DNA from: an uncultured Acidimicrobiaceae bacterium
GTDB lineage: Bacteria; Actinomycetota; Acidimicrobiia; Acidimicrobiales; Salinilacustritrichaceae
Length of the DNA: 64,000 nucleotides
Reading direction: 5' to 3'
Assembly (NCBI GenBank): GCA_963730345.1
Contig: CAVSRP010000037.1
Coordinates: forward strand, 46,038 to 110,037
The notes below the pieces were generated by a model. That model was not told where the DNA came from. It did not search any database and saw only the letters and a program-made list of their open reading frames with translations. Made by a program: the position numbers and the translations under genes. Positions 1-64,000 of this stretch are shown in pieces; the stretch's first letter is position 1; every line of letters begins with the position of its first letter.

Positions 1-1
1 C

Positions 2-502
2 CAGACCCGTGTCGGGCAGAACGGGAAGCCCTTCGAGATCTTGAAGTTCCGCACCATGCAGCTCGACGGTGACGACTCCGAGCATCGCCAACTCATCATG
101 GCCCAGCTGCGGGGCGGTGGTGATCCCTTGGCGCGGCAAGGTGGGGTCCAGAAGCTGGCGGACGACACCCGGGTCACCCGAGTCGGCAGGATCCTGCGGC
201 GGAACAGCCTCGACGAGCTCCCGCAGTTCGTCAACGTTCTCCGAGGAGAGATGTCACTGGTCGGTCCGCGTCCGCATCTGCCGTGGGAGACAGAGCTGTT
301 CTCCGCCGAACACCTCCTCCGCCTCGTCGCCACCCCGGGACTGACCGGCCTGTGGCAGGTCAAGGGCCGGGGCGAGCTCACGATGGCTGCCGCCCTCGAC
401 CTCGACGTCGAATACGTGCGCCATCGCTCGGTCTGGCTGGACCTCAAGATCCTGGCGCTCACGCCACGGGCGCTGCTGCGGTCCCGTCACCAGACCGCGT
501 GA
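2..502 (+). CDS. Bacterial sugar transferase (polyprenyl-phosphate glycosyl-1-phosphate priming transferase, WbaP/CpsE-like), C-terminal part; 5' end lies outside the window
   Basis: Frame is open from the window edge. LKFRTM, DELPQFVNVLRGEMSLVGPRP and GLTGLWQV motifs are typical of PF02397 priming transferases. Stop TGA 500-502 overlaps the next start (GTGA). Confidence 0.85.
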   Translation, partial: QTRVGQNGKPFEILKFRTMQLDGDDSEHRQLIMAQLRGGGDPLARQGGVQKLADDTRVTRVGRILRRNSLDELPQFVNVLRGEMSLVGPRPHLPWETELFSAEHLLRLVATPGLTGLWQVKGRGELTMAAALDLDVEYVRHRSVWLDLKILALTPRALLRSRHQTA

Positions 503-1713
503 GCCTCCTGAGGCGTCGCGCCCGCCGGCCCGCGCACGTCCTCGTCCTGGTGCAGAACGCTCCCATCGAGCGCGACAGCCGCGTCCGGCACCTGAGCGTC
601 GCGCTGGCGGGTGGCGGCATCCCCACCACGGTGATCTGCCCCTCGAGCGGCCTCGATCGTGAGCTGGTGATCGACGGGGTCGTGATCCGGAGGTTCCCCC
701 CGGCGCCGGAGCGGCCGGGCGTGCTCGGCTTCGTCATCGAGTACACCTGGTCGGTGGCGGCCATCGCCGCGCTCGTCGTGCGGACCATGTGGTCGGCACC
801 GGTCGCGGTTGTCCACCTGTGCAACCCACCGGACGTGCTCTTCATCGCCGCGCTCCCCTGCAAACTGGGTGGAGCCCGCTTGGTCTTCGACCACCACGAT
901 CCAGCACCGGAGATGTTCGAAACGCGGTTCGGGCGTCGCGGTCCGCTCCACCGCCTGCTCCTGGGAGCAGAACGCGCCACCTTCCGGATCGTCGATCACA
1001 TCGTGTCGACCAACGAGTCACTGGCCGGGATCGCCGTTGCGCGCGGAGGGCGCGATCCCCACGACGTCACCGTGGTCCGCAACGCGCCCGACCTCAGCAC
1101 CGACCAGGCCGCCTCGCTCGACGGTGGACGCGACGACGGCATCCGCCGGATCCTGTGGATCGGTCACATGGGCCCCGACGACGGGGTGGCCACCGCCATC
1201 GAGGCCGCGGGTGAATTGATCCACCGTGGGCGTTACGACGTGCGCCTGATCCTCGTCGGAGACGGCGAGGTCCGGTCCGAGCTCGAGATGCAGGCCCGCA
1301 CGGCCGGACTCAGCGACGCGGTGGAGTGGACGGGCTGGTTGCCACCGGAGGAAGTCCATCGGCAGTTGGCGGTCGCCGACGTGGCCGTCGTGCCCGATCC
1401 GACGAGCCCGCGTGCCGAGCTCTCCACCATGATCAAGGTGATGGAGTACATGACCTTCGGCGTACCGGTGGTGGCGTTTCCACTCCGAGAGACGCAGGTC
1501 TCCGCGGGCGACGCCGCCCTGTTCGTGGACGAAACCCCGGCGGCACTGGCAGATGGCATCTGCGCTGTGCTCGACGACGCCGACCTGGCCCGCCGTCTGT
1601 CGGCCGCCGGGACGCGCAGGATGGCCGGCGAGCTCTCGTGGTCAGCGCAGGTCGAGACGTACCTGACGCTGATCCGCCGATTGCTCGCCGGCCATCCGTT
1701 CGATCAGCGGTAG
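499..1713 (+). CDS. Glycosyltransferase, GT-B fold, GT4 family
   Basis: GTG at 499 overlaps the upstream stop. The C-terminal half (LILVGDGE...VVPDPTSPRAELSTMIKVMEYMTFGVPVVAF) resembles Glycos_transf_1. The track ORF 283..1713 has an Arg-rich 5' extension that overlaps the previous gene. Confidence 0.8.
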   Translation: MSLLRRRARRPAHVLVLVQNAPIERDSRVRHLSVALAGGGIPTTVICPSSGLDRELVIDGVVIRRFPPAPERPGVLGFVIEYTWSVAAIAALVVRTMWSAPVAVVHLCNPPDVLFIAALPCKLGGARLVFDHHDPAPEMFETRFGRRGPLHRLLLGAERATFRIVDHIVSTNESLAGIAVARGGRDPHDVTVVRNAPDLSTDQAASLDGGRDDGIRRILWIGHMGPDDGVATAIEAAGELIHRGRYDVRLILVGDGEVRSELEMQARTAGLSDAVEWTGWLPPEEVHRQLAVADVAVVPDPTSPRAELSTMIKVMEYMTFGVPVVAFPLRETQVSAGDAALFVDETPAALADGICAVLDDADLARRLSAAGTRRMAGELSWSAQVETYLTLIRRLLAGHPFDQR

Positions 1714-3548
1714 CCGGGACTCACGTACCCGACGCCCGCCACACCGGGCTTCACGAAGTCGCCCGAATCCGGCACTCCCATGTTCACCGGTGCGTCGCTG
1801 GGCCAGTTCCACAAGGTGTTGTTCATGGTCCGGCCGTCCCCAGGGCGCACCCACACATCACTCGACGAGATCGGGTAGTTGCCGGTCCAGAGCAAGTATC
1901 GGGCCGTGGTCATACCCACCAGGTTCACTCGGCGAAGATCGATGGAGCCGATCGGGCCCCTGTCCTCGGCCATGAACATGCCTTGGTAGTCCGTGTACCC
2001 GGTGAGGTTGTCGACCCGCAGGGCACGGACGCCTCCATAGGGCTGAACCACGTCCGGGTGGTTGTCCGAGAAGTTCACCTCATCCCGGGCGTGCAGATTC
2101 TCGACCCGAACGTTCTCGAGTTGCACGACCGCCTGGTCGGCGTCGATCTGGATCCCCTCGCTCACGTCCTCACCGCGGATCAGTAGTCCCTCGATGTGGA
2201 CGGTGCCCGTCTGGTCCCGGATCAGGAGTCCGCGGCGCTGGCTGATCGTGGGAGTGCTTCCCTGCCAGGGAATGGAGATCTCCCCTCCGATCAGCACGAC
2301 GTTGCGGCCACCACGGATCGCCATCGCCCGGGTCACGGGCGACGGCGGCATGACGATGCGGTAGTCCTTGCCCGCATCGAGGAAGAGCGTCGACGGGTTG
2401 GTGGACAGCTGGATCGTGGTCGGGTCGGTGAGGGCCGGCGGCGCCCAGGACAGCCGAGATGAGGTCGAGGGCGTCGTCGTCGGCGGCGCGGTCGTGGTCG
2501 TCGTCGACTCTGACGGGGCAATCTGCACGAGGTCGAACCGCGCCGAGAGCTCGACCACGGCACCGCTGCTCATCGTGGCGCGGATCCCGACGGTGTGCCA
2601 TCCGACAGCCAGGCCGTCGGTCGGGAAGCCGTTGGCAACATTGCCACTGCTCCCGTAGAGGTCGAAGGGGGCGCGCAGCTCACGGCGCACGGTCGCGCCG
2701 TCGACGCTGAAGTTCACGCTGTCCACACCGGTTCCATCGGCGGGGTCGCCGTTCGGGGCCCAGAAGACGTACATGTTGGTGCCCTGCTGCACTACGAGCC
2801 CTTCGAGGTTCGAGGCGGGGCTACGGCCGGACGAAGCCGAGTCGAGGATCGGCGTCGTCGTACTCGTCGGAGCCGTGGTGGTCGTCGTCGTCGTCGGAGC
2901 CGTGGTGGTGGTTGTCGTCGGAGCCGTGGTGGTGGTTGTCGTCGGAGCCGTGGTGGTGGTTGTCGTCGGAGCCGTGGTGGTGGTTGTCGTCGGAGCCGGA
3001 CGTTCGAACGTGGCGGTCACCGTGTAGACATCGCGACGGTCGGTGGTCACCCGAGCTAACACGCTGTGCTCACCGATGGCAAGGTCGGCTGTCGAGTAGC
3101 CCGCAGCCTTGTCACCGTGGGTGCCTTCGAGGTCGAAGGGAGCCCGCCGCTCGACCTGGGTGTAGACGCCATCGACGAGGAACTCCACCGACCGGATGCC
3201 GGACCCGTCCAACGGATTGTCGTTCTGGGACCAGAACACGTAGATGTCGCCGCTCCCGGCGATACTGGCGTCGTCGAGGGGAACGGCACCCGAACGGTCC
3301 ACGGACGCGGACACCTGGATCGAACCGAACACCGACGGTCCGGGTGTTCCGGCAGAGATCGTCATGGGCTCGAACGTGGCCGAGGACAGGCTGGACGAAC
3401 TGCCCCGCTTCGAGGCGGCGTTCGCGGTAGTAGGACCGATCGATGAACTCAGAATCAGAGCAACGATCGTCGCAGCGATGAACAATGGACTGGTGCGAAG
3501 ACCGACTTTGACATGACTTACCTCGTGGGCTGTTGAGGGAACTCGCAC
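1704..3548 (-). CDS. Secreted multidomain protein: signal peptide, two paralogous ~110-aa beta-sandwich-like modules split by a Pro/Thr linker, and a C-terminal ~249-aa domain (beta-helix-like, unassigned) shared with the 13352..14260 product
   Basis: The track ORF runs to 3617 (TTG). GTG at 3548 precedes a signal-like segment (KVGLRTSPLFIAATIVALILSSSIG..ANA). Internal duplication: YVFWSQNDNPLDGSGIRSVEFLVDG...RAPFDLEG versus YVFWAPNGDPADGTGVDSVNFSVDG...RAPFDLYG. The C-terminus ends GYVSPGYR. Confidence 0.7.
   Translation of the reverse strand: MRVPSTAHEVSHVKVGLRTSPLFIAATIVALILSSSIGPTTANAASKRGSSSSLSSATFEPMTISAGTPGPSVFGSIQVSASVDRSGAVPLDDASIAGSGDIYVFWSQNDNPLDGSGIRSVEFLVDGVYTQVERRAPFDLEGTHGDKAAGYSTADLAIGEHSVLARVTTDRRDVYTVTATFERPAPTTTTTTAPTTTTTTAPTTTTTTAPTTTTTTAPTTTTTTTAPTSTTTPILDSASSGRSPASNLEGLVVQQGTNMYVFWAPNGDPADGTGVDSVNFSVDGATVRRELRAPFDLYGSSGNVANGFPTDGLAVGWHTVGIRATMSSGAVVELSARFDLVQIAPSESTTTTTAPPTTTPSTSSRLSWAPPALTDPTTIQLSTNPSTLFLDAGKDYRIVMPPSPVTRAMAIRGGRNVVLIGGEISIPWQGSTPTISQRRGLLIRDQTGTVHIEGLLIRGEDVSEGIQIDADQAVVQLENVRVENLHARDEVNFSDNHPDVVQPYGGVRALRVDNLTGYTDYQGMFMAEDRGPIGSIDLRRVNLVGMTTARYLLWTGNYPISSSDVWVRPGDGRTMNNTLWNWPSDAPVNMGVPDSGDFVKPGVAGVGYVSPGYR
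2863..2998. repeat. 24-bp tandem repeat (gtcgtcggagccgtggtggtggtt, 4 perfect units plus degenerate flanks) encoding the (APTTTTTT)n linker
   Basis: Perfect units at 2890-2913, 2914-2937, 2938-2961 and 2962-2985. They translate on the minus strand to APTTTTTT repeats. Confidence 0.9.
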
Positions 3549-3879
3549 CTCGGCGCATCGCCGGGTGGAGACGCACGGGGCGAGTCGGTGGTTGAAAGGT
3601 GTTTCGGCAGATACCAACGAGACTTGAGAGATTCCTGAGCATTGGGCAGCGCCCCCACGGCCGAAACCTCACCCGACATGAACGCGCCACTGGCTTGGTT
3701 GCGGTGCGCCGATCAACATGGGCAGAGGAGAAGTTGTGTCACCAGATCCCGCGTCGACCGCTAGCCAGGACGATGACCCCCCGTCTCCGGAGATCGACGA
3801 AGACCTTCTGCCGACCTTCGTCATCGGTGGGGTGCGGGGAAGGGGGCTTCCCATCACTTGGTGAAGATTGGCCAGCCCG

Positions 3880-5023
3880 ACGTGGGGGTCCCCATGACGG
3901 AGTTGGCCACCGTGCGATTCTCAGAAGAGTCGAACCAACTGAGAAGGAGCCGCACGATGGCCACCAATGGTTCTGCCCTGTCCGCGCTCGCCGCACGTCT
4001 CGGCGAGGCCGATTCCAGATATGGAGTTGAAGATCCCCAAGCTCCGATCCGGTTCGTTCTTCCCGGAGTTGTTGAACGCGCCGGCGGATCAACAAGGCGT
4101 TGTGGGCGGTGGTCATGACCGCCTACATCACCGGCACCTCAACCCGGAAGGTCGACGATCTGGTCAAGGCCCTGGGCTGCGACTCCGGGATCTCGAAGTC
4201 CACGGTCTCCCGGATCTGCAAAGAGATCGACACCGACGTCGCCCTGCTCCGCAACCGTCGGCTCGACCACCAGGCGTTCGTGTACGTGTGGCTCGACGCC
4301 ACCTACGTTCATGTCCGCGACGGCGGCCAGGTCGTCTCCAAGGCGGTCGTGATCGCCACCGGTCTGCGAGCGGACGGGCACCATGAAGTGCTCGGCGTCG
4401 ATGTTGGCGATTCGGAGAACGAGACGTTCTGGACCGCGTACCTCCGCGACTCAGACCGCGGCCTCGATGGCATGCAGCTCGTCATCTCGGATGCCCACAC
4501 CGGACTGAAAGCTGCGATTCGCCGCGTCCTACAGGGGTCCGCGTGGCAACGATGCCGCGTGCACCCCATGCGGAATCTCATGTCGGTCGCCCATCATCAA
4601 CACCGCCAGATCATCGCCGCGTTGATCCGCACGATCTTCGCTCAACCCGACGCCACCTCGGCATCGACCCAGTTGCATTCGGTCGTCGACCAACTCCACG
4701 GCATCGCACCCGGTGTCGCGGAACGACTCGAGGCCATGGAAGCCGACCTGCTCGCCTACGCCGCGTTCCCGGCCGCGCACTGGTCCAAGATCTGGTCCAA
4801 CAACCCCATCGAGCGCCTCAACCGTGAGCTCAAACGGCGGACCGATGTCGTGCAGATCTTCCCCAACCCCGAATCGGTGATCCGCCTCGTTGGCGCGCTC
4901 CTCGTGGAGATGAACGACGAGATGATCGCCGCCGACCGCCGCTACATCGCTGAAGCCTCCGTCGCCGTCCTCCTCGAAGCTGACCGGGAGGTATCGTCGC
5001 TGCCCGCAGCACCCCAAACCTGA
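3880..5023 (+). pseudogene. IS256-family (Mutator-type) transposase remnant, 5'-truncated and frameshifted
   Basis: 4100..5023 encodes WAVVMTAYITGTSTRKVDDLV...VWLDATYVHVR...LVISDAHTGLKAAI...WQRCRVHPMRNL...SNNPIERLNRELKRRTDVV. The hallmark ELKIPKLRSGSFFPELL is in another frame (4021-4074). RRRRINKAL follows a TGA at 4073. The N-terminal ~60-70 aa of the family are missing. Confidence 0.85.
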
Positions 5024-5049
5024 CAACCGAATCGCACGGCAGACCTACA

Positions 5050-5730
5050 CCACGTCCTGGGACATGATGACGACGACGGGCGCGTTGTCCGGCTCCCTGT
5101 CGATCGTGGCGAGGACCTGGTGGGCCGGGCGAACCCGCATGTCAACCAGTTGGCTTCGCGCTTCCACGAGATCGACCCCGGCTGCGAAGCCCGAGGAACG
5201 CAGTTGCACGGCGTTGAGGACCGTGATCATCGCCGAGCAGCGACTCGACTCGCTCGACTCCGTGATAGACCGCATCGGCCACGACCTAATCCGTAGGCCC
5301 GTTGCAACTCACGTCGAGTGATCCGCTTGTCCAAGGAACTCGAGCGGGCCAAAGAAGCCGTGGAACGGGGCCCGAACCCTCGCCAAGATCCAGGGCGTGG
5401 TGGCCGGCATGTCGGCGGCGAAGACTTCGTCGCCGAGGTCGCGGGCGTCGGGCGTTTCAAGTCCCGGCGCACGTTGGCTCGCCGCCGACCGGCACAGCGC
5501 CGCTCCCTGTATCGTCTGTAGAACCAAGACCAGCATCGACCCCAGCCGGACCGGGACCCGCCCAACTCTAGATGCCGCCGTCCATCGCATCGCGCTCACC
5601 CAGCCCCACTACCACCCTGAAGCGATCGCCTACGTCGAACGAGAGGTCGAGAGCGGCGACAACGGCGAAGAACCGATGCAGTTCGCTCAAGATTCGCCTC
5701 CAACGTCATCTTCTTATCGAGCGATGATAA
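5050..5730 (+). pseudogene. IS110-family transposase remnant: middle and C-terminal (transposase_20-like) part only, with several frameshifts and in-frame stops
   Basis: Family-like pieces are scattered over the three plus frames: EDLVGRANPHVNQLASRFHEIDPG, FVAEVAGVGRFKSRRTLA, TGTAPLPVSS, LDAAVHRIALTQPHYHPEAIAYVEREVESG. It starts directly after the IS256 remnant. No N-terminal DEDD domain is seen. Confidence 0.65.
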
Positions 5731-6089
5731 CCGAGGCCTCGAGGCCGGCGCCCGGCGTTCACCACGTCAGCCAAGGTCAATCTCGTCGCCCACTTGACAT
5801 AGAGAGAGGGGGGCGGCATCTCAAAACCCGATGGAAGTGTCGACGGTCGTGTCGCAGGCTCGTTCGCTCGCCTTGCACCACGACTCGCCGCGCACCGACC
5901 GCGAGGCGTCCATGATCGGTTCCCACCGCCCACGAGGCCAAGCTCTGGCTCCTAGCTCAGAACGACCACATTCGAGTCTCCTCCGCTGGGAGAGACTCAT
6001 GGCCGATCTGCTCAGGTGGTCAGGACATCGCGAAAGGTGAACAGATGACGGGTCATGACCTCTCGACATCACATCACTGACGGGGACGA

Positions 6090-7622
6090 GTGCGTCGAGA
6101 AGGATCAAGCGATGCGGAAAGGGCTGAAGAAGCAGCGGAACGCGACCTCGCAGGCGAATCGATCGTCGGCACGCTCTGGTCCTGCTCCAGACCGTGGTCA
6201 TCAAGGTCAGCGGACTCACCGCCCAGATCGCGCTGGCGTATCTCCTCGTCCCCGGAGATTCGGGCTCATCGGCATCGCGTTGAGTATCACCGCGTTCGCC
6301 GACGTGCTGTACCAGAACAGCCTCGCCCAAGTCATCGTCCAGCGACGGGAGAATCTCGAGGAACGGGGCGCGTCGCTCTTCTGGCTCTCGATGGTGATGA
6401 GCGGCGTCGCGACCGTAGTGCTCATCGGCATCTCGCCTCTGATCGCGCGGATCTTCGATGCGCCTCGCGTCGCGCCGCTGATCGTCGTGCTCACATCGCC
6501 GTCCCCATGAACGGCGCCAGCGTCTTCCCGCGGTCTCGTCTATCGGCGACCTGCGTTTCCGTCGACTGGCCGCGATCAGCGGCGCGCAGTTCATGATCCA
6601 GAGCGTCACCTCGGTGGCCTTCGCAGCATGGGCCTCGGTGCCATGTCATTCGCCCTCGGCTACCCGATGTCCTCGCTGGCGGCGTGATCTGATATCCCAC
6701 CAGCGCCCCCCTATACGCCTCGTGGCGACCGCGCGTCGACTCGTCGCGACCGCTGGCCCAGGACACAGCCACGCTCGTCTCGACGAGCTGGCTGAACAAG
6801 GTCGTGGATTTCGGCGACTACTTCATCCTCGGCATCTTCGCCGACTCGACCGCCGTGGGTCTGTACTACTTCGCATTCCGACTGGCCGCCCAGACGGGAT
6901 CGATCGTGACCTCGAATGCAGCTCGGGTGCTCTTCCCGACCTTGCTGCAGGTTCCCTCGGGATCACGCCGGCAACACCGGTCCTTCATGCGAGCGGTACG
7001 CGTGCTCGCAGGGTTCGGGATCCCGCTCGCCATGATCTTTGTCGTCTACGGCGCCGACCTCCTGGCCGCGCTGTTCGACCCCCAGTGGAAGCAGGCCGCG
7101 CTCTTCGTGCAGGTCCTGAGCATTGCTTCGGCCACACGCACGGTGAGTGACAGCCACGCCAATCTGCTCAAGGCACAAGGTCGGTACCGAGAGTTGCTGC
7201 GCTGGAACATCGTTGGTACCGCGTGCTTTCTCGCCATCGTCACCCTCGGTGGCGCCGTCGACCAGGCAACCGGTGTGTGCGTCGCGGTGGTGATCCATGC
7301 CGTGGTGGGCGGTTGGATCGTCTACTACCTCACTGTGCGCCCATTCGGGAGTGACTTCTGGGAGTTCGGCCGGCTCGTCTCGGGCGCCCTGATCGCGTCG
7401 GCGTCGGTGGCGATCGCGTCGGTGCTGTTCATGCGCTTCACGCTGGGGTGGACCGAACCCAGCGCAGCCCGCCTGGTGCTGGGGTGTGCCCTGATGGGTG
7501 TGCTGTACCTACCCATACTCCACGTTGTCTCTCCTCCAACCAGCCGGGAGCTGCTCGAGGTCTCCCGCCGCGTCACCGGCCCGGTTTGGGTGAAGGTCCG
7601 ACGGGGCGTGGTGCCGAGGTAG
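6090..7622 (+). pseudogene. wzx: Wzx-like polysaccharide flippase (polysaccharide biosynthesis protein, MOP superfamily) broken by at least 6 frameshifts in its 5' half
   Basis: A continuous flippase-like sequence needs frame changes near 6180, 6260, 6493, 6531, 6630 and 6686. It reads ESIVGTLWS / LLQTVVIKVSGLTAQIALAYLLVPGD / FGLIGIALSITAFADVLYQ...PLIVVL / IAVPMNGASVFPR / DLRFRRLAAISGAQFMIQSVTSVAFAAW / GLGAMSFALGYPMSSLA / ...WLNKVVDFGDYFILGIFADSTAVGLYYFAFRLA. The last 272 codons (6804..7622) are open. Confidence 0.75.
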
Positions 7623-9017
7623 GAGGGCGAGCAGGACCCAGAACACGTGGGGAAAGCCGCTCGAGGTGAAATACGGGAAGATGAAGTGCATCACGAGGCT
7701 TCCCGGTATGACCGCGACGAGCGTCAGCGACACGGCCCGGTCGACGACGGCTCGGCCGTGTCGGTGCCGCCATGCCGCGCCGGCGGCAATGCTCATGAAC
7801 ACCAGGTAGGAGCCGAGCAGCAAGACACCACCGCGGAGGACCAGCGTGACGTAGAGGGACTCCGTGTGTTGCCAGTCGACACCGGGCGGGATCCCCGGGC
7901 CGAAGCCGAGCGGCCAGTACTCGGAGAGCGGCGCCTCGTAGTCGCCGCTCCAGATGGCGAGGCGATCGTCGATGTTCTTGCCCAGCACGGTGCCTGAGGT
8001 CGGGTCGTACTGCTGCTCGATCCGGTTCGTCAGAGCGCCCCCGGCAAAGGAGAACGCGGCGATACCCACGAGGGCGATGGCGACGAGCGAGCGTCCGGCC
8101 CGTCCTCCGGACATGGAGATCGCCAGCACCATGACAACAGTGACGGCGATGGCCGTCAGCGCCTGCGACAGCATCAAGCCACCAGCGATCACGATGGCCA
8201 TGGTGAACGCAGCGCGACGGACGGGGCGACTGACCTGGCGGTCGACGAGCACGGCGACGCACACGAGCAGGAGGGGCACCAGGAACCCGGCGAAGGAGTG
8301 CCAGTTTTCGTACAGACCGGTGGCACGGGCGCCGACGGAGGTGTTCTGGTAGCTCCACGTGTCGAAGATGCCACCCGAGGTGATGTTGGCCACGAAGCTG
8401 CGCACTCCGGGAACGTCGAGGTACTGGCCCACACCGACGAGCACGCTGGCGACGGAGCTGGCCACCAGGCAGCTCAGTGCCGCGGCTCGCTGACGGCGCG
8501 TGAGCGAGGCGCAGCGAATCGTCCAGTACATCAGGAAGAAGAGCGCGGGAGAGAATGCATCGCGCATGTCGTCGATCGACAGCCATTCGCCCCGTGAGAG
8601 CGGGTGGACAACTGTGAGCACCGCGGTCGCTGCGACGTAGGTGAGGGCTGCCGTATCGACGGCGTCGAGCCGACGGTGGCGTCCGGCCACACCTACCACG
8701 AGCACCGCGACCGCGATGGTCATCGCCTCGACCAGCTTGAGCTGGGGTATCGGAATGCCCCGGCCCAGACCCGCCAATGGCGGCACCGCCACTGCGAGGG
8801 TGATCGCGCCGACGGCGGGACGCTCGATGACGAGCAGTGCGAAGCCCATGGCGACCACGCCAGCGACGGCCAGGACCGGACTCTTCGCGGCTACGAAGCC
8901 AATCGCCACCGGACCGCCTAGGGCGACGGCGACCAGTACCGCGCCCGGAACCCGACCGCGTCGCGGCTCGTCGTCGTCCCGGACCGGCACCCTCGACGGT
9001 ACGACGATGTCAACCAT
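7509..9017 (-). CDS. O-antigen polymerase/ligase-family membrane protein (Wzy-like)
   Basis: 502-aa polytopic membrane ORF with a periplasmic-loop-like segment and Wzy_C-like organisation. It lies downstream of a Wzz-like gene in the same operon. Its 3' end overlaps the convergent wzx remnant by 114 bp. Confidence 0.65.
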   Translation of the reverse strand: MVDIVVPSRVPVRDDDEPRRGRVPGAVLVAVALGGPVAIGFVAAKSPVLAVAGVVAMGFALLVIERPAVGAITLAVAVPPLAGLGRGIPIPQLKLVEAMTIAVAVLVVGVAGRHRRLDAVDTAALTYVAATAVLTVVHPLSRGEWLSIDDMRDAFSPALFFLMYWTIRCASLTRRQRAAALSCLVASSVASVLVGVGQYLDVPGVRSFVANITSGGIFDTWSYQNTSVGARATGLYENWHSFAGFLVPLLLVCVAVLVDRQVSRPVRRAAFTMAIVIAGGLMLSQALTAIAVTVVMVLAISMSGGRAGRSLVAIALVGIAAFSFAGGALTNRIEQQYDPTSGTVLGKNIDDRLAIWSGDYEAPLSEYWPLGFGPGIPPGVDWQHTESLYVTLVLRGGVLLLGSYLVFMSIAAGAAWRHRHGRAVVDRAVSLTLVAVIPGSLVMHFIFPYFTSSGFPHVFWVLLALLPRHHAPSDLHPNRAGDAAGDLEQLPAGWRRDNVEYG

Positions 9018-9990
9018 CGAATATCGCCCATCGCACGGGCCGTCCCAACGACGACAGCAGAGTCATCCGCTGGTTGAGTGCCGCCACGGTGACACCCGGT
9101 CGAACGACGAGCACCACGATGGCGGCTTCGGACAGAGAACCAGTGTCCCGAGGTGCGGCGAGTCGGAGCTCGACGACTCCGCCGGACCCGTTGGGCCACT
9201 CGGGGGGCAGTGGTTCGGCGTCGATGATGCCTTCGAGCAGCGCCTTGGCCCGAGCGACCTCGCCGTCGCCGACGGTCACGAACACCACGTGTCCTTGGTC
9301 CTCGGCCAGTCCGACCCAGCGTTCCGCGAGCGCTCGAGCCGCAGACACGAAATCGGCCACCACCGTGGTCGGGACGCGGTCGATCACCTCGAGTTCCTCG
9401 ACGGTGTCGATCCGGGGGTGGGCGCGTTCCCAGAACACCACGATCACCACGCCGAGCGCGAGCCCGAGGATGGCGCCGACCGCCACGACCAGCGTCGACG
9501 AACGCACGGCATCGAGGGCCGGATCGTCAACCCGGACGACCTCCAACGAGCCCGGGGCCACCAGCGTCGTCGCCGGCTTGATCGCGGCGGCCACGAACGC
9601 GTCCATCACCGCGGCCGCCTCGTCCTCGGACGGTGCTCCCGACACCGTAACCTCGATGATCGATGTTCCGTCCACCGACGCCGTCGAGATCTGGTCCTGA
9701 ATGGCGTCGACATCGGTTCCGGAAGCGACGGAGGTCGCCTGCAGGATCTGGCGGTCCTGCGACAACAGGCGAGCATAAGTGGTCGCGAGTCGACTCGAGT
9801 CGGTCGCCGAACCGGAGAACGATCCGTCGGTGGAGCCATCAAATGCCGGCACCACGAGCACGGCGGTGGAGTGCCACGTCGACTTTGCGCTGCTGCTCGC
9901 CGCTCCGGCCGCCATCATGGCGAGCACCACCGTCACCACGACGATCCACGCACGACGGTGGACGACGGCGATTACCTTGTTGAGAATCAC
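9010..9990 (-). CDS. Polysaccharide co-polymerase (Wzz-like chain-length determinant) with a degenerate BY-kinase-like C-terminal tail lacking a Walker A motif
   Basis: GTG at 9990 overlaps the upstream stop (GTGA). Two TM segments (AWIVVVTVVLAMMAAGAA; LVVAVGAILGLALGVVIVVFW) flank a ~170-aa extracytoplasmic domain. The tail has HVVFVTVGDGEV where the P-loop would be. Confidence 0.6.
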   Translation of the reverse strand: MILNKVIAVVHRRAWIVVVTVVLAMMAAGAASSSAKSTWHSTAVLVVPAFDGSTDGSFSGSATDSSRLATTYARLLSQDRQILQATSVASGTDVDAIQDQISTASVDGTSIIEVTVSGAPSEDEAAAVMDAFVAAAIKPATTLVAPGSLEVVRVDDPALDAVRSSTLVVAVGAILGLALGVVIVVFWERAHPRIDTVEELEVIDRVPTTVVADFVSAARALAERWVGLAEDQGHVVFVTVGDGEVARAKALLEGIIDAEPLPPEWPNGSGGVVELRLAAPRDTGSLSEAAIVVLVVRPGVTVAALNQRMTLLSSLGRPVRWAIFDG

Positions 9991-11000
9991 GCTTCGCCTC
10001 CGACCCGCAGCACGTCGTGCAGTTCCTCGAGTTGGAACAACCAACGCTCATGCTGGCGCGCCGAGGCCTCGGGCGCAGCGTCGAGCAGGGCATCGAGATC
10101 GGTGGAGACTCGTTCGAGACCGCGACGGACCCCGTCGACGTCGTTCGATACCAGCACGGCGTGCTCGAAGAGCAGGCGATTGACATCCTGATCGGTGGCT
10201 ATGAGCGGTCGGCCGGCGTAGACGGCCTCGTAGGCGGCCCGCATGACCGATGTCGGCTCCGTGGTCAGGGCGAGGACAGCGTCCGCGTCGTGTAGTGCCT
10301 GCTGGTAGGACAGTGGATCGAGGTAACCACAGAAGGTCACGTTGGGTGGCGCCTCCTCCACGAGGCCCGACGGTGCCCGGCGGAGATCGCCGGTGATGAT
10401 CACCTCGACGTTCGGCACCAGGGCGGCCGCCTGCAACACCGCGGCCACGGGCTCGTCCGGGCTGAAGACGCAAACGAACAACACCGTGATCGCCTTCGGG
10501 TCCCGATCCGGCGCCCAACCAAGCTCCCCGGGTCGTATGGTCGGGGGCGCCTCGTGCACCACGATGGCGCGGGCGTCCCAACCGCCGACGACCTGCTGCC
10601 ACTCGCTGGTGGTGACCATGGTCGCGGTCGCCCTCCGAGCGAGCCATCGGTGGATGGGGAGCAGGCGCTCCGACAGCCGATCGCCCTTCCGGCCGAAGGC
10701 TGACGGGTGGCTGTCGAGCACCAAAGGCGCGCCCGAGATGCGGCAGTACATCCACGCCACCAGTCCTGGGAAGACGGGCGGCAACGTCACGATCACCGAT
10801 CTCGGACGTCGGAGCACCAGGTAGACCAGGGTCTGCACGCTGCTCAACACGTAGCGCAGGGGGACCAGACGACGCGACGTGAGACGCCGGTCGTAGATCA
10901 CCTTCGCCTCCCCTCCCAGCGCGTGCGCGATCTCGGCCGAGCGACCGGGCACGAAGCTCCACGCCAGGAACGACACCGTTGGACGCCGCATCGGAGTCAC
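9987..11000 (-). CDS. Glycosyltransferase (GT-B fold, GT4-like)
   Basis: 337-aa ORF. The C-terminal half (VLFVCVFSPDEP...AVLALTTEPTSVMRAAYEAVYAGRPLIATD) resembles a retaining GT-B transferase. Operon context supports this. Confidence 0.65.
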   Translation of the reverse strand: MTPMRRPTVSFLAWSFVPGRSAEIAHALGGEAKVIYDRRLTSRRLVPLRYVLSSVQTLVYLVLRRPRSVIVTLPPVFPGLVAWMYCRISGAPLVLDSHPSAFGRKGDRLSERLLPIHRWLARRATATMVTTSEWQQVVGGWDARAIVVHEAPPTIRPGELGWAPDRDPKAITVLFVCVFSPDEPVAAVLQAAALVPNVEVIITGDLRRAPSGLVEEAPPNVTFCGYLDPLSYQQALHDADAVLALTTEPTSVMRAAYEAVYAGRPLIATDQDVNRLLFEHAVLVSNDVDGVRRGLERVSTDLDALLDAAPEASARQHERWLFQLEELHDVLRVGGEA

Positions 11001-11095
11001 GTCGGGCGGTCCACGGGCCCGGTACGGTCGGATCTCGGTTCGGGCGGAGTGGCCATCACCCCGTCATGTTCTCGCATGCCTGCGCCCATGTCCGG

Positions 11096-12151
11096 TCACT
11101 TCGCCCGGGCCAGCCCGGTTGGAGACCGACCGTCCGCTCCGGGACGGCTGGCGGCGTCGAGCGCGCCGCGCCGCAGTTCGACCCGGCGCAGCACTCTCGC
11201 GGCCGCGTCTTCGACCGCCCAGATCCGTAGGTGACCTCCGGCGTTCAGCACGGCCCGAACGAGCGCATTGACGACGCGGTGGATGACCCGTCGATCGGTC
11301 GCTTCGACCACCTGTCGCAGGACTGGTGGGAGATCGCGGCTCAGCTCATCGACATCGAACGCGGCCAGGTCGCCGTGACGGCGGTACAGCTCCCACCGGC
11401 CCGCGCCCTGCCGATAGGCGTCGCGCATGAACTGCTCAGTGGTGCGGTGGTGGTCGTGGGTGGCGGCCAATCGACGGTCGAACACGGCATGGATGCCGTG
11501 CTCCTTCATGCGCAAGCCGAGGTCCCGATCGTTGTGGTTTACCGCGGGGTAGTCCGGGTCGTATACGCCGACGGCGAGCCACGCGCGGCGGTCGAGCGAG
11601 ACGTTGCCGGACCACAGCGCGTCGAGAATCCGTTCGTGGTGGCCCTCCCACGCAGTGACGTGGCGCTCGTATTCGTCTGCGTAGAAGCGGGTCGCGTACT
11701 GGCCCGGAGCCCTAGGCGCCGGAACCGCGGTGGGCATGTAGCCGACCACGGCCAGGGTCGGGTCCCCCGCCCGATGGTGCCGTGCCTGATGACCGGACAC
11801 CAGCCCGGGACCGGCGACGACGTCGTCGTCCAACATCAACACGACGTCGCCAGTGGCTGCCTCGGCGCCGAGCTGTCGAGCGGCCGCGGCTCCGGCACCG
11901 TGCCCCCGGACCGATCGAACACGAGCGCCCTCACGTCGAAGTTCCTCGATGACGATGGCGGTGTCGTCGACGGATGCGTCGTCGGCGATCACGATCTCCG
12001 TGGTGGCGGGATCGTCCAGGATCGCCTCGATGGCCGCCCGGAGCTGGCTGCTCCGGTTCCTGGTGGGAATGACGACAGAGACCGTCGGAGGTGCGGTTGC
12101 GTCGCCCATGGCGGGCTCATGGTAGCCAGCGAGATGGGCCCGACCCGCCAT
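11096..12151 (-). CDS. Glycosyltransferase family 2
   Basis: VSVVIPTRNRSSQLRAAIEAIL...IVIADDASVDDT...VLMLDDDV is a classic GT2 N-terminus. ATG at 12151 or 12109 are both possible starts. The track ORF extension to 12823 overlaps the upstream GT2 gene. Confidence 0.8.
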   Translation of the reverse strand: MAGRAHLAGYHEPAMGDATAPPTVSVVIPTRNRSSQLRAAIEAILDDPATTEIVIADDASVDDTAIVIEELRREGARVRSVRGHGAGAAAARQLGAEAATGDVVLMLDDDVVAGPGLVSGHQARHHRAGDPTLAVVGYMPTAVPAPRAPGQYATRFYADEYERHVTAWEGHHERILDALWSGNVSLDRRAWLAVGVYDPDYPAVNHNDRDLGLRMKEHGIHAVFDRRLAATHDHHRTTEQFMRDAYRQGAGRWELYRRHGDLAAFDVDELSRDLPPVLRQVVEATDRRVIHRVVNALVRAVLNAGGHLRIWAVEDAAARVLRRVELRRGALDAASRPGADGRSPTGLARAK

Positions 12152-12185
12152 CGTGCTCGGTCGTCCGACACGGACGGCGACGACA

Positions 12186-13181
12186 TCATCTGAAGCGCAT
12201 CCCGAGGAGCCGGCGTGCGATCCGCCTCGGCGCGACGCCCACGAGCACGGCCCATACCGACCGCCGCACGCGGCTGCGCACGGGGTGTCCCGGGTGGGTC
12301 GCCGCCGCCTTGGCCGCTCGAAGGGCGAGCAACGGACGTCGATCTCCGGGGTGCGGGTGGAGGTCGGGTTCGATGACGAGGGATCCCAGCCGGTAGGCGA
12401 GATAGGCCGGATCGATGAGGGACTCGACCCGCGATGGAGGTCGAGCCGACGCCGGTGAGCGTTCGACGACCAGTCGGTGCAGGCGCTCGATCCGCTCCAT
12501 TTTGCGTCGGAGGAACGCACCGTCGACCTGGTGGCCGGCGAAGTTGTTCGATCCATGGACCCGATAGCCGACCACGGGCTCGTCGAGCGCGGAGATCGGT
12601 CCCTCGAGGACGATGAACGTGGCGAGGTAGAGGTCGGCCTCGATCCGAAAGTCCTCGGTCGGGATGGGCATGCAGTGCGCCAGTGCCGATCGCCGGTAGC
12701 AGTTGCCGCTCGAGGCCGGCCACACGTAGCTGCGACGGTGGAGTGCCAACGTCCGGAGGTCGCCCCGTGGGAGCTGCCAGGTCGCCGGTGGGCGCGTCGT
12801 ACCGGTGAACCTCCCCTCGCCATCGATCACTCGGAGGCGGGAGGCGACCTTGACCGACGATGGATCTTCGGCGAACGCGTCGACGAACGCTCGCAAGGCC
12901 CCCGGGAGCAGGACATCGTCGGCGTCGAGGAAGACCACGAGCTCGCCGCCCGTCGCCGAGAAGCCCGAGTTCATCGCCGACGCCTGGCCCCCGTTCGGCT
13001 GGGCGATGATCTTTGCCTGCGACCGGTACGCGGCGAGGACGTCGAGCGACTCGTCGGTCGAGCCGTCGTCCACCACGACGATCTCCACGTCGACACCCTC
13101 CTGGCCGATCACGCTGTCGAGTGCAGCGGCCACGTACCGGGCGTAGTTGTGGTTGCTGATGCAGACGCTGACCGTCGTCAT
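12186..13181 (-). CDS. Glycosyltransferase family 2
   Basis: MTTVSVCISNHNYARYVAAALDSVIGQ...VVVDDGSTDES...FLDADD are GT2 signature motifs. It is the first gene of the minus-strand operon running 13181->7509. Confidence 0.85.
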   Translation of the reverse strand: MTTVSVCISNHNYARYVAAALDSVIGQEGVDVEIVVVDDGSTDESLDVLAAYRSQAKIIAQPNGGQASAMNSGFSATGGELVVFLDADDVLLPGALRAFVDAFAEDPSSVKVASRLRVIDGEGRFTGTTRPPATWQLPRGDLRTLALHRRSYVWPASSGNCYRRSALAHCMPIPTEDFRIEADLYLATFIVLEGPISALDEPVVGYRVHGSNNFAGHQVDGAFLRRKMERIERLHRLVVERSPASARPPSRVESLIDPAYLAYRLGSLVIEPDLHPHPGDRRPLLALRAAKAAATHPGHPVRSRVRRSVWAVLVGVAPRRIARRLLGMRFR

Positions 13182-13339
13182 ACCGCACTCCGAACGCGTC
13201 GATCCGAGCCGACTTCGGTGCCGGGCCAGGGACGGGCGGCACAGGATGGCGCGCCGGCGACGATTCGGAACGGACGCCCGCCGGAGTTCGGGACGGTTGG
13301 AAACGGTGGGGGCGATCCGCCGTCGAGTGGAATCCTCTC

Positions 13340-13345
13340 TAGCAT
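13340..13345 (+). promoter_or_regulatory. Candidate -10 element (TAGCAT) placed for a leaderless transcript of the 13352 gene
   Basis: A TANNNT hexamer ends 6 nt before the ATG at 13352. No Shine-Dalgarno sequence lies between them. Actinobacterial leaderless mRNAs typically show this geometry. Confidence 0.3.
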
Positions 13346-13351
13346 CGGCGC

Positions 13352-14260
13352 ATGCAGCTCCATCGTGTGTTCCCGGCGCTCAACAGGCGTCGAGGAGCCG
13401 TGGCGGCGGCTGTCGCTGCCATCGCGATGATGACAGCCGCGATCATCTTCTGGGCCGCTCGTACCGGACGTGACGATCTTCGCTTGTCCTGGGCGCCCCC
13501 GCGGTTGGAGGACCCGGTCACCATCTCGGTGCCGGTCCGCGGCGGCCAGTTCGAGCTCGACCCCGGTCGGGACTACCAGGTCGTGCTGGCCCGGGCTCCT
13601 GTCACCGGCGCGGTGTCCCTCGTCGGGGGACACAATGTCGTCCTGGTCGGTGGTGAGCTCGACTTCGATGGTGGCGCGCCCGGGGTGCTCTATTTCAAGA
13701 ACTTCACCGGCACGCTCCACGTCGAGGGCCTGCGCATCGACCCCGGCGGTTCCCGCGGCATCGAGGCCGACGCGATCCGGGTCGCCTCCACAGCCGACGG
13801 GTCGACGGCCCAGTTCGAGAACATCTACGTCCGGCGCGTCGGTGGTTCGTACGACGGTGTTCACGGCGACCTCATCCAGACATGGGGCGGCCCGTCCCGT
13901 CTGCGGGTGGATCGCTTCACCGGGTACTCCGACTACCAAGGTCTCTACCTCGCCCCGAACGATGCGGACTGGCACGCCCGCGTCGTGGCCATGGAATTCC
14001 GCAACATGGATCTGCACGGTGTCGACGACGGGACCTTCAACATGCTCTACGACATCTCGGGCCGGGGTGGCGAGCCACCCACGCCGGTGCAGCACAACCT
14101 CTGGGCTGCGGTCGACCACGGGTCGAAGATCGCCAACGAACAGTGGTCGATCGGCAGCGTCGACGGGATCCGCCGGGGCGACGCGAATGGCAAACCGGGC
14201 GCCCAGTTCGTCGATCCGAGCACGGTTGGCATCGGCTACCGAAGCCCCGGATACCGCTGA
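13352..14260 (+). CDS. Membrane-anchored or secreted protein made almost entirely of the same ~255-aa domain found at the C-terminus of the 1704..3548 product (beta-helix-like, possibly polysaccharide-active)
   Basis: N-terminal hydrophobic segment AVAAAVAAIAMMTAAIIFWAA. Motifs shared with the paralog: LSWAPP, GRDYQVV, VVLVGGE, TGTLHVEGL, LRVDRFTGYSDYQGLY, GIGYRSPGYR. Confidence 0.7.
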   Translation: MQLHRVFPALNRRRGAVAAAVAAIAMMTAAIIFWAARTGRDDLRLSWAPPRLEDPVTISVPVRGGQFELDPGRDYQVVLARAPVTGAVSLVGGHNVVLVGGELDFDGGAPGVLYFKNFTGTLHVEGLRIDPGGSRGIEADAIRVASTADGSTAQFENIYVRRVGGSYDGVHGDLIQTWGGPSRLRVDRFTGYSDYQGLYLAPNDADWHARVVAMEFRNMDLHGVDDGTFNMLYDISGRGGEPPTPVQHNLWAAVDHGSKIANEQWSIGSVDGIRRGDANGKPGAQFVDPSTVGIGYRSPGYR

Positions 14261-14276
14261 AGCGTCGGCCTGATCA

Positions 14277-17245
14277 CGAGAGTCGGACGACCGAGAGCCC
14301 CTGGATCTGCGGGTTCTGGACCTGGGTCACGAACCCCAACGACAACACCCCATCCGACACCGTCACATCGAAGCTCTGATCGAACGCCGCATTCGCCCCC
14401 ACCGCCGCCACCGCATCCAGATCCCGCAACACCGGCGAACCCTCGGCATCCACCCCGAACACCCGCTGCCCCGAAGCCGTGAAATAGATCTCCGCGATCC
14501 GCAACGTCACCCGATACGTCCCCGCCGCCGGCACCGGCACCGCATACCCCGACATCGAATAACGCTGCGACCGATACAACCCGTCATCAGCCGTCCCCGA
14601 GATGTTCACCGACGACGCCGAATACGTCTTCCCACCCACGAAGTACTGATCCGCACCCCACACCTGCCCCGCCGAATCCGTGAACGACGACGACGACCCC
14701 GCATTGATCCGCACCACGAAACCCGACGGCGGCGGCAACGGCGCCATGGTCAGATCCGCGGTCACCGACCCCCCCGCCGTCACCGACACCCCCACCGGCG
14801 ACGACGACGAGAACCCCGACGCCGACGCCACCACCTGATACGAACCCGCCTCGACGGAAATCACGTACGACCCATCAGGACTGGTCGTCGTCGACGTCCC
14901 ACACGCCTCCGACGTCGGACACACCTGCACCGTCGCCCCCGGCAACCGATCACCTCAGGACTGGTCGTCGTCGACGTCCCACACGCCTCCGACGTCGGAC
15001 ACACCTGCACCGTCGCCCCCGCAACCGGATCACCCGACGACGACGACACCGTGCCGAGCACGGAACCAGGAGCCGGCGGTGGCGTCGTGTCGAGCTGCAC
15101 CACCGAGAGCCCCTGGATCTGCGGGTTCTGGACCTGGGTCACGAACCCCAACGACAACACCCCATCCGACACCGTCACATCGAAGCTCTGATCGAACGCC
15201 GCATTCGCCCCCACCGCCGCCACCGCATCCAGATCCCGCAACACCGGCGAACCCTCGGCATCCACCCCGAACACCCGCTGCCCCGAAGCCGTGAAATAGA
15301 TCTCCGCGATCCGCAACGTCACCCGATACGTCCCCGCCGCCGGCACCGGCACCGCATACCCCGACATCGAATAACGCTGCGACCGATACAACCCGTCATC
15401 AGCCGTCCCCGAGATGTTCACCGACGACGCCGAATACGTCTTCCCACCCACGAAGTACTGATCCGCACCCCACACCTGCCCCGCCGAATCCGTGAACGAC
15501 GACGACGACCCCGCATTGATCCGCACCACGAAACCCGACGGCGGCGGCAACGGCGCCATGGTCAGATCCGCGGTCACCGACCCCCCCGCCGTCACCGACA
15601 CCCCCACCGGCGACGACGACGAGAACCCCGACGCCGACGCCACCACCTGATACGAACCCGCCTCGACGGAAATCACGTACGACCCATCAGGACTGGTCGT
15701 CGTCGACGTCCCACACGCCTCCGACGTCGGACACACCTGCACCGTCGCCCCCGCAACCGGATCACCCGACGACGACGACACCGTGCCGAGCACGGAACCA
15801 GGAGCCGGCGGTGGCGTCGTGTCGAGCTGCACCACCGAGAGCCCCTGGATCTGCGGGTTCTGGACCTGGGTCACGAACCCCAACGACAACACCCCATCCG
15901 ACACCGTCACATCGAAGCTCTGATCGAACGCCGCATTCGCCCCCACCGCCGCCACCGCATCCAGATCCCGCAACACCGGCGAACCCTCGGCATCCACCCC
16001 GAACACCCGCTGCCCCGAAGCCGTGAAATAGATCTCCGCGATCCGCAACGTCACCCGATACGTCCCCGCCGCCGGCACCGGCACCGCATACCCCGACATC
16101 GAATAACGCTGCGACCGATACAACCCGTCATCAGCCGTCCCCGAGATGTTCACCGACGACGCCGAATACGTCTTCCCACCCACGAAGTACTGATCCGCAC
16201 CCCACACCTGCCCCGCCGAATCCGTGAACGACGACGACGACCCCGCATTGATCCGCACCACGAAACCCGACGGCGGCGGCAACGGCGCCATGGTCAGATC
16301 CGCGGTCACCGACCCCCCCGCCGTCACCGACACCCCCACCGGCGACGACGACGAGAACCCCGACGCCGACGCCACCACCTGATACGAACCCGCCTCGACG
16401 GAAATCACGTACGACCCATCAGGACTGGTCGTCGTCGACGTCCCACACGCCTCCGACGTCGGACACACCTGCACCGTCGCCCCCGCAACCGGATCACCCG
16501 ACGACGACGACACCGTGCCGAGCACGGAACCAGGAGCCGGCGGTGGCGTCGTGTCGAGCTGCACCACCGAGAGCCCCTGGATCTGCGGGTTCTGGACCTG
16601 GGTCACGAACCCCAACGACAACACCCCATCCGACACCGTCACATCGAAGCTCTGATCGAACGCCGCATTCGCCCCCACCGCCGCCACCGCATCCAGATCC
16701 CGCAACACCGGCGAACCCTCGGCATCCACCCCGAACACCCGCTGCCCCGAAGCCGTGAAATAGATCTCCGCGATCCGCATCGTCACCCGATACGTCCCCG
16801 CCGCCGGCACCGGCACCGCATACCCCGACATCGAATAACGCTGCGACCGATACAACCCGTCATCAGCCGTCCCCGAGATGTTCACCGACGACGCCGAATA
16901 CGTCTTCCCACCCACGAAGTACTGATCCGCACCCCACACCTGCCCCGCCGAATCCGTGAACGACGACGACGACCCCGCATTGATCCGCACCACGAAACCC
17001 GACGGCGGCGGCAACGGCGCCATGGTCAGATCCGCGGTCACCGACCCCCCCACCGTCACCGACACCCCCACCGGCGACGACGACGAGAACCCCGACGCCG
17101 ACGCCACCACCTGATACGAACCCGCCTCGACGGAAATCACGTACGACCCATCAGGACTGGTCGTCGTCGACGTCCCACACGCCTCCGACGTCGGACACAC
17201 CTGCACCGTCGCCCCCGCAACCGGATCACCCGACGACGACGACAC
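14277..17245. repeat. Tandem array of four near-identical 732-bp (244-codon) coding cassettes
   Basis: Identical shadow ORFs at 15079, 15811 and 16543 give a period of 732 bp. The copies differ only at 16780 (t vs a; Met/Leu) and 17052 (a vs g; Val/Ala), plus the array ends. Confidence 0.95.
14875..15034. repeat. 80-bp direct tandem duplication inside the last cassette
   Basis: 14875-14954 and 14955-15034 are copies that differ only in ggcaaccgatcacc vs gcaaccggatcacc. 80 is not a multiple of 3, so the frame shifts and a stop appears at 14861. Confidence 0.9.
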
Positions 17246-19429
17246 CACCCCCGACACCGTCCCCGGCGCGATGTACGGACCTGACACCGTCCGACCCCAC
17301 AGCGATACCGGACGCGGGTACCACTCGCCGTTCTGCAGCCCCTGGGTGTCGAAGATCATCGACTCGAACGTCCCGCTGCGCAGACCGTCCGAGCGTGAGC
17401 CCCAGACCTCCACGAGTTTCGGCGCGTCGGGGACCCAGGTCGACCACGTCGGGTGGTTCTTGTGGATCCAGGCCCCGACCACGTCACCGTCGAATGCCTT
17501 CGACACCCATGTCACCTGGTCGACGCTGGAGACGGGCGTGACGCAACTCGAACAACCCCGCTGCGCCGCGACCTGGTTGGCGCGAAGAGCGCTGTTGAGC
17601 CAGGACAGATTGGCATCTAGGACCGCGTTGCTGCCGAGCAGGGCGGCGTAGAGCAGCGAGTCGCCCAGTGCGCCCGGAGCGGCGGTGGCCCCGCTGAGCG
17701 ACGTGTCCTCGTTGACCTGGTTGATGAACGGATGGACGGCCGTCAGGTGGCGCTGGGCCAGCGTGGCGTAGCTCGGGCCGCTGGACGGGGTCTTGCCTCG
17801 CGCGCCCGCGATCGACAGGACGACGCCGATCTTGGTGGTGAGGACGGTGTGTCCCGCCTCGACCTGGTGAGCGGCCCTGGTCGCACCGTCATAGGTCGTG
17901 CCCAGGTTCGAGGTGCGGCACGCGCCGCCGTTCGGGAGACATGCCGTCATCGACGTGACGTCGAGCGTGCCGTCGGCATCCACGTCGTGGGCTTCGATCG
18001 CAGCCAGCATCCGCCGGATGAAGGCGTCGTCGTAGGTCTGGCCGGTTCGCTGCTCCCACAACATCGCCATCGCCACGACGTCGATGTCCTCCTCAGCGGC
18101 CATGTGTCGCCGATCGCCCGGCTTCAGGTCATAGGCCTGGCCGGCGGTGAGCAGTGTGGTCTTGCCGAGATCGTGGAGGATGTACTGGTTCCCATCACCG
18201 TCGACCTCGTAGTGCGCCTTCCACTGGTCGAGCTCGAGCTTGGACTTCCATGGCTCGAACTCGGTCTGGAACGGATGCACCTCGTAGGCGACGTCGACGG
18301 TCGACAGGTAGCCGAAGCCGCCCTCCGTGATGGTCCAGAACGGGTCACCACCCGGAGTCCGGGTGAGCTTGCCGTTGTGGCGGTAGCCGTGGACCGCTCG
18401 CGCCGCCGACCAGCGGGTGGGACCGTCGCTAGCGACATCGGCGGTTCGGCTGTCGAACGCCGAGGATGCGGCGAACGCGGTGGTCTCGGAGGTAATGGCG
18501 GCATCGAGCATGGCGACGGCGTTGGCCCACCAGCCGAGGTAATAGAACGGCATCGCCTGCCCGCTGACCGAGGTGAGGGGTGCCTGCGTGTTCCAGGCGC
18601 CGTAGACGAGCGTGGTGCTCCAGCTCTCCCCCACCGCGAGGGACGGTATGGCGTAGGCGACGCCACCCTGGCCGCTGCTCGCCGACGAGTCGAGGTCACC
18701 GTCGGCCGCGAAGTCGCTGGTGAGGTTGTTGCCGCTCCCGAAGGTTGCACCGGCCGTCGGGGCCGCGAGGTACCGAGTCCCGCCGTGGTCACCGGAATTG
18801 CAGTAGCGAAGTGTCCGATATCCAGCCCGGGGGCTGCTGGTGATGTCGGGCCCGCATCTCGACCCAAGGGCCAGCATGAACGCGGACGCGGACGACGCCG
18901 AGGTCCCGGTGTTCTCGACGAAGAGCCGCAGGTACATGAAGGGGCCGTTGGAGAGCTTCGACTCCACGGAGTCGACGGTGGTGCTCGGGGCGAGCGGATC
19001 GGTGACCTGGAAGGTGAACCGCAAGGCCCCGCCGCGCTCCCTGGACGAGCGTCGAGGTGGGTGTGACCCCGACGCGTGCTCCGTCGAGAACGGGAGTCGA
19101 GCCCGCGGTGGGGGGAAGCTTCCCGGTCGTCCCGTCCGCGGTGTGCACGAGTGCCGTGAAGCCGGCATCGGTGCCCCGTTCGCCGGCGCTGTAGTCGTGA
19201 GCCGCCGAGGACACCACCGACGACGCGCCGAAGTTGAAGTTGAGATCGAGTGCGTGATCGCCGTTCTCGATCGAGTCGGTGACCGGGTCGTTGAGCCACT
19301 GGTCGGGGACCATCGGCGCTGCTCCGGGCGTTGCCGCAACGGGTGTCGCCGACGCGAGCGTGAGTCCCGCCGCGCTCAGCGCGACCACGACCGTTGCTCG
19401 AACAAATCGCGCGAAGGCGGGCGATCCGG

Positions 19430-20380
19430 TCATGGGGCGCCGGCTCTCACTGCCGGCTTGACCCGCGCTCCGTGGTCGGTCCACCAGGACTTGACTCGGT
19501 CGAATCCGACCTCGAGGTCATAGAAGGCCAGGTAGCAGAGGACGAGACCGAGGAAGCTGATGTCGAGGAGCACCAACGTCCCGAGGTGGAAGCTGACCAT
19601 GACGGCCAGGTAGATGTCGCGGATCCGACCCCGGAAGAACAGCAGCGGCGACAGCGCTTCGGTCAGCACTGTGACCGCGGACATCGCCTCGATGATGCCC
19701 GGGTGGCGGGCGACGCTCAGACCGAGAGACTGCTGCTTCTCGATGAGAACCTCGTTCAGGGCGCCGCTGTGGATCCAGCCGAGGCCCTGGGCGCGCAATT
19801 TCGAATAGGCCGCGAACGCGTAGGCGCAGACGACGACGACCATGACGAGTCGCAACGCCCAGCCGGCGAGCACGTCGCGCGGTTCCGACTCGGCGCCGGC
19901 GTCGTCATCGGTGGGCCCTCGCTTGTTCCGGCGGCGGAGGTCGTCGATCGAGTACGCGGCACCTGCTGGTGCGACGGCAAGTGCGAACAGCGAGAGCACG
20001 ATGGGGACCCGTCCGTGCTCGATGGCGTGGAACGAGTAGAAGGTGCCGAACCAGTAGGTGTACAAGATCGCCGACACCCACAGGGAGACACGGGTCCAGA
20101 GACCGATCAGGGCACAGGCCAGGGCCACGATGAGGACACCGCGGACGATGGTGGTGGCCCCGGGTCCGAGGCGGGGTACCTGCAGGATCCGGAAGAGCAG
20201 GATCGGCTGGTGGAACGCCGCGTCGACGCGTGAGAAGCGACTCATGTAGGACGACACGAACGCGATGTCGATCAGCGCGTAGGCCGTGAGCACGATGCGG
20301 AACAGCGACAACCGGCGAACCGGCACCGCCGGGAACCAGAACTGCTGCCACCGATCGACGACCGCGTTCACTCCGCCCAC
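19430..20380 (-). CDS. HTTM-domain (vitamin K-dependent gamma-carboxylase-like / SdpB-like) polytopic membrane protein
   Basis: The N-terminus DRWQQFWFPAVPVRRLSLFRIVLTAYALIDI is the typical HTTM start. There are about 8 hydrophobic segments. The stop overlaps the giant gene start (ATGA at 19430-19433). Confidence 0.7.
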   Translation of the reverse strand: MGGVNAVVDRWQQFWFPAVPVRRLSLFRIVLTAYALIDIAFVSSYMSRFSRVDAAFHQPILLFRILQVPRLGPGATTIVRGVLIVALACALIGLWTRVSLWVSAILYTYWFGTFYSFHAIEHGRVPIVLSLFALAVAPAGAAYSIDDLRRRNKRGPTDDDAGAESEPRDVLAGWALRLVMVVVVCAYAFAAYSKLRAQGLGWIHSGALNEVLIEKQQSLGLSVARHPGIIEAMSAVTVLTEALSPLLFFRGRIRDIYLAVMVSFHLGTLVLLDISFLGLVLCYLAFYDLEVGFDRVKSWWTDHGARVKPAVRAGAP

Positions 20381-20880
20381 CTCGCGACTTCCACGACCTG
20401 CACGTCGTCATCGGGGTCGAGCGGAAGTTGGCGGTAGACGAGCACGGCTCGCACCGCGTCCTGATCATTCCAGCCCTCCCACGCGCTGACGAGCTCACTC
20501 ATCCGCTCGTCGATCTTGCGTCGAGGGTGACCGTTGCGGTCGGCCACCTCGCCGGTCATGAACACGACGTACTGGTGTCGCGTCAGGCCGAAATCGTGCG
20601 CACCGGCGACGAACTCCTTGCCGCTGACCGTGGTCACGATCAGTTGCGGATCGACGGTGAAGGTCCGCTCCTCCCGGAACATCGGGAAACCGGGAACCGG
20701 CCATGTTCCGTTGCGGAGCGTGAGACCTGATCCCAACTGAACGACCACGATGGCCACCGTGACGAGTGACACCACACCGATCACCCATCGAGGATGGGGC
20801 AGGGGAGTTGCGGGCTCAGCCGGACGCTCGTCGACGTCGGCTCGCCCCCCTCTGCTGACCAACGCTCGTGCTCGCGCCAT
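20368..20880 (-). CDS. Small membrane-anchored protein of unknown function, first gene of the HTTM operon
   Basis: ATG at 20880 (MARARALV...). There is one TM segment (WVIGVVSLVTVAIVVVQL) followed by a ~125-aa soluble domain. It overlaps the HTTM start by 13 nt. The track ORF extension to 21039 is Arg-rich and unlikely. Confidence 0.55.
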   Translation of the reverse strand: MARARALVSRGGRADVDERPAEPATPLPHPRWVIGVVSLVTVAIVVVQLGSGLTLRNGTWPVPGFPMFREERTFTVDPQLIVTTVSGKEFVAGAHDFGLTRHQYVVFMTGEVADRNGHPRRKIDERMSELVSAWEGWNDQDAVRAVLVYRQLPLDPDDDVQVVEVARWAE

Positions 20881-21080
20881 CGTCCCCGTCTCCGCCACTC
20901 CGTTTCCGGTTTCCTGCCCCTTCCACGATGGCAAAGTCGCGAGGCTCTTCGGTCCGAATGGCGGCATTTCATGGCCTCTGCACGCGCGTCGTCGTCGCCG
21001 CGAAGGGTGGGCGCCACTCACCGGAGGCAAGGACGCCACCTCCCCTACGGAACGTGACGCGCGTCTGATGACGAGATCGC

Positions 21081-22310
21081 TCAGGCCGACCGACGCTGGT
21101 TCAACACAAGCACGTTGTCGTGGAGGATCTTGCGCTGGTCAGCGGCCGCCAGGTGCTCGACCTCGGGCACGTACTGGAGCGGCTCGGGCAGCGCCTCGAT
21201 GTGGGGCCAGTCGCTGCCGAAGAGCACCCGGTCGACGCCCATGTTGTCGACCACCTCGTCGATCTGGTCCTCCCAGAACGGGTTGATCCAGATGTGCCGG
21301 CGAAACGTCTCGACCGGATCCTCGGGGAACCACCCGTTCATCTTGCGGGCGACGACCCGCAGGCGGCCGAAGAGCCCACGCAGGTAGGTGCTGCCGTTCT
21401 CGACGCTGGCGACGCGCAGGTTGGGGAACCGGTGGAACAGGTTGTCGCCCACCAGCGCGGCGAGGAAGTCCTCGATGGGGCGCTCGAGCTGGAGCATCCG
21501 GATGGGCTGGGGCACGCCGCTGAAGTCGGTGGTGAAGCCGTCGCGGGCGTAGCCATGGCTGGTGTACCCGGCGTCGCCGGCGTGGACCACGACGGTCACC
21601 CCGGCTTCGTTCGCCCGGGCCCAGAACGGGTCGAACATCGGATCGGTGGGTGGCTTCTGCCCGGCGAGCGTGGTCGGAGCGGCCGGGCGCATGACGATGG
21701 TGCGAGCATCGTGGTCGAGCGCCCACTCCAGCTCCCGACAGGCCCAGTCGACGTCGACGAGCGGGATGTACGGGCCGGCGAAGATGCGGTCGCGGTAGGC
21801 GAAGCCCCAGTCCTCCTCCAGCCACCGGTTGAACGCGGTGAACAGCAGGGTGACGGCCTCGGGGTCGTGGTGGAGCGGCTCCTCGTAGATCATGCCCAGG
21901 GTGGGGAACAGCCACACCGCGCCGACGCCTTGCGCATCCATGGTGGCCAACCGGGCGTCGCGGTCCCGGTACTCCGGCCGGATGGGCTCGTGCCGGCCGA
22001 GGAGCTCGAGCGGGTTGTCACCGTTGGGGTTGCCGCGGAAGTAGTCGGCGAGCACCCCGGGGAACGCCACCGGGTCGAACGTGGCGTTCTTGACCCCGCG
22101 GAAGACCTTCCCGCCGAGCACCGGGTACGTGCGGCCCTCGATCTGGGCCCACTGGAACACCCGGGTCGCGTGGCGGGGGTCGAGGTGGCGGCTGAAGGCA
22201 TCGAGCGCCTCGTAGTAGTGGTTGTCGGCGTCGAAGGGTCGGTACCCCAAGGCGTCGACCGCCTGCGCCGCGTCACCTGGGCCAGCCTCGGTCATGACCA
22301 TGTCTGACAT
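21081..22310 (-). CDS. Amidohydrolase-2 family metal-dependent hydrolase (PF04909-like)
   Basis: FDADNHYYE near the N-terminus and VLFGSDWPH near the C-terminus. ATG at 22310 (MSDMVMTE). The longer track ORF overlaps the ligase gene. Confidence 0.8.
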   Translation of the reverse strand: MSDMVMTEAGPGDAAQAVDALGYRPFDADNHYYEALDAFSRHLDPRHATRVFQWAQIEGRTYPVLGGKVFRGVKNATFDPVAFPGVLADYFRGNPNGDNPLELLGRHEPIRPEYRDRDARLATMDAQGVGAVWLFPTLGMIYEEPLHHDPEAVTLLFTAFNRWLEEDWGFAYRDRIFAGPYIPLVDVDWACRELEWALDHDARTIVMRPAAPTTLAGQKPPTDPMFDPFWARANEAGVTVVVHAGDAGYTSHGYARDGFTTDFSGVPQPIRMLQLERPIEDFLAALVGDNLFHRFPNLRVASVENGSTYLRGLFGRLRVVARKMNGWFPEDPVETFRRHIWINPFWEDQIDEVVDNMGVDRVLFGSDWPHIEALPEPLQYVPEVEHLAAADQRKILHDNVLVLNQRRSA

Positions 22311-22339
22311 CGTGTCAGATTGTGGCCGCGGTGCCCAGG

Positions 22340-23878
22340 TCAGCGGTGCAAACCGGGCAACAGTGCGCGGACCGCGTCGATCGTGTCGGCGTCGCCCGCG
22401 CCCTTGTCCTGCCGGTACCGCCGCACGCGGGCGAAGCGCAGGGCGACGCCCCCGGGGTAGCGGGTCGATGCCTGGGCACCGTCCACCGCGACCTCGACGA
22501 CCTGCTCGGGACGAACCCAGACGGTGTGCCCCGACTCCCGAGTCTTCAGGTCCTGGAAGCGCGCCGTCTGCCAGGCCAGCATCTCGTCGGTCATCCCCTT
22601 GAAGGTCTTGCCCACCATGACCAGCTCGTCGGTGTCGGATTGGCGGGCCCCGAGGTGGATGTTCGACAGCCAGCCCCGCCGGCGACCACTCCCCCACTCC
22701 ACGGCCAGCACCACCAGGTCGAGGGTGTGCACGGGTTTCACCTTCCGCCACGACTTGCCGCGGCGACCGGCGTCGTACGGACTGTCGGCGGCCTTGACCA
22801 TCACCCCCTCGTGACCGCGGGCGAGGGCGTCGTCGAGCACCGCCTGGGCCGTGGTGGGCTCGTCGGTGACGGTGCCGGGGACGAGGTGGGGACCGACGAG
22901 GTCGCCGAGACGTCGTCGGCGGACGTGCAGCGGCTCGTCGATCTGGTCCGTCCCGTCGAGGTGGAGGAGATCGAAGAAGTGGGGAACCAACCGGGTGGAA
23001 TGGTCGCCGGCGTCGCCCCGGCCGAAACGGCTCATCGTGTCCTGGAATGCCTGTGGTGTGTCATCGGGCACCTCGGGACCCATGAAGCCGAGGACCTCTC
23101 CGTCGAGCACGAACGATCTCCCCGGGAACGCGGTCACGATGTCGACCACCTCCGGGAGGCGAGCGGTCACGTCGTTGAGGTTCCGGGTGAAGATGCGGAT
23201 CTCGTCGTCGCGGCGGTGGACCTGGATTCGGGCGCCGTCGAGCTTCCACTCCACACTGGCCCGGCCCACCTCGTCGATCGCCGCCGTCACCGACTCGCTG
23301 GTGGACGCCAGCATCGGCAGCACCGGACGGAGGGGTTCGAGGCCGACGGCCGCCACCGCGCCCTCCCCCTCGGTCAGTGCGAGGTGGGCGACCACGCCGA
23401 GGTCGCCGGCCAGCATCACCGAGCGGCGCACCACACCCAGCGCGATCCCTGAGGCCACGGCCACGGCATCGGTGAGCACGCCGGCGAGGGCTCCGGTCCG
23501 CATCTCACCCACGAACAGGCGTCCGAGGAAGTCGGCCTCCTCGACCGTCGCTCGACCGAACAGCTCGCCGAGTAGTTCGCGCCGGGTGGCCTGGGAGCCT
23601 GATCCGGTGGTCTCGCGCAGCCGGGTGACGGTCTCGTCCACCTCGGCCACCGTGAGCGTGGGCTCGTCGGCGGGAGCCACGTCGAGGTCTCCGATCGTGG
23701 CCCAACCGATGCCGATGCGCCCCTGGCGAAGCTCGCCGAGCAGGAACCCGACCACCGTCGGCACATCGCGGGGATCGATGTCGCCGAACAGCGCGGCGAG
23801 CGCGGCCCGTTTCTGGTTCCGCTTCGGGGTCGAGGTGACAGCTTCGGCAGCTTCGACCACCGAAGCCAACGAGGTCAC
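22340..23878 (-). CDS. ATP-dependent DNA ligase (LigI/LigB-like: DNA-binding, adenylation and OB domains)
   Basis: Adenylation motif I is EWKLDGARIQ. Other motifs: FVLDGEVL, GHEGVMVK, WRKVKP. GTG at 23878 overlaps the ung stop (GTGA). Confidence 0.9.
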   Translation of the reverse strand: MTSLASVVEAAEAVTSTPKRNQKRAALAALFGDIDPRDVPTVVGFLLGELRQGRIGIGWATIGDLDVAPADEPTLTVAEVDETVTRLRETTGSGSQATRRELLGELFGRATVEEADFLGRLFVGEMRTGALAGVLTDAVAVASGIALGVVRRSVMLAGDLGVVAHLALTEGEGAVAAVGLEPLRPVLPMLASTSESVTAAIDEVGRASVEWKLDGARIQVHRRDDEIRIFTRNLNDVTARLPEVVDIVTAFPGRSFVLDGEVLGFMGPEVPDDTPQAFQDTMSRFGRGDAGDHSTRLVPHFFDLLHLDGTDQIDEPLHVRRRRLGDLVGPHLVPGTVTDEPTTAQAVLDDALARGHEGVMVKAADSPYDAGRRGKSWRKVKPVHTLDLVVLAVEWGSGRRRGWLSNIHLGARQSDTDELVMVGKTFKGMTDEMLAWQTARFQDLKTRESGHTVWVRPEQVVEVAVDGAQASTRYPGGVALRFARVRRYRQDKGAGDADTIDAVRALLPGLHR

Positions 23879-24534
23879 GGGATGCACCAGTCCACGGGCT
23901 CTCGGCCAGCCTCCACCAGTGCGGCGTTGGCCCGGCTGAAGGGCTTGGTGCCGAAGAAGCCCTTGTGAGCCGACAGCGGCGACGGGTGTGGCGACTCGAT
24001 CACCGCGTGGCGGGTGGTGTCGACGAAGGCGCGCTTGCGACGGGCCGCCGCGCCCCACAGGACGAACACGACGCGTTCCGGCTTGGCGTTGACCACCTCG
24101 ATGACCCGGTCGGTGAAGGTCTCCCACCCCTTGCGCTGATGCGACGCCGCCTGCCGGGCTCGGACGGTCAGGGTGGTGTTGAGCAGCAGGACACCCTGCC
24201 CGGCCCAGTGCTCCAGGTTTCCGTGCGCGGGGCGGCGGCACCCGAGATCGTCCTCCAGTTCGGTGAAGATGTTCACCAGCGAGGGGGGGATCTCGACCCC
24301 CTGACGCACCGAGAAGCACAGCCCGTGGGCCTGGCCGGGGCCGTGGTAGGGGTCCTGGCCGAGGATCAGCACCTTGACCTCGGCGTACGGCGTGAGGTGG
24401 AGGGCGGCGAAGACCTCGTCATGGGGTGGGTACACCGTGTGTCGGCCGCGTTCATCCCGCACGAACGACTGCAACTCGCGCCAGTACGGCTCCTCGAACT
24501 GGTCGCGCAGCAGCGGGTTCCAGTCGGTCTTCAT
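23875..24534 (-). CDS. ung: Uracil-DNA glycosylase, family 1
   Basis: GQDPYHGPGQAHGLCFSV and HPSPLSA motifs; 219 aa. Confidence 0.95.
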   Translation of the reverse strand: MKTDWNPLLRDQFEEPYWRELQSFVRDERGRHTVYPPHDEVFAALHLTPYAEVKVLILGQDPYHGPGQAHGLCFSVRQGVEIPPSLVNIFTELEDDLGCRRPAHGNLEHWAGQGVLLLNTTLTVRARQAASHQRKGWETFTDRVIEVVNAKPERVVFVLWGAAARRKRAFVDTTRHAVIESPHPSPLSAHKGFFGTKPFSRANAALVEAGREPVDWCIP

Positions 24535-24600
24535 CGGCTCCGGACCCTAGCGACGGCCTTCGCCGGGCGGGACGGGACCAGCCGGTCTAGCGTCACCGCG

Positions 24601-25398
24601 ATGAGCGCACTGGACGGGCAGATCGCCATCGTGACCGGGGCCGGTTCGGGGATGGGCGCCGCCATCGCCCGTCGGCTGGCGGCCGACGGCGCGCATGTCG
24701 TGGTCAACGACATCGACGAACCGGGGGCGAAGGCCACGGCCACGGACGTCGACGGGGAGGTTGCGATCTTCGACGTGGCCGACTCGGCCGCGTTCGACGC
24801 CGCGGTCGACGGCGTGGCCGAGACCCACGGCCGACTCGACATCCTGGTCAACAACGCCGGAGTGGTGAACGATCGTCCCGATCTGTTCGAACGGATGGTG
24901 GCGGCGATGAGCGCCGAGATGGAGGGACGCACGCCGGAGCCGGTGCGGGTGCTGTCGTCGATGACCGACGCCCAGTTCGACCGCGTGATGCGGATCCACC
25001 TGTACGGGACGTTCCACGGCATGCGGGCGGCCCTACGCCACATGGAACCGGCCCGCTCGGGCGCCATCGTGAACCTGGCCTCGATCTTCGGGCTGCGGGG
25101 CTCGCCCACCACGCCCGAGTACGCCGCCGCCAAGCACGCCATCGTCGGCCTCACCCGCTCCACGGGCAGCGAGGTCGCGGCGCTCGGCATCCGCGTCAAC
25201 GCGGTGGCGCCCGGGTTCATCGACACCCCGCTGCTCGATCCGATGAACGACTTCAAGCCCATGCTCGTCGGCCAGATCCCCGCCCGGCGCTTGGGCCGGG
25301 CCGAGGAGGTGGCCGATGCGGTGCGGTTCCTCGCCGGGCCGGAGGCGAGCTACTCCTTCGGCGACGTGTTGCAGCTGACCGGCGGCTCCGGGGACTAG
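24601..25398 (+). CDS. SDR-family oxidoreductase
   Basis: TGAGSGMGAAIA cofactor motif, NNAG, and YAAAKHA catalytic YxxxK. ATG at 24601. Confidence 0.9.
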   Translation: MSALDGQIAIVTGAGSGMGAAIARRLAADGAHVVVNDIDEPGAKATATDVDGEVAIFDVADSAAFDAAVDGVAETHGRLDILVNNAGVVNDRPDLFERMVAAMSAEMEGRTPEPVRVLSSMTDAQFDRVMRIHLYGTFHGMRAALRHMEPARSGAIVNLASIFGLRGSPTTPEYAAAKHAIVGLTRSTGSEVAALGIRVNAVAPGFIDTPLLDPMNDFKPMLVGQIPARRLGRAEEVADAVRFLAGPEASYSFGDVLQLTGGSGD

Positions 25399-25521
25399 CC
25401 CCGGAGCCAGCCAGCCGGTGGTGCTCCCACCAGCGGTACGCAGACGCGTCCAGTTTCCACTTTGGGGGTTCAGAACCCTCCGGGGGAACAGGGGACGGAC
25501 CGCTGTGGTTGGGTGGGCCGT

Positions 25522-26169
25522 ATGCGCATCGATGTGTGGTCCGACGTGGTCTGTCCGTGGTGCTACCTCGGCAAGAAGCGACTGGAGGCCGCGCTCGACC
25601 AGCTGGATTTCGCCGACGAGGTCGACGTCCGGTGGCGTGCCTTCCAACTCGATCCCACCGCGTCCACCGAGCCCAAGGACCTGCGCGCCGCCATCGACCG
25701 CAAGTACGGCCCGGGCTCCTTCGAGGGCATGCAGCGGCGCCTGGGAGCCCTGGGCGCCGAGGTCGGCATCGACTACCGCTTCGACCTCGCCCAGCGGGTC
25801 ACCAGCGTCCCCGCGCTCATGCTGGTCGCCTGGATCGAGGAGACCGAGGGACCGGAGATGGCCGGCCGTCTCCACGACCGCCTCTTCCGGGCCTACTTCA
25901 CCGAAGGGGCCAACATCGCCGATCCGGCCAACCTCGTCGACTGGGCGGTGGAAGTCGGCGCCGATCGAGCGCTGGCCGGCGAGGCGATGGCCACGGGGGC
26001 GGGCCGCGACGGGGTCGTCCGCGACCTGGAAGCGGCCACCGATCGTCAGATCACCGGCGTGCCGGCGTTCGTGATCGAGGACAAGGCGCTGATCCCCGGC
26101 GCCCAGGACGTCGAGACGTTCAAGATCATGCTGACCCGGCTCCACGACAAGTACGCGGCGGCGGGCTGA
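25522..26169 (+). CDS. DsbA-family oxidoreductase (FrnE/HCCA isomerase-like)
   Basis: MRIDVWSDVVCPWCYLGKKRLE has the CPWC motif. It also carries a C-terminal GVPAFVI motif. Confidence 0.85.
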   Translation: MRIDVWSDVVCPWCYLGKKRLEAALDQLDFADEVDVRWRAFQLDPTASTEPKDLRAAIDRKYGPGSFEGMQRRLGALGAEVGIDYRFDLAQRVTSVPALMLVAWIEETEGPEMAGRLHDRLFRAYFTEGANIADPANLVDWAVEVGADRALAGEAMATGAGRDGVVRDLEAATDRQITGVPAFVIEDKALIPGAQDVETFKIMLTRLHDKYAAAG

Positions 26170-26225
26170 GCTGCCATCGCCTACGGTCCGGCACGAAAAT
26201 CGTCCCCAGGAAAGGCCGATCCCCC

Positions 26226-27518
26226 ATGAGCGATGCCTCGCAGTACGGCTTCGACACCAAGCTGCTCCATGCCGGAACGCCCCCGGATCCCGCGACCGGT
26301 GCCGTGCAGACGCCGATCTACCAGTCGACGTCGTTCGTGTTCCAGGACGCCGACCACGCCGCCCGTCTGTTCAACCTCGAAGAGGTGGGCTTCATCTACT
26401 CCCGCCTCACCAACCCGACGGTGTGGAACCTGCAGAATCGCGTCGCCGCGCTCGAGGGCGGTGCCGGTGCGGTGGCGTGCTCGTCGGGCCATGCGGCGCA
26501 GCTCATCGCCTTGTTCCCGCTCATGGGCCCAGGCCGCAACATCGTGGTTTCGACCCGGCTCTACGGCGGGTCGATCACCCAGTTCTCCCAGACCATCAAG
26601 CGCTTCGGTTGGTCGGCGACGTTCGTCGATCTCGACGACACCGACGCCATCGAGGCCGCCATCGACGACGACACCCGGGCCATCTTCTGCGAGTCCATCG
26701 CCAATCCGGGTGGTTATGTGACGGACCTGCCGGTCATCGCCGGTATCGCCGACGCCCACGGCATTCCCCTCATCGTCGACAACACGTCGGCCACGCCGTA
26801 CCTGTGCCGCCCGATCGAGCACGGCGCCACGCTGGTGGTGAACTCCACCACCAAGTACCTCACCGGCAACGGCACGGTCACGGGCGGCGTGGTGGTCGAC
26901 TCCGGCCAGTTCGACTGGATGGCCTCGGACAAGTTCCCGTCGCTGTCGCAGCCCGAGCCCGCCTACCACGGCCTGGTGTTCGCCGAGGCGCTGGGACCGA
27001 TGGCGTTCACGTTCCACGGCATCGCGGTGGGTCTGCGCGATCTCGGCATGACCATGAACCCCCAGGGCGCCCACTACACGCTGCTCGGGATCGAGACCCT
27101 GAGCCTGCGCATGCGCAAGCACGTCGACAACGCGGTGGAGGTGGCCACCTGGCTCGAGAACGACGACCGGGTCGAGTCCGTCACCTACGCCGGCCTCCCG
27201 TCGTCGCCGTACCGGGAACGGGCCGAGCGTCTGCTCCCCAACGGGGCCGGGGCACTGTTCACCTTCGCCGTCAAGGGGGGCTACGACGCGTGCGTGAAGC
27301 TGGTCGACTCCCTCGAACTGTTCCTCCACGTGGCCAACCTGGGCGACACCCGTTCGCTGGTGATCCACCCGGCGTCGACCACCCACCGCCAGCTCGGACC
27401 GGACCAGCTCGAGGCGGCCGGCGCCGGACCCAACGTGGTGCGACTGTCGATCGGCATCGAGGATCCTGCCGACCTGATCGCCGATCTGGACCAGGCACTC
27501 ACCCAGGCCACCAGCTGA
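26226..27518 (+). CDS. metY: O-acetylhomoserine sulfhydrylase (aminocarboxypropyltransferase), PLP-dependent
   Basis: FDTKLLHAGTPPDPATGAVQTPIYQSTSFVF and NSTTKYLTGNG (PLP lysine) motifs; 430 aa. AGGAAAGG sits about 10 nt upstream of the ATG. Confidence 0.85.
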   Translation: MSDASQYGFDTKLLHAGTPPDPATGAVQTPIYQSTSFVFQDADHAARLFNLEEVGFIYSRLTNPTVWNLQNRVAALEGGAGAVACSSGHAAQLIALFPLMGPGRNIVVSTRLYGGSITQFSQTIKRFGWSATFVDLDDTDAIEAAIDDDTRAIFCESIANPGGYVTDLPVIAGIADAHGIPLIVDNTSATPYLCRPIEHGATLVVNSTTKYLTGNGTVTGGVVVDSGQFDWMASDKFPSLSQPEPAYHGLVFAEALGPMAFTFHGIAVGLRDLGMTMNPQGAHYTLLGIETLSLRMRKHVDNAVEVATWLENDDRVESVTYAGLPSSPYRERAERLLPNGAGALFTFAVKGGYDACVKLVDSLELFLHVANLGDTRSLVIHPASTTHRQLGPDQLEAAGAGPNVVRLSIGIEDPADLIADLDQALTQATS

Positions 27519-27526
27519 TCGGCCGC

Positions 27527-28477
27527 TCAGATCGCGGTGGCCGCCAGCGCGTCGCGGCGGAGGCGCCGCTCGTTGCCGATGGCATCCGTCGCCAGTACCG
27601 ACAACGCGATCCACACCAGCACGAAGCCCACCAGCCGCTCGGGCGGGAGGGCCTCGTCGAGGATGGCGACGCCGCAGATCAGCTGCATGGTCGGCGTGAG
27701 GTACTGGAGCAGTCCGAGCATCGACAGTGGGATGCGGGTGGCGGCGGTGGCGAACAGCAGCAGCGGCACGGCAGTGACGATGCCGAGACCGGCGAGAAGC
27801 AGGTCGCGGCCACCGCTCCCGTGACCGAAGGCCAGATCCCCGCCCACCCCCATGGCGACGAGCCCCCCGAGCGCGACGGGGCACAGGACGGCCGTCTCCA
27901 CCGCGAGCGACGGCAACGCGGCCACGTCGGCTGATTTCTTGAGGTACCCGTACGAGGCGAACGAGCAGGCCAGCACGAGGGCGATCCAGGGAACAGTCGC
28001 GTTGGCGACGGTGAGGACCACGACCGCGGCCGCGCCGAACCCGAGCGCGATCCGTTGCGCCCGTCGGAGCTGCTCCCCGAGGACGAGCACCCCGATCGCC
28101 ACCGTGATCAGCGGGTTCACGTAGTAGCCGAGGGCGGCGTCGACCACGTGCCCGTTGGTCACCGCCCAGATGTAGGTCAGCCAGTTGGCCGAGATGAACA
28201 ACGCGGCCAAGACCAGGATGCGGGCGGTGCGGTGATCGCGGAACACGGCGCGCAGCTCACCGAAGCGACGCTGCACGGCGAGGAGCACCAGCACCACCAC
28301 CAGGGACCACACGATCCGGTGGAAGAGGATCTCGACGGCCGACACGTCGTCGAGCAGGTGGAACACCAGCGGGAACACGCCCCAGAGCCCGTAGGCGGCC
28401 ACACCGGCGACCATCCCGGTGCGGTGGCGTTGCTGGCTGTCTCCACCGTGGGCCTCGGTGGACCGGGTGGTCGCCAC
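27527..28477 (-). CDS. rarD: EamA/DMT-family transporter, RarD-like
   Basis: 10-TM profile. GVAAYGLWGVFPLVFHLL resembles the RarD signature. Confidence 0.7.
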   Translation of the reverse strand: MATTRSTEAHGGDSQQRHRTGMVAGVAAYGLWGVFPLVFHLLDDVSAVEILFHRIVWSLVVVLVLLAVQRRFGELRAVFRDHRTARILVLAALFISANWLTYIWAVTNGHVVDAALGYYVNPLITVAIGVLVLGEQLRRAQRIALGFGAAAVVVLTVANATVPWIALVLACSFASYGYLKKSADVAALPSLAVETAVLCPVALGGLVAMGVGGDLAFGHGSGGRDLLLAGLGIVTAVPLLLFATAATRIPLSMLGLLQYLTPTMQLICGVAILDEALPPERLVGFVLVWIALSVLATDAIGNERRLRRDALAATAI

Positions 28478-28481
28478 TGTC

Positions 28482-30278
28482 CTAGTCGTCGAGGCGCAGC
28501 GCGGAGACGAACGCCTCCTGCGGCACCTCGACCCGGCCGATGTTCTTGGCCTTCTTCTTGCCTTCCTTCTGCTTCTCGAGCAGCTTGCGCTTGCGGGTGA
28601 TGTCGCCGCCGTAGCACTTGGCGAGGACGTCCTTGCGCTTGGCCTTGACCGTCTCGCGGGCGATGATCTTGCCGCCGATGGCAGCCTGGATCGGCACGTC
28701 GAACATCTGGCGTGGGATCAGCTCCTTGAGCTTCTCGGCCATGCGACGCCCGTACTCCTGGGCGCCGTCGCGGTGCACGATGGTGGAGAAGGCGTCGGCG
28801 GCGACGCCGTTGAGCAGCACATCGACCTTGACCAGGTTGGCCCGCTCGTAGCCGATGAGCTCGTAGTCGAGACTGGCGTAGCCCTGGGTGCGAGACTTGA
28901 GCTGGTCGAAGAAGTCGCGCACCACCTCGGCCAGCGGGATCTTGTAGGTGATCTCGAGCCGCTCGGGCGAGAGGTACTCGAGCCGGGTCTGCTCGCCCCG
29001 ACGACGCTCGCACAACTCGATGATCGGTCCGACGTACTCGGCCGGAGTCAGGATCGAGATCTGGAACATCGGCTCCTCGATCCAGTCGATCTCGGTCGGC
29101 TCGGGTAGCGCGGACGGATTGTCGACCTCGACCCGCTCCCCCGCGGTGGTCACGACCTCGTAGGCGACGGAGGGTGCGGTGATGATCAGGTTGAGGTCGA
29201 ACTCGCGGGCCAGGCGCTCCCGGATGATCTCCATGTGGAGCATGCCGAGGAAGCCGCACCGGAAGCCGAACCCGAGCGCCTGGGAGGTCTCGGGCTCGTA
29301 GGTGAACGAACCGTCGTTGAGGCGCAGCTTCTCGAGGCTGTCCCGGAGGTCGGAGTACTCGTCGCCGTCGACGGGGTACAACCCGGCGAACACCATGGGC
29401 TTGGGATCCTGGTACCCGGCCAGGGCCTCGGTCGCGCCACGGGTCACGGTGGTGACCGTCTCGCCCGATCGGGCTTCGGCCACATCCTTGATGCCAGCGA
29501 TCAGGTAGCCGGTCTCGCCCGGACCAAGGGCCTCCACCGGGGTCGGGACCGGGGCCCGGATGCCGATCTCGTCGGCGTCGTAGGTGGCCCGGGCCTGCAT
29601 GAATCGCAGCTTGTCGCCCGTACGCATGGTGCCGTCCATCACCCGCACCGACGACACCACTCCGCGATAGACGTCGTAGTGCGAATCGAAGATCAGCGCT
29701 CGCAGCGGCGCGTCGCGGTCCCCGACCGGCGGCGGGATGCGCTCGATGATGGCGTCGAGGAGCTCGGTGACGCCGTCGCCGGTCTTGCCCGACACGTGGA
29801 GGATCTCGGCGGCATCGAGGCCCAGCACCTGCTCGATCTCCTCGGCCACCCGTTCTGGCTCGGCCGCCGGGAGGTCGATCTTGTTGAGCACCCCGATGAT
29901 CTCGAGATCGTGGTCGAGCGCCTGATAACAGTTGGCCAGCGTCTGGGCCTCGATGCCCTGCGATGCGTCGACCAGCAGGACCACGCCCTCGCAGGCGGCG
30001 AGTGATCGCGAGACCTCGTAGCCGAAGTCGACGTGTCCGGGGGTGTCGATCAGGTTGATGACGTGGTCGCGCCACTGCAGCCGCACCGACTGCAGCTTGA
30101 TGGTGATGCCGCGCTCGCGCTCGATGTCCATCGAGTCGAGGAACTGCTCCTTCATGTCCCGCGCCTCGACCGCGCCCGTGATCTCGAGCAACCGGTCCGA
30201 CAGCGTGGTCTTCCCGTGATCGATGTGGGCGATGATGGCGATGTTGCGGATGCGGTCGAGGGGGATCTGGGACGTCAT
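28482..30278 (-). CDS. lepA: Translation elongation factor 4
   Basis: [34 protein letters not shown], and the LepA-specific C-terminal domain; 598 aa. Confidence 0.97.
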
Positions 30279-30293
30279 GGGCAGACCACGACG

Positions 30294-31199
30294 CTACCGA
30301 CCGATCCCGTCGACGAACGCACCGATGAGCGCGCCGACCACGTCGGGCGCCTGTTCGTGGGCGGCGTGTCCCACGTCGTCGAGGAGGTGGAGCTCGGCGC
30401 CGAGCCGCTCGGCCACGGTCTCGTGCATCGCCCGGCTCACGATGCGATCGTCCGCACCCCCGACGACCAGGGCGGGGATGTCGATTGCCGACAGCGACTC
30501 GAGCACCGCGGGAGGTTGCCAGTTCTGCGTGAGGTGGACGAGCGCCGATGCGGTTCCCGGACGGCGCAGGAGCCGGGCCGTCTCGGCCGCGGTGGCATCG
30601 GTCAGGGCTGATCGATGCCGCCCCATCGCCTTCAGCAGCGGTTCGGCGCCGAGCACGGCCACCCGCAGGGCTGCGACCCCGATCGGGCCCGCCCCGGGGA
30701 CGCCGGTGAGGACGCGGGCGAGTGGAGGCGGTGCCGCGTCGAGCGCCGGCGCGATGAGGACCAGGCCCCGGGCGCCGACGTGACCGCCGGCAACCAGCTG
30801 TGCCGCGAGCACGGCGCCGGCCGAGTGCCCGACGAGCACCGGCCCCAGCCGATCCGACGATTCGCCCGCGACCCGACCCAGGATCTCGATGCTGCGCCGG
30901 ATCTCGGCCGCGAGCGAATACGGATCGTCCGGGCCGGTGACCGGTGCCGGCCGACCGCTGCGCCCGAACGGCGGCCGGTCCCAGGCCACGATCCGATGGC
31001 GCTCGCTCCACTGCCTGGCCACCCTCACCCAGGTGAAGGTGCCCGACGCGAAACCATGGAAGGCGGCAAGGAGCGGAGCATCGTGCGGACCGGCGGTCTC
31101 GACATGGATGTCGACTCCGTCCACGCGCCGGCTGCTGCGGTCGCCCCAGACGAGATCCATGCGTCGAGCCATCGTCCGTAGTGTGCACGCCGTTGCCAC
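30294..31199 (-). CDS. Alpha/beta hydrolase
   Basis: HGFASG oxyanion region, VGHSAGA nucleophile elbow, and a C-terminal GHAAHEQ. The start may instead be ATG at 31172. Confidence 0.8.
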   Translation of the reverse strand: MATACTLRTMARRMDLVWGDRSSRRVDGVDIHVETAGPHDAPLLAAFHGFASGTFTWVRVARQWSERHRIVAWDRPPFGRSGRPAPVTGPDDPYSLAAEIRRSIEILGRVAGESSDRLGPVLVGHSAGAVLAAQLVAGGHVGARGLVLIAPALDAAPPPLARVLTGVPGAGPIGVAALRVAVLGAEPLLKAMGRHRSALTDATAAETARLLRRPGTASALVHLTQNWQPPAVLESLSAIDIPALVVGGADDRIVSRAMHETVAERLGAELHLLDDVGHAAHEQAPDVVGALIGAFVDGIGR

Positions 31200-31301
31200 A
31201 CGATTGACGCGAACCGAGCCGGAGACGCTACCGTTTGCAGTTCTGTGTCCGCTGCCGCGGGCGCGTTCTCCGAACTCCTACACGCAGCCGCAGAGGTCGA
31301 C

Positions 31302-31580
31302 GTGGCCAACATCAAGAGCCAGATCAAGCGCAATCGCCAGAACGAGCGAGCCCGCCTCCGCAACCGGGGGGTCCGCTCCGAGATCCACACCCGCACCCGG
31401 GCCGCCGTCGCCGCGGCCGAGAACGGCGAGGATTCCGCCGAGGCGCTGGCCGCCGCCATCCGCCGCATCGACACGGCCGCCAGCAAGGGCGTGCTCCACA
31501 AGAACACCGCCGCCCGGCAGAAGTCCCGTCTGATCAAGCGCATCCGCCGCATCGAGGCCGAGGCGACCGCGACCGACTGA
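31302..31580 (+). CDS. rpsT: 30S ribosomal protein S20
   Basis: VANIKSQIKRNRQNERARLRN...KGVLHKNTAARQKSRL. GTG at 31302 is preceded by GAGG. Confidence 0.93.
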   Translation: MANIKSQIKRNRQNERARLRNRGVRSEIHTRTRAAVAAAENGEDSAEALAAAIRRIDTAASKGVLHKNTAARQKSRLIKRIRRIEAEATATD

Positions 31581-31621
31581 TCGGCCGCGGCCCCTGGCTC
31601 CGGCCCCCGGATTGCGCCTCT

Positions 31622-31643
31622 CGACCCCGCTCCGGCGGGGTCG
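31622..31643. terminator. GC-rich hairpin between convergent rpsT and holA (candidate bidirectional terminator)
   Basis: cgaccccgc / tccg / gcggggtcg: a 9-bp perfect stem with only a weak T tract. Confidence 0.4.
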
Positions 31644-31655
31644 TGTCGCGTCTGG

Positions 31656-32621
31656 TCAGCGAGCCGCCCGGGCGACCCTGGCCAGCCGGGCCACCAGCAC
31701 CTCCAGCACCAGCGCGTTGGGCCAGTCGACTGTCCCGCGGAGGTCGATGTCGGCCCGGTGCAGGAGCGAGATCGACTGGCGCGCCCGGTCCGATCCGAGC
31801 TTGCGGGCCTGGGTGAGCGCCTTCTTGGCCGGGAAGGTGGACCCCTTCAACCCCAGGATCGCCGCCGCTTCCTTTTCACCACCGATGGCGGGCCCGTCGA
31901 GGCGAAGGATCCGCTGGAAGTGGGTGTGAAGGGTGGCCATCACCTGGAGGGGATGGCGGCCGGCGCCCAGCATCCGGGTGAGGGCAGTGATCGAGCCGGA
32001 GATGTCGCCTCGATCGATGGCATCGGTGAGATCCCAGGGCGGAACTCCCCCGGCGTCGCCCAGGAAGGGCTCGATGTCGGCGGCCGTGATGCGGGCGCCC
32101 TCGCCGTAGGTCGAGGTCAACACCGCGATCAGCCCGGGGAGCTTGCCCCCGTCGTCGCCGAGCCAGTCGACGATCAGCCGGGTTCCTTCCCGATCGGGAC
32201 GAACTCCGGCGTCGGCGAGCTGCTGGGCCGCCCAATCGCCGATCTTGCGACCCGGACCCGTGCTGTGGATCTCCCCGCCGGCGCCCTCGACTGCCTCCTT
32301 GACCGCCTTCGGCACCCGGGCACCGGCCCATTCGAGAACCAGGACGGTGGTGTCGAGCGGATCGGCGAGATAGCCGGCGAGGAGGGCGTGGTCGTCCTTG
32401 CCGAACCGGCCCATGTTGCGCCCCACGACGATGCGCTTGTCGGTGAGGAACGGCGGCGTCTGGGCCGCGTCGATCAGCTCGCGCATCTCGTAGTCGTCGC
32501 CAGCGAGCTCGGCGATGCACAGGCTCGGATCGTCGGTGCCGACGAGCTCGGCGATCAGCGAGGTCCGGGCCGAGGAGAGCAGGATCTCGTCCCCGCCGCT
32601 GAGCACGTGAGCCGGGCTCAT
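31656..32621 (-). CDS. holA: DNA polymerase III delta subunit
   Basis: 321 aa with ATG at 32621 overlapping the upstream stop (ATGA). The conserved rpsT / holA / comEC / comEA synteny and delta-like sequence (PPFLTDKRIVV; C-terminal helical domain) support the call. Confidence 0.8.
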   Translation of the reverse strand: MSPAHVLSGGDEILLSSARTSLIAELVGTDDPSLCIAELAGDDYEMRELIDAAQTPPFLTDKRIVVGRNMGRFGKDDHALLAGYLADPLDTTVLVLEWAGARVPKAVKEAVEGAGGEIHSTGPGRKIGDWAAQQLADAGVRPDREGTRLIVDWLGDDGGKLPGLIAVLTSTYGEGARITAADIEPFLGDAGGVPPWDLTDAIDRGDISGSITALTRMLGAGRHPLQVMATLHTHFQRILRLDGPAIGGEKEAAAILGLKGSTFPAKKALTQARKLGSDRARQSISLLHRADIDLRGTVDWPNALVLEVLVARLARVARAAR

Positions 32622-33487
32622 GCGGAGCCTGCCGTCCCGATCGGCGTCGGCAGCTCGTCGCGCGCCTGCAGCACCCGGGCCATCACGTCGGCGACCCGGC
32701 GCGCCGCCCGTACGTCGTGAGCTCGCAGCACCCGGGCGCCTTGGGCGATGCCCAGCGCATGGGCCGCGTTCGTCCCGTGGAGCCGATCGTCGACCTCGGT
32801 TCCCAGCAGGTGTCCGATGAACCGCTTGTTCGAGGCCGACAGGAACAGTGGCCACCCGAGGCCGCTGAACCGGTCGTGGTGGCGGAGCAGCTCGAGTGAC
32901 TGCGCCTCGGTCTTGCCCAGGTCGAGGCCGGCATCGATCATGATCCGCGCCGCCGGTATGCCCGCGGCCTCGGCGGCGTGCGCCCGATCGACGAGGAACG
33001 CACCCACCTCGGCGACGACGTCGTCATAGGTGGGCTCGGGATCGGCGACCCGGGGCCGGAGCCGGATGTGGGTGGCGACGACGGAGGCACCGGCGCTCGC
33101 CGCCGCCGGGAGGTAGTCGGGATCGGCGAATCCCGAGATGTCATTGCCCACCACCGCGCCCTCGCGGTAGCAGGCCCGCGCCACCGACGCCCGCCAGGTG
33201 TCGATCGAGATCGGCAGGTCGAATCGGGCGTGGAGCGCGGCCACCGCCGGGACCACGCGGTCGAGCTCCTCGGCCTCGCTCACTTCGGGCCCGGGGCCGG
33301 CCTTGACCCCACCCACGTCGAGGAAGTCGGCGCCCGCATCGACCAGCGCCTCGGCCTTGCGGAGGAACTCGTCGAAGTCCCAGTACTGCCCACCATCGAA
33401 GAATGAGTCCGGAGTGCGATTGAGGATGCCCATCACGACGGCCCGGTAGGTGATGTCAAAGTGGTGGGGGCCGAGCGCCAAGAGCAC
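32618..33487 (-). CDS. folP: Dihydropteroate synthase-family (pterin-binding) protein with a divergent loop 2
   Basis: MGILNRTPDSFFDGG, ISIDT, NDISG, SASNKRF and GTNAAHALGIAQGARVLRAHDV all match DHPS. The canonical GGESTRPG is replaced by GGVKAGPG. Confidence 0.75.
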   Translation of the reverse strand: MLLALGPHHFDITYRAVVMGILNRTPDSFFDGGQYWDFDEFLRKAEALVDAGADFLDVGGVKAGPGPEVSEAEELDRVVPAVAALHARFDLPISIDTWRASVARACYREGAVVGNDISGFADPDYLPAAASAGASVVATHIRLRPRVADPEPTYDDVVAEVGAFLVDRAHAAEAAGIPAARIMIDAGLDLGKTEAQSLELLRHHDRFSGLGWPLFLSASNKRFIGHLLGTEVDDRLHGTNAAHALGIAQGARVLRAHDVRAARRVADVMARVLQARDELPTPIGTAGSA

Positions 33488-35339
33488 CCGCTGAACCTAC
33501 CGCCGGCACCGTCCCGGCGAGACCTGCCGCACCGGCTGCCGCCTCGCCCGCCGAGGCCCAGCCGACCCGAACCCGCATCGGGGGCCCGGGCCGTTCGACC
33601 ACGACGACGAAGCGGCCGACCCGGGCTCGAAACCCCGCCGGCGGCACCACGAGATCGACGACGTCGAGGCCGGGCGGCCCGATGACCGCTCCCACCGGAA
33701 AGCGAGACTCGAGGGCGTCGAGCACCGCGCCGGCCGACGAGCGGCTCGACCGCAGGACCACCAGCCCGACCGCAGTGGCGTGCACCGACCGCAGGCCGCT
33801 CACCACATCGACCGGTGACGCCCGCGGCCCGACGTCGACCACCGCCACCGGGCCATCGACCCAGATGGTGGCGTCGTAGCCGGCCGCGTGCGCGCCGAGC
33901 GGCACGGGCGTGATGACGGGCGCCACGACGGCCGCGGCGACCAGCGTCGCGGCGCAGACCCGGCCCCACCGACCCAGACGGACGAGACCGGCCGCCAGTC
34001 CGACGATCGCCAGATGGCGGAGGTCCACGTGACCCAGGGGAAGCGATGCGCCGAGGGCCGCGACCCGTTCCAGCGCGGCGAGGGCGACGCCGCTCGGCAG
34101 GTGGAGCAGACGGGCACCCGTGCCTCCCACAACGCCTGCGACCGTGCCCGCCGCCAGACCCCACACCATGAGCGCGCCCGCAATGGGACCGGCCGCCACG
34201 TTGGCGGGCAGAGAGGCCAACGGCATCGGACCGAGCACGGGGACCAGCACGGGCGCCACCGCGAGCTGGGCACCGACCGTGACCCCGAGCCCGTCGCGGA
34301 ACCACCGCGGACCCGGCAACCGATCGGCGATCCGATGGGAGATGACGACCACACCGGCGGAGGCCGCCACCGACAGGCGGAACCCCAGGGAGTGGACCAG
34401 GAGCGGATCGACCGCCAGCAGGAGACCCACCGCGATGCACAGGTGCCGGACCCCACCGCTGGGTCGGCCGGTCGTGCGCGCGAACAACGCCACTGCGGCA
34501 ACGAACGCGGCCCGGAGCACGGAGGGTTCGAATCGGGTGACCAGTGCGAACGCGGTGACCACCCCGACGGCGACGACGAACCGCGGCCAGATCCGCAGAC
34601 GCTGCAGCATCGGGCCCACCACGACCAGCACGAAGGCCACGTTCTCTCCCGACACGGCCAACAGGTGGGTCAGCCCCGATGCCCGGAAATCGGCGGTGAG
34701 CTGGGGCGGTTCGGCCCGGTCGTCGCCGAGGACGAGACCGGACAGCAGCGCGCGGTGCCCGGCGGGCAAGGACGATGCTCCACGGTCGAGCAGGCGTCGA
34801 AACCGGTTGGCGATGGTGGCCGGCACGGAGCCGTCGCCGACCGCCGAGACCGACTCGACGACGAGCCGGCCCGCGAGATGGCGCGACATGGTCCACTCGG
34901 TGGTGTGGGCGAACGCGCTGGTCGAGCCGGCGAGCCGTGCTCGGTCACCGGCCAGCCGGGCCGACAGCGTGGCAGTGGCCTGGGCGGAACGAACCTCGAC
35001 GAGGAGCCGGCCGCGCTCGGTGTCGGCCTCGAATCGCAGCCGGCCATCGGCGGTGGACTCCGGGTCGGTGAGCATCGTCACCACCCCCTGGAACGGGGCA
35101 TCAGGCGGCGGGTGGAGGCCGACGTGGGCCCGGTGGGAGAGCAGCCCGGTGAGCAGCAGCAATCCGAGGCACAGCGCGACCGGGCGTCGGACGACCACGG
35201 CCGCGACCACCAGGGGGACGACGATCCACACCGGGAGCGCCCACGCCAGCACCGCACCGAGCCAGGCCCCGGACGCAGCTGCCACCATCGACCGATCAGA
35301 CACGGACCAGGTCCCGGATCTGCGCCAGCTTGGCTTCAC
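33456..35339 (-). CDS. comEC: ComEC/Rec2-family DNA internalisation channel protein
   Basis: Large polytopic membrane ORF downstream of comEA, carrying a competence-domain-like core (GLTHLLAVSGENVAFV). The start may be ATG at 35288, 8 nt after the comEA stop. Confidence 0.8.
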   Translation of the reverse strand: MKPSWRRSGTWSVSDRSMVAAASGAWLGAVLAWALPVWIVVPLVVAAVVVRRPVALCLGLLLLTGLLSHRAHVGLHPPPDAPFQGVVTMLTDPESTADGRLRFEADTERGRLLVEVRSAQATATLSARLAGDRARLAGSTSAFAHTTEWTMSRHLAGRLVVESVSAVGDGSVPATIANRFRRLLDRGASSLPAGHRALLSGLVLGDDRAEPPQLTADFRASGLTHLLAVSGENVAFVLVVVGPMLQRLRIWPRFVVAVGVVTAFALVTRFEPSVLRAAFVAAVALFARTTGRPSGGVRHLCIAVGLLLAVDPLLVHSLGFRLSVAASAGVVVISHRIADRLPGPRWFRDGLGVTVGAQLAVAPVLVPVLGPMPLASLPANVAAGPIAGALMVWGLAAGTVAGVVGGTGARLLHLPSGVALAALERVAALGASLPLGHVDLRHLAIVGLAAGLVRLGRWGRVCAATLVAAAVVAPVITPVPLGAHAAGYDATIWVDGPVAVVDVGPRASPVDVVSGLRSVHATAVGLVVLRSSRSSAGAVLDALESRFPVGAVIGPPGLDVVDLVVPPAGFRARVGRFVVVVERPGPPMRVRVGWASAGEAAAGAAGLAGTVPAVGSAGALGARPPPL

Positions 35340-36012
35340 CGATGCCGCGGACGTCGAGCAGCCCGTCGACCGACGCGAACGGGCCGTTCCGCTCCCGGTA
35401 GTCGATGATGGCCGCGGCCGTGGCCGGGCCTACCCCGGGGAGGGTCTCGAGCGCGGGTGCATCGGCCGTGTTCAGATCGACGGGTCCGCCGGCGGAGCCC
35501 GATGCACCCGACGAGGCGGGCGGCGCCGGTTCGCCCACCGCGGGGACGTAGACCTGGGTGCCGTCGACGAGCTCCGCTGCCAGGTTCACCCGGTCGGCGT
35601 CGGCGTCGAGCCGCAGCCCGCCGGCGGCCTCGATGGCGTCGATCACCCGAGAGCCGGCCGGGAGGCGTTGCACTCCCGGCGCCACCACCGCGCCCGCCAC
35701 GTGGACCACCACCGGACCGGCCGGCGCCGTGGTGGTGGTGACCGACGACGGTTCGACCAGCGGCAGGGCCGTATCGACGGGCACCGGCTCCTGCCGGGTC
35801 ATCCACCACAGCGCGCCGCCGGCCAGGCCGACCACCAGGCAACCGATGACGAAGGCCCGCCAGCCGGTGCCGGTGGTATCGAGCAAATCCTCGATGGAGG
35901 CCCGGACGCGGGTAACAGGCGACACCCGGAACCGGTCTCTTCCGGCGGTCCCCCCGACGGGGTCCGACGTGGTGGCCTCTGGCACGTGATCGACCACGTG
36001 ACCTCCTCCCAA
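35296..36012 (-). CDS. comEA: ComEA-family DNA-binding protein (TM anchor, SLBB-like region, helix-hairpin-helix)
   Basis: C-terminus VDLNTADAPALETLPGVGPATAAAIIDYRERNGPFASVDGLLDVRGIGEAKL. Confidence 0.88.
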   Translation of the reverse strand: MGGGHVVDHVPEATTSDPVGGTAGRDRFRVSPVTRVRASIEDLLDTTGTGWRAFVIGCLVVGLAGGALWWMTRQEPVPVDTALPLVEPSSVTTTTAPAGPVVVHVAGAVVAPGVQRLPAGSRVIDAIEAAGGLRLDADADRVNLAAELVDGTQVYVPAVGEPAPPASSGASGSAGGPVDLNTADAPALETLPGVGPATAAAIIDYRERNGPFASVDGLLDVRGIGEAKLAQIRDLVRV

Positions 36013-36064
36013 GCAGGCGTGCTCGAGACTCGGGGGAAGTCGATGCGATGGTATCGGGTGCAGG

Positions 36065-36607
36065 GTGGCGCCGATGCCGCGCGTCGCCTGCGAACATCTA
36101 CCGGTGCCTCGTCAGGGTCAGGAGCGCTCGCCGGCCGCGGTGTATGCCGCGCTGGCACCGGCCGTCCTCGGCTACTTCCGGTCGCATCGCATGCGGGATC
36201 CCGAAGGGCTCACCGGTGATGTCTTCGTGGCGGTGACCGAGAAGCTGGGTCGCTTCCGTGGCGACGACGATCAGCTCCGACGTTGGGTCTTCACCATCGC
36301 TCATCACCGCCGGGTCGACGAGATCCGCCGTTCCGCCCGCCGGCCCGAGGTGATCACCGACCGCCCGGAAGCGCCACCGACGCTCGATCCCGATCCGTTC
36401 GACCCCGCGCTGGTCGATGCGCTGGCGCACCTCACCCCAGAGCAGCGGGACGTGGTCGTGCTGCGCTTCGTCGCCGATCTGTCGATCGATGCCGTGGCCC
36501 GCGTGGTGGGCAAGCGGAGCGGGGCAGTCAAGATGCTCCAAGCGCGTGGCCTCGAGACGCTGGTCGGCGAACTGGGTACCGAACATCCCGATGACCGGCC
36601 CACGTGA
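36065..36607 (+). CDS. ECF-type RNA polymerase sigma factor
   Basis: Region 2 (RWVFTIAHHRRVDEIR) and region 4 (LTPEQRDVVVLRFVADLSIDAVARVVGKRSGAVKMLQARGLETL). Confidence 0.85.
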   Translation: MAPMPRVACEHLPVPRQGQERSPAAVYAALAPAVLGYFRSHRMRDPEGLTGDVFVAVTEKLGRFRGDDDQLRRWVFTIAHHRRVDEIRRSARRPEVITDRPEAPPTLDPDPFDPALVDALAHLTPEQRDVVVLRFVADLSIDAVARVVGKRSGAVKMLQARGLETLVGELGTEHPDDRPT

Positions 36608-37310
36608 CCTTTTCGGGTCCGCCGTCGTTCAGAGGGTGATGGAAGATCGAGAAATCACCGAACGACTCCACGCCCTCGGCCGGCAGCCGGTGCCGCCCGA
36701 GACGCGGGCCCACCACCTCGCACAGTTGGCTGGGAGGCCGGTGGGGCGCTCGAAGCGCTTCGGCCGGCTGGCGGTGGCCGCGGCCGCGGTCGTCGGATTC
36801 CTGGCCGGGTCCACCGGCTTGGCCATGGCTGGGGTCCTGCCCGACCCGGCCCAGGACGTGGCCCACCACGTGCTCGCCCTCGTACGGGTCGATGTGCCGG
36901 AGGGCACCCGGGGTGCGTGCGTCAGCGCGGCCGCTCGTGACAAGACGCTGAGCAAGGCGGCCAAGCAGGCAGCCAAGGACGCCTGCCCGAAGGGAGGCCC
37001 GCCCGACGGCGCGGGGACCCCCGATGCCGGAACGGGACGGCCGGACACCGCACCGGGTCCGGCCGGCGCGAGCGACCCGTGCCACGGCAAGCCACCGTGG
37101 GCCGGTCGCAACGACCTCACTCCCGAGCAACGGGACGCGATGAAGGCCGATCGCGCCGCCACCTGCGGCACCGACGACACCGAGACCGACGACACCCGAG
37201 CCGAGGGCACCGAGACCGACGACACCGAGACCGACGACACCGCCCCCACCACCGACCAGTCGGTGCCCACCACCGGACAGAGCGTGCCGACCACCGAGCC
37301 CGGCAGCTGA
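36591..37310 (+). CDS. Candidate membrane-anchored anti-sigma factor with a Thr/Asp-rich repetitive C-terminus
   Basis: The ATG overlaps the sigma gene 3' end. There is a single TM (LAVAAAAVVGFLAGSTGLAMAGVL). The tail reads TDDTETDDTRAEGTETDDTETDDTAPTTDQSVPTTGQSVPTT. The function is inferred from position only. Confidence 0.5.
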   Translation: MTGPRDLFGSAVVQRVMEDREITERLHALGRQPVPPETRAHHLAQLAGRPVGRSKRFGRLAVAAAAVVGFLAGSTGLAMAGVLPDPAQDVAHHVLALVRVDVPEGTRGACVSAAARDKTLSKAAKQAAKDACPKGGPPDGAGTPDAGTGRPDTAPGPAGASDPCHGKPPWAGRNDLTPEQRDAMKADRAATCGTDDTETDDTRAEGTETDDTETDDTAPTTDQSVPTTGQSVPTTEPGS

Positions 37311-37313
37311 TCG

Positions 37314-37664
37314 TCAGGGCCGCGGCCGACCGACGCCGATGCCCAGGGCCCGCCGAGCGCGCCACTCGGCCTGGATCTCGAAGGGGATCCGCCGGTAGGC
37401 CCCTCGGTGGTGATGCCGTCGCAGTCGCCCCGCGGCGTAGGCCCACAGGTACCGGCGGAAGAACCCGAGCCATCCGAACCGGGCGAACTGGAGCACATGT
37501 TCGTACTCGTGGCGCCGCAACCGGTCGGTGAGCACGACGCCGCGGCGGACGAACACGGTGGAACCGAGCGTGGTCGCCGCCGCGCCCGGAGCGGCGATGC
37601 CCTTCACGACTCGCATCGCCGTGATGTCCGGCGGGGACGGTCGGCGACGGAACACCACGGCCAC
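37314..37664 (-). CDS. Small basic protein with an HExxH motif (DUF4157-like putative metallopeptidase fold)
   Basis: TTLGSTVFVRRGVVLTDRLRRHEYEHVLQF resembles the DUF4157 pattern. 116 aa. Confidence 0.45.
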   Translation of the reverse strand: MAVVFRRRPSPPDITAMRVVKGIAAPGAAATTLGSTVFVRRGVVLTDRLRRHEYEHVLQFARFGWLGFFRRYLWAYAAGRLRRHHHRGAYRRIPFEIQAEWRARRALGIGVGRPRP

Positions 37665-37677
37665 CGGCCCGCGCCGC

Positions 37678-38397
37678 TCAGTAGAGCGCGGTGCTCAACT
37701 TCTTGCGGTATTCGGCCGTGCGCGGATCGGTGGGACCCATGAGCTCGAGCATGTCGACGTAGCTCTGCCGGGCGTCATCGTCGTTCTTGACCTGGGCGAG
37801 CAGCGTGTCGAGCTGGGATTCGACGTCGTCGGGCACATCGGGGTTGGCGGCCCGGGCCTGGGCGGCGATCAGGCGGGTGTCGGCGGTCTCCGGGATCTTG
37901 GCCAGCAGCTCGAGTGCTTCTGCCTTGGCGTGGGGATCGCCGGAATCCACCAGGAGCGCCGCCAGCTTGGTGATGGCCTCTGCGTTGTCGGGCTCGAGCT
38001 CGAGCACCTGGCGGAGCGCGGCCTCGTCACCGGCGTCGAGGAGCTGGCGGATCTGGGACTCCTCCGCCGACGGGACGAGGTTGGCAACCCAGGCGGCAAC
38101 GGTCTGCTCGGGCTGGGCACCCACGAATCCGTCGACCACCTTGCCGTCGCGCAGGGCGTACACCGCCGGGATGGACTGGACCTGGAAGGCCTGAGCCACC
38201 GCGGGGTTGGCGTCGACATCGACCTTGGCCAGGACGACCTTGCCGTCGGTGGCGGCCACGACCTTCTCGATGATCGGGCCCAGTGTCTTGCATGGTCCGC
38301 ACCAGTCGGCCCAGAGGTCGACGACGACCGGTACCTGGGTCGAACGGTCGATGACCTCGGTCTGGAAGGTGGCATCGGTGACATCGATGTACGCCAT
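37678..38397 (-). CDS. Thioredoxin-domain plus TPR-like co-chaperone (YbbN/CnoX-like)
   Basis: The N-terminal thioredoxin fold carries WADWCGPCK. The C-terminal helical repeat region ends in YRKKLSTALY. Confidence 0.85.
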   Translation of the reverse strand: MAYIDVTDATFQTEVIDRSTQVPVVVDLWADWCGPCKTLGPIIEKVVAATDGKVVLAKVDVDANPAVAQAFQVQSIPAVYALRDGKVVDGFVGAQPEQTVAAWVANLVPSAEESQIRQLLDAGDEAALRQVLELEPDNAEAITKLAALLVDSGDPHAKAEALELLAKIPETADTRLIAAQARAANPDVPDDVESQLDTLLAQVKNDDDARQSYVDMLELMGPTDPRTAEYRKKLSTALY

Positions 38398-38526
38398 GGG
38401 GTCAACGCTACCGGGACCGCTCCGGGCTCCGGTCGGCTGGCTCCTCCCGGCGAGACGGGTGCAGACTCACACGACCGGATCGGGGAGCCCGGGCCGGGAC
38501 ACGACCGCTCGACGAGAGGCAACGAC

Positions 38527-39567
38527 GTGGGTGATGTCCAGGGAATCGATCGCGACGCAGTGACGGCGTGGTACGTCGAGCACGTCCCCGGCACCACTCC
38601 CCCGCTCGAGTTCCAACTCATCGCCGGCGGTCACTCCAACCTGACCTTCCGGGTCACCGACGCCGCCGGGCGGGCGACCGTGCTGCGCCGGCCGCCACTC
38701 GGGCAGGTACTGGCCAGCGCCCACGACATGGGACGCGAACACACCATCATCGCTGCGCTCGCCGACACCGACATCCCCGTGGCCCCCGCGCTGGGGTACG
38801 AACCGGGTGAGGAGGTGAACGGCGCGCCGTTCTACGTGATGGACTTCGTCGAGGGCCACATCCTCCGTGATGTCGCATCGGCCGAGCGGCTCAGCGCCTC
38901 GGCGAGGACCCGAACCGGTGACTCCCTGATCGAGGTGCTCGCCGCCATCCACGCCGTCGATCCGGCTGCCGTCGGCCTCGGCGATCTCGGCCGCCGGGAC
39001 GGCTACATCGAGCGTCAGCTCAAGCGTTGGTACGGCCAGTGGAACTCGTCCAAGACCCGGGAGCTGGCCGCCATCGACCAGGTCCACGACGCCCTGGCCG
39101 CCAGCGTGCCGGAACAGGGCCCGGCCGCCATCGTCCACGGCGACTACCGCCTCGACAACTGCATGGTCGACGACGAGGGATCGGTGGTCGCCGTGCTGGA
39201 CTGGGAGCTGTGCACCCTCGGCGATCCGCTGGCCGACGTCGGCCTCCTGATGGTGTATTGGAACGAGCCCGGCGACTCGGCCCAGACCTTGACGGCCGCC
39301 ACCCAGGCCGAGGGGATGCGTCGACGTTCGGAGCTGCTCGACCGCTACGCCACCGCCTCGGGCCGCGACCTGTCGCACATCGACTACTACGTGGCGTTCG
39401 GCTACTGGAAGCTGGCCTGCATCGTGGAAGGGGTGTACGCCCGCTACGTCGGCGGCTCGATGGGCCGTCAGGGCGACGGCGACTTCGATGTCTTCGCCCG
39501 GCAGGTCGAGGCATTGGCGTCGCAGGCTGCGGAGGCCCTCGACCGGATGGCATCCTCGTCGTCGTGA
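38527..39567 (+). CDS. Phosphotransferase-family protein (APH/choline-kinase fold, acyl-CoA dehydrogenase-associated type)
   Basis: GGHSNLTFRV, FYVMDFVEG, IVHGDYRLDNCMV and VLDWELCTLGDPLADVG motifs. GTG at 38527. The upstream part of the track ORF is antisense to the thioredoxin gene. Confidence 0.85.
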   Translation: MGDVQGIDRDAVTAWYVEHVPGTTPPLEFQLIAGGHSNLTFRVTDAAGRATVLRRPPLGQVLASAHDMGREHTIIAALADTDIPVAPALGYEPGEEVNGAPFYVMDFVEGHILRDVASAERLSASARTRTGDSLIEVLAAIHAVDPAAVGLGDLGRRDGYIERQLKRWYGQWNSSKTRELAAIDQVHDALAASVPEQGPAAIVHGDYRLDNCMVDDEGSVVAVLDWELCTLGDPLADVGLLMVYWNEPGDSAQTLTAATQAEGMRRRSELLDRYATASGRDLSHIDYYVAFGYWKLACIVEGVYARYVGGSMGRQGDGDFDVFARQVEALASQAAEALDRMASSSS

Positions 39568-39577
39568 CCGGCTCCCC

Positions 39578-40435
39578 ATGACCCTCTACCAGCTGCACGA
39601 GCGACCCGATCTGGCCTCACCGGTCCTGCTGGTCGCGCTCGACGGGTGGATCGATGCCGGGTTCGCGGCCGGACAGGCCGTCGCCGCACTCCTCGAGCAG
39701 AGCGACGCCCTCCACATCGCCACCTTCGATGCCGATCGGCTCCTCGACTTCCGGGCCCGCCGGCCCACGATGCACCTCGTCGACGGGGTCAACACCGGGC
39801 TCACCTGGGCCAGCACCGAGCTCCACGCCATCCGTTCGGCCAACGGGACCGATGTCCTGGTCCTGGGCGGTGCCGAGCCCGATCACCTGTGGAACTCGTT
39901 CGCGTCCGAGGTCCGCGACCTCGCCATCGATCTCGGCTGCCGGATGCAGCTCGGATTCGGCGCCTACCCCGCCGGTGTGCCGCACACGCGACCGGTCAAC
40001 CTGTCGGCAACGGCGTCCGACGATCAGCTCGCCACCTCGGTCGGCTTCATCCGGGGCACCATCGACGTCCCCGCCGGCGTCGAGGCCGTCCTCGAGCACG
40101 CCTTCACCGAGGCCGGACTCCCTGCGATCGGGATCTGGGCCCAGGTGCCGCACTACGCCGCCACCATGCAGTACCCCGCCGCCGCCGCCCGACTGATCGA
40201 GGGACTCAACCAGGTCGCCGACGCCGACTTCGGGCTCGAAGACCTGCCCGACGAGATCAGCCGGACCCGCAATCGGATCGACGAGCTCATCGCCGGAAAT
40301 CCGGACCACTTGGCGATGATCCGCCAACTCGAGGAGCAGGTCGACGCCCAGACCGAGAGCCAGATCGCCGATCTCCCCAGCGGGGACGATCTGGCCGAGG
40401 AGCTGCAGCGCTTCCTCCGCGAGCAGGGTGACTAG
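39578..40435 (+). CDS. PAC2-family (proteasome assembly chaperone-like) protein
   Basis: SPVLLVALDGWIDAGFAAGQA...GIWAQVPHY is characteristic of actinobacterial PAC2 proteins. Confidence 0.75.
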   Translation: MTLYQLHERPDLASPVLLVALDGWIDAGFAAGQAVAALLEQSDALHIATFDADRLLDFRARRPTMHLVDGVNTGLTWASTELHAIRSANGTDVLVLGGAEPDHLWNSFASEVRDLAIDLGCRMQLGFGAYPAGVPHTRPVNLSATASDDQLATSVGFIRGTIDVPAGVEAVLEHAFTEAGLPAIGIWAQVPHYAATMQYPAAAARLIEGLNQVADADFGLEDLPDEISRTRNRIDELIAGNPDHLAMIRQLEEQVDAQTESQIADLPSGDDLAEELQRFLREQGD

Positions 40436-40477
40436 TCGGGCACAGTTGACTGTTCGGTCAAGTGTTAGCGTCTGCCC

Positions 40478-41485
40478 ATGAAGATCGACGGGGGAATCGG
40501 ACTCGACCTCACCAAGGCGGCAGCCGCGGCCAAGGAGGCCGAGGACTTCGGCTACGACGGCATCTGGGTGCCCGAAACCTCGCGCGACCCCTTCCTGCCG
40601 CTCACCATCGCCGCCGAACACACGGACCGCATCGAGATCGGAACGTCCATCGCGGTGGCGTTCGCCCGATCGCCGATGACCACGGCCAACACGGCTTACG
40701 ACCTCACCGAGTTCTCGAAGGGCCGTTTCATCCTCGGTCTCGGTAGCCAGATCAAGCCCCACATCACCAAGCGCTTCTCGATGGAGTGGTCGAAGCCCGC
40801 GGCGCGGATGCGCGAGTTCGTGTTGGCCATGCGGGCGATCTGGGACTGCTGGATGAACGACGAGAAGCTCGACTTCCGGGGCGACTTCTACACCCACACC
40901 CTGATGACGCCGTTCTTCGACCCGGGCCCGCACGACTTCGGCATCCCGCGCGTGTTCCTCGCCGGCGTCGGCCCGCTGATGACCGAGGTGGCCGGCGAGG
41001 TCTGCGACGGGTTCTTCTGCCATGGGTTCACCACCGAGAAGTACCTCCGCGAGGTGACCCTGCCCGCGCTCGAGAAGGGACGCGAGAAGGCCGGCAAGAC
41101 GCTCGATGGCTTCGAGATCTGCGGCCCCAGCTTCGTGGTCACCGGCAACACGGCCGAGGAGCTCGAGCAGGCCAAGGTCGGCACCCGTCAACAGATCGCC
41201 TTCTACGGCTCGACCCCCGCCTACCGACCGGTGCTCGAGTGCCACGGCTGGGGCGACCTGCAGGGCGAGCTCAACCGGCTCTCCAAGGAAGGCAAGTGGA
41301 CCGAGATGGGGACCCTCATCGACGACGAGGTCCTCGAGACCTTCGCCGTGGTCGGCGAGCCCGAGCAGATCGGCCCCGAGCTGAACCGGCGCTACGGCGA
41401 CGTGATCTCGCGCATCAGCTTCTACGCGCCGTACGACGCGGATCGCGACCGCTGGCAGAAGGTGCTCGCCGACCTCAAGAACTGA
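40478..41485 (+). CDS. LLM-class F420-dependent oxidoreductase (TIGR03617-like)
   Basis: MKIDGGIG...AEDFGYDGIWVPETSRDPFLPL...GLGSQIKPHITKRFSMEW...FYAP. Confidence 0.8.
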   Translation: MKIDGGIGLDLTKAAAAAKEAEDFGYDGIWVPETSRDPFLPLTIAAEHTDRIEIGTSIAVAFARSPMTTANTAYDLTEFSKGRFILGLGSQIKPHITKRFSMEWSKPAARMREFVLAMRAIWDCWMNDEKLDFRGDFYTHTLMTPFFDPGPHDFGIPRVFLAGVGPLMTEVAGEVCDGFFCHGFTTEKYLREVTLPALEKGREKAGKTLDGFEICGPSFVVTGNTAEELEQAKVGTRQQIAFYGSTPAYRPVLECHGWGDLQGELNRLSKEGKWTEMGTLIDDEVLETFAVVGEPEQIGPELNRRYGDVISRISFYAPYDADRDRWQKVLADLKN

Positions 41486-41497
41486 CCGCCGGGCGGG

Positions 41498-42814
41498 TCA
41501 GGCGTTGAGGAGGAGGAGCAGGCCGCCCACGGTGTAGGCGATCATGACGCCGAGCAGCGGATACTGGCTGCGCACGGCCACCTTCGGTGGATAGATCTCG
41601 ACCGCTCGATCGTGGGCGGCGATCACCCCGGCGACATGGCCGGTCACGATGGCCCCGACCTGGACATAGGCGATCTGACGCGGCGTGACCCACGTGTAGT
41701 GGATGACGTTGGACGCGGTCCCGAACAGGTCCCAGCCCTGGCCGAACGGATCGGACATCAGGGCCACGAACGCCTGGCCCTCGAAGACCAGCAGCGAGAA
41801 GTAGTGGGCAATGGCGTAGGCGAGCACGATGGGCACCAACGACGGGACCCAGCGCCACGCTTGCTGCAGGGTGCCCTCGTCGTCATCGGCCAAGATGGCC
41901 ACCAACCGGGTCGCCACCAGGAACAGCACCGACACGGTGCCCACCACGAGGGCCATGCCGATGCTGCTGACGACGGTGTGATCCCACCCTCGCCGCGATC
42001 CGAGCTGGTCCGACCAGAACTGGGTGCGGGAGAACCCGTCGAACGACGTCCCGCCCAACAGCACCAGCACCACCCCCAGCGTGCCCCTCCGGGGCTCGAT
42101 GGTGGCCAGGCCGGCACCGGGCCACCGCAGGCGCAGCCGGCCGGAGTCGTCGTGATGGAACGGTGACAACGCGGCGATGAGCGAGAACATCACCGCGAAC
42201 CCGTCGCCGACCCGGGTCCATGCCGCGCCGAAGCGGAGCGCGCCGGCGAGCACGAACGCGGTGTAGAGCCCCAGGAACAGACCGACTGCTCCGGTCGAGC
42301 CCGGCTTGTAGTAGGCCAGCTCGAGCCACTCGTAGACCAGGAGCGCGATGGCTGCGGGCCAGTGGGTGGCCCAGAACCCGGTGGCGGAGTCGGCTCGTGG
42401 GTCGCGTCCCGCCAGCCGATCGAAGCCGACCGCGATGGTGTGGAGCGGATTGATCGTGCGCCACACGTCGCCGAACACCGCGCTGACGATCGGCATCCCG
42501 ACCCAGAACATGACGTAGAACGCGGTCGGCGCGACGTTGACGGCGACGGAATCGACGCCGAACCAGGCCGCGGCGAGGGTCAGCACGAACAGGGCCAGCA
42601 TCGCCACCTGGGAGACGATGGTCCCGACCCGCCAGGTGCCGTCGAGCCAGTTCGGAGCTCGCCGGCCACCCGCGGCCGCGGCCAGCCGGGGCCGCGGCCA
42701 CAGGATCCGCAGCGCGACGAACGAGATGAGGAGGGCGAAGGCGGCGGCGTACGCGAACAGCCAGACCGGGACGGGGAGGTCCGAACGGCTGCTGACACCG
42801 TGGGCGTAGATCAC
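41498..42814 (-). CDS. Polytopic membrane protein of unknown function
   Basis: GTG at 42814 overlaps the lipoprotein stop (GTGA). It starts IYAHGVSSRSDLPVPVW and has about 11 hydrophobic segments. The track ORF 5' extension overlaps the lipoprotein gene. Confidence 0.6.
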   Translation of the reverse strand: MIYAHGVSSRSDLPVPVWLFAYAAAFALLISFVALRILWPRPRLAAAAGGRRAPNWLDGTWRVGTIVSQVAMLALFVLTLAAAWFGVDSVAVNVAPTAFYVMFWVGMPIVSAVFGDVWRTINPLHTIAVGFDRLAGRDPRADSATGFWATHWPAAIALLVYEWLELAYYKPGSTGAVGLFLGLYTAFVLAGALRFGAAWTRVGDGFAVMFSLIAALSPFHHDDSGRLRLRWPGAGLATIEPRRGTLGVVLVLLGGTSFDGFSRTQFWSDQLGSRRGWDHTVVSSIGMALVVGTVSVLFLVATRLVAILADDDEGTLQQAWRWVPSLVPIVLAYAIAHYFSLLVFEGQAFVALMSDPFGQGWDLFGTASNVIHYTWVTPRQIAYVQVGAIVTGHVAGVIAAHDRAVEIYPPKVAVRSQYPLLGVMIAYTVGGLLLLLNA

Positions 42815-43242
42815 GAGATCTCGAGCTCGACGAGCTTGATCCCCTCGTTCTCCAGCTCCGCCTCGAACACCCCGGGAATGGTGGCATCGAAGGTGAGATC
42901 GGCGGTCTCGCCGGCGGCGACGTCGACCATGATGTCGTAGCCGTGGAGGTGGATCTCGTCGGCGACATCGCTGGTCACCCGCAGCGTGACGGTGTCGCCC
43001 AGCGAGATCTTCTTGCGTCCACCACCGGTGACATCGCCGCTGGCGACGGTGATGTCGACCACCGTGCCGAGGTCGGCGCCGGCCGTGGTGGTCGAGCCCT
43101 CGGCCGCGGTGGTGTTGGTGGCCGCCGTCGTGGTCGATGTCGAAGTGGCGGTGGTGGCCGTGGTGTCGTCGCCGCACGCGGCGAGGACGAGGGCGGACGC
43201 GAACAGCAGTGCGATCGCGCCGCGGAGGGCGGGGTGGTGCAT
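42811..43242 (-). CDS. Lipoprotein with a Thr-rich linker and a small beta-sandwich (cupredoxin-like?) domain
   Basis: Lipobox LVLAAC. The domain reads ITVASGDVTGGGRKKISLGDTVTLRVTSDVADEIHLHGYD...PGVFEAELE. Confidence 0.6.
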   Translation of the reverse strand: MHHPALRGAIALLFASALVLAACGDDTTATTATSTSTTTAATNTTAAEGSTTTAGADLGTVVDITVASGDVTGGGRKKISLGDTVTLRVTSDVADEIHLHGYDIMVDVAAGETADLTFDATIPGVFEAELENEGIKLVELEIS

Positions 43243-43294
43243 GGTCTTCTCCTCAGGGTCGATGGATGGCCGCGCCCGGGTGAGCGCGGCAGGT

Positions 43295-43852
43295 TCAACG
43301 GGGTGAACCCACCATCGGAGGCGCCCGGAGCCCCACGGCCACCGGGGTCTCGGTTGACCAGCTCAGCGATCGAGGGAGCCACGGCGCCGCGACGAGCGCC
43401 GGTCCCACGCTTCGAGCGCGACTGCCCGAGACGAAGCGCACGGCCCGCCGCACCAGGTCGATGGAGCGCACGACGACAACGGCGACGACCACTTGGGCGA
43501 CGATGCCCACCCACACGCCGCGCTCGACCAGCGCGCTGCCGGCCCCCGCGCCGCTCACGATCCGTTCGGCGATCTCCTGGGCCCCGAAGATGGCGAGTTG
43601 CGCCATCACCAGGTGACGGGTGTCGATCCGGCCGGCCATGTCCAGCGTCCGGGCCGTGCGTATGCCCCACACCAGCGCGACGAACACGCCGAGCGGGACG
43701 ATCGCCGACGCCGCGATCGGGAGGTAGACGTGGCCCCCCAGCGCGGCCTCCCGGCCGGCGGCATCGGGGTGGGCGATGGCGTATCCCGTGATGTGACCGA
43801 CCGCGACGCCGGCCACGGCCAGCATCCAGAACGCGATCCGTCGGGGAGTCAT
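43295..43852 (-). CDS. Small integral membrane protein of unknown function
   Basis: ATG at 43852 (MTPRRIAFWMLAVAGVAVGHITGYAIAHPD). It has four hydrophobic segments and starts 11 nt after the FAAL stop. Confidence 0.5.
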   Translation of the reverse strand: MTPRRIAFWMLAVAGVAVGHITGYAIAHPDAAGREAALGGHVYLPIAASAIVPLGVFVALVWGIRTARTLDMAGRIDTRHLVMAQLAIFGAQEIAERIVSGAGAGSALVERGVWVGIVAQVVVAVVVVRSIDLVRRAVRFVSGSRARSVGPALVAAPWLPRSLSWSTETPVAVGLRAPPMVGSPR

Positions 43853-43862
43853 CGGCGCCAGG

Positions 43863-45515
43863 CTAGACCGGCTGCAACTCCCGGCCCAGGTACTGATCGC
43901 GGCACAAGCTGCGCTGGAGCTTGCCGCTGCTCGTCTTGGGCAGGGTCCCGGGCGCGACCAGGACAACCTCCCTCGCGGGTATCCCCACCACCTCCCGGAC
44001 GCGAGCTTGCACGGCCCGACGGACCGGCTCGAGGTCGGTCGCCTTCGACTCGGCCACGACCACCAGGCTCTCGCGACCCTTGTTGGATTCCACCCCGAAC
44101 GCGATGACGTTGCCGGCCCGGATGCCGTCGATGCCGCTGCAGGCCCGTTCCACGTCTTCGGGGAACACGTTCCGTCCGCCCACGACGATCACGTCCTTGA
44201 TCCGACCGCACAACACGAGCTCGCCGTCGACCAGGTACCCCAGATCACCGGTACGCAGCCAGTCCTCGTGGAACAGTTCGGCGTCCAGCTCGGGACGGTT
44301 GTGATAGCCGGAGCACACGGACGAGCCGCGGATCTCCAGTTCCCCCACCTCGCGCTCGAGGCGCGGCCGGCCGTCGCCAGGATCGACGACCCGGATCTCG
44401 AGGCCGGGTACGGGATAGCCGAGCCGGGCGAAGCCGCGCGACCCGGCGGCACCCGGAGCCGCCGGTGCCGCGTAGCGCTCGGTCTCGAGGACTCGTCGGT
44501 CGACGGTGTCGACCACCATGCCCCGACCCGGGGGCGGGAACGTTCCCGCGATCGCCACCTCGGCCATCCCGAAGGCGGGGAAGACGGCGCCGGGATCCAT
44601 GCCGAAGGGCGTCGCAGCGGCGACGAAGTCCTCGACCGTGGCCGGATCGACCGGTTCGGCGCCGTTGAGCACGACCCGCAACGACGACAGGTCCAATGCC
44701 CGGTCCTCGGCCGCGGCCCGGCGCAGCGCCCGACTCGCCAACACGTAGGAGAAGTTCGGTCCCGCGGTGGCGGTGCCGCGGTAGCGCGACATCCACTCCA
44801 TCCAGCGACCGGGGGCGGCGAGGAAGTCCTGCGGCGCTCCGAGAACGAGCCGGGTCCCGGTGGTCATCGCCAGGCTGAGGAGTCCGACCAGTCCCATGTC
44901 GTGGTACAGCGGCAGCCAGGAGACGAGGACATCGGTGGCGACATCGAGCTCGGCCGCGATCTCGATGGCGTCGAGATTGGCGCAGACGGCTCGGTGCGGG
45001 AGCACGACACCTTTCGGGTCGGAGGTCGAACCGCTGGTGAACTGCAGGACCGCGGCCGCCGCGGGGTCGGGCGCCGGTGCAACGAAGGCGGCACGCTGGT
45101 CGAGGTCCTCGAAGCTGACCATCGGCGGATCGCCGGGCTCGAGCTGCACGAAAGGGGTCAGCTCGGCGTCGGCGACGAGGAGCGACACGTCGGCGCCGTG
45201 GACCCGCCTCCTGGTCTGGGTGACGAACTCGTCGAGTGAGCCCATCCGCATCGGGAGCGGGAGGACGACGAGCGTGGCACCAGTCAGCCAGACGGCCTGG
45301 ATCGCGGTGACGAACGACCGGCTGGTGGGCCCGAGGAGGGCGACGTGATCGCCAGGACGAACCCCGAGCTGTTGGAGGCCGCCCGCCATGGAGGTGGCAT
45401 CGTCGTGGACCTCGGCCCACGGGACCGTGACGTGCACGTCACCCGAGATGAAGGTGACCTCATGGCCGAGCGTGGCCCCGGCGACGATTCGTTCTGGGAG
45501 CGTCTGCACGGTCAT
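43863..45515 (-). CDS. Fatty acyl-AMP ligase / AMP-dependent synthetase (FAAL-like)
   Basis: LQFTSGSTSDPKGVVLPH (A3), WLPLYHDMGL, GDLGY, and a C-terminal PKTSSGKLQR. It has the FAAL-type N-terminus and insertion-like region. Confidence 0.85.
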   Translation of the reverse strand: MTVQTLPERIVAGATLGHEVTFISGDVHVTVPWAEVHDDATSMAGGLQQLGVRPGDHVALLGPTSRSFVTAIQAVWLTGATLVVLPLPMRMGSLDEFVTQTRRRVHGADVSLLVADAELTPFVQLEPGDPPMVSFEDLDQRAAFVAPAPDPAAAAVLQFTSGSTSDPKGVVLPHRAVCANLDAIEIAAELDVATDVLVSWLPLYHDMGLVGLLSLAMTTGTRLVLGAPQDFLAAPGRWMEWMSRYRGTATAGPNFSYVLASRALRRAAAEDRALDLSSLRVVLNGAEPVDPATVEDFVAAATPFGMDPGAVFPAFGMAEVAIAGTFPPPGRGMVVDTVDRRVLETERYAAPAAPGAAGSRGFARLGYPVPGLEIRVVDPGDGRPRLEREVGELEIRGSSVCSGYHNRPELDAELFHEDWLRTGDLGYLVDGELVLCGRIKDVIVVGGRNVFPEDVERACSGIDGIRAGNVIAFGVESNKGRESLVVVAESKATDLEPVRRAVQARVREVVGIPAREVVLVAPGTLPKTSSGKLQRSLCRDQYLGRELQPV

Positions 45516-45586
45516 GTGACCGAGCGGGTCCCGGTCCCGTTACCGAGACGTTGGCTCGACGGCCGGTGGTCTGGAAGGCTGCGGCG

Positions 45587-46060
45587 ATGAAGCCGATCAC
45601 GCCGAAACCGCTCGACTGGATCAGTTCTGCACCCGTGTCGGTGACTCGCACCCGTCGCATCGCGGCGCCCAGTGACCAGGTCTGGGCTGCGATCGCCGAC
45701 CACGAGGGCTGGCCCGCGTGGTTCGAGCCGCTCACCGCAGTCGAACGGCTCGATGCCGCCGACGGCGTCGGCGGCCACCGACGGGTGCACATCCGCAAGG
45801 TGGCGGTCGAAGAGGAGTTCCTCGCGTGGGAGCCGGGTGAGCGGTTCGCCTTCACCGTGACCCACGCCAACATGCCGGGCATCAAGTCGATGGTCGAGGA
45901 GGTCCGCCTCGTCGCCGACGGCGAGCACGCCACCACGGTGAGCTACACGCAGGCCATCCAACCGGCGGCTGCGACCGTGACCGCTCCTCTGCTCCGCCGC
46001 CTCGTCCCCAAGGCGATCGACAAAGGGCTCGCCGGCCTGGCCCGCCTGCTCGAGGGCTGA
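45587..46060 (+). CDS. SRPBCC-family (polyketide cyclase/dehydrase-like) protein
   Basis: RRIAAPSDQVWAAIADHEGWPAWF... is a typical SRPBCC N-terminus. About 157 aa. Confidence 0.7.
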   Translation: MKPITPKPLDWISSAPVSVTRTRRIAAPSDQVWAAIADHEGWPAWFEPLTAVERLDAADGVGGHRRVHIRKVAVEEEFLAWEPGERFAFTVTHANMPGIKSMVEEVRLVADGEHATTVSYTQAIQPAAATVTAPLLRRLVPKAIDKGLAGLARLLEG

Positions 46061-46084
46061 CGGGCCAGGCGCCGGCTCGCCGGA

Positions 46085-47851
46085 CTAGCTGCTCGGGCTC
46101 TTCACCGGTAGCGGATCGAAGTCCGGCGGCTTCGTGCCGTCCGGATCCTCGGCGTAGATGCCGCTCGCACCGGCGGGATCGAAGGCCTTGAACTCCTCCT
46201 CCGGCCACTCGTTGGCGTAGTACCGCTTGCCACCGTCGACGTACATCCAGAGCCCGTCGCCCTCCTGGAAGATCTCGTCCTTGCCTTGGGCCGTGGGGTC
46301 CCACCAGATCTTCGCCACGTCGTCGATGCCGGCGTAGTCGGGCCCGGGGATGTCGGGCCAGTAGCCGTGGTCACCCCACGACAGGTCGTACTGCTGCACG
46401 CCGCGGGCCGGCGGCTCGTAGGCGAAGAGCGCCTTGGTGAACGAGTCGTGAGTCAGGTTCGGACCGACCCCCTGCAACACGTTGAAGAACAGGTTCGGCG
46501 TCGGGACCAGCACCTCCAGCGTGCCATCGGCCTTCGTCTTCTCGCCGTAGAACCACTGGTAGAGCTCGTACGAGCTGAAGACGTCGGGATCAACCCGGGC
46601 CGCCAGGGCGGTCAGGCCGAAGGCGTGGGCCCACTGCTCCTGGTCGTAGGTGCGGGCGAACACGTTGGTGTCGATCAGCGTCGACAGATTGAGGAACCAC
46701 TCGGGGTGGTAGTCCTGCGCCGTGGCCTCCTTGGTGAAGTCCCGGGGCGCAATCGGGTCACCGGCGAAGATCACCGTCGTGACCCCGGCTTCCTTCAGCT
46801 TGGCGATGGCGCTGGCCGCCGTCTCCTGCAACGTGGCCGGGTCGAGGGTGTACGGCACCATCGCCGCCAGCTCGACACCCCGGTCAGCCAGGGCCTGCTT
46901 GTAGTCCTCGGCGCTCTTGGCCGAGTCATCGGAGCTCTCGAGGTAGAGGTAGCCGAACACCCGGTCCTGGCTCTGCATCGCCGGATCGCCGGCGTAGGCG
47001 GCCTTGCGGCCCGCCACCTGCTTCACCAGGGCCTCGACGTTGTGCTCCCGGGCCTGCACGTTGGTCAGCGCCGTACCGGCGATGCCGAGGCCGTCCCGGG
47101 CGGCCAGCTTCTCGTGCGTCGGCGTGAGCCCGCAGCTGATGCACTGGATGCCCCGTGCCGTCAGTTCGTCGCCGAAGGCCGTGGTCAGCGCCGGACCACC
47201 CCAGACCTGGAACGGCTTCATGTCCTCGGCGATCTGGACCGCATCGGCTCGGGCGGTGACGGCGTCGCTGGCGATTCCCTTGGACTCGTAGTACTCGATG
47301 TCGATCTGGCGTCCGTAGGTCTCGTAGTACGTCTCGAGCATGTCGACCCAGTGGGTGATGGCATCCTCTGCGTCCGCATTGGTGTCGTCGACCTTGATGG
47401 CATCGGTGATGTAGTTGATGATCGGATCGTCGTCCGGACCGAGGTAGACCACGATCTTGATGCTGTCCGCGGTGACGCCCTGTTCGGTGGCGCCGCCGTT
47501 GTCCCCCTCGAACGGCAGGTAGCACTCGGCCGCGAAGTAGCTGGGGATGGCCACCTGCCCCCGGCTGGTGTCACACCGGTCGCCCCACTCGAGGTCACCG
47601 GCCGTCCCGGCGGCCTCGGCCGCGCTGAAGCTGAGGGGATAGGTGACCTCCCCCGGGGCCGCGGTCGTTCCCGACGAGTCGGTGGTGGAGCTGGTGGTCT
47701 CATCGGTCGCGGTGTTCGCGTCGTTGTTGTCGTTCCCCCCGATGAGCACGACAGCGGCGATGACCGCGATCACCACGACGATGGCGCCGATCGGCCCCCA
47801 CCGTCGCAGTGCGTTGCTGCCTTCGTTCGGTTGGTCACTGGCTGGTTGCAT
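46085..47851 (-). CDS. Large ABC-transporter substrate-binding protein (type-1 periplasmic-binding fold, Liv-like), TM-anchored with a Ser/Thr linker
   Basis: ATG at 47851 (MQPASDQ...). TM anchor IGAIVVVIAVIAAVVLIG is followed by a TSSTTDSSGTT linker. It lies last in the operon with the Liv-type permease and ATPase genes. 588 aa. Confidence 0.65.
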   Translation of the reverse strand: MQPASDQPNEGSNALRRWGPIGAIVVVIAVIAAVVLIGGNDNNDANTATDETTSSTTDSSGTTAAPGEVTYPLSFSAAEAAGTAGDLEWGDRCDTSRGQVAIPSYFAAECYLPFEGDNGGATEQGVTADSIKIVVYLGPDDDPIINYITDAIKVDDTNADAEDAITHWVDMLETYYETYGRQIDIEYYESKGIASDAVTARADAVQIAEDMKPFQVWGGPALTTAFGDELTARGIQCISCGLTPTHEKLAARDGLGIAGTALTNVQAREHNVEALVKQVAGRKAAYAGDPAMQSQDRVFGYLYLESSDDSAKSAEDYKQALADRGVELAAMVPYTLDPATLQETAASAIAKLKEAGVTTVIFAGDPIAPRDFTKEATAQDYHPEWFLNLSTLIDTNVFARTYDQEQWAHAFGLTALAARVDPDVFSSYELYQWFYGEKTKADGTLEVLVPTPNLFFNVLQGVGPNLTHDSFTKALFAYEPPARGVQQYDLSWGDHGYWPDIPGPDYAGIDDVAKIWWDPTAQGKDEIFQEGDGLWMYVDGGKRYYANEWPEEEFKAFDPAGASGIYAEDPDGTKPPDFDPLPVKSPSS

Positions 47852-50834
47852 CTGGTGTGGTCCCCCTGGGTGTGTTCGCTGATGGCTCGGATGCCCTGGC
47901 ACCGGACCGGGCCAGGACGTCTTCGTTGGTGCCGAGGTAGGACGCCACCACCTCGGGATGGGTCAGCACGTGATCCGGGGCACCCTCGGCGATGACCCGA
48001 CCTTGGTCCATGGCGACCAGCCGATCGGCCACGGCGGTGACGAGCGGCATGTCGTGCTCGATGACGAGCAACGAGGCGCCGAGGCCGTCACGGATGCGCA
48101 GGAGCAGCGGGCCGAGCGCTTCCGTTTCCCGCTGGGCGATGCCACTGGACGGTTCGTCGAAGAGGATCACCGTCGGGCGATGCGCCACGACGCAGGCGAG
48201 ATCCACGATCCGCCGGGAGCCGGTCGACAGCTCGCGGAGGAACTTGGTGCGGAACGCCTCCAGACCCATGAGTTCGATCAGCTCGTCCACCCGCGACGCG
48301 ATCTTCGCCTCGCTGTCGAAGGTGGTCGGCAGGTGCAACGCGGCACTGACCGGATCGCGCGACTCGGTGAAGCGCTCGAGCGAGACCTTGATCGCCTCCT
48401 CCACCGTCATGGCAGGGAAGAGCCGGGCATCCTGGAAGGACCGTCCCAACCCCCGAAGGGCCCGCCGGTGGGGCGGGAGACGACCGATCTCGTTTCCTCC
48501 CAGCACCACCCGGCCATGCTCGGCGGGGGTGAAACCGGAGATGAGGTCGAACAACGTCGTCTTGCCCGCCCCGTTCGGACCGATCACTCCGACGATCTCG
48601 CCCGTGTCGATCTGCAGCGACACGTGGTCGACGGCGCGGATGCCTCCGAAGGTACAGGTCAGATCGACGGTCTCCAGCGCGGTCGCCGCCACCTGGGTGC
48701 CCTCGGGCCGCGTCGAGCCATTCGAGCGGGCCGGGGTGTCGAGAGAACGCACCGCGGTACCGCCAGACACTGCGTGGCCCGCGCCCTCCAGGAAGACCGA
48801 TCGCAGGAGATCGGGACGCTCCAGCAGGTCGGCGGTGGCGCCGGAGAACCGAATCTCCCCCTTCTCCATGAAGTACGCCGTCTCGGCGACGGTGAGCGCC
48901 ACGTTGACCGACTGCTCCACCAGGATGATGGTCGTCCCCTGGTCGCGGATCTCTTGCAGCACGGGGAGGAGCTGATCGACGATCACCGGGGCGAGCCCGA
49001 GCGAGAGCTCATCGATCATCAGCAACCGGGGCCGCGAGATGAACGCCATCCCGAGCGCCAGCATCTGGGCCTGGCCGCCCGACAGGTTGGCTGCCGGTTC
49101 GCGTCGCCGCTGGTCGAGGGTCGGGAACAGCTCGTAGGCCCGGGCGAGCCCGGCATCGACTTCGGCCTTCGACCGGCGGTGCAACCAGCCGGCCACCTCG
49201 AGGTTCTCGTGCACGGTCAGCGACGGGAAGGTGCCGACGCCTCCCGGAACCTGGGCCACACCGCGGCCGGCGATCTCCGCCGGCGGGGTGTGGGTCATGT
49301 CGACGCCGTCGAAGATGATGGCGCCCCGCTCGGCCTCGACGATCCCGGAGATCGCCTTCAGCAGCGTCGACTTGCCCGCCCCGTTGGTACCGAGCAGGGC
49401 GACGATCTCCCCCTTGTCGATCTCGAGGTCGACCCCGAAGAGCACCTGCACGTTCCCGTAGGACACATCGACCCCACGGATGAGCAACAGCTTCGAGCGA
49501 CCCTGGCTCCGCTGGTAAGCGACCTCGGACTGGGCGGCCGCCGTCTGCCAGACCTGGGCGATGTCGGCGCCGATGACCTTGCCGGCGCTGGCGATGATGT
49601 ACCCGCCCACCACGAAGACAGGCAGCATCAACAACATGCCCTGGCGAATGCCCCAGGCGTCGCCGAAGGCGCCGATGATCGGCAGGATGAGCAAGCCGGG
49701 CAACACCCACACCGATCCGATGGAGAAGCCAGTGGCCCGGGCACGGGGTGGGATGGCGAGGGCCAGGGCGGCGTAGATGCCAGGGCCGACGGCCGCCAGT
49801 CCTGCGCTGATCACCGCGTTGATGCCGATCGACAACCACAACCACGGGCTGAGTGCGAACACGGCGAAGGCCCCGGCGACGATGAACGACACCCGGCCGA
49901 GGAACCGCAACAGCAGCCCCGGATCTCGCTCGACGAGCTTGGTACCGATCCGGGCACCGATGAACAGCCCGACCAGCTGCAGCGGTTCGGTCGACGCTGC
50001 GACGATGCCCCGCGCCCGCTCGTCGAGGCCGAAGACCTGCTCGTAGAACAGTCCGGCCAGCGACGTGAACCCGATGAGCGAGGCGGCGAGGAACGGCAAC
50101 GACCACCAGATGCGTCGCAGGCTCTCGATGCGACCACACAGCCGCCACGCCTCACCGAACGACGGCGGCGCCTCCTCGGTGGCGATCGCCTCCTCTGACG
50201 CCTTCATCGCCCGACGCTCGTGGTTGCCCCGGATCGGCTCCCGGAGCCGGAGCCCCAGGGCCACCACCACCAGGGTGGGGATGGCGAAGACGAAGAACGG
50301 CGCTCGCCATCCGAACGAGAACGCGATCACACCGGCGAGCAGGGGTCCGACGAAGGCGCCGACCGCGTTGGCGGCCCGGTGGAACGAGTACACCTTCGAC
50401 CGGTGTTCCGGGGCGTAGTAGTCGGCGATCAGCGAGTTGTGGGTGGGATCCACCACCGCCTTACCGATGCCCGACCCGGAGCGCATCACCACGAGGAACC
50501 AGACCGTGAAGCTGAGGCCGGTTCCGAAGGAGAACAGGGCCCAAGCGGTCGCACCGATCATCGCCAGGCGCACCCGCGGCGCTCGATCCGCGTAGTGGGC
50601 GATCGGGACCTGGAGGCACAGCGCGATGCCCGCCACGAGGGCGATGACCGACAGGGCGCCCTGCAGATCGAGCCCGAACGCGTCGCGGATCTCGGGCAGC
50701 AGGATCCCGAAGGCCGTGCGGTCGAGTTCGTCGACCGCGTTCAGGGCGAAGAGGATCACCAGCGGATAGATCGGCCCTCCCCCGGTGATGTTCTCGAGCC
50801 AGCCCCGGAGCCGGCCGGTCCCCTTCCCGATCAC
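47835..50834 (-). CDS. Tri-domain fusion: N-terminal MFS-like 12-TM domain + LivF-like NBD + LivG-like NBD
   Basis: A single 999-codon ORF. MFS hallmarks: MRSGSGIGKA and GWRAPFF. NBD1: GTNGAGKST, LSGGQAQ, LLMIDELSLGLAP. NBD2: GPNGAGKTT, LSTGSRR, ILFDEPSSG. The GTG start overlaps the permease stop (GTGA). Confidence 0.8.
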   Translation of the reverse strand: MIGKGTGRLRGWLENITGGGPIYPLVILFALNAVDELDRTAFGILLPEIRDAFGLDLQGALSVIALVAGIALCLQVPIAHYADRAPRVRLAMIGATAWALFSFGTGLSFTVWFLVVMRSGSGIGKAVVDPTHNSLIADYYAPEHRSKVYSFHRAANAVGAFVGPLLAGVIAFSFGWRAPFFVFAIPTLVVVALGLRLREPIRGNHERRAMKASEEAIATEEAPPSFGEAWRLCGRIESLRRIWWSLPFLAASLIGFTSLAGLFYEQVFGLDERARGIVAASTEPLQLVGLFIGARIGTKLVERDPGLLLRFLGRVSFIVAGAFAVFALSPWLWLSIGINAVISAGLAAVGPGIYAALALAIPPRARATGFSIGSVWVLPGLLILPIIGAFGDAWGIRQGMLLMLPVFVVGGYIIASAGKVIGADIAQVWQTAAAQSEVAYQRSQGRSKLLLIRGVDVSYGNVQVLFGVDLEIDKGEIVALLGTNGAGKSTLLKAISGIVEAERGAIIFDGVDMTHTPPAEIAGRGVAQVPGGVGTFPSLTVHENLEVAGWLHRRSKAEVDAGLARAYELFPTLDQRRREPAANLSGGQAQMLALGMAFISRPRLLMIDELSLGLAPVIVDQLLPVLQEIRDQGTTIILVEQSVNVALTVAETAYFMEKGEIRFSGATADLLERPDLLRSVFLEGAGHAVSGGTAVRSLDTPARSNGSTRPEGTQVAATALETVDLTCTFGGIRAVDHVSLQIDTGEIVGVIGPNGAGKTTLFDLISGFTPAEHGRVVLGGNEIGRLPPHRRALRGLGRSFQDARLFPAMTVEEAIKVSLERFTESRDPVSAALHLPTTFDSEAKIASRVDELIELMGLEAFRTKFLRELSTGSRRIVDLACVVAHRPTVILFDEPSSGIAQRETEALGPLLLRIRDGLGASLLVIEHDMPLVTAVADRLVAMDQGRVIAEGAPDHVLTHPEVVASYLGTNEDVLARSGARASEPSANTPRGTTPDATSQ

Positions 50835-53011
50835 GGTTCACTCCCGATCAGCACGGGTTCGACGTCGGTCGCGTCGGGCGGGGTTGCTGGATCGACCCGG
50901 CGATCGGCGACCATCGACGGCACCTCGATCCCGTGCCGTCCTGCGACCGATCGGAGCCACAGGTCCCGGACCTTGTAGACCACCGAACCCAATCCACCGG
51001 GGACCACCAGCAGCACGAACAGCACGCCGAACGCGGAGCTGAAGAATCGCCAGTCGGCGGGCAGGAGGAAGAAGCCACCTTCGATGTAGATGGCGCCGAG
51101 CACCCCGCCGGTGAGCGTGCCCAGCCCCCCGATCACCGCGGCCATGAACATCGTGATGCTCAGGCCCGGGTCATAGGGACCCGGGTCGAATGCCTGCTGG
51201 TGGTGGACGAAGACAGCCCCGGCGACCGCAGCCACGAACCCGGAGATGGCGAAGGCAGTCAGCTTCGCCCTCGCCGCGCTCACGCCGAACGCCTCGGCAC
51301 CGCGTTCGTTCTCCCGGATGGCCAACAGGATGCGGCCGGTCCGGCTGGCGCGCACCCCGCGCAGGCCGACGAGGACCAGCACCAGCACGGCCAGCGCGAA
51401 GTAGTAGATCCGCGTCGGCGAGTCGAGGCTGATGCGTCCGAACAGATCCGGTCGCTCGACCCGTCCGTCGGGCACCCAGGTGAAGAACCGACTGTTGAGG
51501 AAGTACGCGGAGGTGGCGAGGCCGAAGCCGAGGGTCGTCACCGCGAGGAACAACCCGTTGAGCCGGAGCGCGGGCAGTCCGACGATCACCGCGACGCCGA
51601 CGCCGACCACCCCGGCCACCAGCAGGGCCAGGCTGAGATCGAGGTGCCACTCGCCGGTGGCATGGGCACCGACCGCCGCACCCACCGCCATGAACGCGAC
51701 CTGGGCGAGCGACACCTGCCCCGACCAGCCGGTGACAACCACCACCGAGGCGACGACGAGCGCGTAGATGAACACGGCCGAGATCTTCAGCGACGTGGAG
51801 GTGCTCACCAGGTTCGGGAGCACCAGGACGGCGGCCGTCAGCACGATGCCGCCCACCCACCACACCAGTCGCACCTCGGCCAGGCGCCGGAGCTCACGCG
51901 GGACCGGGCGAACCTCGTCGGACGCCGACCACGTGGAGGCGCCGTCGGTGGTCGCCCGCGAGATGTCCTTGCGCCGCAGGAGCAGGGCGCCGATCGCCAC
52001 CATGGCAACCACGGGTTCGATGAGCAACGGGCTCCGCTGGCCCAGGAACCCGTTCCAGTCGACACCCATCTCGAGCACACCGATGGCCAAGGAGCTGGCC
52101 ACGATCGTCGGTAGGTGGGTCATGCGCCCGAGCATCAGCGCGGCCAGCGCCCGCAGCAGGATCCCGAACGAGAGCGCAGCGCCGATGGGCAGACCCACGA
52201 CCCCCGCCCGCAGGAACAGGGCCAGGTAGGCCAGCCCGCCGGCGATGGCCCACACGATGGTGTGCAGGCGCTTCACCGGGACGCCGAGGAGGCTGGCCCG
52301 ATCGGCACGATCAGCGGAGGCCCGGATGGCGACGCCGACCGACGTCCGTTGCAGGAACAAGCCGACGGCAGCCATCGCCAGCGGGGCACCCACCAGCACG
52401 AGGATGTCGTTGGCGGTGAACACCAGCGGCTCAACGGTGAAGCTGAAGTGGAACGGCGGCGGGATCCGTTGAGAGCGAACCTTCTCGTCGAACAACCGCG
52501 GCAGCAACAGACCGCCGAAGGCCAGGAGCTGGCTCAGCCCCAAGGTGGCGACCGTGAGGATCAATCGAGGGGCCCGAAAGAAGCGACGGATGACGGCGAG
52601 CTCGCAGACCGCGCCCAGCACGGCGGCCACCGCGAAGCCGGCGCCGAAGGCGAGCAGCCACGGCACTCCGGTCGACACCACGAGCATGACGGCCAGCGAC
52701 GCCGGCACGTACCCGAGGTCGCCCTGGGCGAAGTTCAGCACCCGGTTGGCTCGGTAGATGAGCGCCATGCCGACGCTGACCATGCCGGTCAGCAGACCGA
52801 TGATGATGCCCCGCAGGAACACCCCCGCCGGGACCGGAAAGATGACTTGCTGCACGAGGAAGACGAGCGCCACCGGTCCGGCCATCGACATCGGTCCACG
52901 AATGCGGTCGACCAGGTCGCTGAGGCGCTCTCGCCGATCCGGCCCGCGATGCGACGGCTCGAGCACCACATCGCCGCCCACGCTCGCAGGCGAGCGCTGC
53001 ACGTCCACCAC
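50831..53011 (-). CDS. Fused LivH-LivM branched-chain-amino-acid-type ABC permease
   Basis: The N-terminal half (GLLTGMVSVGMALIYRANRVLNFAQGDLG) is LivH-like. The C-terminal half (VSLAQVAFMAVGAAVGA...GRILLAIRENERGAEAFG) is LivM-like. The start is probably GTG at 53011/53008 after GGGGGA, or ATG at 52891. Confidence 0.8.
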   Translation of the reverse strand: MVDVQRSPASVGGDVVLEPSHRGPDRRERLSDLVDRIRGPMSMAGPVALVFLVQQVIFPVPAGVFLRGIIIGLLTGMVSVGMALIYRANRVLNFAQGDLGYVPASLAVMLVVSTGVPWLLAFGAGFAVAAVLGAVCELAVIRRFFRAPRLILTVATLGLSQLLAFGGLLLPRLFDEKVRSQRIPPPFHFSFTVEPLVFTANDILVLVGAPLAMAAVGLFLQRTSVGVAIRASADRADRASLLGVPVKRLHTIVWAIAGGLAYLALFLRAGVVGLPIGAALSFGILLRALAALMLGRMTHLPTIVASSLAIGVLEMGVDWNGFLGQRSPLLIEPVVAMVAIGALLLRRKDISRATTDGASTWSASDEVRPVPRELRRLAEVRLVWWVGGIVLTAAVLVLPNLVSTSTSLKISAVFIYALVVASVVVVTGWSGQVSLAQVAFMAVGAAVGAHATGEWHLDLSLALLVAGVVGVGVAVIVGLPALRLNGLFLAVTTLGFGLATSAYFLNSRFFTWVPDGRVERPDLFGRISLDSPTRIYYFALAVLVLVLVGLRGVRASRTGRILLAIRENERGAEAFGVSAARAKLTAFAISGFVAAVAGAVFVHHQQAFDPGPYDPGLSITMFMAAVIGGLGTLTGGVLGAIYIEGGFFLLPADWRFFSSAFGVLFVLLVVPGGLGSVVYKVRDLWLRSVAGRHGIEVPSMVADRRVDPATPPDATDVEPVLIGSEP

Positions 53012-53151
53012 TGTGTCCCCCCTTGCAGTCGACGGCACGGTAGTCAGTCGCTCAGCCGCGCGCCCCGCACGGTGGCCGCATCCGGTCCCACCTGTCCCAC
53101 TTCGTCCGGAATGGTGCGGGATTCGGACCGCCAGCGATGGCGGACCTGCCG

Positions 53152-55659
53152 TCACACCACGATGTTGACCAGCCTCGGGGGACGGGCGATCACCTGACGC
53201 GGCTCGCCGTCGAGGTGCTCTTGCACCTTCTCGCTGGCCATGGCGGCGGCGATGGCCTCGTCCTCGGTCAGATCGGGCGACACATCGATGCGGTCACGGA
53301 CCTTGCCGTTGACCTGCAGCACCATCGTCACCGCGTCGAGGGCGAGCTTCGACGGATCGGCCACGGGCCACGACTGCTCGTGCACGTGGGCTGCCGAGTC
53401 ATCGGGCGATACCCCCTCGGCCACCCGTCGCTGCCACCACAGCTCGGCCGTGACATGCGGGGCCATCGGCGCCAGCAGCTTCAGCAACGTGTCCACGGCG
53501 AAGTCGGTCTTGCCCTGCTTGTACAGCAGGTTGGTGAACTCCATGAACGCGGCGACCGAGGTGTTGTAGCTCCACCGTTCCATTTCGTCGCTGACCCGGG
53601 CGATGAGGCGGTGGGTGGCCTTCTCGATCTCGACGACCGCGTCGCCGGTGGCATCGGGAACCACGTCGGAGCCGGGGAGCGCCAGGCGCCACAGCCGACC
53701 GATGAAGCGGTGGGTCCCCTCGATCCCGACCCCTTCCCAGTCCACGTCGTCCGCCGGCGGGCCGACGAAGAGCTGGCCGAGCCGGAGCGCGTCGGCTCCC
53801 TCACGGTCGAGGATCTCCTCGGGAGCGATCAGGTTGCCCTTCGACTTCGACATCTTCGCACCGTCGAGGCGGATCATGCCCTGGGTGAACAACCGCTGGA
53901 ACGGTTCCCGCAACGACGCAGGGGCCACTCCCAGATCGGCCAGCGCCTTGGTGAAGAACCGGGCGTACATCAGGTGGAGGATGGCGTGTTCGACCCCACC
54001 GATGTACTGGTCGACCGGAAGCCAGTGCGCGACGGCGTCGGCCGAGAACGGCAGCTCGTCGTTGGTCGGATCGGCGAAGCGGAGGAAGTACCAGGACGAG
54101 TCGACGAACGTGTCCATGGTGTCGGTCTCACGGGTCGCCGGTCCTCCGCACTTCGGGCACTGCGTGTGCAGGAAGCCCTGATGGTGCTTGAGCGGGGACT
54201 CGCCCGTGGGCAGGAACTCGACGTCGTCGGGCGCCACCACCGGCAAGTCCTCGTACGGGACCGGCACGGTGCCGTGGTCGGGGCAGTACACCACAGGGAT
54301 CGGACAGCCCCAGAACCGCTGGCGCGACACCAACCAGTCGCGCAGTCGGAAGTTGACCTTGGCCTCGCCGATGCCCTGGTCGACCAGCCACCGGATGGCG
54401 GCGGACTTGGCGTCGGCGACATCCATGCCGTTGAGGTCGAGCGAATCGCCCGCGCTGTTGATGGCGGGACCGTCCCCCGTGTACGCCTCCCCGTCGAAGT
54501 CGTCGGGCGGTTGCACCGTGCGGACGATGGGCAGGTCGTAGGCGACGGCGAAGTCCCAGTCACGCTGGTCCTGGCCGGGCACGGCCATGATCGCCCCGGT
54601 GCCGTACGTGCTGAGCACGTAGTCCGCCAGGTACAGCGGCACCGGCTGGCCCGTGAACGGGTTCAGCAGGTACGAGCCGGTGAAGACCCCCCGCTTGTCG
54701 AGCGCCCCCTCCGAGCTCAGCCGGTCCATCTCGGAGGTGTTGCGGGCCTGCTCGATGAACGCCTCGACCGACTCGAGATGCTCGGCCGTGGTGACGGTCC
54801 GGGCCAGTGCGTGCTCGGGGGCGAGCACGGCGTAGGTCATGCCGAAGGCGGTGTCGGGGCGCGTGGTGTACACCTCCACCGAAGCGCGGCTGGCATGGGG
54901 TGCGCCGGACTCGTCGACCACCGCCATCGAGAACTGCGCCCCCTCGGAGCGACCGATCCAGTTCTTCTGCATGGTGACGACCCGCTCCGGCCAGTCGACC
55001 AACTCCAGATCGTCGAGCAGCTGTTGGGCGTAGTCGGTGATCTTGAAGAACCACTGCTCGAGATCCTTGGCTTCCACCACGTCACCCGAACGTTCGCAGG
55101 TGCCGTCGGCCAGGACCTGCTCGTTGGCGAGCACGGTCTGGCAGCCCGGGCACCAGTTGACGGCGGCCTTGCGCTTGTAGGCGAGACCGGCCTCGAGGAA
55201 CTTCAGGAAGATCCACTGGGTGAAGCGGGTGTACTCGGGTGAGTGGCTGGTGATCAGCCGGCGCCAGTCGTAGCCCGCGCCGATGCGCTGCAGCGACGAG
55301 GTCAGCTCGACCATCTTCTCCTCGGTGAACTCCCGGGGGTGCCGTCCGGTCTTGATGGCGGCATTCTCGGCTGGGAGCCCGAAGCTGTCGAAGCCGATCG
55401 GCGACAGGACCCCGTAGCCCTGCATGGTGCGGTAGCGCACGATCAGATCGCCGAAGGTGTAGTTCCGTACGTGTCCCATGTGCGCGGCCCCGGACGGATA
55501 CGGGTACATGCACAGGACGTAGTACGGAGGGCGGGGATCGTCGTTGTCGATCTCGTAGGTGCCGTCGTCACGCCAGCGCTGCTGCCACGCCGCCTCGACG
55601 GTCTGCGGGTCATACGCCGGGACGCGCCCGCCGACGCTGGTGTCGTCGCTTGCGTCCAT
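53152..55659 (-). CDS. leuS: Leucine--tRNA ligase
   Basis: YPSGAAHMGHVRNY (HIGH region), KMSKSKGN, and the editing domain. About 835 aa from ATG at 55659. Confidence 0.97.
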   Translation of the reverse strand: MDASDDTSVGGRVPAYDPQTVEAAWQQRWRDDGTYEIDNDDPRPPYYVLCMYPYPSGAAHMGHVRNYTFGDLIVRYRTMQGYGVLSPIGFDSFGLPAENAAIKTGRHPREFTEEKMVELTSSLQRIGAGYDWRRLITSHSPEYTRFTQWIFLKFLEAGLAYKRKAAVNWCPGCQTVLANEQVLADGTCERSGDVVEAKDLEQWFFKITDYAQQLLDDLELVDWPERVVTMQKNWIGRSEGAQFSMAVVDESGAPHASRASVEVYTTRPDTAFGMTYAVLAPEHALARTVTTAEHLESVEAFIEQARNTSEMDRLSSEGALDKRGVFTGSYLLNPFTGQPVPLYLADYVLSTYGTGAIMAVPGQDQRDWDFAVAYDLPIVRTVQPPDDFDGEAYTGDGPAINSAGDSLDLNGMDVADAKSAAIRWLVDQGIGEAKVNFRLRDWLVSRQRFWGCPIPVVYCPDHGTVPVPYEDLPVVAPDDVEFLPTGESPLKHHQGFLHTQCPKCGGPATRETDTMDTFVDSSWYFLRFADPTNDELPFSADAVAHWLPVDQYIGGVEHAILHLMYARFFTKALADLGVAPASLREPFQRLFTQGMIRLDGAKMSKSKGNLIAPEEILDREGADALRLGQLFVGPPADDVDWEGVGIEGTHRFIGRLWRLALPGSDVVPDATGDAVVEIEKATHRLIARVSDEMERWSYNTSVAAFMEFTNLLYKQGKTDFAVDTLLKLLAPMAPHVTAELWWQRRVAEGVSPDDSAAHVHEQSWPVADPSKLALDAVTMVLQVNGKVRDRIDVSPDLTEDEAIAAAMASEKVQEHLDGEPRQVIARPPRLVNIVV

Positions 55660-55842
55660 GTCCTGCACGGCTCGGCATCGTACCGAGGCCACGCGATCGC
55701 TCCGATTCGAGAATCAGGCCGATCCCTCGTGTGATTGCCGCAGTGGGCCTTCGCGTGATCTATCGTGGTCGACCCTGCGAGTTGTGAGGCCCAGCCGAAC
55801 AACTCGGTTCGCGAAGGCTCGCCCTGCGAGCCCAGAGCGCCC

Positions 55843-55915
55843 GGGGCTATAGCTCAGTTGGTAGAGCGCCTCCATGGCATGGAGGAGGTCAGGGGTTCGA
55901 TTCCCCTTAGCTCCA
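55843..55915 (+). tRNA. tRNA-Ala (anticodon GGC)
   Basis: Hand-folded cloverleaf. Acceptor ggggcta/tagctcc has the G3:U70 Ala identity pair. D arm gctc-agttggta-gagc. Anticodon stem cctcc/ggagg with loop atGGCat. T arm agggg-ttcgatt-cccct. CCA is not encoded. Confidence 0.9.
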
Positions 55916-55917
55916 CG

Positions 55918-55964
55918 CTTTCTCGCCCTGCGGGCGAGAAAGGCACCAATGCTTCGCATTGGCG
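55918..55964 (+). terminator. Two consecutive hairpins directly after tRNA-Ala (candidate terminator or processing structures)
   Basis: ctttctcgccc/tgc/gggcgagaaag is an 11-bp perfect stem at 55918-55942. ccaatgc/ttc/gcattgg lies at 55946-55962. Neither has a clear T tract. Confidence 0.35.
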
Positions 55965-55987
55965 CACGCAACCCGATCCCCTCACCC

Positions 55988-56884
55988 ATGGACCTTCCCG
56001 AACCTGATCTGCTGGTCGAGGTGGCCGATGGGCGACGGGTCGCAGTCGACGACCGTGGCGCTCCCGAGGGTGCACCCGTGCTGTTCCTGCACGGCACACC
56101 GGACACTCGCCTCGCCCGGCATCCCGACGACACCATCGCCCGATCACTCGGCCTCCGGCTGATCGCCGTCGACCGGCCTGGCCTCGGCGGATCGGACGTC
56201 GACCCGTCCGCCACCCCGATGTCGGTCGCCGACGACCACGCCCGAGTGCTCGATCACCTCGGCGTCGACGCCGCGGCGATCCTGGCCTGGTCGGCCGGCA
56301 CGATCCCGGCACTCGCGCTCGCCGGACGGCACCCCGAACGGGTGAAACGTCTCACGCTCGTCGCGCCGCTCGTCCCTGCCGATGCCTACGAGGACCCGTC
56401 CGTCCTCGACGGCTCCGACGACAGCCGCCACCTGTTCGCCGAGGTGATCGCGTCCGCCACCCCGGCCGAGGCCGGACGGGAGCTCGCCATCTGGCTCGTC
56501 CCACCCGAGATCGACGCCGAAACGGCCCGCGTCCTACTGGCCGACAGCATCGCCGCGGTCGGCGACGTCCCCGGCGCCGGCGATGCACTGGTGGCCGCCA
56601 TGCTCGGCAGCGTGGCCGCCGGACTGACCGGACTCGAGCGCGAGATCGCGGCCCAGGCCACGGTCCTCGGCCCGCTCCTCGACGCGGTGAGGACGCCGGC
56701 CTCGATCCACGTCGGGACGCTCGACCGACTGACTCCGGTCGCCATGAGCCAATGGTTGGCCCGCCGACTGGGCGCGACGCTCACCGTGCACGAAGGGTCC
56801 GGCCACGCCCTGGCGATCACTGGCTGGCGGACCTGGCTGGCGGAGCTCACCGATCAGCCCGCACCCGCAGCCGGATCGGGCTGA
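55988..56884 (+). CDS. Alpha/beta hydrolase
   Basis: LFLHGTPDTR, the AWSAG nucleophile-elbow variant, and a C-terminal GSGHAL. ATG at 55988. The track ORF 5' extension runs through the tRNA. Confidence 0.75.
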   Translation: MDLPEPDLLVEVADGRRVAVDDRGAPEGAPVLFLHGTPDTRLARHPDDTIARSLGLRLIAVDRPGLGGSDVDPSATPMSVADDHARVLDHLGVDAAAILAWSAGTIPALALAGRHPERVKRLTLVAPLVPADAYEDPSVLDGSDDSRHLFAEVIASATPAEAGRELAIWLVPPEIDAETARVLLADSIAAVGDVPGAGDALVAAMLGSVAAGLTGLEREIAAQATVLGPLLDAVRTPASIHVGTLDRLTPVAMSQWLARRLGATLTVHEGSGHALAITGWRTWLAELTDQPAPAAGSG

Positions 56885-56892
56885 GCTGCGAT

Positions 56893-57357
56893 CTACGAGC
56901 GCGGGTCCGACCCGGCGTCCACCGGTCCGGGGGCATCGGGATCCATCCAGTCGATGGCCGGCACGTCGGACCACAGACGCTCGAGCTCGTAGTACTGGCG
57001 GGTCTCGGTGTGGAACACGTGCACGACGAAGGCGCCGTAGTCGGCCAACACCCACTCGGCCTCGTTCTGACCCTCGACCCGGAGTGGTCGGGGACCTCCG
57101 GCTTCGGCGACCTTCTGCTCGATGTCCTGCACCACCGTGCGAACCAGGCGCGGATTCGATGCCGACACGATCACGAAGTAGTCGGTGATGGCCAGCACGT
57201 CGCCCACTCGCAGCACCAGGATGTCGACTCCGCCCTTGGCGTGAGCAGCGCGCGCCGCCACGATCGGGTACTCGGGATCGAGGAGATCGACCGTCCCGGT
57301 GGCTGGTGGCGGCCCGGACGTGGGGCCGAGATCGGGTTCAGTCATGCGGGCGGTCAT
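56893..57357 (-). CDS. rsfS: Ribosome silencing factor
   Basis: ITDYFVIVSASNPRLVRTVVQDIE...WVLADYGAFVVHVFHTETRQYYELERLW. The ATG overlaps the upstream stop (ATGA). Confidence 0.92.
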   Translation of the reverse strand: MTARMTEPDLGPTSGPPPATGTVDLLDPEYPIVAARAAHAKGGVDILVLRVGDVLAITDYFVIVSASNPRLVRTVVQDIEQKVAEAGGPRPLRVEGQNEAEWVLADYGAFVVHVFHTETRQYYELERLWSDVPAIDWMDPDAPGPVDAGSDPRS

Positions 57358-58763
57358 CCATAGTCCGCCCCGAGCGTAACGGTGATGTCGGCTGTCTCAC
57401 TCGGTCGGGTGTCCTCGGTCACCTCGCCGACACCGAGGATGTCGGCCACGGCCTGCGCTTCGTCCCGGAACTCGGCGCCGATGTACCGCACCGTCGTGGT
57501 TTGGTGATCGAGCGAGGCTGCGTTCCCGATGAGGACGACCTGGACCCCTGCGGGAGGCAGTTCCGAGGCGACGGAGGCCGCCACCGAGGTGTCGGGGGTG
57601 CCGTTGAGCAACCGGAGGCGGGCGCGTGCCCCCGGAGCTGGTGACACGGGGAACGGCACCAGCTGATCGACCAGTTCGGCGGCCTTCGTCGGCTGGGGCA
57701 CGAATGCCTCCTCGTCGCCGTACTCACCTGGTGGTGTCGGCTTCACCGGCAATGTGGAGATCACGTGGTCCCCCGCGGCGAGCGATCGGACGAAGCGGCC
57801 GATCCCGGTGTCGAGCTCACCGGGGACCGCCGCGTCGGTCCCGTTGGCGGCCACGGCGTCGAGCCATGCCGACCAGAACACCTGCTGGCGGAAGAGGCGG
57901 GCGAGATCCGTCTCACCGTCGACCTTCGCCGCCAGATACGGGCCGACGTCCGCCGCTTGGAGCTGGATCTCGCCCACCGGGAAGCGGACCTCCCCGTCGA
58001 CCGTCAGCGCGTTCGGGTTGTCGATGGTGATCGGTGCCACCGGGGCCACGAGATCCGCCCACCGCGTGGCGTCGACGACCGCCGATTCACCCAATCCGGT
58101 CCCGATGAGGGTGCCGATGACCTCGGTCGCGATCTGGCTGTCACCGAAGTTGTAGGCGATGGCCACTGGGCTCTCGCCGAAGATCGGCACCTCCGTCACC
58201 GTCCTCGTGGGGATCAGGAGGACTCCGCCACCCCCGCCTCCCGGGTTGGGCAGGGTGAGCACGGTGATGGAATCGAGTGCCCCGTTCACGTCCTGCAACA
58301 GCGCCAGCGTGGGCGTGGGATCGACCAGCGCCTCGTACCCGGGTGCCGCCGGGTCGTCGATCTTGGTGAGTACCTCGCCCTCGGTGCTCGATCGGATGAT
58401 GCGGGAACCCGCATAGGCCAGGCCGACCCCACCGACGAGGAGGACGACGAGGACAGCGAACCACGCCACCGAGTGGGGCGACCGGGTCCGCCCGTCCGTC
58501 GCCGCGGCAGCACCATCGGCATCGAAGTCGGCGGTCTCGTCGTCGGCGGTCTCGTCGTCCGCCTCGTCGTCGACCTCGTCGATCTCGAGTGCGTCCGCCG
58601 TGGGACCACGCAGCGCTCGTTCCTCGTCCTGGCCCGGCGTGGGCCTGATGTCCACCGACAACAGCGCGGCCAGGCGGGCAGCCCGCGCCGCCTCCGCGTT
58701 CGCGTCTTCCTCTTCTCCCGCCTCGTCGCCACCGTCGCCCGGCGTGGCGCCATCCTCAGTCAC
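57354..58763 (-). CDS. LCP-like / LytR_C-domain membrane protein with an acidic disordered N-terminus
   Basis: GTG at 58763 overlaps the nadD stop (GTGA). TM segment WFAVLVVLLVGGVGLAYAG. The C-terminal RLRLLNGTPDTSVAASVASEL...ITVTLGADYG is LytR_C-like. Confidence 0.65.
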   Translation of the reverse strand: MTEDGATPGDGGDEAGEEEDANAEAARAARLAALLSVDIRPTPGQDEERALRGPTADALEIDEVDDEADDETADDETADFDADGAAAATDGRTRSPHSVAWFAVLVVLLVGGVGLAYAGSRIIRSSTEGEVLTKIDDPAAPGYEALVDPTPTLALLQDVNGALDSITVLTLPNPGGGGGGVLLIPTRTVTEVPIFGESPVAIAYNFGDSQIATEVIGTLIGTGLGESAVVDATRWADLVAPVAPITIDNPNALTVDGEVRFPVGEIQLQAADVGPYLAAKVDGETDLARLFRQQVFWSAWLDAVAANGTDAAVPGELDTGIGRFVRSLAAGDHVISTLPVKPTPPGEYGDEEAFVPQPTKAAELVDQLVPFPVSPAPGARARLRLLNGTPDTSVAASVASELPPAGVQVVLIGNAASLDHQTTTVRYIGAEFRDEAQAVADILGVGEVTEDTRPSETADITVTLGADYG

Positions 58764-59350
58764 ATCGGGACACGATAGAGGCGACGCTCCCGCACGCAGG
58801 AGATCACCCCCGGTGGCAACAGGTAGTCCAACGGACGACCGTCGGCGATCCGCTCCCGCAGGTCGGTCGACGACACCTCCAGCCTCGGCACCTCCACCCG
58901 GACCCCCCGCCAGCCCTCGGGGATCCGCCCCGGCTGGGAGCCGGGCCGATCGACCACGACCAGCGTCGCCCGGGCCCGGACCTCGTCGACCCGTTCCCAC
59001 GAGAGGACTCCGGCGGCGGCATCGGCGCCCAGCACCACGAACAACTCGGCGTCGGGCACCGCCGCGTCCAGCTCGGCGAGCGTGTCGGCCGTGTAGCTGT
59101 CACCGCCGCGGTCGATCTCGCTCGACGACGCCTCGAGGCCGGCCACGCCGCCGACCGCGGCCTCGACCATCGCCAGACGGTCGGCGGCGGCCGTGATCGG
59201 ACGCGTGCCGACCTTCTGCCAGGGACGATTGGCCACAACGAGGAGCAAACGGTCCAATCGGAGCGCGTAGCGGACGTTCACCGCGGTGACGAGGTGGCCG
59301 ACGTGGGGCGGGTCGAACGTCCCCCCGAAGATTCCGATCCGTTCGGCCAT
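58760..59350 (-). CDS. nadD: Nicotinate-nucleotide adenylyltransferase
   Basis: IGIFGGTFDPPHVGHL, and a C-terminal SSTDLRERI. Confidence 0.93.
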   Translation of the reverse strand: MAERIGIFGGTFDPPHVGHLVTAVNVRYALRLDRLLLVVANRPWQKVGTRPITAAADRLAMVEAAVGGVAGLEASSSEIDRGGDSYTADTLAELDAAVPDAELFVVLGADAAAGVLSWERVDEVRARATLVVVDRPGSQPGRIPEGWRGVRVEVPRLEVSSTDLRERIADGRPLDYLLPPGVISCVRERRLYRVPM

Positions 59351-59529
59351 CCACGCAGGGTAGGGGAACCGTATTCAACGTGACTGCAGTGGCCGTTCGT
59401 GGGAGAATGATCTATCCCCCCATTGGGTAGGTAGCACCATCCGGGTGCCCATCCCCTCCCCGTCTCGTGACTTCAGTCACATTGCCCGATGGGAATCACA
59501 CGCCTGCAACCTTCGTTGGAAGACATGTC

Positions 59530-60363
59530 ATGAGCGATTCAGTAGGTCAGTACCTCAACGAGATCGGCATGGTGCCTCTCCTCACTGCTGAGGAAGAGCG
59601 CACCCTGTCGCAGACCATCGAGAAGGGCCGAGAGGCGCAGGAGCGCCTCGACGCTGGCGAGGCGGTGTCGCGCGAGCTGCGGCGGGCCATCGGCGACGCG
59701 GCCGCCGCCAAGGACCGGTTCATCCGGGCCAATCTCCGCTTGGTGGTCTCCATTGCCCGCCGCTACCCCCTCCCCCCTTCGATGGAGCTCCTGGATCTGA
59801 TCCAAGAGGGCAATCTGGGCCTCGAGCACGCCGTCGACAAGTTCGACTGGCGCAAGGGATTCAAGTTCTCCACCTACGCCACCTTCTGGATCCGCCAGGC
59901 CATCGGCCGGGCGCTCGACCAGAAGGCGTCGCTGGTCCGACTCCCGGGAGATCGCTCCGCCAGCCTGCGGGCCGCGCTACGGCACGCGTCGGGCGAAGGT
60001 ACCGAGCTCGACGACGAGCACGCCCGGCTCCATCGGCTCACCACCCCGACGTCGCTCGATCGCACCGTGGGCGACGATCCCGATGGGTCCGAGCTCGTCG
60101 ATCTGCTGGCCGACTCCAAGCCCGGGCCGGAAAACATCACCATGGCCCGAGCCGAGGACGAGTTCGTCACCGGTCTGCTCGACGTGCTCGAACCTCGGGC
60201 TCGCTACGCCGTCGAGCAGCGCTTCGGCCTCAACGACGGCCGCACCCGCAGCTACCGCGAGGTGGGCGAGGAGCTCGGCGTCACCGCCGAGGCCGCCCGC
60301 CGCCTGGTCAAGCGGGCCGTCGGCACCGTCCGCGAGGAAGCCGGAACGCGCGGCGCCGCCTGA
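59530..60363 (+). CDS. Sigma-70 family RNA polymerase sigma factor (group 2/3-like; no region 1.1)
   Basis: VGQYLNEIGMVPLLTAEEE, RANLRLVVSIARRY, IQEGNLGLEHAVDKFDWRKGFKFSTYATFWIRQAIGRAL, plus a divergent region 4.2. Confidence 0.85.
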   Translation: MSDSVGQYLNEIGMVPLLTAEEERTLSQTIEKGREAQERLDAGEAVSRELRRAIGDAAAAKDRFIRANLRLVVSIARRYPLPPSMELLDLIQEGNLGLEHAVDKFDWRKGFKFSTYATFWIRQAIGRALDQKASLVRLPGDRSASLRAALRHASGEGTELDDEHARLHRLTTPTSLDRTVGDDPDGSELVDLLADSKPGPENITMARAEDEFVTGLLDVLEPRARYAVEQRFGLNDGRTRSYREVGEELGVTAEAARRLVKRAVGTVREEAGTRGAA

Positions 60364-60380
60364 CCATCGACTGATTTGTC

Positions 60381-60419
60381 GAATCGGGACGCCCTCCAGG
60401 CGTCCCGATTCTGCTTTTC
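60381..60419 (+). terminator. Rho-independent terminator of the sigma factor gene
   Basis: gaatcgggacgc / cctccag / gcgtcccgattc forms a 12-bp stem followed by ctgcttttcg. It begins 18 nt after the stop codon. Confidence 0.75.
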
Positions 60420-60452
60420 GTCCAATCCCCCGGGCATGCGAGGCTGTATCCG

Positions 60453-61805
60453 ATGAACACGACCGCGGGCACCTGGTCCCCGAGCTCTTGGCGGAACCGG
60501 CCGGCCCAGCAACAGCCCGACTGGCCCGACGACGGCGAGCTCGATGCCGCACTCAAGCAGCTGGCCACCTATCCCCCGCTCGTGTTCGCGGGCGAGGCCC
60601 GGGTGCTCACCGCCCAGCTCGCCGAGGTGGCCCGGGGCGATGCCTTCCTGCTCCAGGCCGGTGACTGTGCCGAGTCGTTCGACGGCTTCTCGGCCGACGC
60701 CATCCGGGACAAGCTCAAGGTCATCCTGCAGATGGCGGTCATCCTCACGTACTCGTCCGGGGTCCCCACGGTGAAGGTCGGCCGGATCGCCGGCCAGTTC
60801 GCCAAGCCTCGCTCCAGTGCCACCGAGACCATCGACGGCGTGGAGCTGCCGTCGTTCCGCGGCCACATCGTCAACGACATCGGCTTCACCGACGCCGAGC
60901 GGCGCGCCGACCCGGCCCGGCTCCTGCAGGCCTACCACCAGTCCTCGTCGACGCTGAACCTGCTGCGGGCGTTCACGAAGGGCGGCTTCGCCGACCTCAC
61001 CCGTGTCCATGCCTGGAACCAGGAGTTCGTGGCCTCGTCCAACGAGGGCAAGCGCTACGAGCAACTGGCCGACGACATCGACCGCACCCTCCGGTTCATG
61101 CGGGCGTGCGGCATCGACTCGCGCGAAGCGCCGAACCTCCACGAGGTCGACTTCTACACCTCGCACGAGGCCCTGCTCCTCGGCTACGAGGAGGCGCTCA
61201 CCCGCCAGGACTCCCTCACCGGCGATTGGTACGACTGCTCGGCCCACATGCTCTGGATCGGCGAACGCACCCGACAGCTCGACGGAGCCCACGTGGCGTT
61301 CCTGTCCGGCGTCCGGAACCCGGTCGGCTGCAAGATCGGCCCCACCGCCACACCGGCCGAGGTCCTGGCGCTGTGCGAGGCGCTCAACCCGGACCGGACC
61401 CCCGGTCGGCTCACCCTGGTGACCCGCATGGGCGCCGACCGCATCGACGAACTGCTCCCACCGCTGCTCGAGGCCGTCCGCGACGCGGACCACCCCGTCG
61501 TCTGGGCATGTGATCCCATGCACGGCAACACGTTCACGTCGGAGTCGGGCAAGAAGACCCGCCACTTCGAAGCCGTGGTGCGAGAGGTGGCCGGCTTCTT
61601 CCGGGCCCACCACGCAGCCGGGACCTGGCCGGGGGGCATCCACGTCGAGCTCACCGGAGACGACGTGACCGAGTGCCTCGGTGGTGCCGAGGAGATCTCC
61701 GATGCCGATCTGCCCGATCGGTACGAGACCATGTGCGACCCTCGCCTCAACGCTCGCCAGTCGGTCGACCTCGCCTTCCGGGTCGCCGAGCTGCTGCGGT
61801 CGTAG
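60453..61805 (+). CDS. aroG: Class II 3-deoxy-7-phosphoheptulonate (DAHP) synthase
   Basis: [15 protein letters not shown]...[11 protein letters not shown]...[10 protein letters not shown]...[14 protein letters not shown]...DPMHGNT. 450 aa. Confidence 0.92.
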
Positions 61806-61901
61806 TCCGGCACCCCCGACGCTGCCGGCCTCGGGGCCACGCGCGTCCACCCGACGGGCACATTTCCCGGCAGATATCCGGATGAATGGGAATGTTGATC
61901 G

Positions 61902-61954
61902 GTTGGGTCAGGTTTTGACACACTGACCCAACGAAAGCTGACCAACGTGGTCAG
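61902..61954 (+). promoter_or_regulatory. Pair of inverted repeats sharing TGACC(C)AAC / GGTCAG half-sites, upstream of the sulfite reductase gene (candidate operator or 5' leader structure)
   Basis: IR1: gttgggtcag (61902-61911) and ctgacccaac (61923-61932), with TTGACA (61915-61920) in the spacer. IR2: ctgacca (61938-61944) and tggtcag (61948-61954). The segment is locally AT-richer. Confidence 0.4.
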
Positions 61955-61994
61955 GTATTGCCGCGACGGCAACGATCGCCCCGTGAGGAAACCC

Positions 61995-63770
<1,776 letters not shown>

Positions 63771-63924
63771 CATGGCTCACTCGGCCTCACGCCCCTGCGG
63801 GCGTTTCGAGCCTCGTTTCGCTGCCGGCTACTCGCTGGCGCTCCTGACGCCGGCCTTGCTGAACGCCGGATCCGCCTGATCGTCGCCTTCCGCACGCATC
63901 CACGAACGAGAGATCTCCTCCCCC

Positions 63925-64000
63925 ATGCCTGTGACCGTGCCGCTCCCCAGCTTGCGCCACACCTACTCCGACGATGAGCTGTTCGAGCTGAACGCCGAGT
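63925..64000 (+). CDS. Start of a downstream gene, possibly phosphoadenosine phosphosulfate reductase (only 25 codons in the window)
   Basis: The ATG at 63925 is preceded by a GAGAG purine-rich stretch. MPVTVPLPSLRHTYSDDELFELNAE resembles CysH N-termini (..ELNAE..). The position after sulfite reductase supports this. Confidence 0.35.
   Translation, partial: MPVTVPLPSLRHTYSDDELFELNAE

What the first reader, a model, noticed from the sequence alone, without database searches (positions are those of the whole stretch)
14274..20880. Three-gene unit: small membrane protein, HTTM-domain protein, then a giant secreted glycosidase/lectin, linked by overlapping stop/start codons
All three genes are co-directional on the minus strand. 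The small protein's stop (20368) lies 13 nt inside the HTTM gene. The HTTM stop and the giant gene's ATG form an ATGA overlap at 19430-19433, so tight co-expression is expected. HTTM domains are the bacterial relatives of the vitamin K-dependent gamma-carboxylase membrane domain. The SdpB-type members act together with SdpA to mature the secreted SdpC product encoded by the third gene of sdpABC. Here the third gene is a ~1700-aa signal-peptide-bearing GH116-like enzyme with four lectin cassettes. That suggests an undescribed pairing: an HTTM membrane enzyme that modifies, anchors or helps export a giant carbohydrate-active surface protein, or that modifies its polysaccharide substrate.
Basis: partly seen in the sequence, partly recalled or inferred. 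Interest (0 to 1): 0.75.

Follow-up and report, generated by a model that had tools for sequence, protein, structure and literature searches.

The report
Conserved HTTM enzyme–glycosidase gene trio
Three translationally coupled genes (a one-helix membrane protein, a relative of the vitamin K-dependent carboxylase, and a secreted sugar-cleaving enzyme) stay adjacent in polysaccharide-synthesis loci of uncultured soil actinobacteria, which gives a testable lead on what bacterial carboxylase relatives do, although the glycosidase reading frame is broken twice in this sequence.

Summary
The three co-directional genes and their stop/start overlaps are real. The ATGA overlap lies at 19430-19433. The small-to-HTTM junction is a 4-nt GTGA overlap, conserved in all 24 related loci.

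The 316-aa protein misses Pfam HTTM on its own. However, 17 of 23 relatives hit that model, and the family profile matches human gamma-glutamyl carboxylase (GGCX), with counterparts of Lys218, Trp223, Asp263, His160 and Phe299.

The small protein belongs to a rare family without any Pfam or NCBIfam model. It is not SdpA or DUF5819 by sequence.

The "giant gene" is not one ORF. It has a 1-nt insertion near 19019-19030 and an 80-bp tandem duplication at 14875-15034. Its catalytic domain is GH52-like (clan GH-O) rather than demonstrably GH116. It carries four near-identical CarboxypepD_reg+malectin cassettes.

The trio is adjacent in 19 of 20 related loci, in two gene orders, inside three different polysaccharide cluster types. 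The small+HTTM pair also occurs without the glycosidase, once fused to a Wzx flippase.

Best reading: a split, GGCX-like, menaquinol-dependent enzyme that faces outward and works with the secreted glycosidase. Its target is unproven and could be the enzyme or the glycan. This is a new variant of a known kind.

The parts
20368..20880 (-). Small single-pass membrane protein. It is 170 aa from the ATG at 20880. The deposited version is 199 aa from the ATG at 20967.
   Evidence: ORF. One hydrophobic segment at aa 33-51. AF2 model has mean pLDDT 86, helix 31-54 and an alpha/beta domain at 74-169. Positional homologues are 32-34% identical. The family has 33 representatives among 1.84 billion proteins. 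No Pfam or NCBIfam hit.
20677..20706 (-). Conserved motif T-W-P-V-x-G-F-x-M-F just after the TM helix (P61 and M67 invariant, F68 nearly invariant).
   Evidence: Alignments A2 and A3. Low pLDDT in the isolated model. Inferred to be the contact with the HTTM quinone pocket, by analogy with Leu59/Phe60 of DUF5819.
19430..20380 (-). HTTM-family (GGCX-like) polytopic membrane protein. It is 316 aa from the GTG at 20380. The more likely form is 313 aa from the GTG at 20371, which gives the GTGA overlap with the small gene's stop.
   Evidence: 79 homologues, most with precomputed PF05090. 17 of 23 aligned members hit Pfam HTTM, best E 2.8e-18. Profile A1 matches human GGCX at E 1.7e-4 over profile positions 19-276. 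Six to seven hydrophobic segments.
19799..19801 (-). [quoted passage not shown]
   Evidence: Invariant column in A1. Aligned to K218. The role of Lys218, Trp223 and Asp263 is taken from PMC12647623. W202 (19775-19777), E241 (19658-19660), H122 (20015-20017) and F276 are also invariant.
14274..19433 (-). Secreted GH52-like glycosidase with four lectin cassettes. Restored length is about 1692 aa. In this sequence it is interrupted at two sites.
19350..19433 (-). Sec-type signal peptide (MTGSPAFARFVRATVVVALSAAGLTLASA|TP).
   Evidence: Read from the sequence. The full-length homologues have hydrophobic signal-like N-termini; four start downstream of that segment. There is no lipobox and no twin-arginine motif.
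19019..19030 (-). Site of the 1-nt insertion (GGGGCCTTGCGG) that shifts the reading frame.
   Evidence: Deleting one base gives ...LVQGARR(G/A)LRFTFQVT..., which aligns without gaps to 24 homologues. The same break is present in the sibling assembly L007.
17262..19027 (-). GH52-like (clan GH-O) catalytic region. The putative nucleophile Glu is at 18323-18325, in the motif TEGGFGY.
   Evidence: Pfam PF03512, E 1.2e-10, 41.4 bits against a cutoff of 25. The profile hits only GH52 beta-xylosidases in the PDB, E 2.9e-7. The Glu aligns with E335 of XynB2. Foldseek on a low-confidence model ranks GH52 first and GH116 second.
14274..17246 (-). Four tandem 732-bp cassettes (17246-16515, 16514-15783, 15782-15051, 15050-14274). 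Each holds a CarboxypepD_reg-like domain and a malectin domain.
   Evidence: Self-BLAST gives 99.4-99.9% identity. Pfam Malectin E 1.9e-83 and CarboxypepD_reg E 6.8e-49, three copies each in the long ORF plus the fourth in ORF 14274..14945.
14875..15034 (-). 80-bp tandem duplication inside cassette 4. It breaks the reading frame a second time.
   Evidence: TRF reports period 80, 2.0 copies, 97% matches. Self-BLAST aligns 15034-14955 with 14954-14875.

Best explanation
This is a conserved three-gene module found in actinobacterial Wzx/Wzy-type polysaccharide loci.

Shown:
- The single-pass small protein and the HTTM protein are always encoded as a translationally coupled pair.
- The HTTM protein keeps counterparts of the GGCX residues that bind and deprotonate vitamin K hydroquinone: Lys194/Lys218, Trp202/Trp223, Glu241/Asp263 and Phe276/Phe299. 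It also keeps His122/His160.
- The third gene encodes a Sec-secreted clan GH-O (GH52-like) glycosidase, extended here by four lectin cassettes.

Inferred:
- The small protein and the HTTM protein form a two-subunit, 'split GGCX-like' enzyme. The small protein's TM helix and extracytoplasmic domain would complete the outward-facing quinol pocket.
- The enzyme would use the cell's own menaquinol (and O2) for C-H activation, carboxylation or redox chemistry.
- Its most likely client is the co-translated glycosidase as it emerges from Sec. This would be a post-translocational modification or maturation step, following the logic of GGCX with Gla proteins and SdpAB with SdpC.
- The matured enzyme would then bind, through its malectin modules where present, and trim the polymer made by the surrounding cluster.

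In this particular sequence the glycosidase reading frame is broken twice. The cause is either long-read consensus error or genuine decay.
For: - Pair: the 4-nt (A/G)TGA overlap between the small gene and the HTTM gene occurs in 24 of 24 loci, including distant ones. The small proteins are homologous across loci.
- HTTM identity and catalytic residues. Residue roles come from PMC12647623.
- An independent AF3 study of DUF5819+HTTM-DCC1 pairs shows the same architecture rebuilding the whole GGCX shape around Lys189/Trp195/Phe273.
- Some relatives are fused to a DCC1-like thiol-disulfide oxidoreductase. This fits a need to recycle an oxidised quinone.
- GH linkage: 19 of 20 loci, in two gene orders (small-HTTM-GH and GH-small-HTTM) and three unrelated flanking cluster types whose GT2 genes are only 30-37% identical.
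- The three genes keep together while their flanks differ between the window and L007.
- The full-length GH homologues carry signal-like N-termini.
- Characterised HTTM enzymes act on protein or peptide substrates.
Against: - The window protein itself fails the Pfam HTTM model.
- No propeptide or Gla-like acidic target motif could be identified in the GH.
- The small+HTTM pair occurs without the GH in L012, L013 and L033. One GH homologue lacks the pair (L032).
- The small domain is fused to a Wzx flippase in L033, which points toward the glycan pathway rather than a protein client.
- The small-protein model has no significant structural or sequence match to GGCX or anything else in the PDB.
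- No complex model could be computed.
- No biochemical data exist.
Confidence: 0.4

Rival explanations
1. The small+HTTM enzyme acts on the glycan pathway rather than on the glycosidase. It would modify the flipped polyprenyl-linked repeat unit or the nascent polymer at the outer face of the membrane. One possibility is abstraction of a proton alpha to a uronate carboxylate, leading to carboxylation, epimerisation or oxidation. The glycosidase would be a separate polymer-processing enzyme kept in the same outer-face tailoring block.
For: - The pair lies in polysaccharide loci even where the GH is absent (L013).
- In L033 the small domain is fused to a Wzx flippase and is followed by HTTM::DCC1.
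- The trio always lies among GT2/GT4, flippase, Wzy, priming transferase and often sulfotransferase genes.
- GGCX has a tunnel for a polyprenyl tail.
Against: - No HTTM enzyme is known to act on a glycan.
- The flanking glycosyltransferase sets differ between cluster types while the module is conserved, so a common glycan feature would be required.
- The flippase fusion is a single representative and could be a gene-calling or frameshift artefact.
- The Egicoccus pair is not in an obvious polysaccharide cluster.
Confidence: 0.3
2. The pair is a quinone-coupled membrane dock or electron-transfer module for extracytoplasmic carbohydrate-active enzymes. It would tether or energise them without covalently modifying either protein or glycan.
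For: - In Egicoccus halophilus the pair is followed, with overlapping codons, by a polytopic membrane protein, a GMC-family FAD oxidoreductase and a small Tat-signal protein. This resembles membrane-bound sugar dehydrogenases.
- L013 also encodes a GMC oxidoreductase.
- The GH has no anchor of its own; there is no lipobox or sortase motif.
Against: - A retaining GH52-like hydrolase needs no redox partner.
- Conservation of the GGCX quinol-deprotonating residues argues for catalysis rather than docking.
- There is no evidence of an interaction.
Confidence: 0.12
3. The adjacency is inherited cluster structure without direct functional coupling. In this genome the module is decaying, and the broken glycosidase is a true pseudogene.
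For: - All close homologues come from one narrow group of uncultured soil Actinomycetes.
- The 1-nt insertion is shared by two assemblies.
- A Mutator transposase lies in the adjacent cluster, and the priming transferase gene is also split.
Against: - Adjacency survives a gene-order change and three different flanking contexts.
- Coupling codons are conserved.
- Both sibling assemblies carry private indels in otherwise intact genes, which is typical of long-read consensus error.
- The four cassettes are 99.4-99.9% identical, so the array is recent or actively homogenised.
Confidence: 0.1

Closest known systems
SdpA-SdpB-SdpC (and YitP-YitO-YitM) of Bacillus subtilis
   Same: The operon logic is the same: a small protein, then an HTTM membrane protein, then a signal-peptide-bearing secreted protein. 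SdpA and SdpB are required to process SdpC (PMC6818787).
   Different: - No member of either family here hits the SdpA or SdpB models (TIGR04034, TIGR04033) at E<=1.
- The third gene is a glycosidase of about 1700 aa, not a toxin precursor of about 200 aa.
- The context is a polysaccharide locus.
- The order GH-small-HTTM also occurs.
DUF5819 + HTTM(-DCC1) two-protein complexes (AF3 prediction, bioRxiv 10.64898/2026.08.19.745780)
   Same: - The partner has an N-terminal TM helix plus a small extracytoplasmic domain and is encoded next to an HTTM protein.
- The HTTM protein is fused to DCC1 in some relatives.
- A conserved Lys/Trp/Phe triad surrounds the quinol site: K194/W202/F276 here, Lys189/Trp195/Phe273 there.
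   Different: - The small protein is not recognised by the DUF5819 model and has no Pfam family.
- The link to a glycosidase and to polysaccharide loci is not described there.
- No complex model was obtained here.
[quoted passage not shown]
   Same: The profile matches across the HTTM region. Counterparts of Lys218, Trp223, Asp263, His160 and Phe299 are present.
   Different: - There is no fused luminal clamp domain; a separate small subunit is presumed to replace it.
- Asn159 is not conserved.
- The substrate is unknown.
- The E-value is only 1.7e-4.
GH52 beta-xylosidases (XynB2; PDB 4rhh, 4c1o, 8qme) and clan GH-O partner GH116
   Same: - The Pfam GH52 hit is above the curated cutoff.
- The nucleophile Glu motif aligns.
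- The best fold matches are GH52, followed by GH116.
   Different: - Only about 120 to 270 residues align by sequence.
- This enzyme is secreted, whereas characterised GH52 xylosidases are, to my knowledge, intracellular.
- It carries lectin cassettes.
- Its specificity is unknown, and the acid/base residue was not located.
Hydrolases and lyases encoded in exopolysaccharide operons (PslG, PelA, BcsZ, AlgL; named from my own knowledge)
   Same: A secreted or periplasmic polymer-cleaving enzyme is encoded inside the biosynthetic locus.
   Different: The fold family is different. None of these is known to be paired with an HTTM enzyme.

Membership tests
HTTM / VKGC-like (Pfam PF05090) | The protein itself matches the Pfam HTTM model. 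| tested here: not met
   No Pfam family at E<=0.01 or at E<=10 for window 19430-20380.
HTTM / VKGC-like (Pfam PF05090) | Close relatives match the model, and the family profile matches the HTTM region of a solved GGCX. | tested here: met
   17 of 23 aligned members hit PF05090, best E 2.8e-18. Profile A1 against human GGCX gives E 1.7e-4 over positions 19-276.
HTTM / VKGC-like (Pfam PF05090) | Catalytic Lys (GGCX Lys218) with its Trp223, Asp263 and Phe299 neighbours. | tested here: met
   K194, W202, E241 and F276 are invariant in 23 sequences and align to these residues. F276 is off by one column. Roles come from PMC12647623.
HTTM / VKGC-like (Pfam PF05090) | Quinol- and O2-dependent carboxylase or epoxidase activity. 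| not testable with these tools
   Needs biochemistry.
SdpB family (TIGR04033) | Match to the NCBIfam model. | tested here: not met
   None of the 23 members hit it at E<=1.
SdpA family (TIGR04034) / Pfam SdpA / DUF5819 | Match of the small protein or its relatives to the models. | tested here: not met
   30 family members were scanned against Pfam and NCBIfam at E<=1 with no such hit.
SdpA family (TIGR04034) / Pfam SdpA / DUF5819 | Architecture: an N-terminal TM helix plus a small outward-facing domain, encoded next to and coupled with an HTTM gene. | tested here: met
   TM at aa 31-54 and domain at 74-169. 4-nt overlap in 24 of 24 loci. This is a resemblance only, not proof of homology.
GH52 (Pfam PF03512) | Model match above the gathering score. 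| tested here: met
   41.4 bits against 25, E 1.2e-10, covering profile positions 92-347 of 413. All 24 homologues carry PF03512.
GH52 (Pfam PF03512) | Catalytic nucleophile Glu (E335 of XynB2). | tested here: met
   The invariant Glu in TEGGFGY aligns with NEGEY.
GH52 (Pfam PF03512) | Acid/base Asp and beta-xylosidase activity. | not tested
   The sequence alignment does not reach that region, and the AF2 model is too poor (mean pLDDT 51.5).
GH116 | Sequence or fold match better than to other families. | tested here: not met
   No GH116 chain at E<=1 with the family profile. Foldseek ranks GH116 below GH52, using a low-confidence model.
Malectin (PF11721) + CarboxypepD_reg (PF13620) cassettes | Model matches, four copies. 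| tested here: met
   Three copies in ORF 14861..19339 and one in 14274..14945. The DNA repeats have a period of 732 bp.

The most novel reading that the evidence does not exclude
The pair is the first vitamin-K-type (menaquinol/O2-driven) HTTM enzyme that works in extracellular polysaccharide biosynthesis. It would either install carboxyl groups, or otherwise activate C-H bonds, on a lipid-linked or nascent glycan (for example alpha to a uronate carboxylate). Alternatively it would gamma- or beta-carboxylate a secreted glycosidase so that it binds Ca2+ and an anionic, often sulfated, polymer. Either case would extend GGCX chemistry beyond animal Gla proteins and one antibiotic pathway.
Probability: 0.2. 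Interest if true: 0.85.

Novelty: new variant of a known kind. Interest (0 to 1): 0.58.

Why it matters
Apart from SdpB and MloH, the function of bacterial relatives of the vitamin K-dependent carboxylase is essentially unknown. This locus gives a recurrent, rearrangement-resistant genetic link between three elements: a two-subunit HTTM enzyme that keeps the quinol-activating residues, a specific secreted glycosidase family, and polysaccharide export. That link names concrete candidate substrates. It also suggests a simple experiment: express an intact homologous trio with and without the pair, then look for mass changes in the glycosidase or the polymer. In addition, the finding defines an unannotated accessory-subunit family and a distant, secreted branch of GH52.

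Tried and rejected
- Exact look-up of the window's HTTM protein (P0001) found no contig on record.
- The genome-contig scan gave only 6 loci and did not return the source genome.
- Small-protein model against the PDB: nothing below E 0.06, TM <= 0.24, and no GGCX.
- Small-family profile against PDB sequences: nothing.
- ORFs next to the distant HTTM genes (L002-L006, L027, L028) were scanned to harvest DUF5819 sequences for a profile-profile test. None had any Pfam hit.
- A DCC1-like domain was searched for in the window by tblastn. None was found.
- Rfam on 13500-22000 gave no RNA element.
- The sigma-70 promoter and terminator scan was uninformative.
- The plasmid collection gave only a 26% identical Novosphingobium hit.
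- The AF2 model of the GH domain was poor (mean pLDDT 51.5), so the acid/base residue could not be located.
- A disulfide-oxidation (DsbB/VKOR-like) role for the pair was considered and set aside, because neither the HTTM nor the small family has a conserved cysteine.
- Programmed frameshifting was considered and rejected, because all 24 homologues are single ORFs.


Full report
OBSERVATION

The minus strand between 14274 and about 20967 carries three co-directional genes. The HTTM-like ORF ends ...GCC CCA TGA, and the next gene starts at the ATG of ATGA, at 19430-19433.

The small gene stops at 20368-20370. However, the in-frame GTG at 20371 gives a GTGA 4-nt overlap. That is the start of the deposited 313-aa protein (P0001). 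It is also the arrangement in every one of 24 related loci, so it is the likelier start.

The third gene is not a single ORF. It begins in one frame, with a Sec signal peptide MTGSPAFARFVRATVVVALSAAGLTLASA. It continues in a second frame as ORF 14861..19339 and returns to the first frame for the last 223 codons.

- The first break is a 1-nt insertion within 19019-19030. Removing one base yields a protein that aligns without a gap to 24 intact homologues across the junction.
- The second break is an 80-bp tandem duplication at 14875-15034, inside the fourth of four 732-bp cassettes. These cassettes are 99.4-99.9% identical to each other.

A sibling assembly, L007 (an ENA contig), is essentially identical over the small and HTTM genes. 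It shares the 1-nt insertion. It also has a private indel that splits its HTTM gene, and it has split DegT and GFO_IDH genes. The window in turn has a private 1-nt deletion that splits the priming glycosyltransferase at about 269. Consensus error in long-read assemblies is therefore plausible for at least some of these breaks. I cannot tell whether the two breaks in the glycosidase are real.

WHAT THE PARTS ARE

(a) The 316-aa protein

It gives no Pfam or NCBIfam hit by itself, even at E<=10.

At family level the assignment holds:
- It has 79 homologues, and most carry PF05090.
- 17 of 23 aligned members hit Pfam HTTM, with a best E of 2.8e-18.
- The family profile matches human GGCX structures at E 1.7e-4 over 258 positions.
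- The invariant residues K194, W202, E241, H122 and F276 align with GGCX Lys218 (general base), Trp223, Asp263, His160 and Phe299. Their roles are taken from PMC12647623.
- Some relatives carry a C-terminal DCC1-like thiol-disulfide oxidoreductase domain. The window has none.

(b) The small protein

- It has one TM helix (aa 31-54) and a confidently modelled alpha/beta domain.
- Its positively charged N-terminus suggests an N-in, C-out topology. This is an inference.
- It belongs to a family with only 33 representatives among 1.84 billion proteins.
- The family has a conserved TWPVxGFxMF motif just after the helix.
- There is no Pfam or NCBIfam match, including DUF5819 and SdpA.
- There is no structural or sequence match in the PDB.

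(c) The third gene

- It encodes a distant GH52 relative: Pfam 41.4 bits against a cutoff of 25.
- The family profile hits only GH52 beta-xylosidases in the PDB, at E 2.9e-7.
- The nucleophile Glu is conserved.
- Foldseek on a poor model ranks GH52 first and GH116 second.
- It is followed by four CarboxypepD_reg + malectin cassettes.
- "GH116-like" is the right clan but not the closest family.

CONTEXT AND CONSERVATION

Downstream of the unit lies a polysaccharide biosynthesis cluster. It contains two GT2 genes, a GT4, a flippase, a Mutator transposase and a priming transferase. Upstream are an amidohydrolase, a DNA ligase and an SDR.

I surveyed loci reached three ways: from the HTTM protein, from the glycosidase and from the small protein. 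I used my own HMM scans for the survey.

- Every HTTM homologue at or above about 47% identity with enough flank has both the small gene and a GH52-like gene adjacent. That covers the window plus 18 loci.
- One glycosidase homologue (L032) has no pair within 10.9 kb.
- Two gene orders exist. Small-HTTM-GH is the more common. GH(+2 cassettes)-small-HTTM::DCC1 occurs in L008, L014 and L030.
- The flanking clusters fall into three types whose adjacent GT2 genes are only 30-37% identical. The trio itself is 45-55% identical for HTTM and GH, and 32-34% for the small protein.
- At 37-40% HTTM identity the small+HTTM pair persists without the glycosidase. In L013 it lies in a polysaccharide locus. 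In L012 (Egicoccus halophilus) it is followed by a polytopic membrane protein, a GMC FAD oxidoreductase and a Tat-signal protein.
- In L033 the small domain is fused to the C-terminus of a Wzx flippase and is followed, with a 4-nt overlap, by HTTM::DCC1.
- More distant HTTM genes (<=31% identity) have neither partner.

MECHANISM

The universally coupled small+HTTM pair, the retained quinol-activating residues and the frequent DCC1 fusion all fit a two-subunit, GGCX-like enzyme with an outward-facing active site that uses menaquinol.

A 2026 preprint reached the same architectural conclusion for DUF5819+HTTM-DCC1 pairs by AF3. In those models the TM helix and small domain of the partner rebuild the GGCX shape around Lys189/Trp195/Phe273. 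Residues just after the TM helix touch the quinol pocket. I infer that the TWPVxGFxMF motif plays that role here.

The enzyme's target is not shown.
- The near-perfect, rearrangement-resistant linkage to the secreted glycosidase favours the glycosidase as client. So does the precedent of GGCX, MloH and SdpAB-SdpC. I put this at about 0.4.
- The pair's wider association with polysaccharide loci, together with the flippase fusion, favours a glycan or lipid-linked substrate. I put this at about 0.3.
- A docking or electron-transfer role, and mere inherited adjacency, are less likely.

COMPARISON AND NOVELTY

The module works like SdpABC and like the DUF5819-HTTM pairs. It fails their sequence membership tests.

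The HTTM protein is a divergent family member. The glycosidase is a divergent, secreted GH52-like enzyme.

I found no paper that links an HTTM or carboxylase homologue to polysaccharide loci or to glycosidases.

I rate it a new variant of a known kind. Interest is moderate. The association is real and gives a testable lead on bacterial HTTM function. On the other hand, it is confined to uncultured soil Actinomycetes, the chemistry is unknown, and the glycosidase is broken in this particular sequence.

Noticed in passing
window 1-1713 (+), break near 269: The priming glycosyltransferase (Bac_transf + GT4) is split by a 1-nt deletion relative to the sibling assembly L007, where it is an intact 621-aa gene. 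L007 in turn has private indels in its HTTM, DegT and GFO_IDH genes. Both assemblies look like error-bearing long-read consensus.
   Followed up: partly
window 1-3430 and 15543-21096 versus L007 1-3431 and 9276-14836: The two nearly identical assemblies place the three-gene unit differently. In L007 it is separated from segment 1-3430 by 5.8 kb of other sugar genes (hexapeptide transferase, DegT, GFO_IDH, DUF4012), and the order is swapped. The window has instead 3431-14273. Possible causes are rearrangement, a second copy, or misassembly. This is unresolved.
   Followed up: partly
window 4076-5023 (+): A Mutator-family transposase (Pfam E 2.6e-95, profile positions 96-378 of 379, so N-terminally truncated) sits inside the polysaccharide cluster, next to a flippase fragment at 6693-7622 that matches only the C-terminal half of its model.
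   Followed up: no
L033 3944-7296: A Wzx-type flippase (Polysacc_synt_3, E 1.8e-53) is fused at its C-terminus to the small-protein domain. It is followed, with a 4-nt overlap, by an HTTM::DCC1-like gene. No GH52-like gene lies on the 8-kb contig.
   Followed up: partly
L012 9534-13615 (Egicoccus halophilus): A distant small+HTTM pair is followed, with overlapping codons, by a 260-aa polytopic membrane protein, a GMC-family FAD oxidoreductase and a 136-aa Tat-signal protein. This layout recalls membrane-bound sugar dehydrogenases. L013 also has a GMC oxidoreductase nearby.
   Followed up: partly
L009, L010, L011, L013, L031, L032: One or two sulfotransferase genes (Sulfotransfer_1/3), and in L031 an APS kinase, lie close to the trio or the GH homologue. 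The associated polymer is therefore probably sulfated in these clusters. No sulfotransferase was seen among the window genes that were scanned.
   Followed up: no
window 13352-14260 (+): A convergent 302-aa gene ends 13 nt from the glycosidase stop. It has an N-terminal hydrophobic segment and no Pfam hit. Its sequence pattern (GGHNVVLVGG...) suggests a beta-helix-like secreted protein, but this is unverified.
   Followed up: no
L003 8327-10855 (Angustibacter sp.): Two tandem distant HTTM paralogues, with no small-protein or GH52-like partner.
   Followed up: no
window 19225-15543 versus 21096-19226: Differences between the window and L007 are concentrated in the glycosidase gene: about 60 substitutions (many C to T) and 24 indels. 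The 1.9 kb covering the small and HTTM genes differs by a single indel.
   Followed up: no

Follow-up and report, generated by a model that had tools for sequence, protein, structure and literature searches.

A recent tandem amplification of a CarboxypepD_reg and malectin cassette in the gene of a predicted secreted GH52-like glycosidase from an uncultured Acidimicrobiales bacterium

Results and Discussion

Analysis of a 64,000-nucleotide stretch of contig (hereafter the window) from the metagenome-assembled genome (MAG) of a soil-type actinobacterium of the Acidimicrobiales identified a tandem array of 732-bp units that encodes the C-terminal half of a predicted secreted GH52-like glycosidase, the product of a 1,692-codon gene. 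The array is a real and recent tandem amplification that is ordinary in kind. Our preferred interpretation, to which we give a probability of roughly 0.6, is that a 244-codon cassette was amplified very recently at the 3′ end of this glycosidase gene within a Wzx/Wzy-type polysaccharide locus of an uncultured Acidimicrobiales lineage. Coordinates of the features described below are collected in Table 1.

Table 1. Features of the glycosidase gene, its tandem array and the adjoining genes (window positions).
Feature	Position	Strand	Remarks
Whole gene: signal peptide, GH52-like glycosidase, 4 x (CarboxypepD_reg + malectin)	14274..19433	-	Split over three frames in the assembled sequence
Start codon and Sec-type signal peptide (MTGSPAFARFVRATVVVALSAAGLTLASATPVAA)	19332..19433	-	Signal peptide judged by eye
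+1 frameshift site	19030..19033	-	One extra base in or beside the GGGG run of GGCGGGGCCTTG; residues 1-134 cut from the remainder
GH52-like catalytic region: N-terminal beta-sandwich and helical domain	17300..19300	-	Pfam PF03512
Unit 1 (nearest N-terminus)	16515..17246	-	CarboxypepD_reg ~17021-17260, malectin ~16601-16993; holds both substitutions (16780, 17052)
Unit 2	15783..16514	-	CarboxypepD_reg 16289-16528, malectin 15869-16261; Pfam residues 938-1017 and 1027-1157 of ORF 14861-19339
Unit 3	15051..15782	-	Identical to unit 2
Unit 4	14290..15050	-	CarboxypepD_reg split by the 80-bp duplication; malectin ~14325-14717 in a different frame
Extra 80-bp copy	14875..14954	-	Canonical copy at 14955-15034
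HTTM-like membrane protein	19430..20380	-	53% identical (E 5e-100) to the HTTM gene adjoining homologue P0003; translationally coupled to the glycosidase gene
Small conserved protein, first of three-gene module	20368..20967	-	34% identical (E 1e-21) to its counterpart in locus L007; exact protein also on contig_88209

Organization of the tandem array

The array consists of direct repeats at window positions 14290–17246 on the minus strand and comprises 3.93 units of 732 bp (2,877 bp) plus an 80-bp duplication, where each unit of 244 codons encodes a CarboxypepD_reg beta-sandwich, a malectin (CBM57-type) module and a Pro-rich linker. The value of 3.93 in place of 4.0 reflects the lack of the Pro-rich linker in the last unit, which ends in ...VVRLS* with its stop at 14274–14276. 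A previous sequence-only reading of this DNA had described four almost identical cassettes with a period of exactly 732 bp. The direct-repeat array and the core offset of 732 both stand, but the 80-bp duplication produces a real start-to-start spacing of 812/732/732 and breaks the reading frame, such that the present assembly has three intact in-frame cassettes.

Identity between the cassettes was 99.7–100%, and a chance origin of 732-bp units at this identity is impossible. At offset 732, the copies of the array core differ at 16048/16780 and 16320/17052 only, in agreement with the two substitutions (16780 and 17052) reported by the sequence-only reading. Both are non-synonymous (Leu/Met and Ala/Val) and are located in the unit nearest the N-terminus, and with only two substitutions an analysis of dN/dS between copies is impossible. 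Copy identity may be overstated, as long-read polishing can remove genuine differences where units are near-identical. The peptides quoted in the earlier reading are present in the array, although the coding strand, which it had missed, is the minus strand. Plus-strand shadow ORFs of 71 aa each were found at 15079, 15811 and 16543 as it had listed them, and were rejected as real genes since the GC3 signal sits on the minus-strand frames.

Pfam searches, which the earlier reading had put forward as a check, matched both of its proposed domains once per unit. Malectin (PF11721) was detected in three stretches of the long ORF (14861–19339; 1492 aa) with 278.8 bits (cutoff 23; E 1.9e-83) and in one stretch of a 223-aa ORF (14274–14945) with 97.7 bits (E 9.4e-28). 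CarboxypepD_reg (PF13620) scored 164.6 bits (cutoff 32.3; E 6.8e-49) in four stretches, one for each unit, and a partial fifth match in the 223-aa ORF corresponds to what follows the duplication in cassette 4. Used as a profile, the malectin part matched the solved animal malectin 2k46 (E 3.6e-32; chain residues 9–148), and a single cassette sequence matched the solved malectin 2jwp (E 4.6e-13). Ligand-contact residues of Xenopus malectin are Y67, Y89, Y116, F117 and D186 (PMC7783096). The Y, Y, Y and F residues of the cassette motifs GGKTY, SQRY and AEIYF align to Y67, Y89, Y116 and F117 at an offset of 23 taken from the alignment, with D186 outside the aligned region. Structure prediction for one cassette without an alignment gave an unusable model (pLDDT 40.8).

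The GH52-like catalytic region and the reconstructed gene

Two edits to the assembled sequence, the removal of 1 nt at 19030–19033 and of one 80-bp copy, were sufficient to produce the single 1,692-codon ORF with no other stop, and a GC3 frame plot showed that the coding signal carries on unchanged past both lesions. This gene starts with an ATG at 19433 that shares bases with the TGA ending the upstream HTTM-like gene (ATGA). Inspection of the corrected protein, which ends in ...QGLSVVRLS*, identified no LPXTG motif, membrane anchor or wall-attachment signal.

The catalytic region matched its Pfam family with 41.4 bits (cutoff 25; E 1.2e-10), the match covering only positions 92–347 of the 413-position profile. 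Searches recovered 22 homologues of 700–760 aa at about 51% identity, all with PF03512, which is the precomputed assignment of all 21 full-length homologues, and the family profile matched the GH52 xylosidase 4c1o (E 2.2e-7). The nucleophile Glu335 of XynB2 (8qme) aligns to the Glu of 'ITEGGF' (E370), which does not vary among 13 family members. Against GH52 structures, the profile alignments end before the region of Asp D495, the catalytic acid/base of XynB2, and the invariant D515 in 'TTYDG' is a candidate for this role. A model of the glycosidase domain from 21 homologues was of low confidence (pLDDT 49.2), and a Foldseek search with it returned GH52 (E 1.8e-6) and GH116 structures as top matches at TM-scores of only 0.25–0.3, a result that weakly supports a GH52-like fold.

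Frame-breaking lesions and comparison with a second assembly

The 80-bp internal tandem duplication (14875–14954 and 14955–15034) lies in the unit nearest the C-terminus and was detected by TRF and confirmed by direct comparison. Because its 80 bp are not divisible by 3, the long ORF stops at 14861, and the remainder of unit 4 is found in another frame, in the 223-aa ORF. A second public assembly, contig_88209 (ENA; locus L013), covers the same island, and the two assemblies may have reads in common. Logan located a matching contig in run ERR11594398, possibly one of the runs behind ENA ERZ25039549. The duplication is absent from contig_88209, where positions 1–587 correspond to window 15541..14955 and the alignment then resumes at 14874, and a 395-aa ORF on this contig reads through to the stop codon. 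We judge the duplication somewhat more likely than not to be either a local error of assembly or consensus or a variant present in a minority.

The extra and canonical 80-bp copies differ by two compensating 1-nt indels no further than 13 nt from the junction, and the duplication ends show no microhomology. This has the look of consensus stitching and is consistent with an assembly artefact in which the unit number, the near-perfect identity, or both were made by long-read assembly or polishing. A dense-error patch in each assembly (window 5001–7000; contig_88209 over 19225–15543) and the observation that contig_88209 opens and closes within the array point in the same direction, and the warning of the earlier reading that assemblers handle such regions poorly was well founded in this respect. 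Nevertheless, an artefactual unit number or identity appears unlikely, as the array measures exactly 2,877 nt (3.93 units) in each assembly, and the two substitutions of unit 1 together with the distinct array edges indicate that the units are not mere assembler copies. An array of ~3 kb would also be short beside typical long reads, if such reads were used.

At the +1 site, homologues read gap-free as ...TPTSTLVEGxxAGLKLTxQV..., and taking out one G restores this spacing. The length of the site is identical in contig_88209, and three inter-assembly substitutions lie 1–4 nt away. The odds that the +1 site is a genuine lesion and the odds that it is an error are, in our estimate, even. Exact-protein look-ups for P0023, P0027, the HTTM-like ORF, the GT2 protein and the 214-aa N-terminal fragment returned no record, and no third assembly spans the lesions.

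Other genes of the window place these lesions in context. The wzx flippase gene of this island is spread across three or more frames in the window, and on contig_88209 it is an intact 505-aa gene. With the duplication missing and wzx intact on contig_88209, at least some of the window lesions are assembly-specific. Lesions in this island differ by assembly: the 80-bp duplication and a shattered wzx in the window, and a shattered glycosidase gene in contig_88209. Housekeeping genes in the remainder of the window are full length, which indicates that the assembly is not frameshift-ridden in general. Window-wide frameshift noise was considered and rejected, as the candidate split genes elsewhere were separate, complete genes.

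The split wzx in combination with insertion sequence fragments in the same island makes real decay possible. The glycosidase gene may accordingly be read as a young pseudogene within a polysaccharide island that is decaying and invaded by IS elements. On this reading the array is real but a secreted enzyme would no longer be made, since the +1 shift detaches the signal peptide and cassette 4 ends early at the 80-bp duplication. Two independent frame-breaking lesions within one gene, a +1 site common to both assemblies, the split wzx of the window, a Mutator/IS256 transposase fragment at 4076–5023, an IS110-type gene in the corresponding region of contig_88209, and the clustering of frameshifts in the island beside intact flanking housekeeping genes are all in keeping with decay. 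However, contig_88209 has neither the duplication nor a broken wzx, the 1,692 codons contain no further stops with GC3 the same after each lesion, and the inter-assembly consensus differences that crowd the +1 site suggest a trouble spot for base calling. Weighing both sides, we hold a pseudogene to be a possible but doubtful outcome. The gene as assembled is interrupted twice, probably at least once by assembly error, and our estimate leans slightly towards a gene that is intact in vivo.

Gene neighbourhood

A conserved three-gene module (small protein, HTTM, GH52-like), with the glycosidase gene in third place, lies inside the Wzx/Wzy-type polysaccharide locus of this Acidimicrobiales MAG. 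Two alternative junctions exist at 21096, one with an amidohydrolase and one with a photolyase fragment. The stop/start overlap of the HTTM and GH52-like genes is repeated in four homologous loci (L007, L009, L010 and L011). A literature search for HTTM, exopolysaccharide and glycoside hydrolase together returned no reports. The sequence-only reading had overlooked the 80-bp duplication, the +1 at 19030–19033 and the position of the cassettes as the tail of a GH52-like gene within a conserved module and polysaccharide locus. This uncharacterised module is of interest for actinobacterial surface-polysaccharide loci in its own right, and the lesions provide a caution for the annotation of long-read MAGs, as assembly-specific lesions would be mis-scored as pseudogenes.

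Proposed mechanism and significance

Under our preferred interpretation of a very young cassette amplification, unequal homologous recombination between 732-bp units, or slippage during replication, would multiply the cassette, and the same process would keep its copies homogeneous. Four putative sugar-binding modules in series may then provide multivalent (avidity) binding, with avidity as the presumed selective benefit. Such binding could hold the catalytic domain on, or target it to, a polysaccharide whose most plausible source is the surrounding locus, and the glycosidase may trim or remodel this polysaccharide as its presumed substrate. Should the gene prove intact in vivo, this would represent a clean natural example of a carbohydrate-active enzyme that gains binding valency in one step through amplification of a spacer-plus-CBM cassette.

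A further extension of this model is that the cassette array acts as a fast-varying 'valency dial' on a polysaccharide-trimming enzyme, with the ~26.9-kb island present in the population as a circle or tandem amplification and with the G-run and 80-bp duplication as on/off variants. We consider this extension very improbable. If true, this uncultured lineage of Acidimicrobiales would be able to switch the number of its cassettes as well as the dosage of the island, and the length variation would be Periscope-like while acting on the sugar-binding modules of a secreted enzyme instead of an adhesin stalk.

Comparison with known systems

No close cassette relatives for a comparison of copy number were found in 5.8 billion proteins, GTDB genomes and JGI metagenomes, where the best outside matches were at most 46% identical. 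The earlier reading had suggested that copy number probably varies; contig_88209, the one further assembly, has the same unit count. The cassette matched 12,281 cluster representatives, and most of the top ones possess 3–8 malectin modules. Among the top 149 of these 12,281 matches, only P0055 (JGI metagenome 3300086396; locus L006) combined a GH52-like domain with the cassette, and it is the nearest relative of the same design with a GH52-like domain followed by two CarboxypepD_reg and malectin pairs. P0055 shares the domain order, signal peptide and HTTM neighbour of the window gene and is 47% identical to it over 1,095 residues, although its locus has a different gene order with HTTM downstream. 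Between its two cassettes, identity is 61% (aa) and 68% (DNA), compared with 99.7–100% for the four cassettes of the window. This divergence indicates that the window array is a recent expansion, in line with the earlier proposal of very recent amplification or gene conversion. P0055 is older, its two cassettes have diverged, and it can be compared directly with the window gene for valency gain.

Giant multi-malectin proteins showed a similar pattern, as 7 of the 148 examined by phmmer domain extraction have internal malectin pairs at least 98% identical, demonstrating that the phenomenon recurs. P0032 and the six others resemble the window gene in their near-identical tandem malectin cassettes of ~245 aa, but their partner domain is Ig/PKD-like and not CarboxypepD_reg, and they have no GH52-like domain.

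Periscope Proteins (SasG/Aap, Rib, Sgo_0707 and others) contain long, highly identical tandem whole-domain repeats whose origin and variation are attributed to intragenic recombination (PMC8201768). The window array is comparable in its tandem whole domains of very high DNA identity (732 bp, 99.7–100%), and its short Pro-rich linkers complete what is a hallmark of Periscope Proteins in the same report (PMC8201768). The repeats could therefore be read mainly as a spacer of variable length, holding the enzyme away from the cell surface, and not as sugar binders, and CarboxypepD_reg is a beta-sandwich of the type occurring in such stalks. This alternative seems highly unlikely to us, since the corrected protein has no cell-wall anchor signal, the repeats follow the functional domain and do not lie between it and an anchor, four of the five malectin ligand-contact residues align to the same residues in the cassette, and no length variation between strains was seen. 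The repeats resemble ligand-binding modules.

In their catalytic domain, GH52 beta-xylosidases (Geobacillus XynB2; 4c1o, 4rhh, 8qme; clan GH-O with GH116) are the known enzymes that compare with the window protein in PF03512 match, aligned nucleophile and top fold matches, although only ~120–260 residues align at 13–16% identity. GH52 enzymes are cytoplasmic and act on xylo-oligosaccharides, while the window protein is predicted to be secreted and is encoded in a polysaccharide-biosynthesis locus.

For overall architecture, the gut GH2 beta-glucuronidases and galactosidases (6ed1, 5uj6, 6d50, 8dhl) also have a C-terminal malectin-fold module after a catalytic glycosidase domain. The cassette profile matched GH2 chains with solved C-terminal malectin-like domains at E 1e-15 to 1e-13 (1e-15 to 1e-14 for 6ed1 and 5uj6). 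In comparison to these malectin-bearing GH2 enzymes, the window gene has a GH52-like catalytic domain, and its malectin module is paired with CarboxypepD_reg and present in four copies at ~100% DNA identity.

Anatomy of the repeat array

The peptides quoted in the sequence-only reading of this region are encoded on the minus strand, where a head-to-tail direct repeat comprises 2,877 nt of array (3.93 units) and 80 nt extra. Comparison of positions 14955-16514 with their partners at an offset of 732 bp gave mismatches at 16048/16780 and 16320/17052 only, exactly the two substitutions (16780 and 17052) that had been named; both are non-silent (Leu/Met and Ala/Val) and belong to the 5'-most unit relative to the gene. 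The reported shadow ORFs at 15079, 15811 and 16543 are present on the plus strand (71 aa each), and the proposed exact 732-bp period held for two spacings and failed for one, as start-to-start distances were 812, 732 and 732 bp. Tandem amplification of the cassette itself is regarded as demonstrated. Tandem Repeats Finder and direct comparison identified an 80-bp tandem duplication, whose lower-coordinate copy differs from the canonical sequence at two 1-nt indels that compensate each other (GGCAACC-GATCACC versus G-CAACCGGATCACC) located exactly at the junction; no microhomology was seen at its ends. Every cassette also contains an 18-bp micro-repeat (~2.3 copies) encoding GVSVT(A/V)GGSVTA, within which substitution 17052 falls.

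Coordinates of features in the window
Feature	Position	Strand	Remarks
Mutator/IS256-family transposase	4076-5023	+	N-terminally truncated (profile positions 96-378 of 379)
Mutator/IS256-family transposase, second interval	~5129-5611
Polysacc_synt_3 wzx flippase	~6100-7620	+	three frames
GT1/GT4-type glycosyltransferase gene	9987-11063		near glycosidase gene
~300-codon gene	13343-14260	+	strong coding signal
Rest of cassette 4	14274-14945	-	separate ORF, different frame
Direct repeat	14290-17246
18-bp micro-repeats	14756-14797, 15568-15609, 16300-16341, 17037-17081
Long ORF	14861-19339	-	1,492 aa; three complete cassettes after an N-terminal region of 690 residues
80-bp duplication	14875-14954 and 14955-15034
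GGGG run (+1 site)	19030-19033
Conserved three-gene module	19430-21039	-	recurs in actinobacterial Wzx/Wzy polysaccharide loci, frequently with sulfotransferases
MFS/ABC frame	47835-50837	-	1,000 codons

Reading frame and second assembly

The long ORF enters the 80-bp duplication, changes frame and terminates at 14861. Third-position GC tracks the frame changes of the glycosidase gene, indicating an unbroken coding signal across the lesion. The ATG at 19433, which overlaps the stop codon of the upstream gene (ATGA), starts a typical signal peptide in a frame differing from that of the long ORF. Homologues read uninterrupted across this frame-change point (...TPTSTLVEGxxAGLKLTxQV...), and removal of one G from the GGGG run regained their spacing; when one 80-bp copy was also removed, a single 1,692-codon ORF with no other stop was obtained. 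The ~300-codon gene converges on the glycosidase gene with stop codons 13 bp apart; it gave no Pfam match, and its position is taken by a GT2 gene in homologous loci.

Fragments from ENA ERZ25039549 contig_88209 share a 90% cluster with proteins encoded in the window. This contig is a 26,854-bp circular permutation of the polysaccharide island that begins at window 15541, runs to window 1, continues through 5.8 kb beyond the window's left end (hexapeptide transferase, DegT, GFO_IDH, DUF4012 and a 67-aa photolyase fragment) and returns from window 21096 to 15543. Its end and start are contiguous inside a cassette, minus one base, and a 395-aa ORF spans from its start to the stop codon. The expected length of 21,096 - 80 + 5,844 = 26,860 bp, compared with the 26,854 bp observed, indicates that the array of contig_88209 is likewise 2,877 nt long and free of the 80-bp duplication. 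The number of units is corroborated by this contig, though the reads of the two assemblies are possibly not independent. The most probable origin of the 80-bp duplication is an error in assembly or consensus, or a minority variant. Distortion of copy number or identity by the assembly is considered unlikely. Outside two patches (5001-7000 and 19225-15543) the assemblies are essentially identical. The first differs by 181 substitutions and 75 indels, with no differences in the flanking 8 kb; the flippase broken in the window is complete in contig_88209, at 505 aa. This patch is due either to a failure of the local consensus or to a divergent copy. The second differs by 64 substitutions and 28 indels, with the glycosidase shattered in contig_88209 and continuous in the window.

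The +1 site is of equal length in both assemblies, with three inter-assembly substitutions 1-4 nt away, and housekeeping genes outside the island are full length in the window. That the gene recently became a pseudogene within an island undergoing decay, with at least one lesion real and inactivating, is a possible but tentative reading, to be set beside the coding signal that persists across the lesion.

Contig_88209 joins window 21096, four codons ahead of a shared stop (RRSA*), to a photolyase N-terminal fragment, where the window has an amidohydrolase gene instead. The closed sequence is compatible with an island that is tandemly duplicated or circular, or with a chimeric join in one of the two assemblies; neither an integrase nor a replication gene was seen. 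This circularly closed 26.9-kb version is the more unusual by-product of our analysis. The part matching the transposase region of the window also carries an IS110-type (Transposase_20) gene.

Domain composition

Pfam assigned one Malectin (PF11721, E 1.9e-83) and one CarboxypepD_reg (PF13620, E 6.8e-49) domain to each unit, and an N-terminal Glyco_hydro_52 domain (PF03512, 41.4 bits; cutoff 25). A single-sequence query with the malectin part matched solved animal malectin at E 4.6e-13; a 20-sequence profile reached E 3.6e-32 over almost the entire domain and also matched bacterial GH2 enzymes whose solved structures carry malectin-like sugar-binding domains at the C-terminus. Disaccharide-contacting residues of Xenopus malectin include Y67, Y89, Y116, F117 and D186 (PMC7783096); the first four aligned to Y, Y, Y and F of the cassette (GGKTY, SQRY, AEIYF), and D186 lies outside the alignment. 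The GH52-like domain has 22 homologues (~51% identity, 700-760 aa), all without cassettes. Their family profile matched GH52 beta-xylosidase structures at just E 2e-7 over ~120 residues, with nucleophile E335 aligned to an invariant Glu. AlphaFold models were of low confidence, and the best structure matches of the GH model were GH52, then GH116, with poor TM-scores.

Genomic context

The LepA encoded in the window shares no more than 93% identity with any database protein; the named matches are Acidimicrobiales MAGs. The glycosidase neighbourhood is a Wzx/Wzy-type surface-polysaccharide locus with Bac_transf/GT4, two GT2, Wzz-like, wzx flippase and transposase-fragment genes. Upstream of the glycosidase lie an HTTM-like membrane-protein gene, 53% identical to that adjoining the homologous protein P0003, and a small-protein gene 34% identical to its counterpart in a homologous locus. 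This trio, with overlapping HTTM stop and GH52-like start, also occurs in four homologous loci (L007, L009, L010, L011), embedded in polysaccharide clusters with GT2s, sulfotransferases, Wzy and Bac_transf. From this recurrence we read the enzyme as a conserved polysaccharide-pathway component, extended by the cassette array in this lineage; our literature search found no papers tying HTTM to such loci. Other exopolysaccharide loci encode hydrolases, and by analogy the enzyme may trim or remodel the polysaccharide. Elsewhere in the window, the MFS/ABC frame joins an MFS transporter domain (residues 30-375) to two branched-chain amino-acid-type ABC ATPase domains, and represents an unusual fusion or else two genes that share an uninterrupted frame.

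Age of the array and comparison with known systems

An exhaustive HMMER scan recovered 12,281 cassette-related cluster representatives; most of the best ones are giant proteins that carry 3-8 malectin modules each. Among these best relatives only P0055, from JGI metagenome 3300086396, shares the overall design of signal peptide, GH52-like domain, cassettes and HTTM neighbour. Its two cassettes, 52-54% identical to the window cassette, share 61% (aa) and 68% (DNA) identity, in contrast to 99.7-100% among the four in the window. This difference indicates that the array was recently expanded or homogenised in this lineage, in agreement with the recent amplification or gene conversion originally proposed.

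We favour, at a probability of about 0.6, a gene encoding a secreted polysaccharide-associated glycosidase whose C-terminal tail recently expanded to four spacer and CBM cassettes for multivalent glycan binding. Unequal recombination or slippage would have multiplied the cassettes, and four in the tail could bind a glycan multivalently. The pseudogene, assembly and spacer alternatives could each coexist with the amplification itself.

Near-identical malectin arrays are not unique to this protein: among 148 top multi-malectin proteins, module pairs were at least 98% identical in 7 and at least 90% identical in 18, and one example, the multi-malectin protein P0032, has four near-identical ~246-aa cassettes. 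High-identity whole-domain arrays with recombinational instability have previously been described as Periscope Proteins (PMC8201768). Assignment to that group was dropped, as the window protein has no anchor and carries its repeats distal to the functional domain, and a Periscope-like spacer role for the repeats is, despite their similarly high identity, very improbable. Already known are the domains themselves, their use as sugar-binding appendages of glycosidases in bacteria, proteins with several malectin modules, and tandem domain arrays of near-identical units. For the combination of a GH52-like domain with four identical CarboxypepD_reg and malectin cassettes in an HTTM-linked module, the databases searched contain a single diverged relative.
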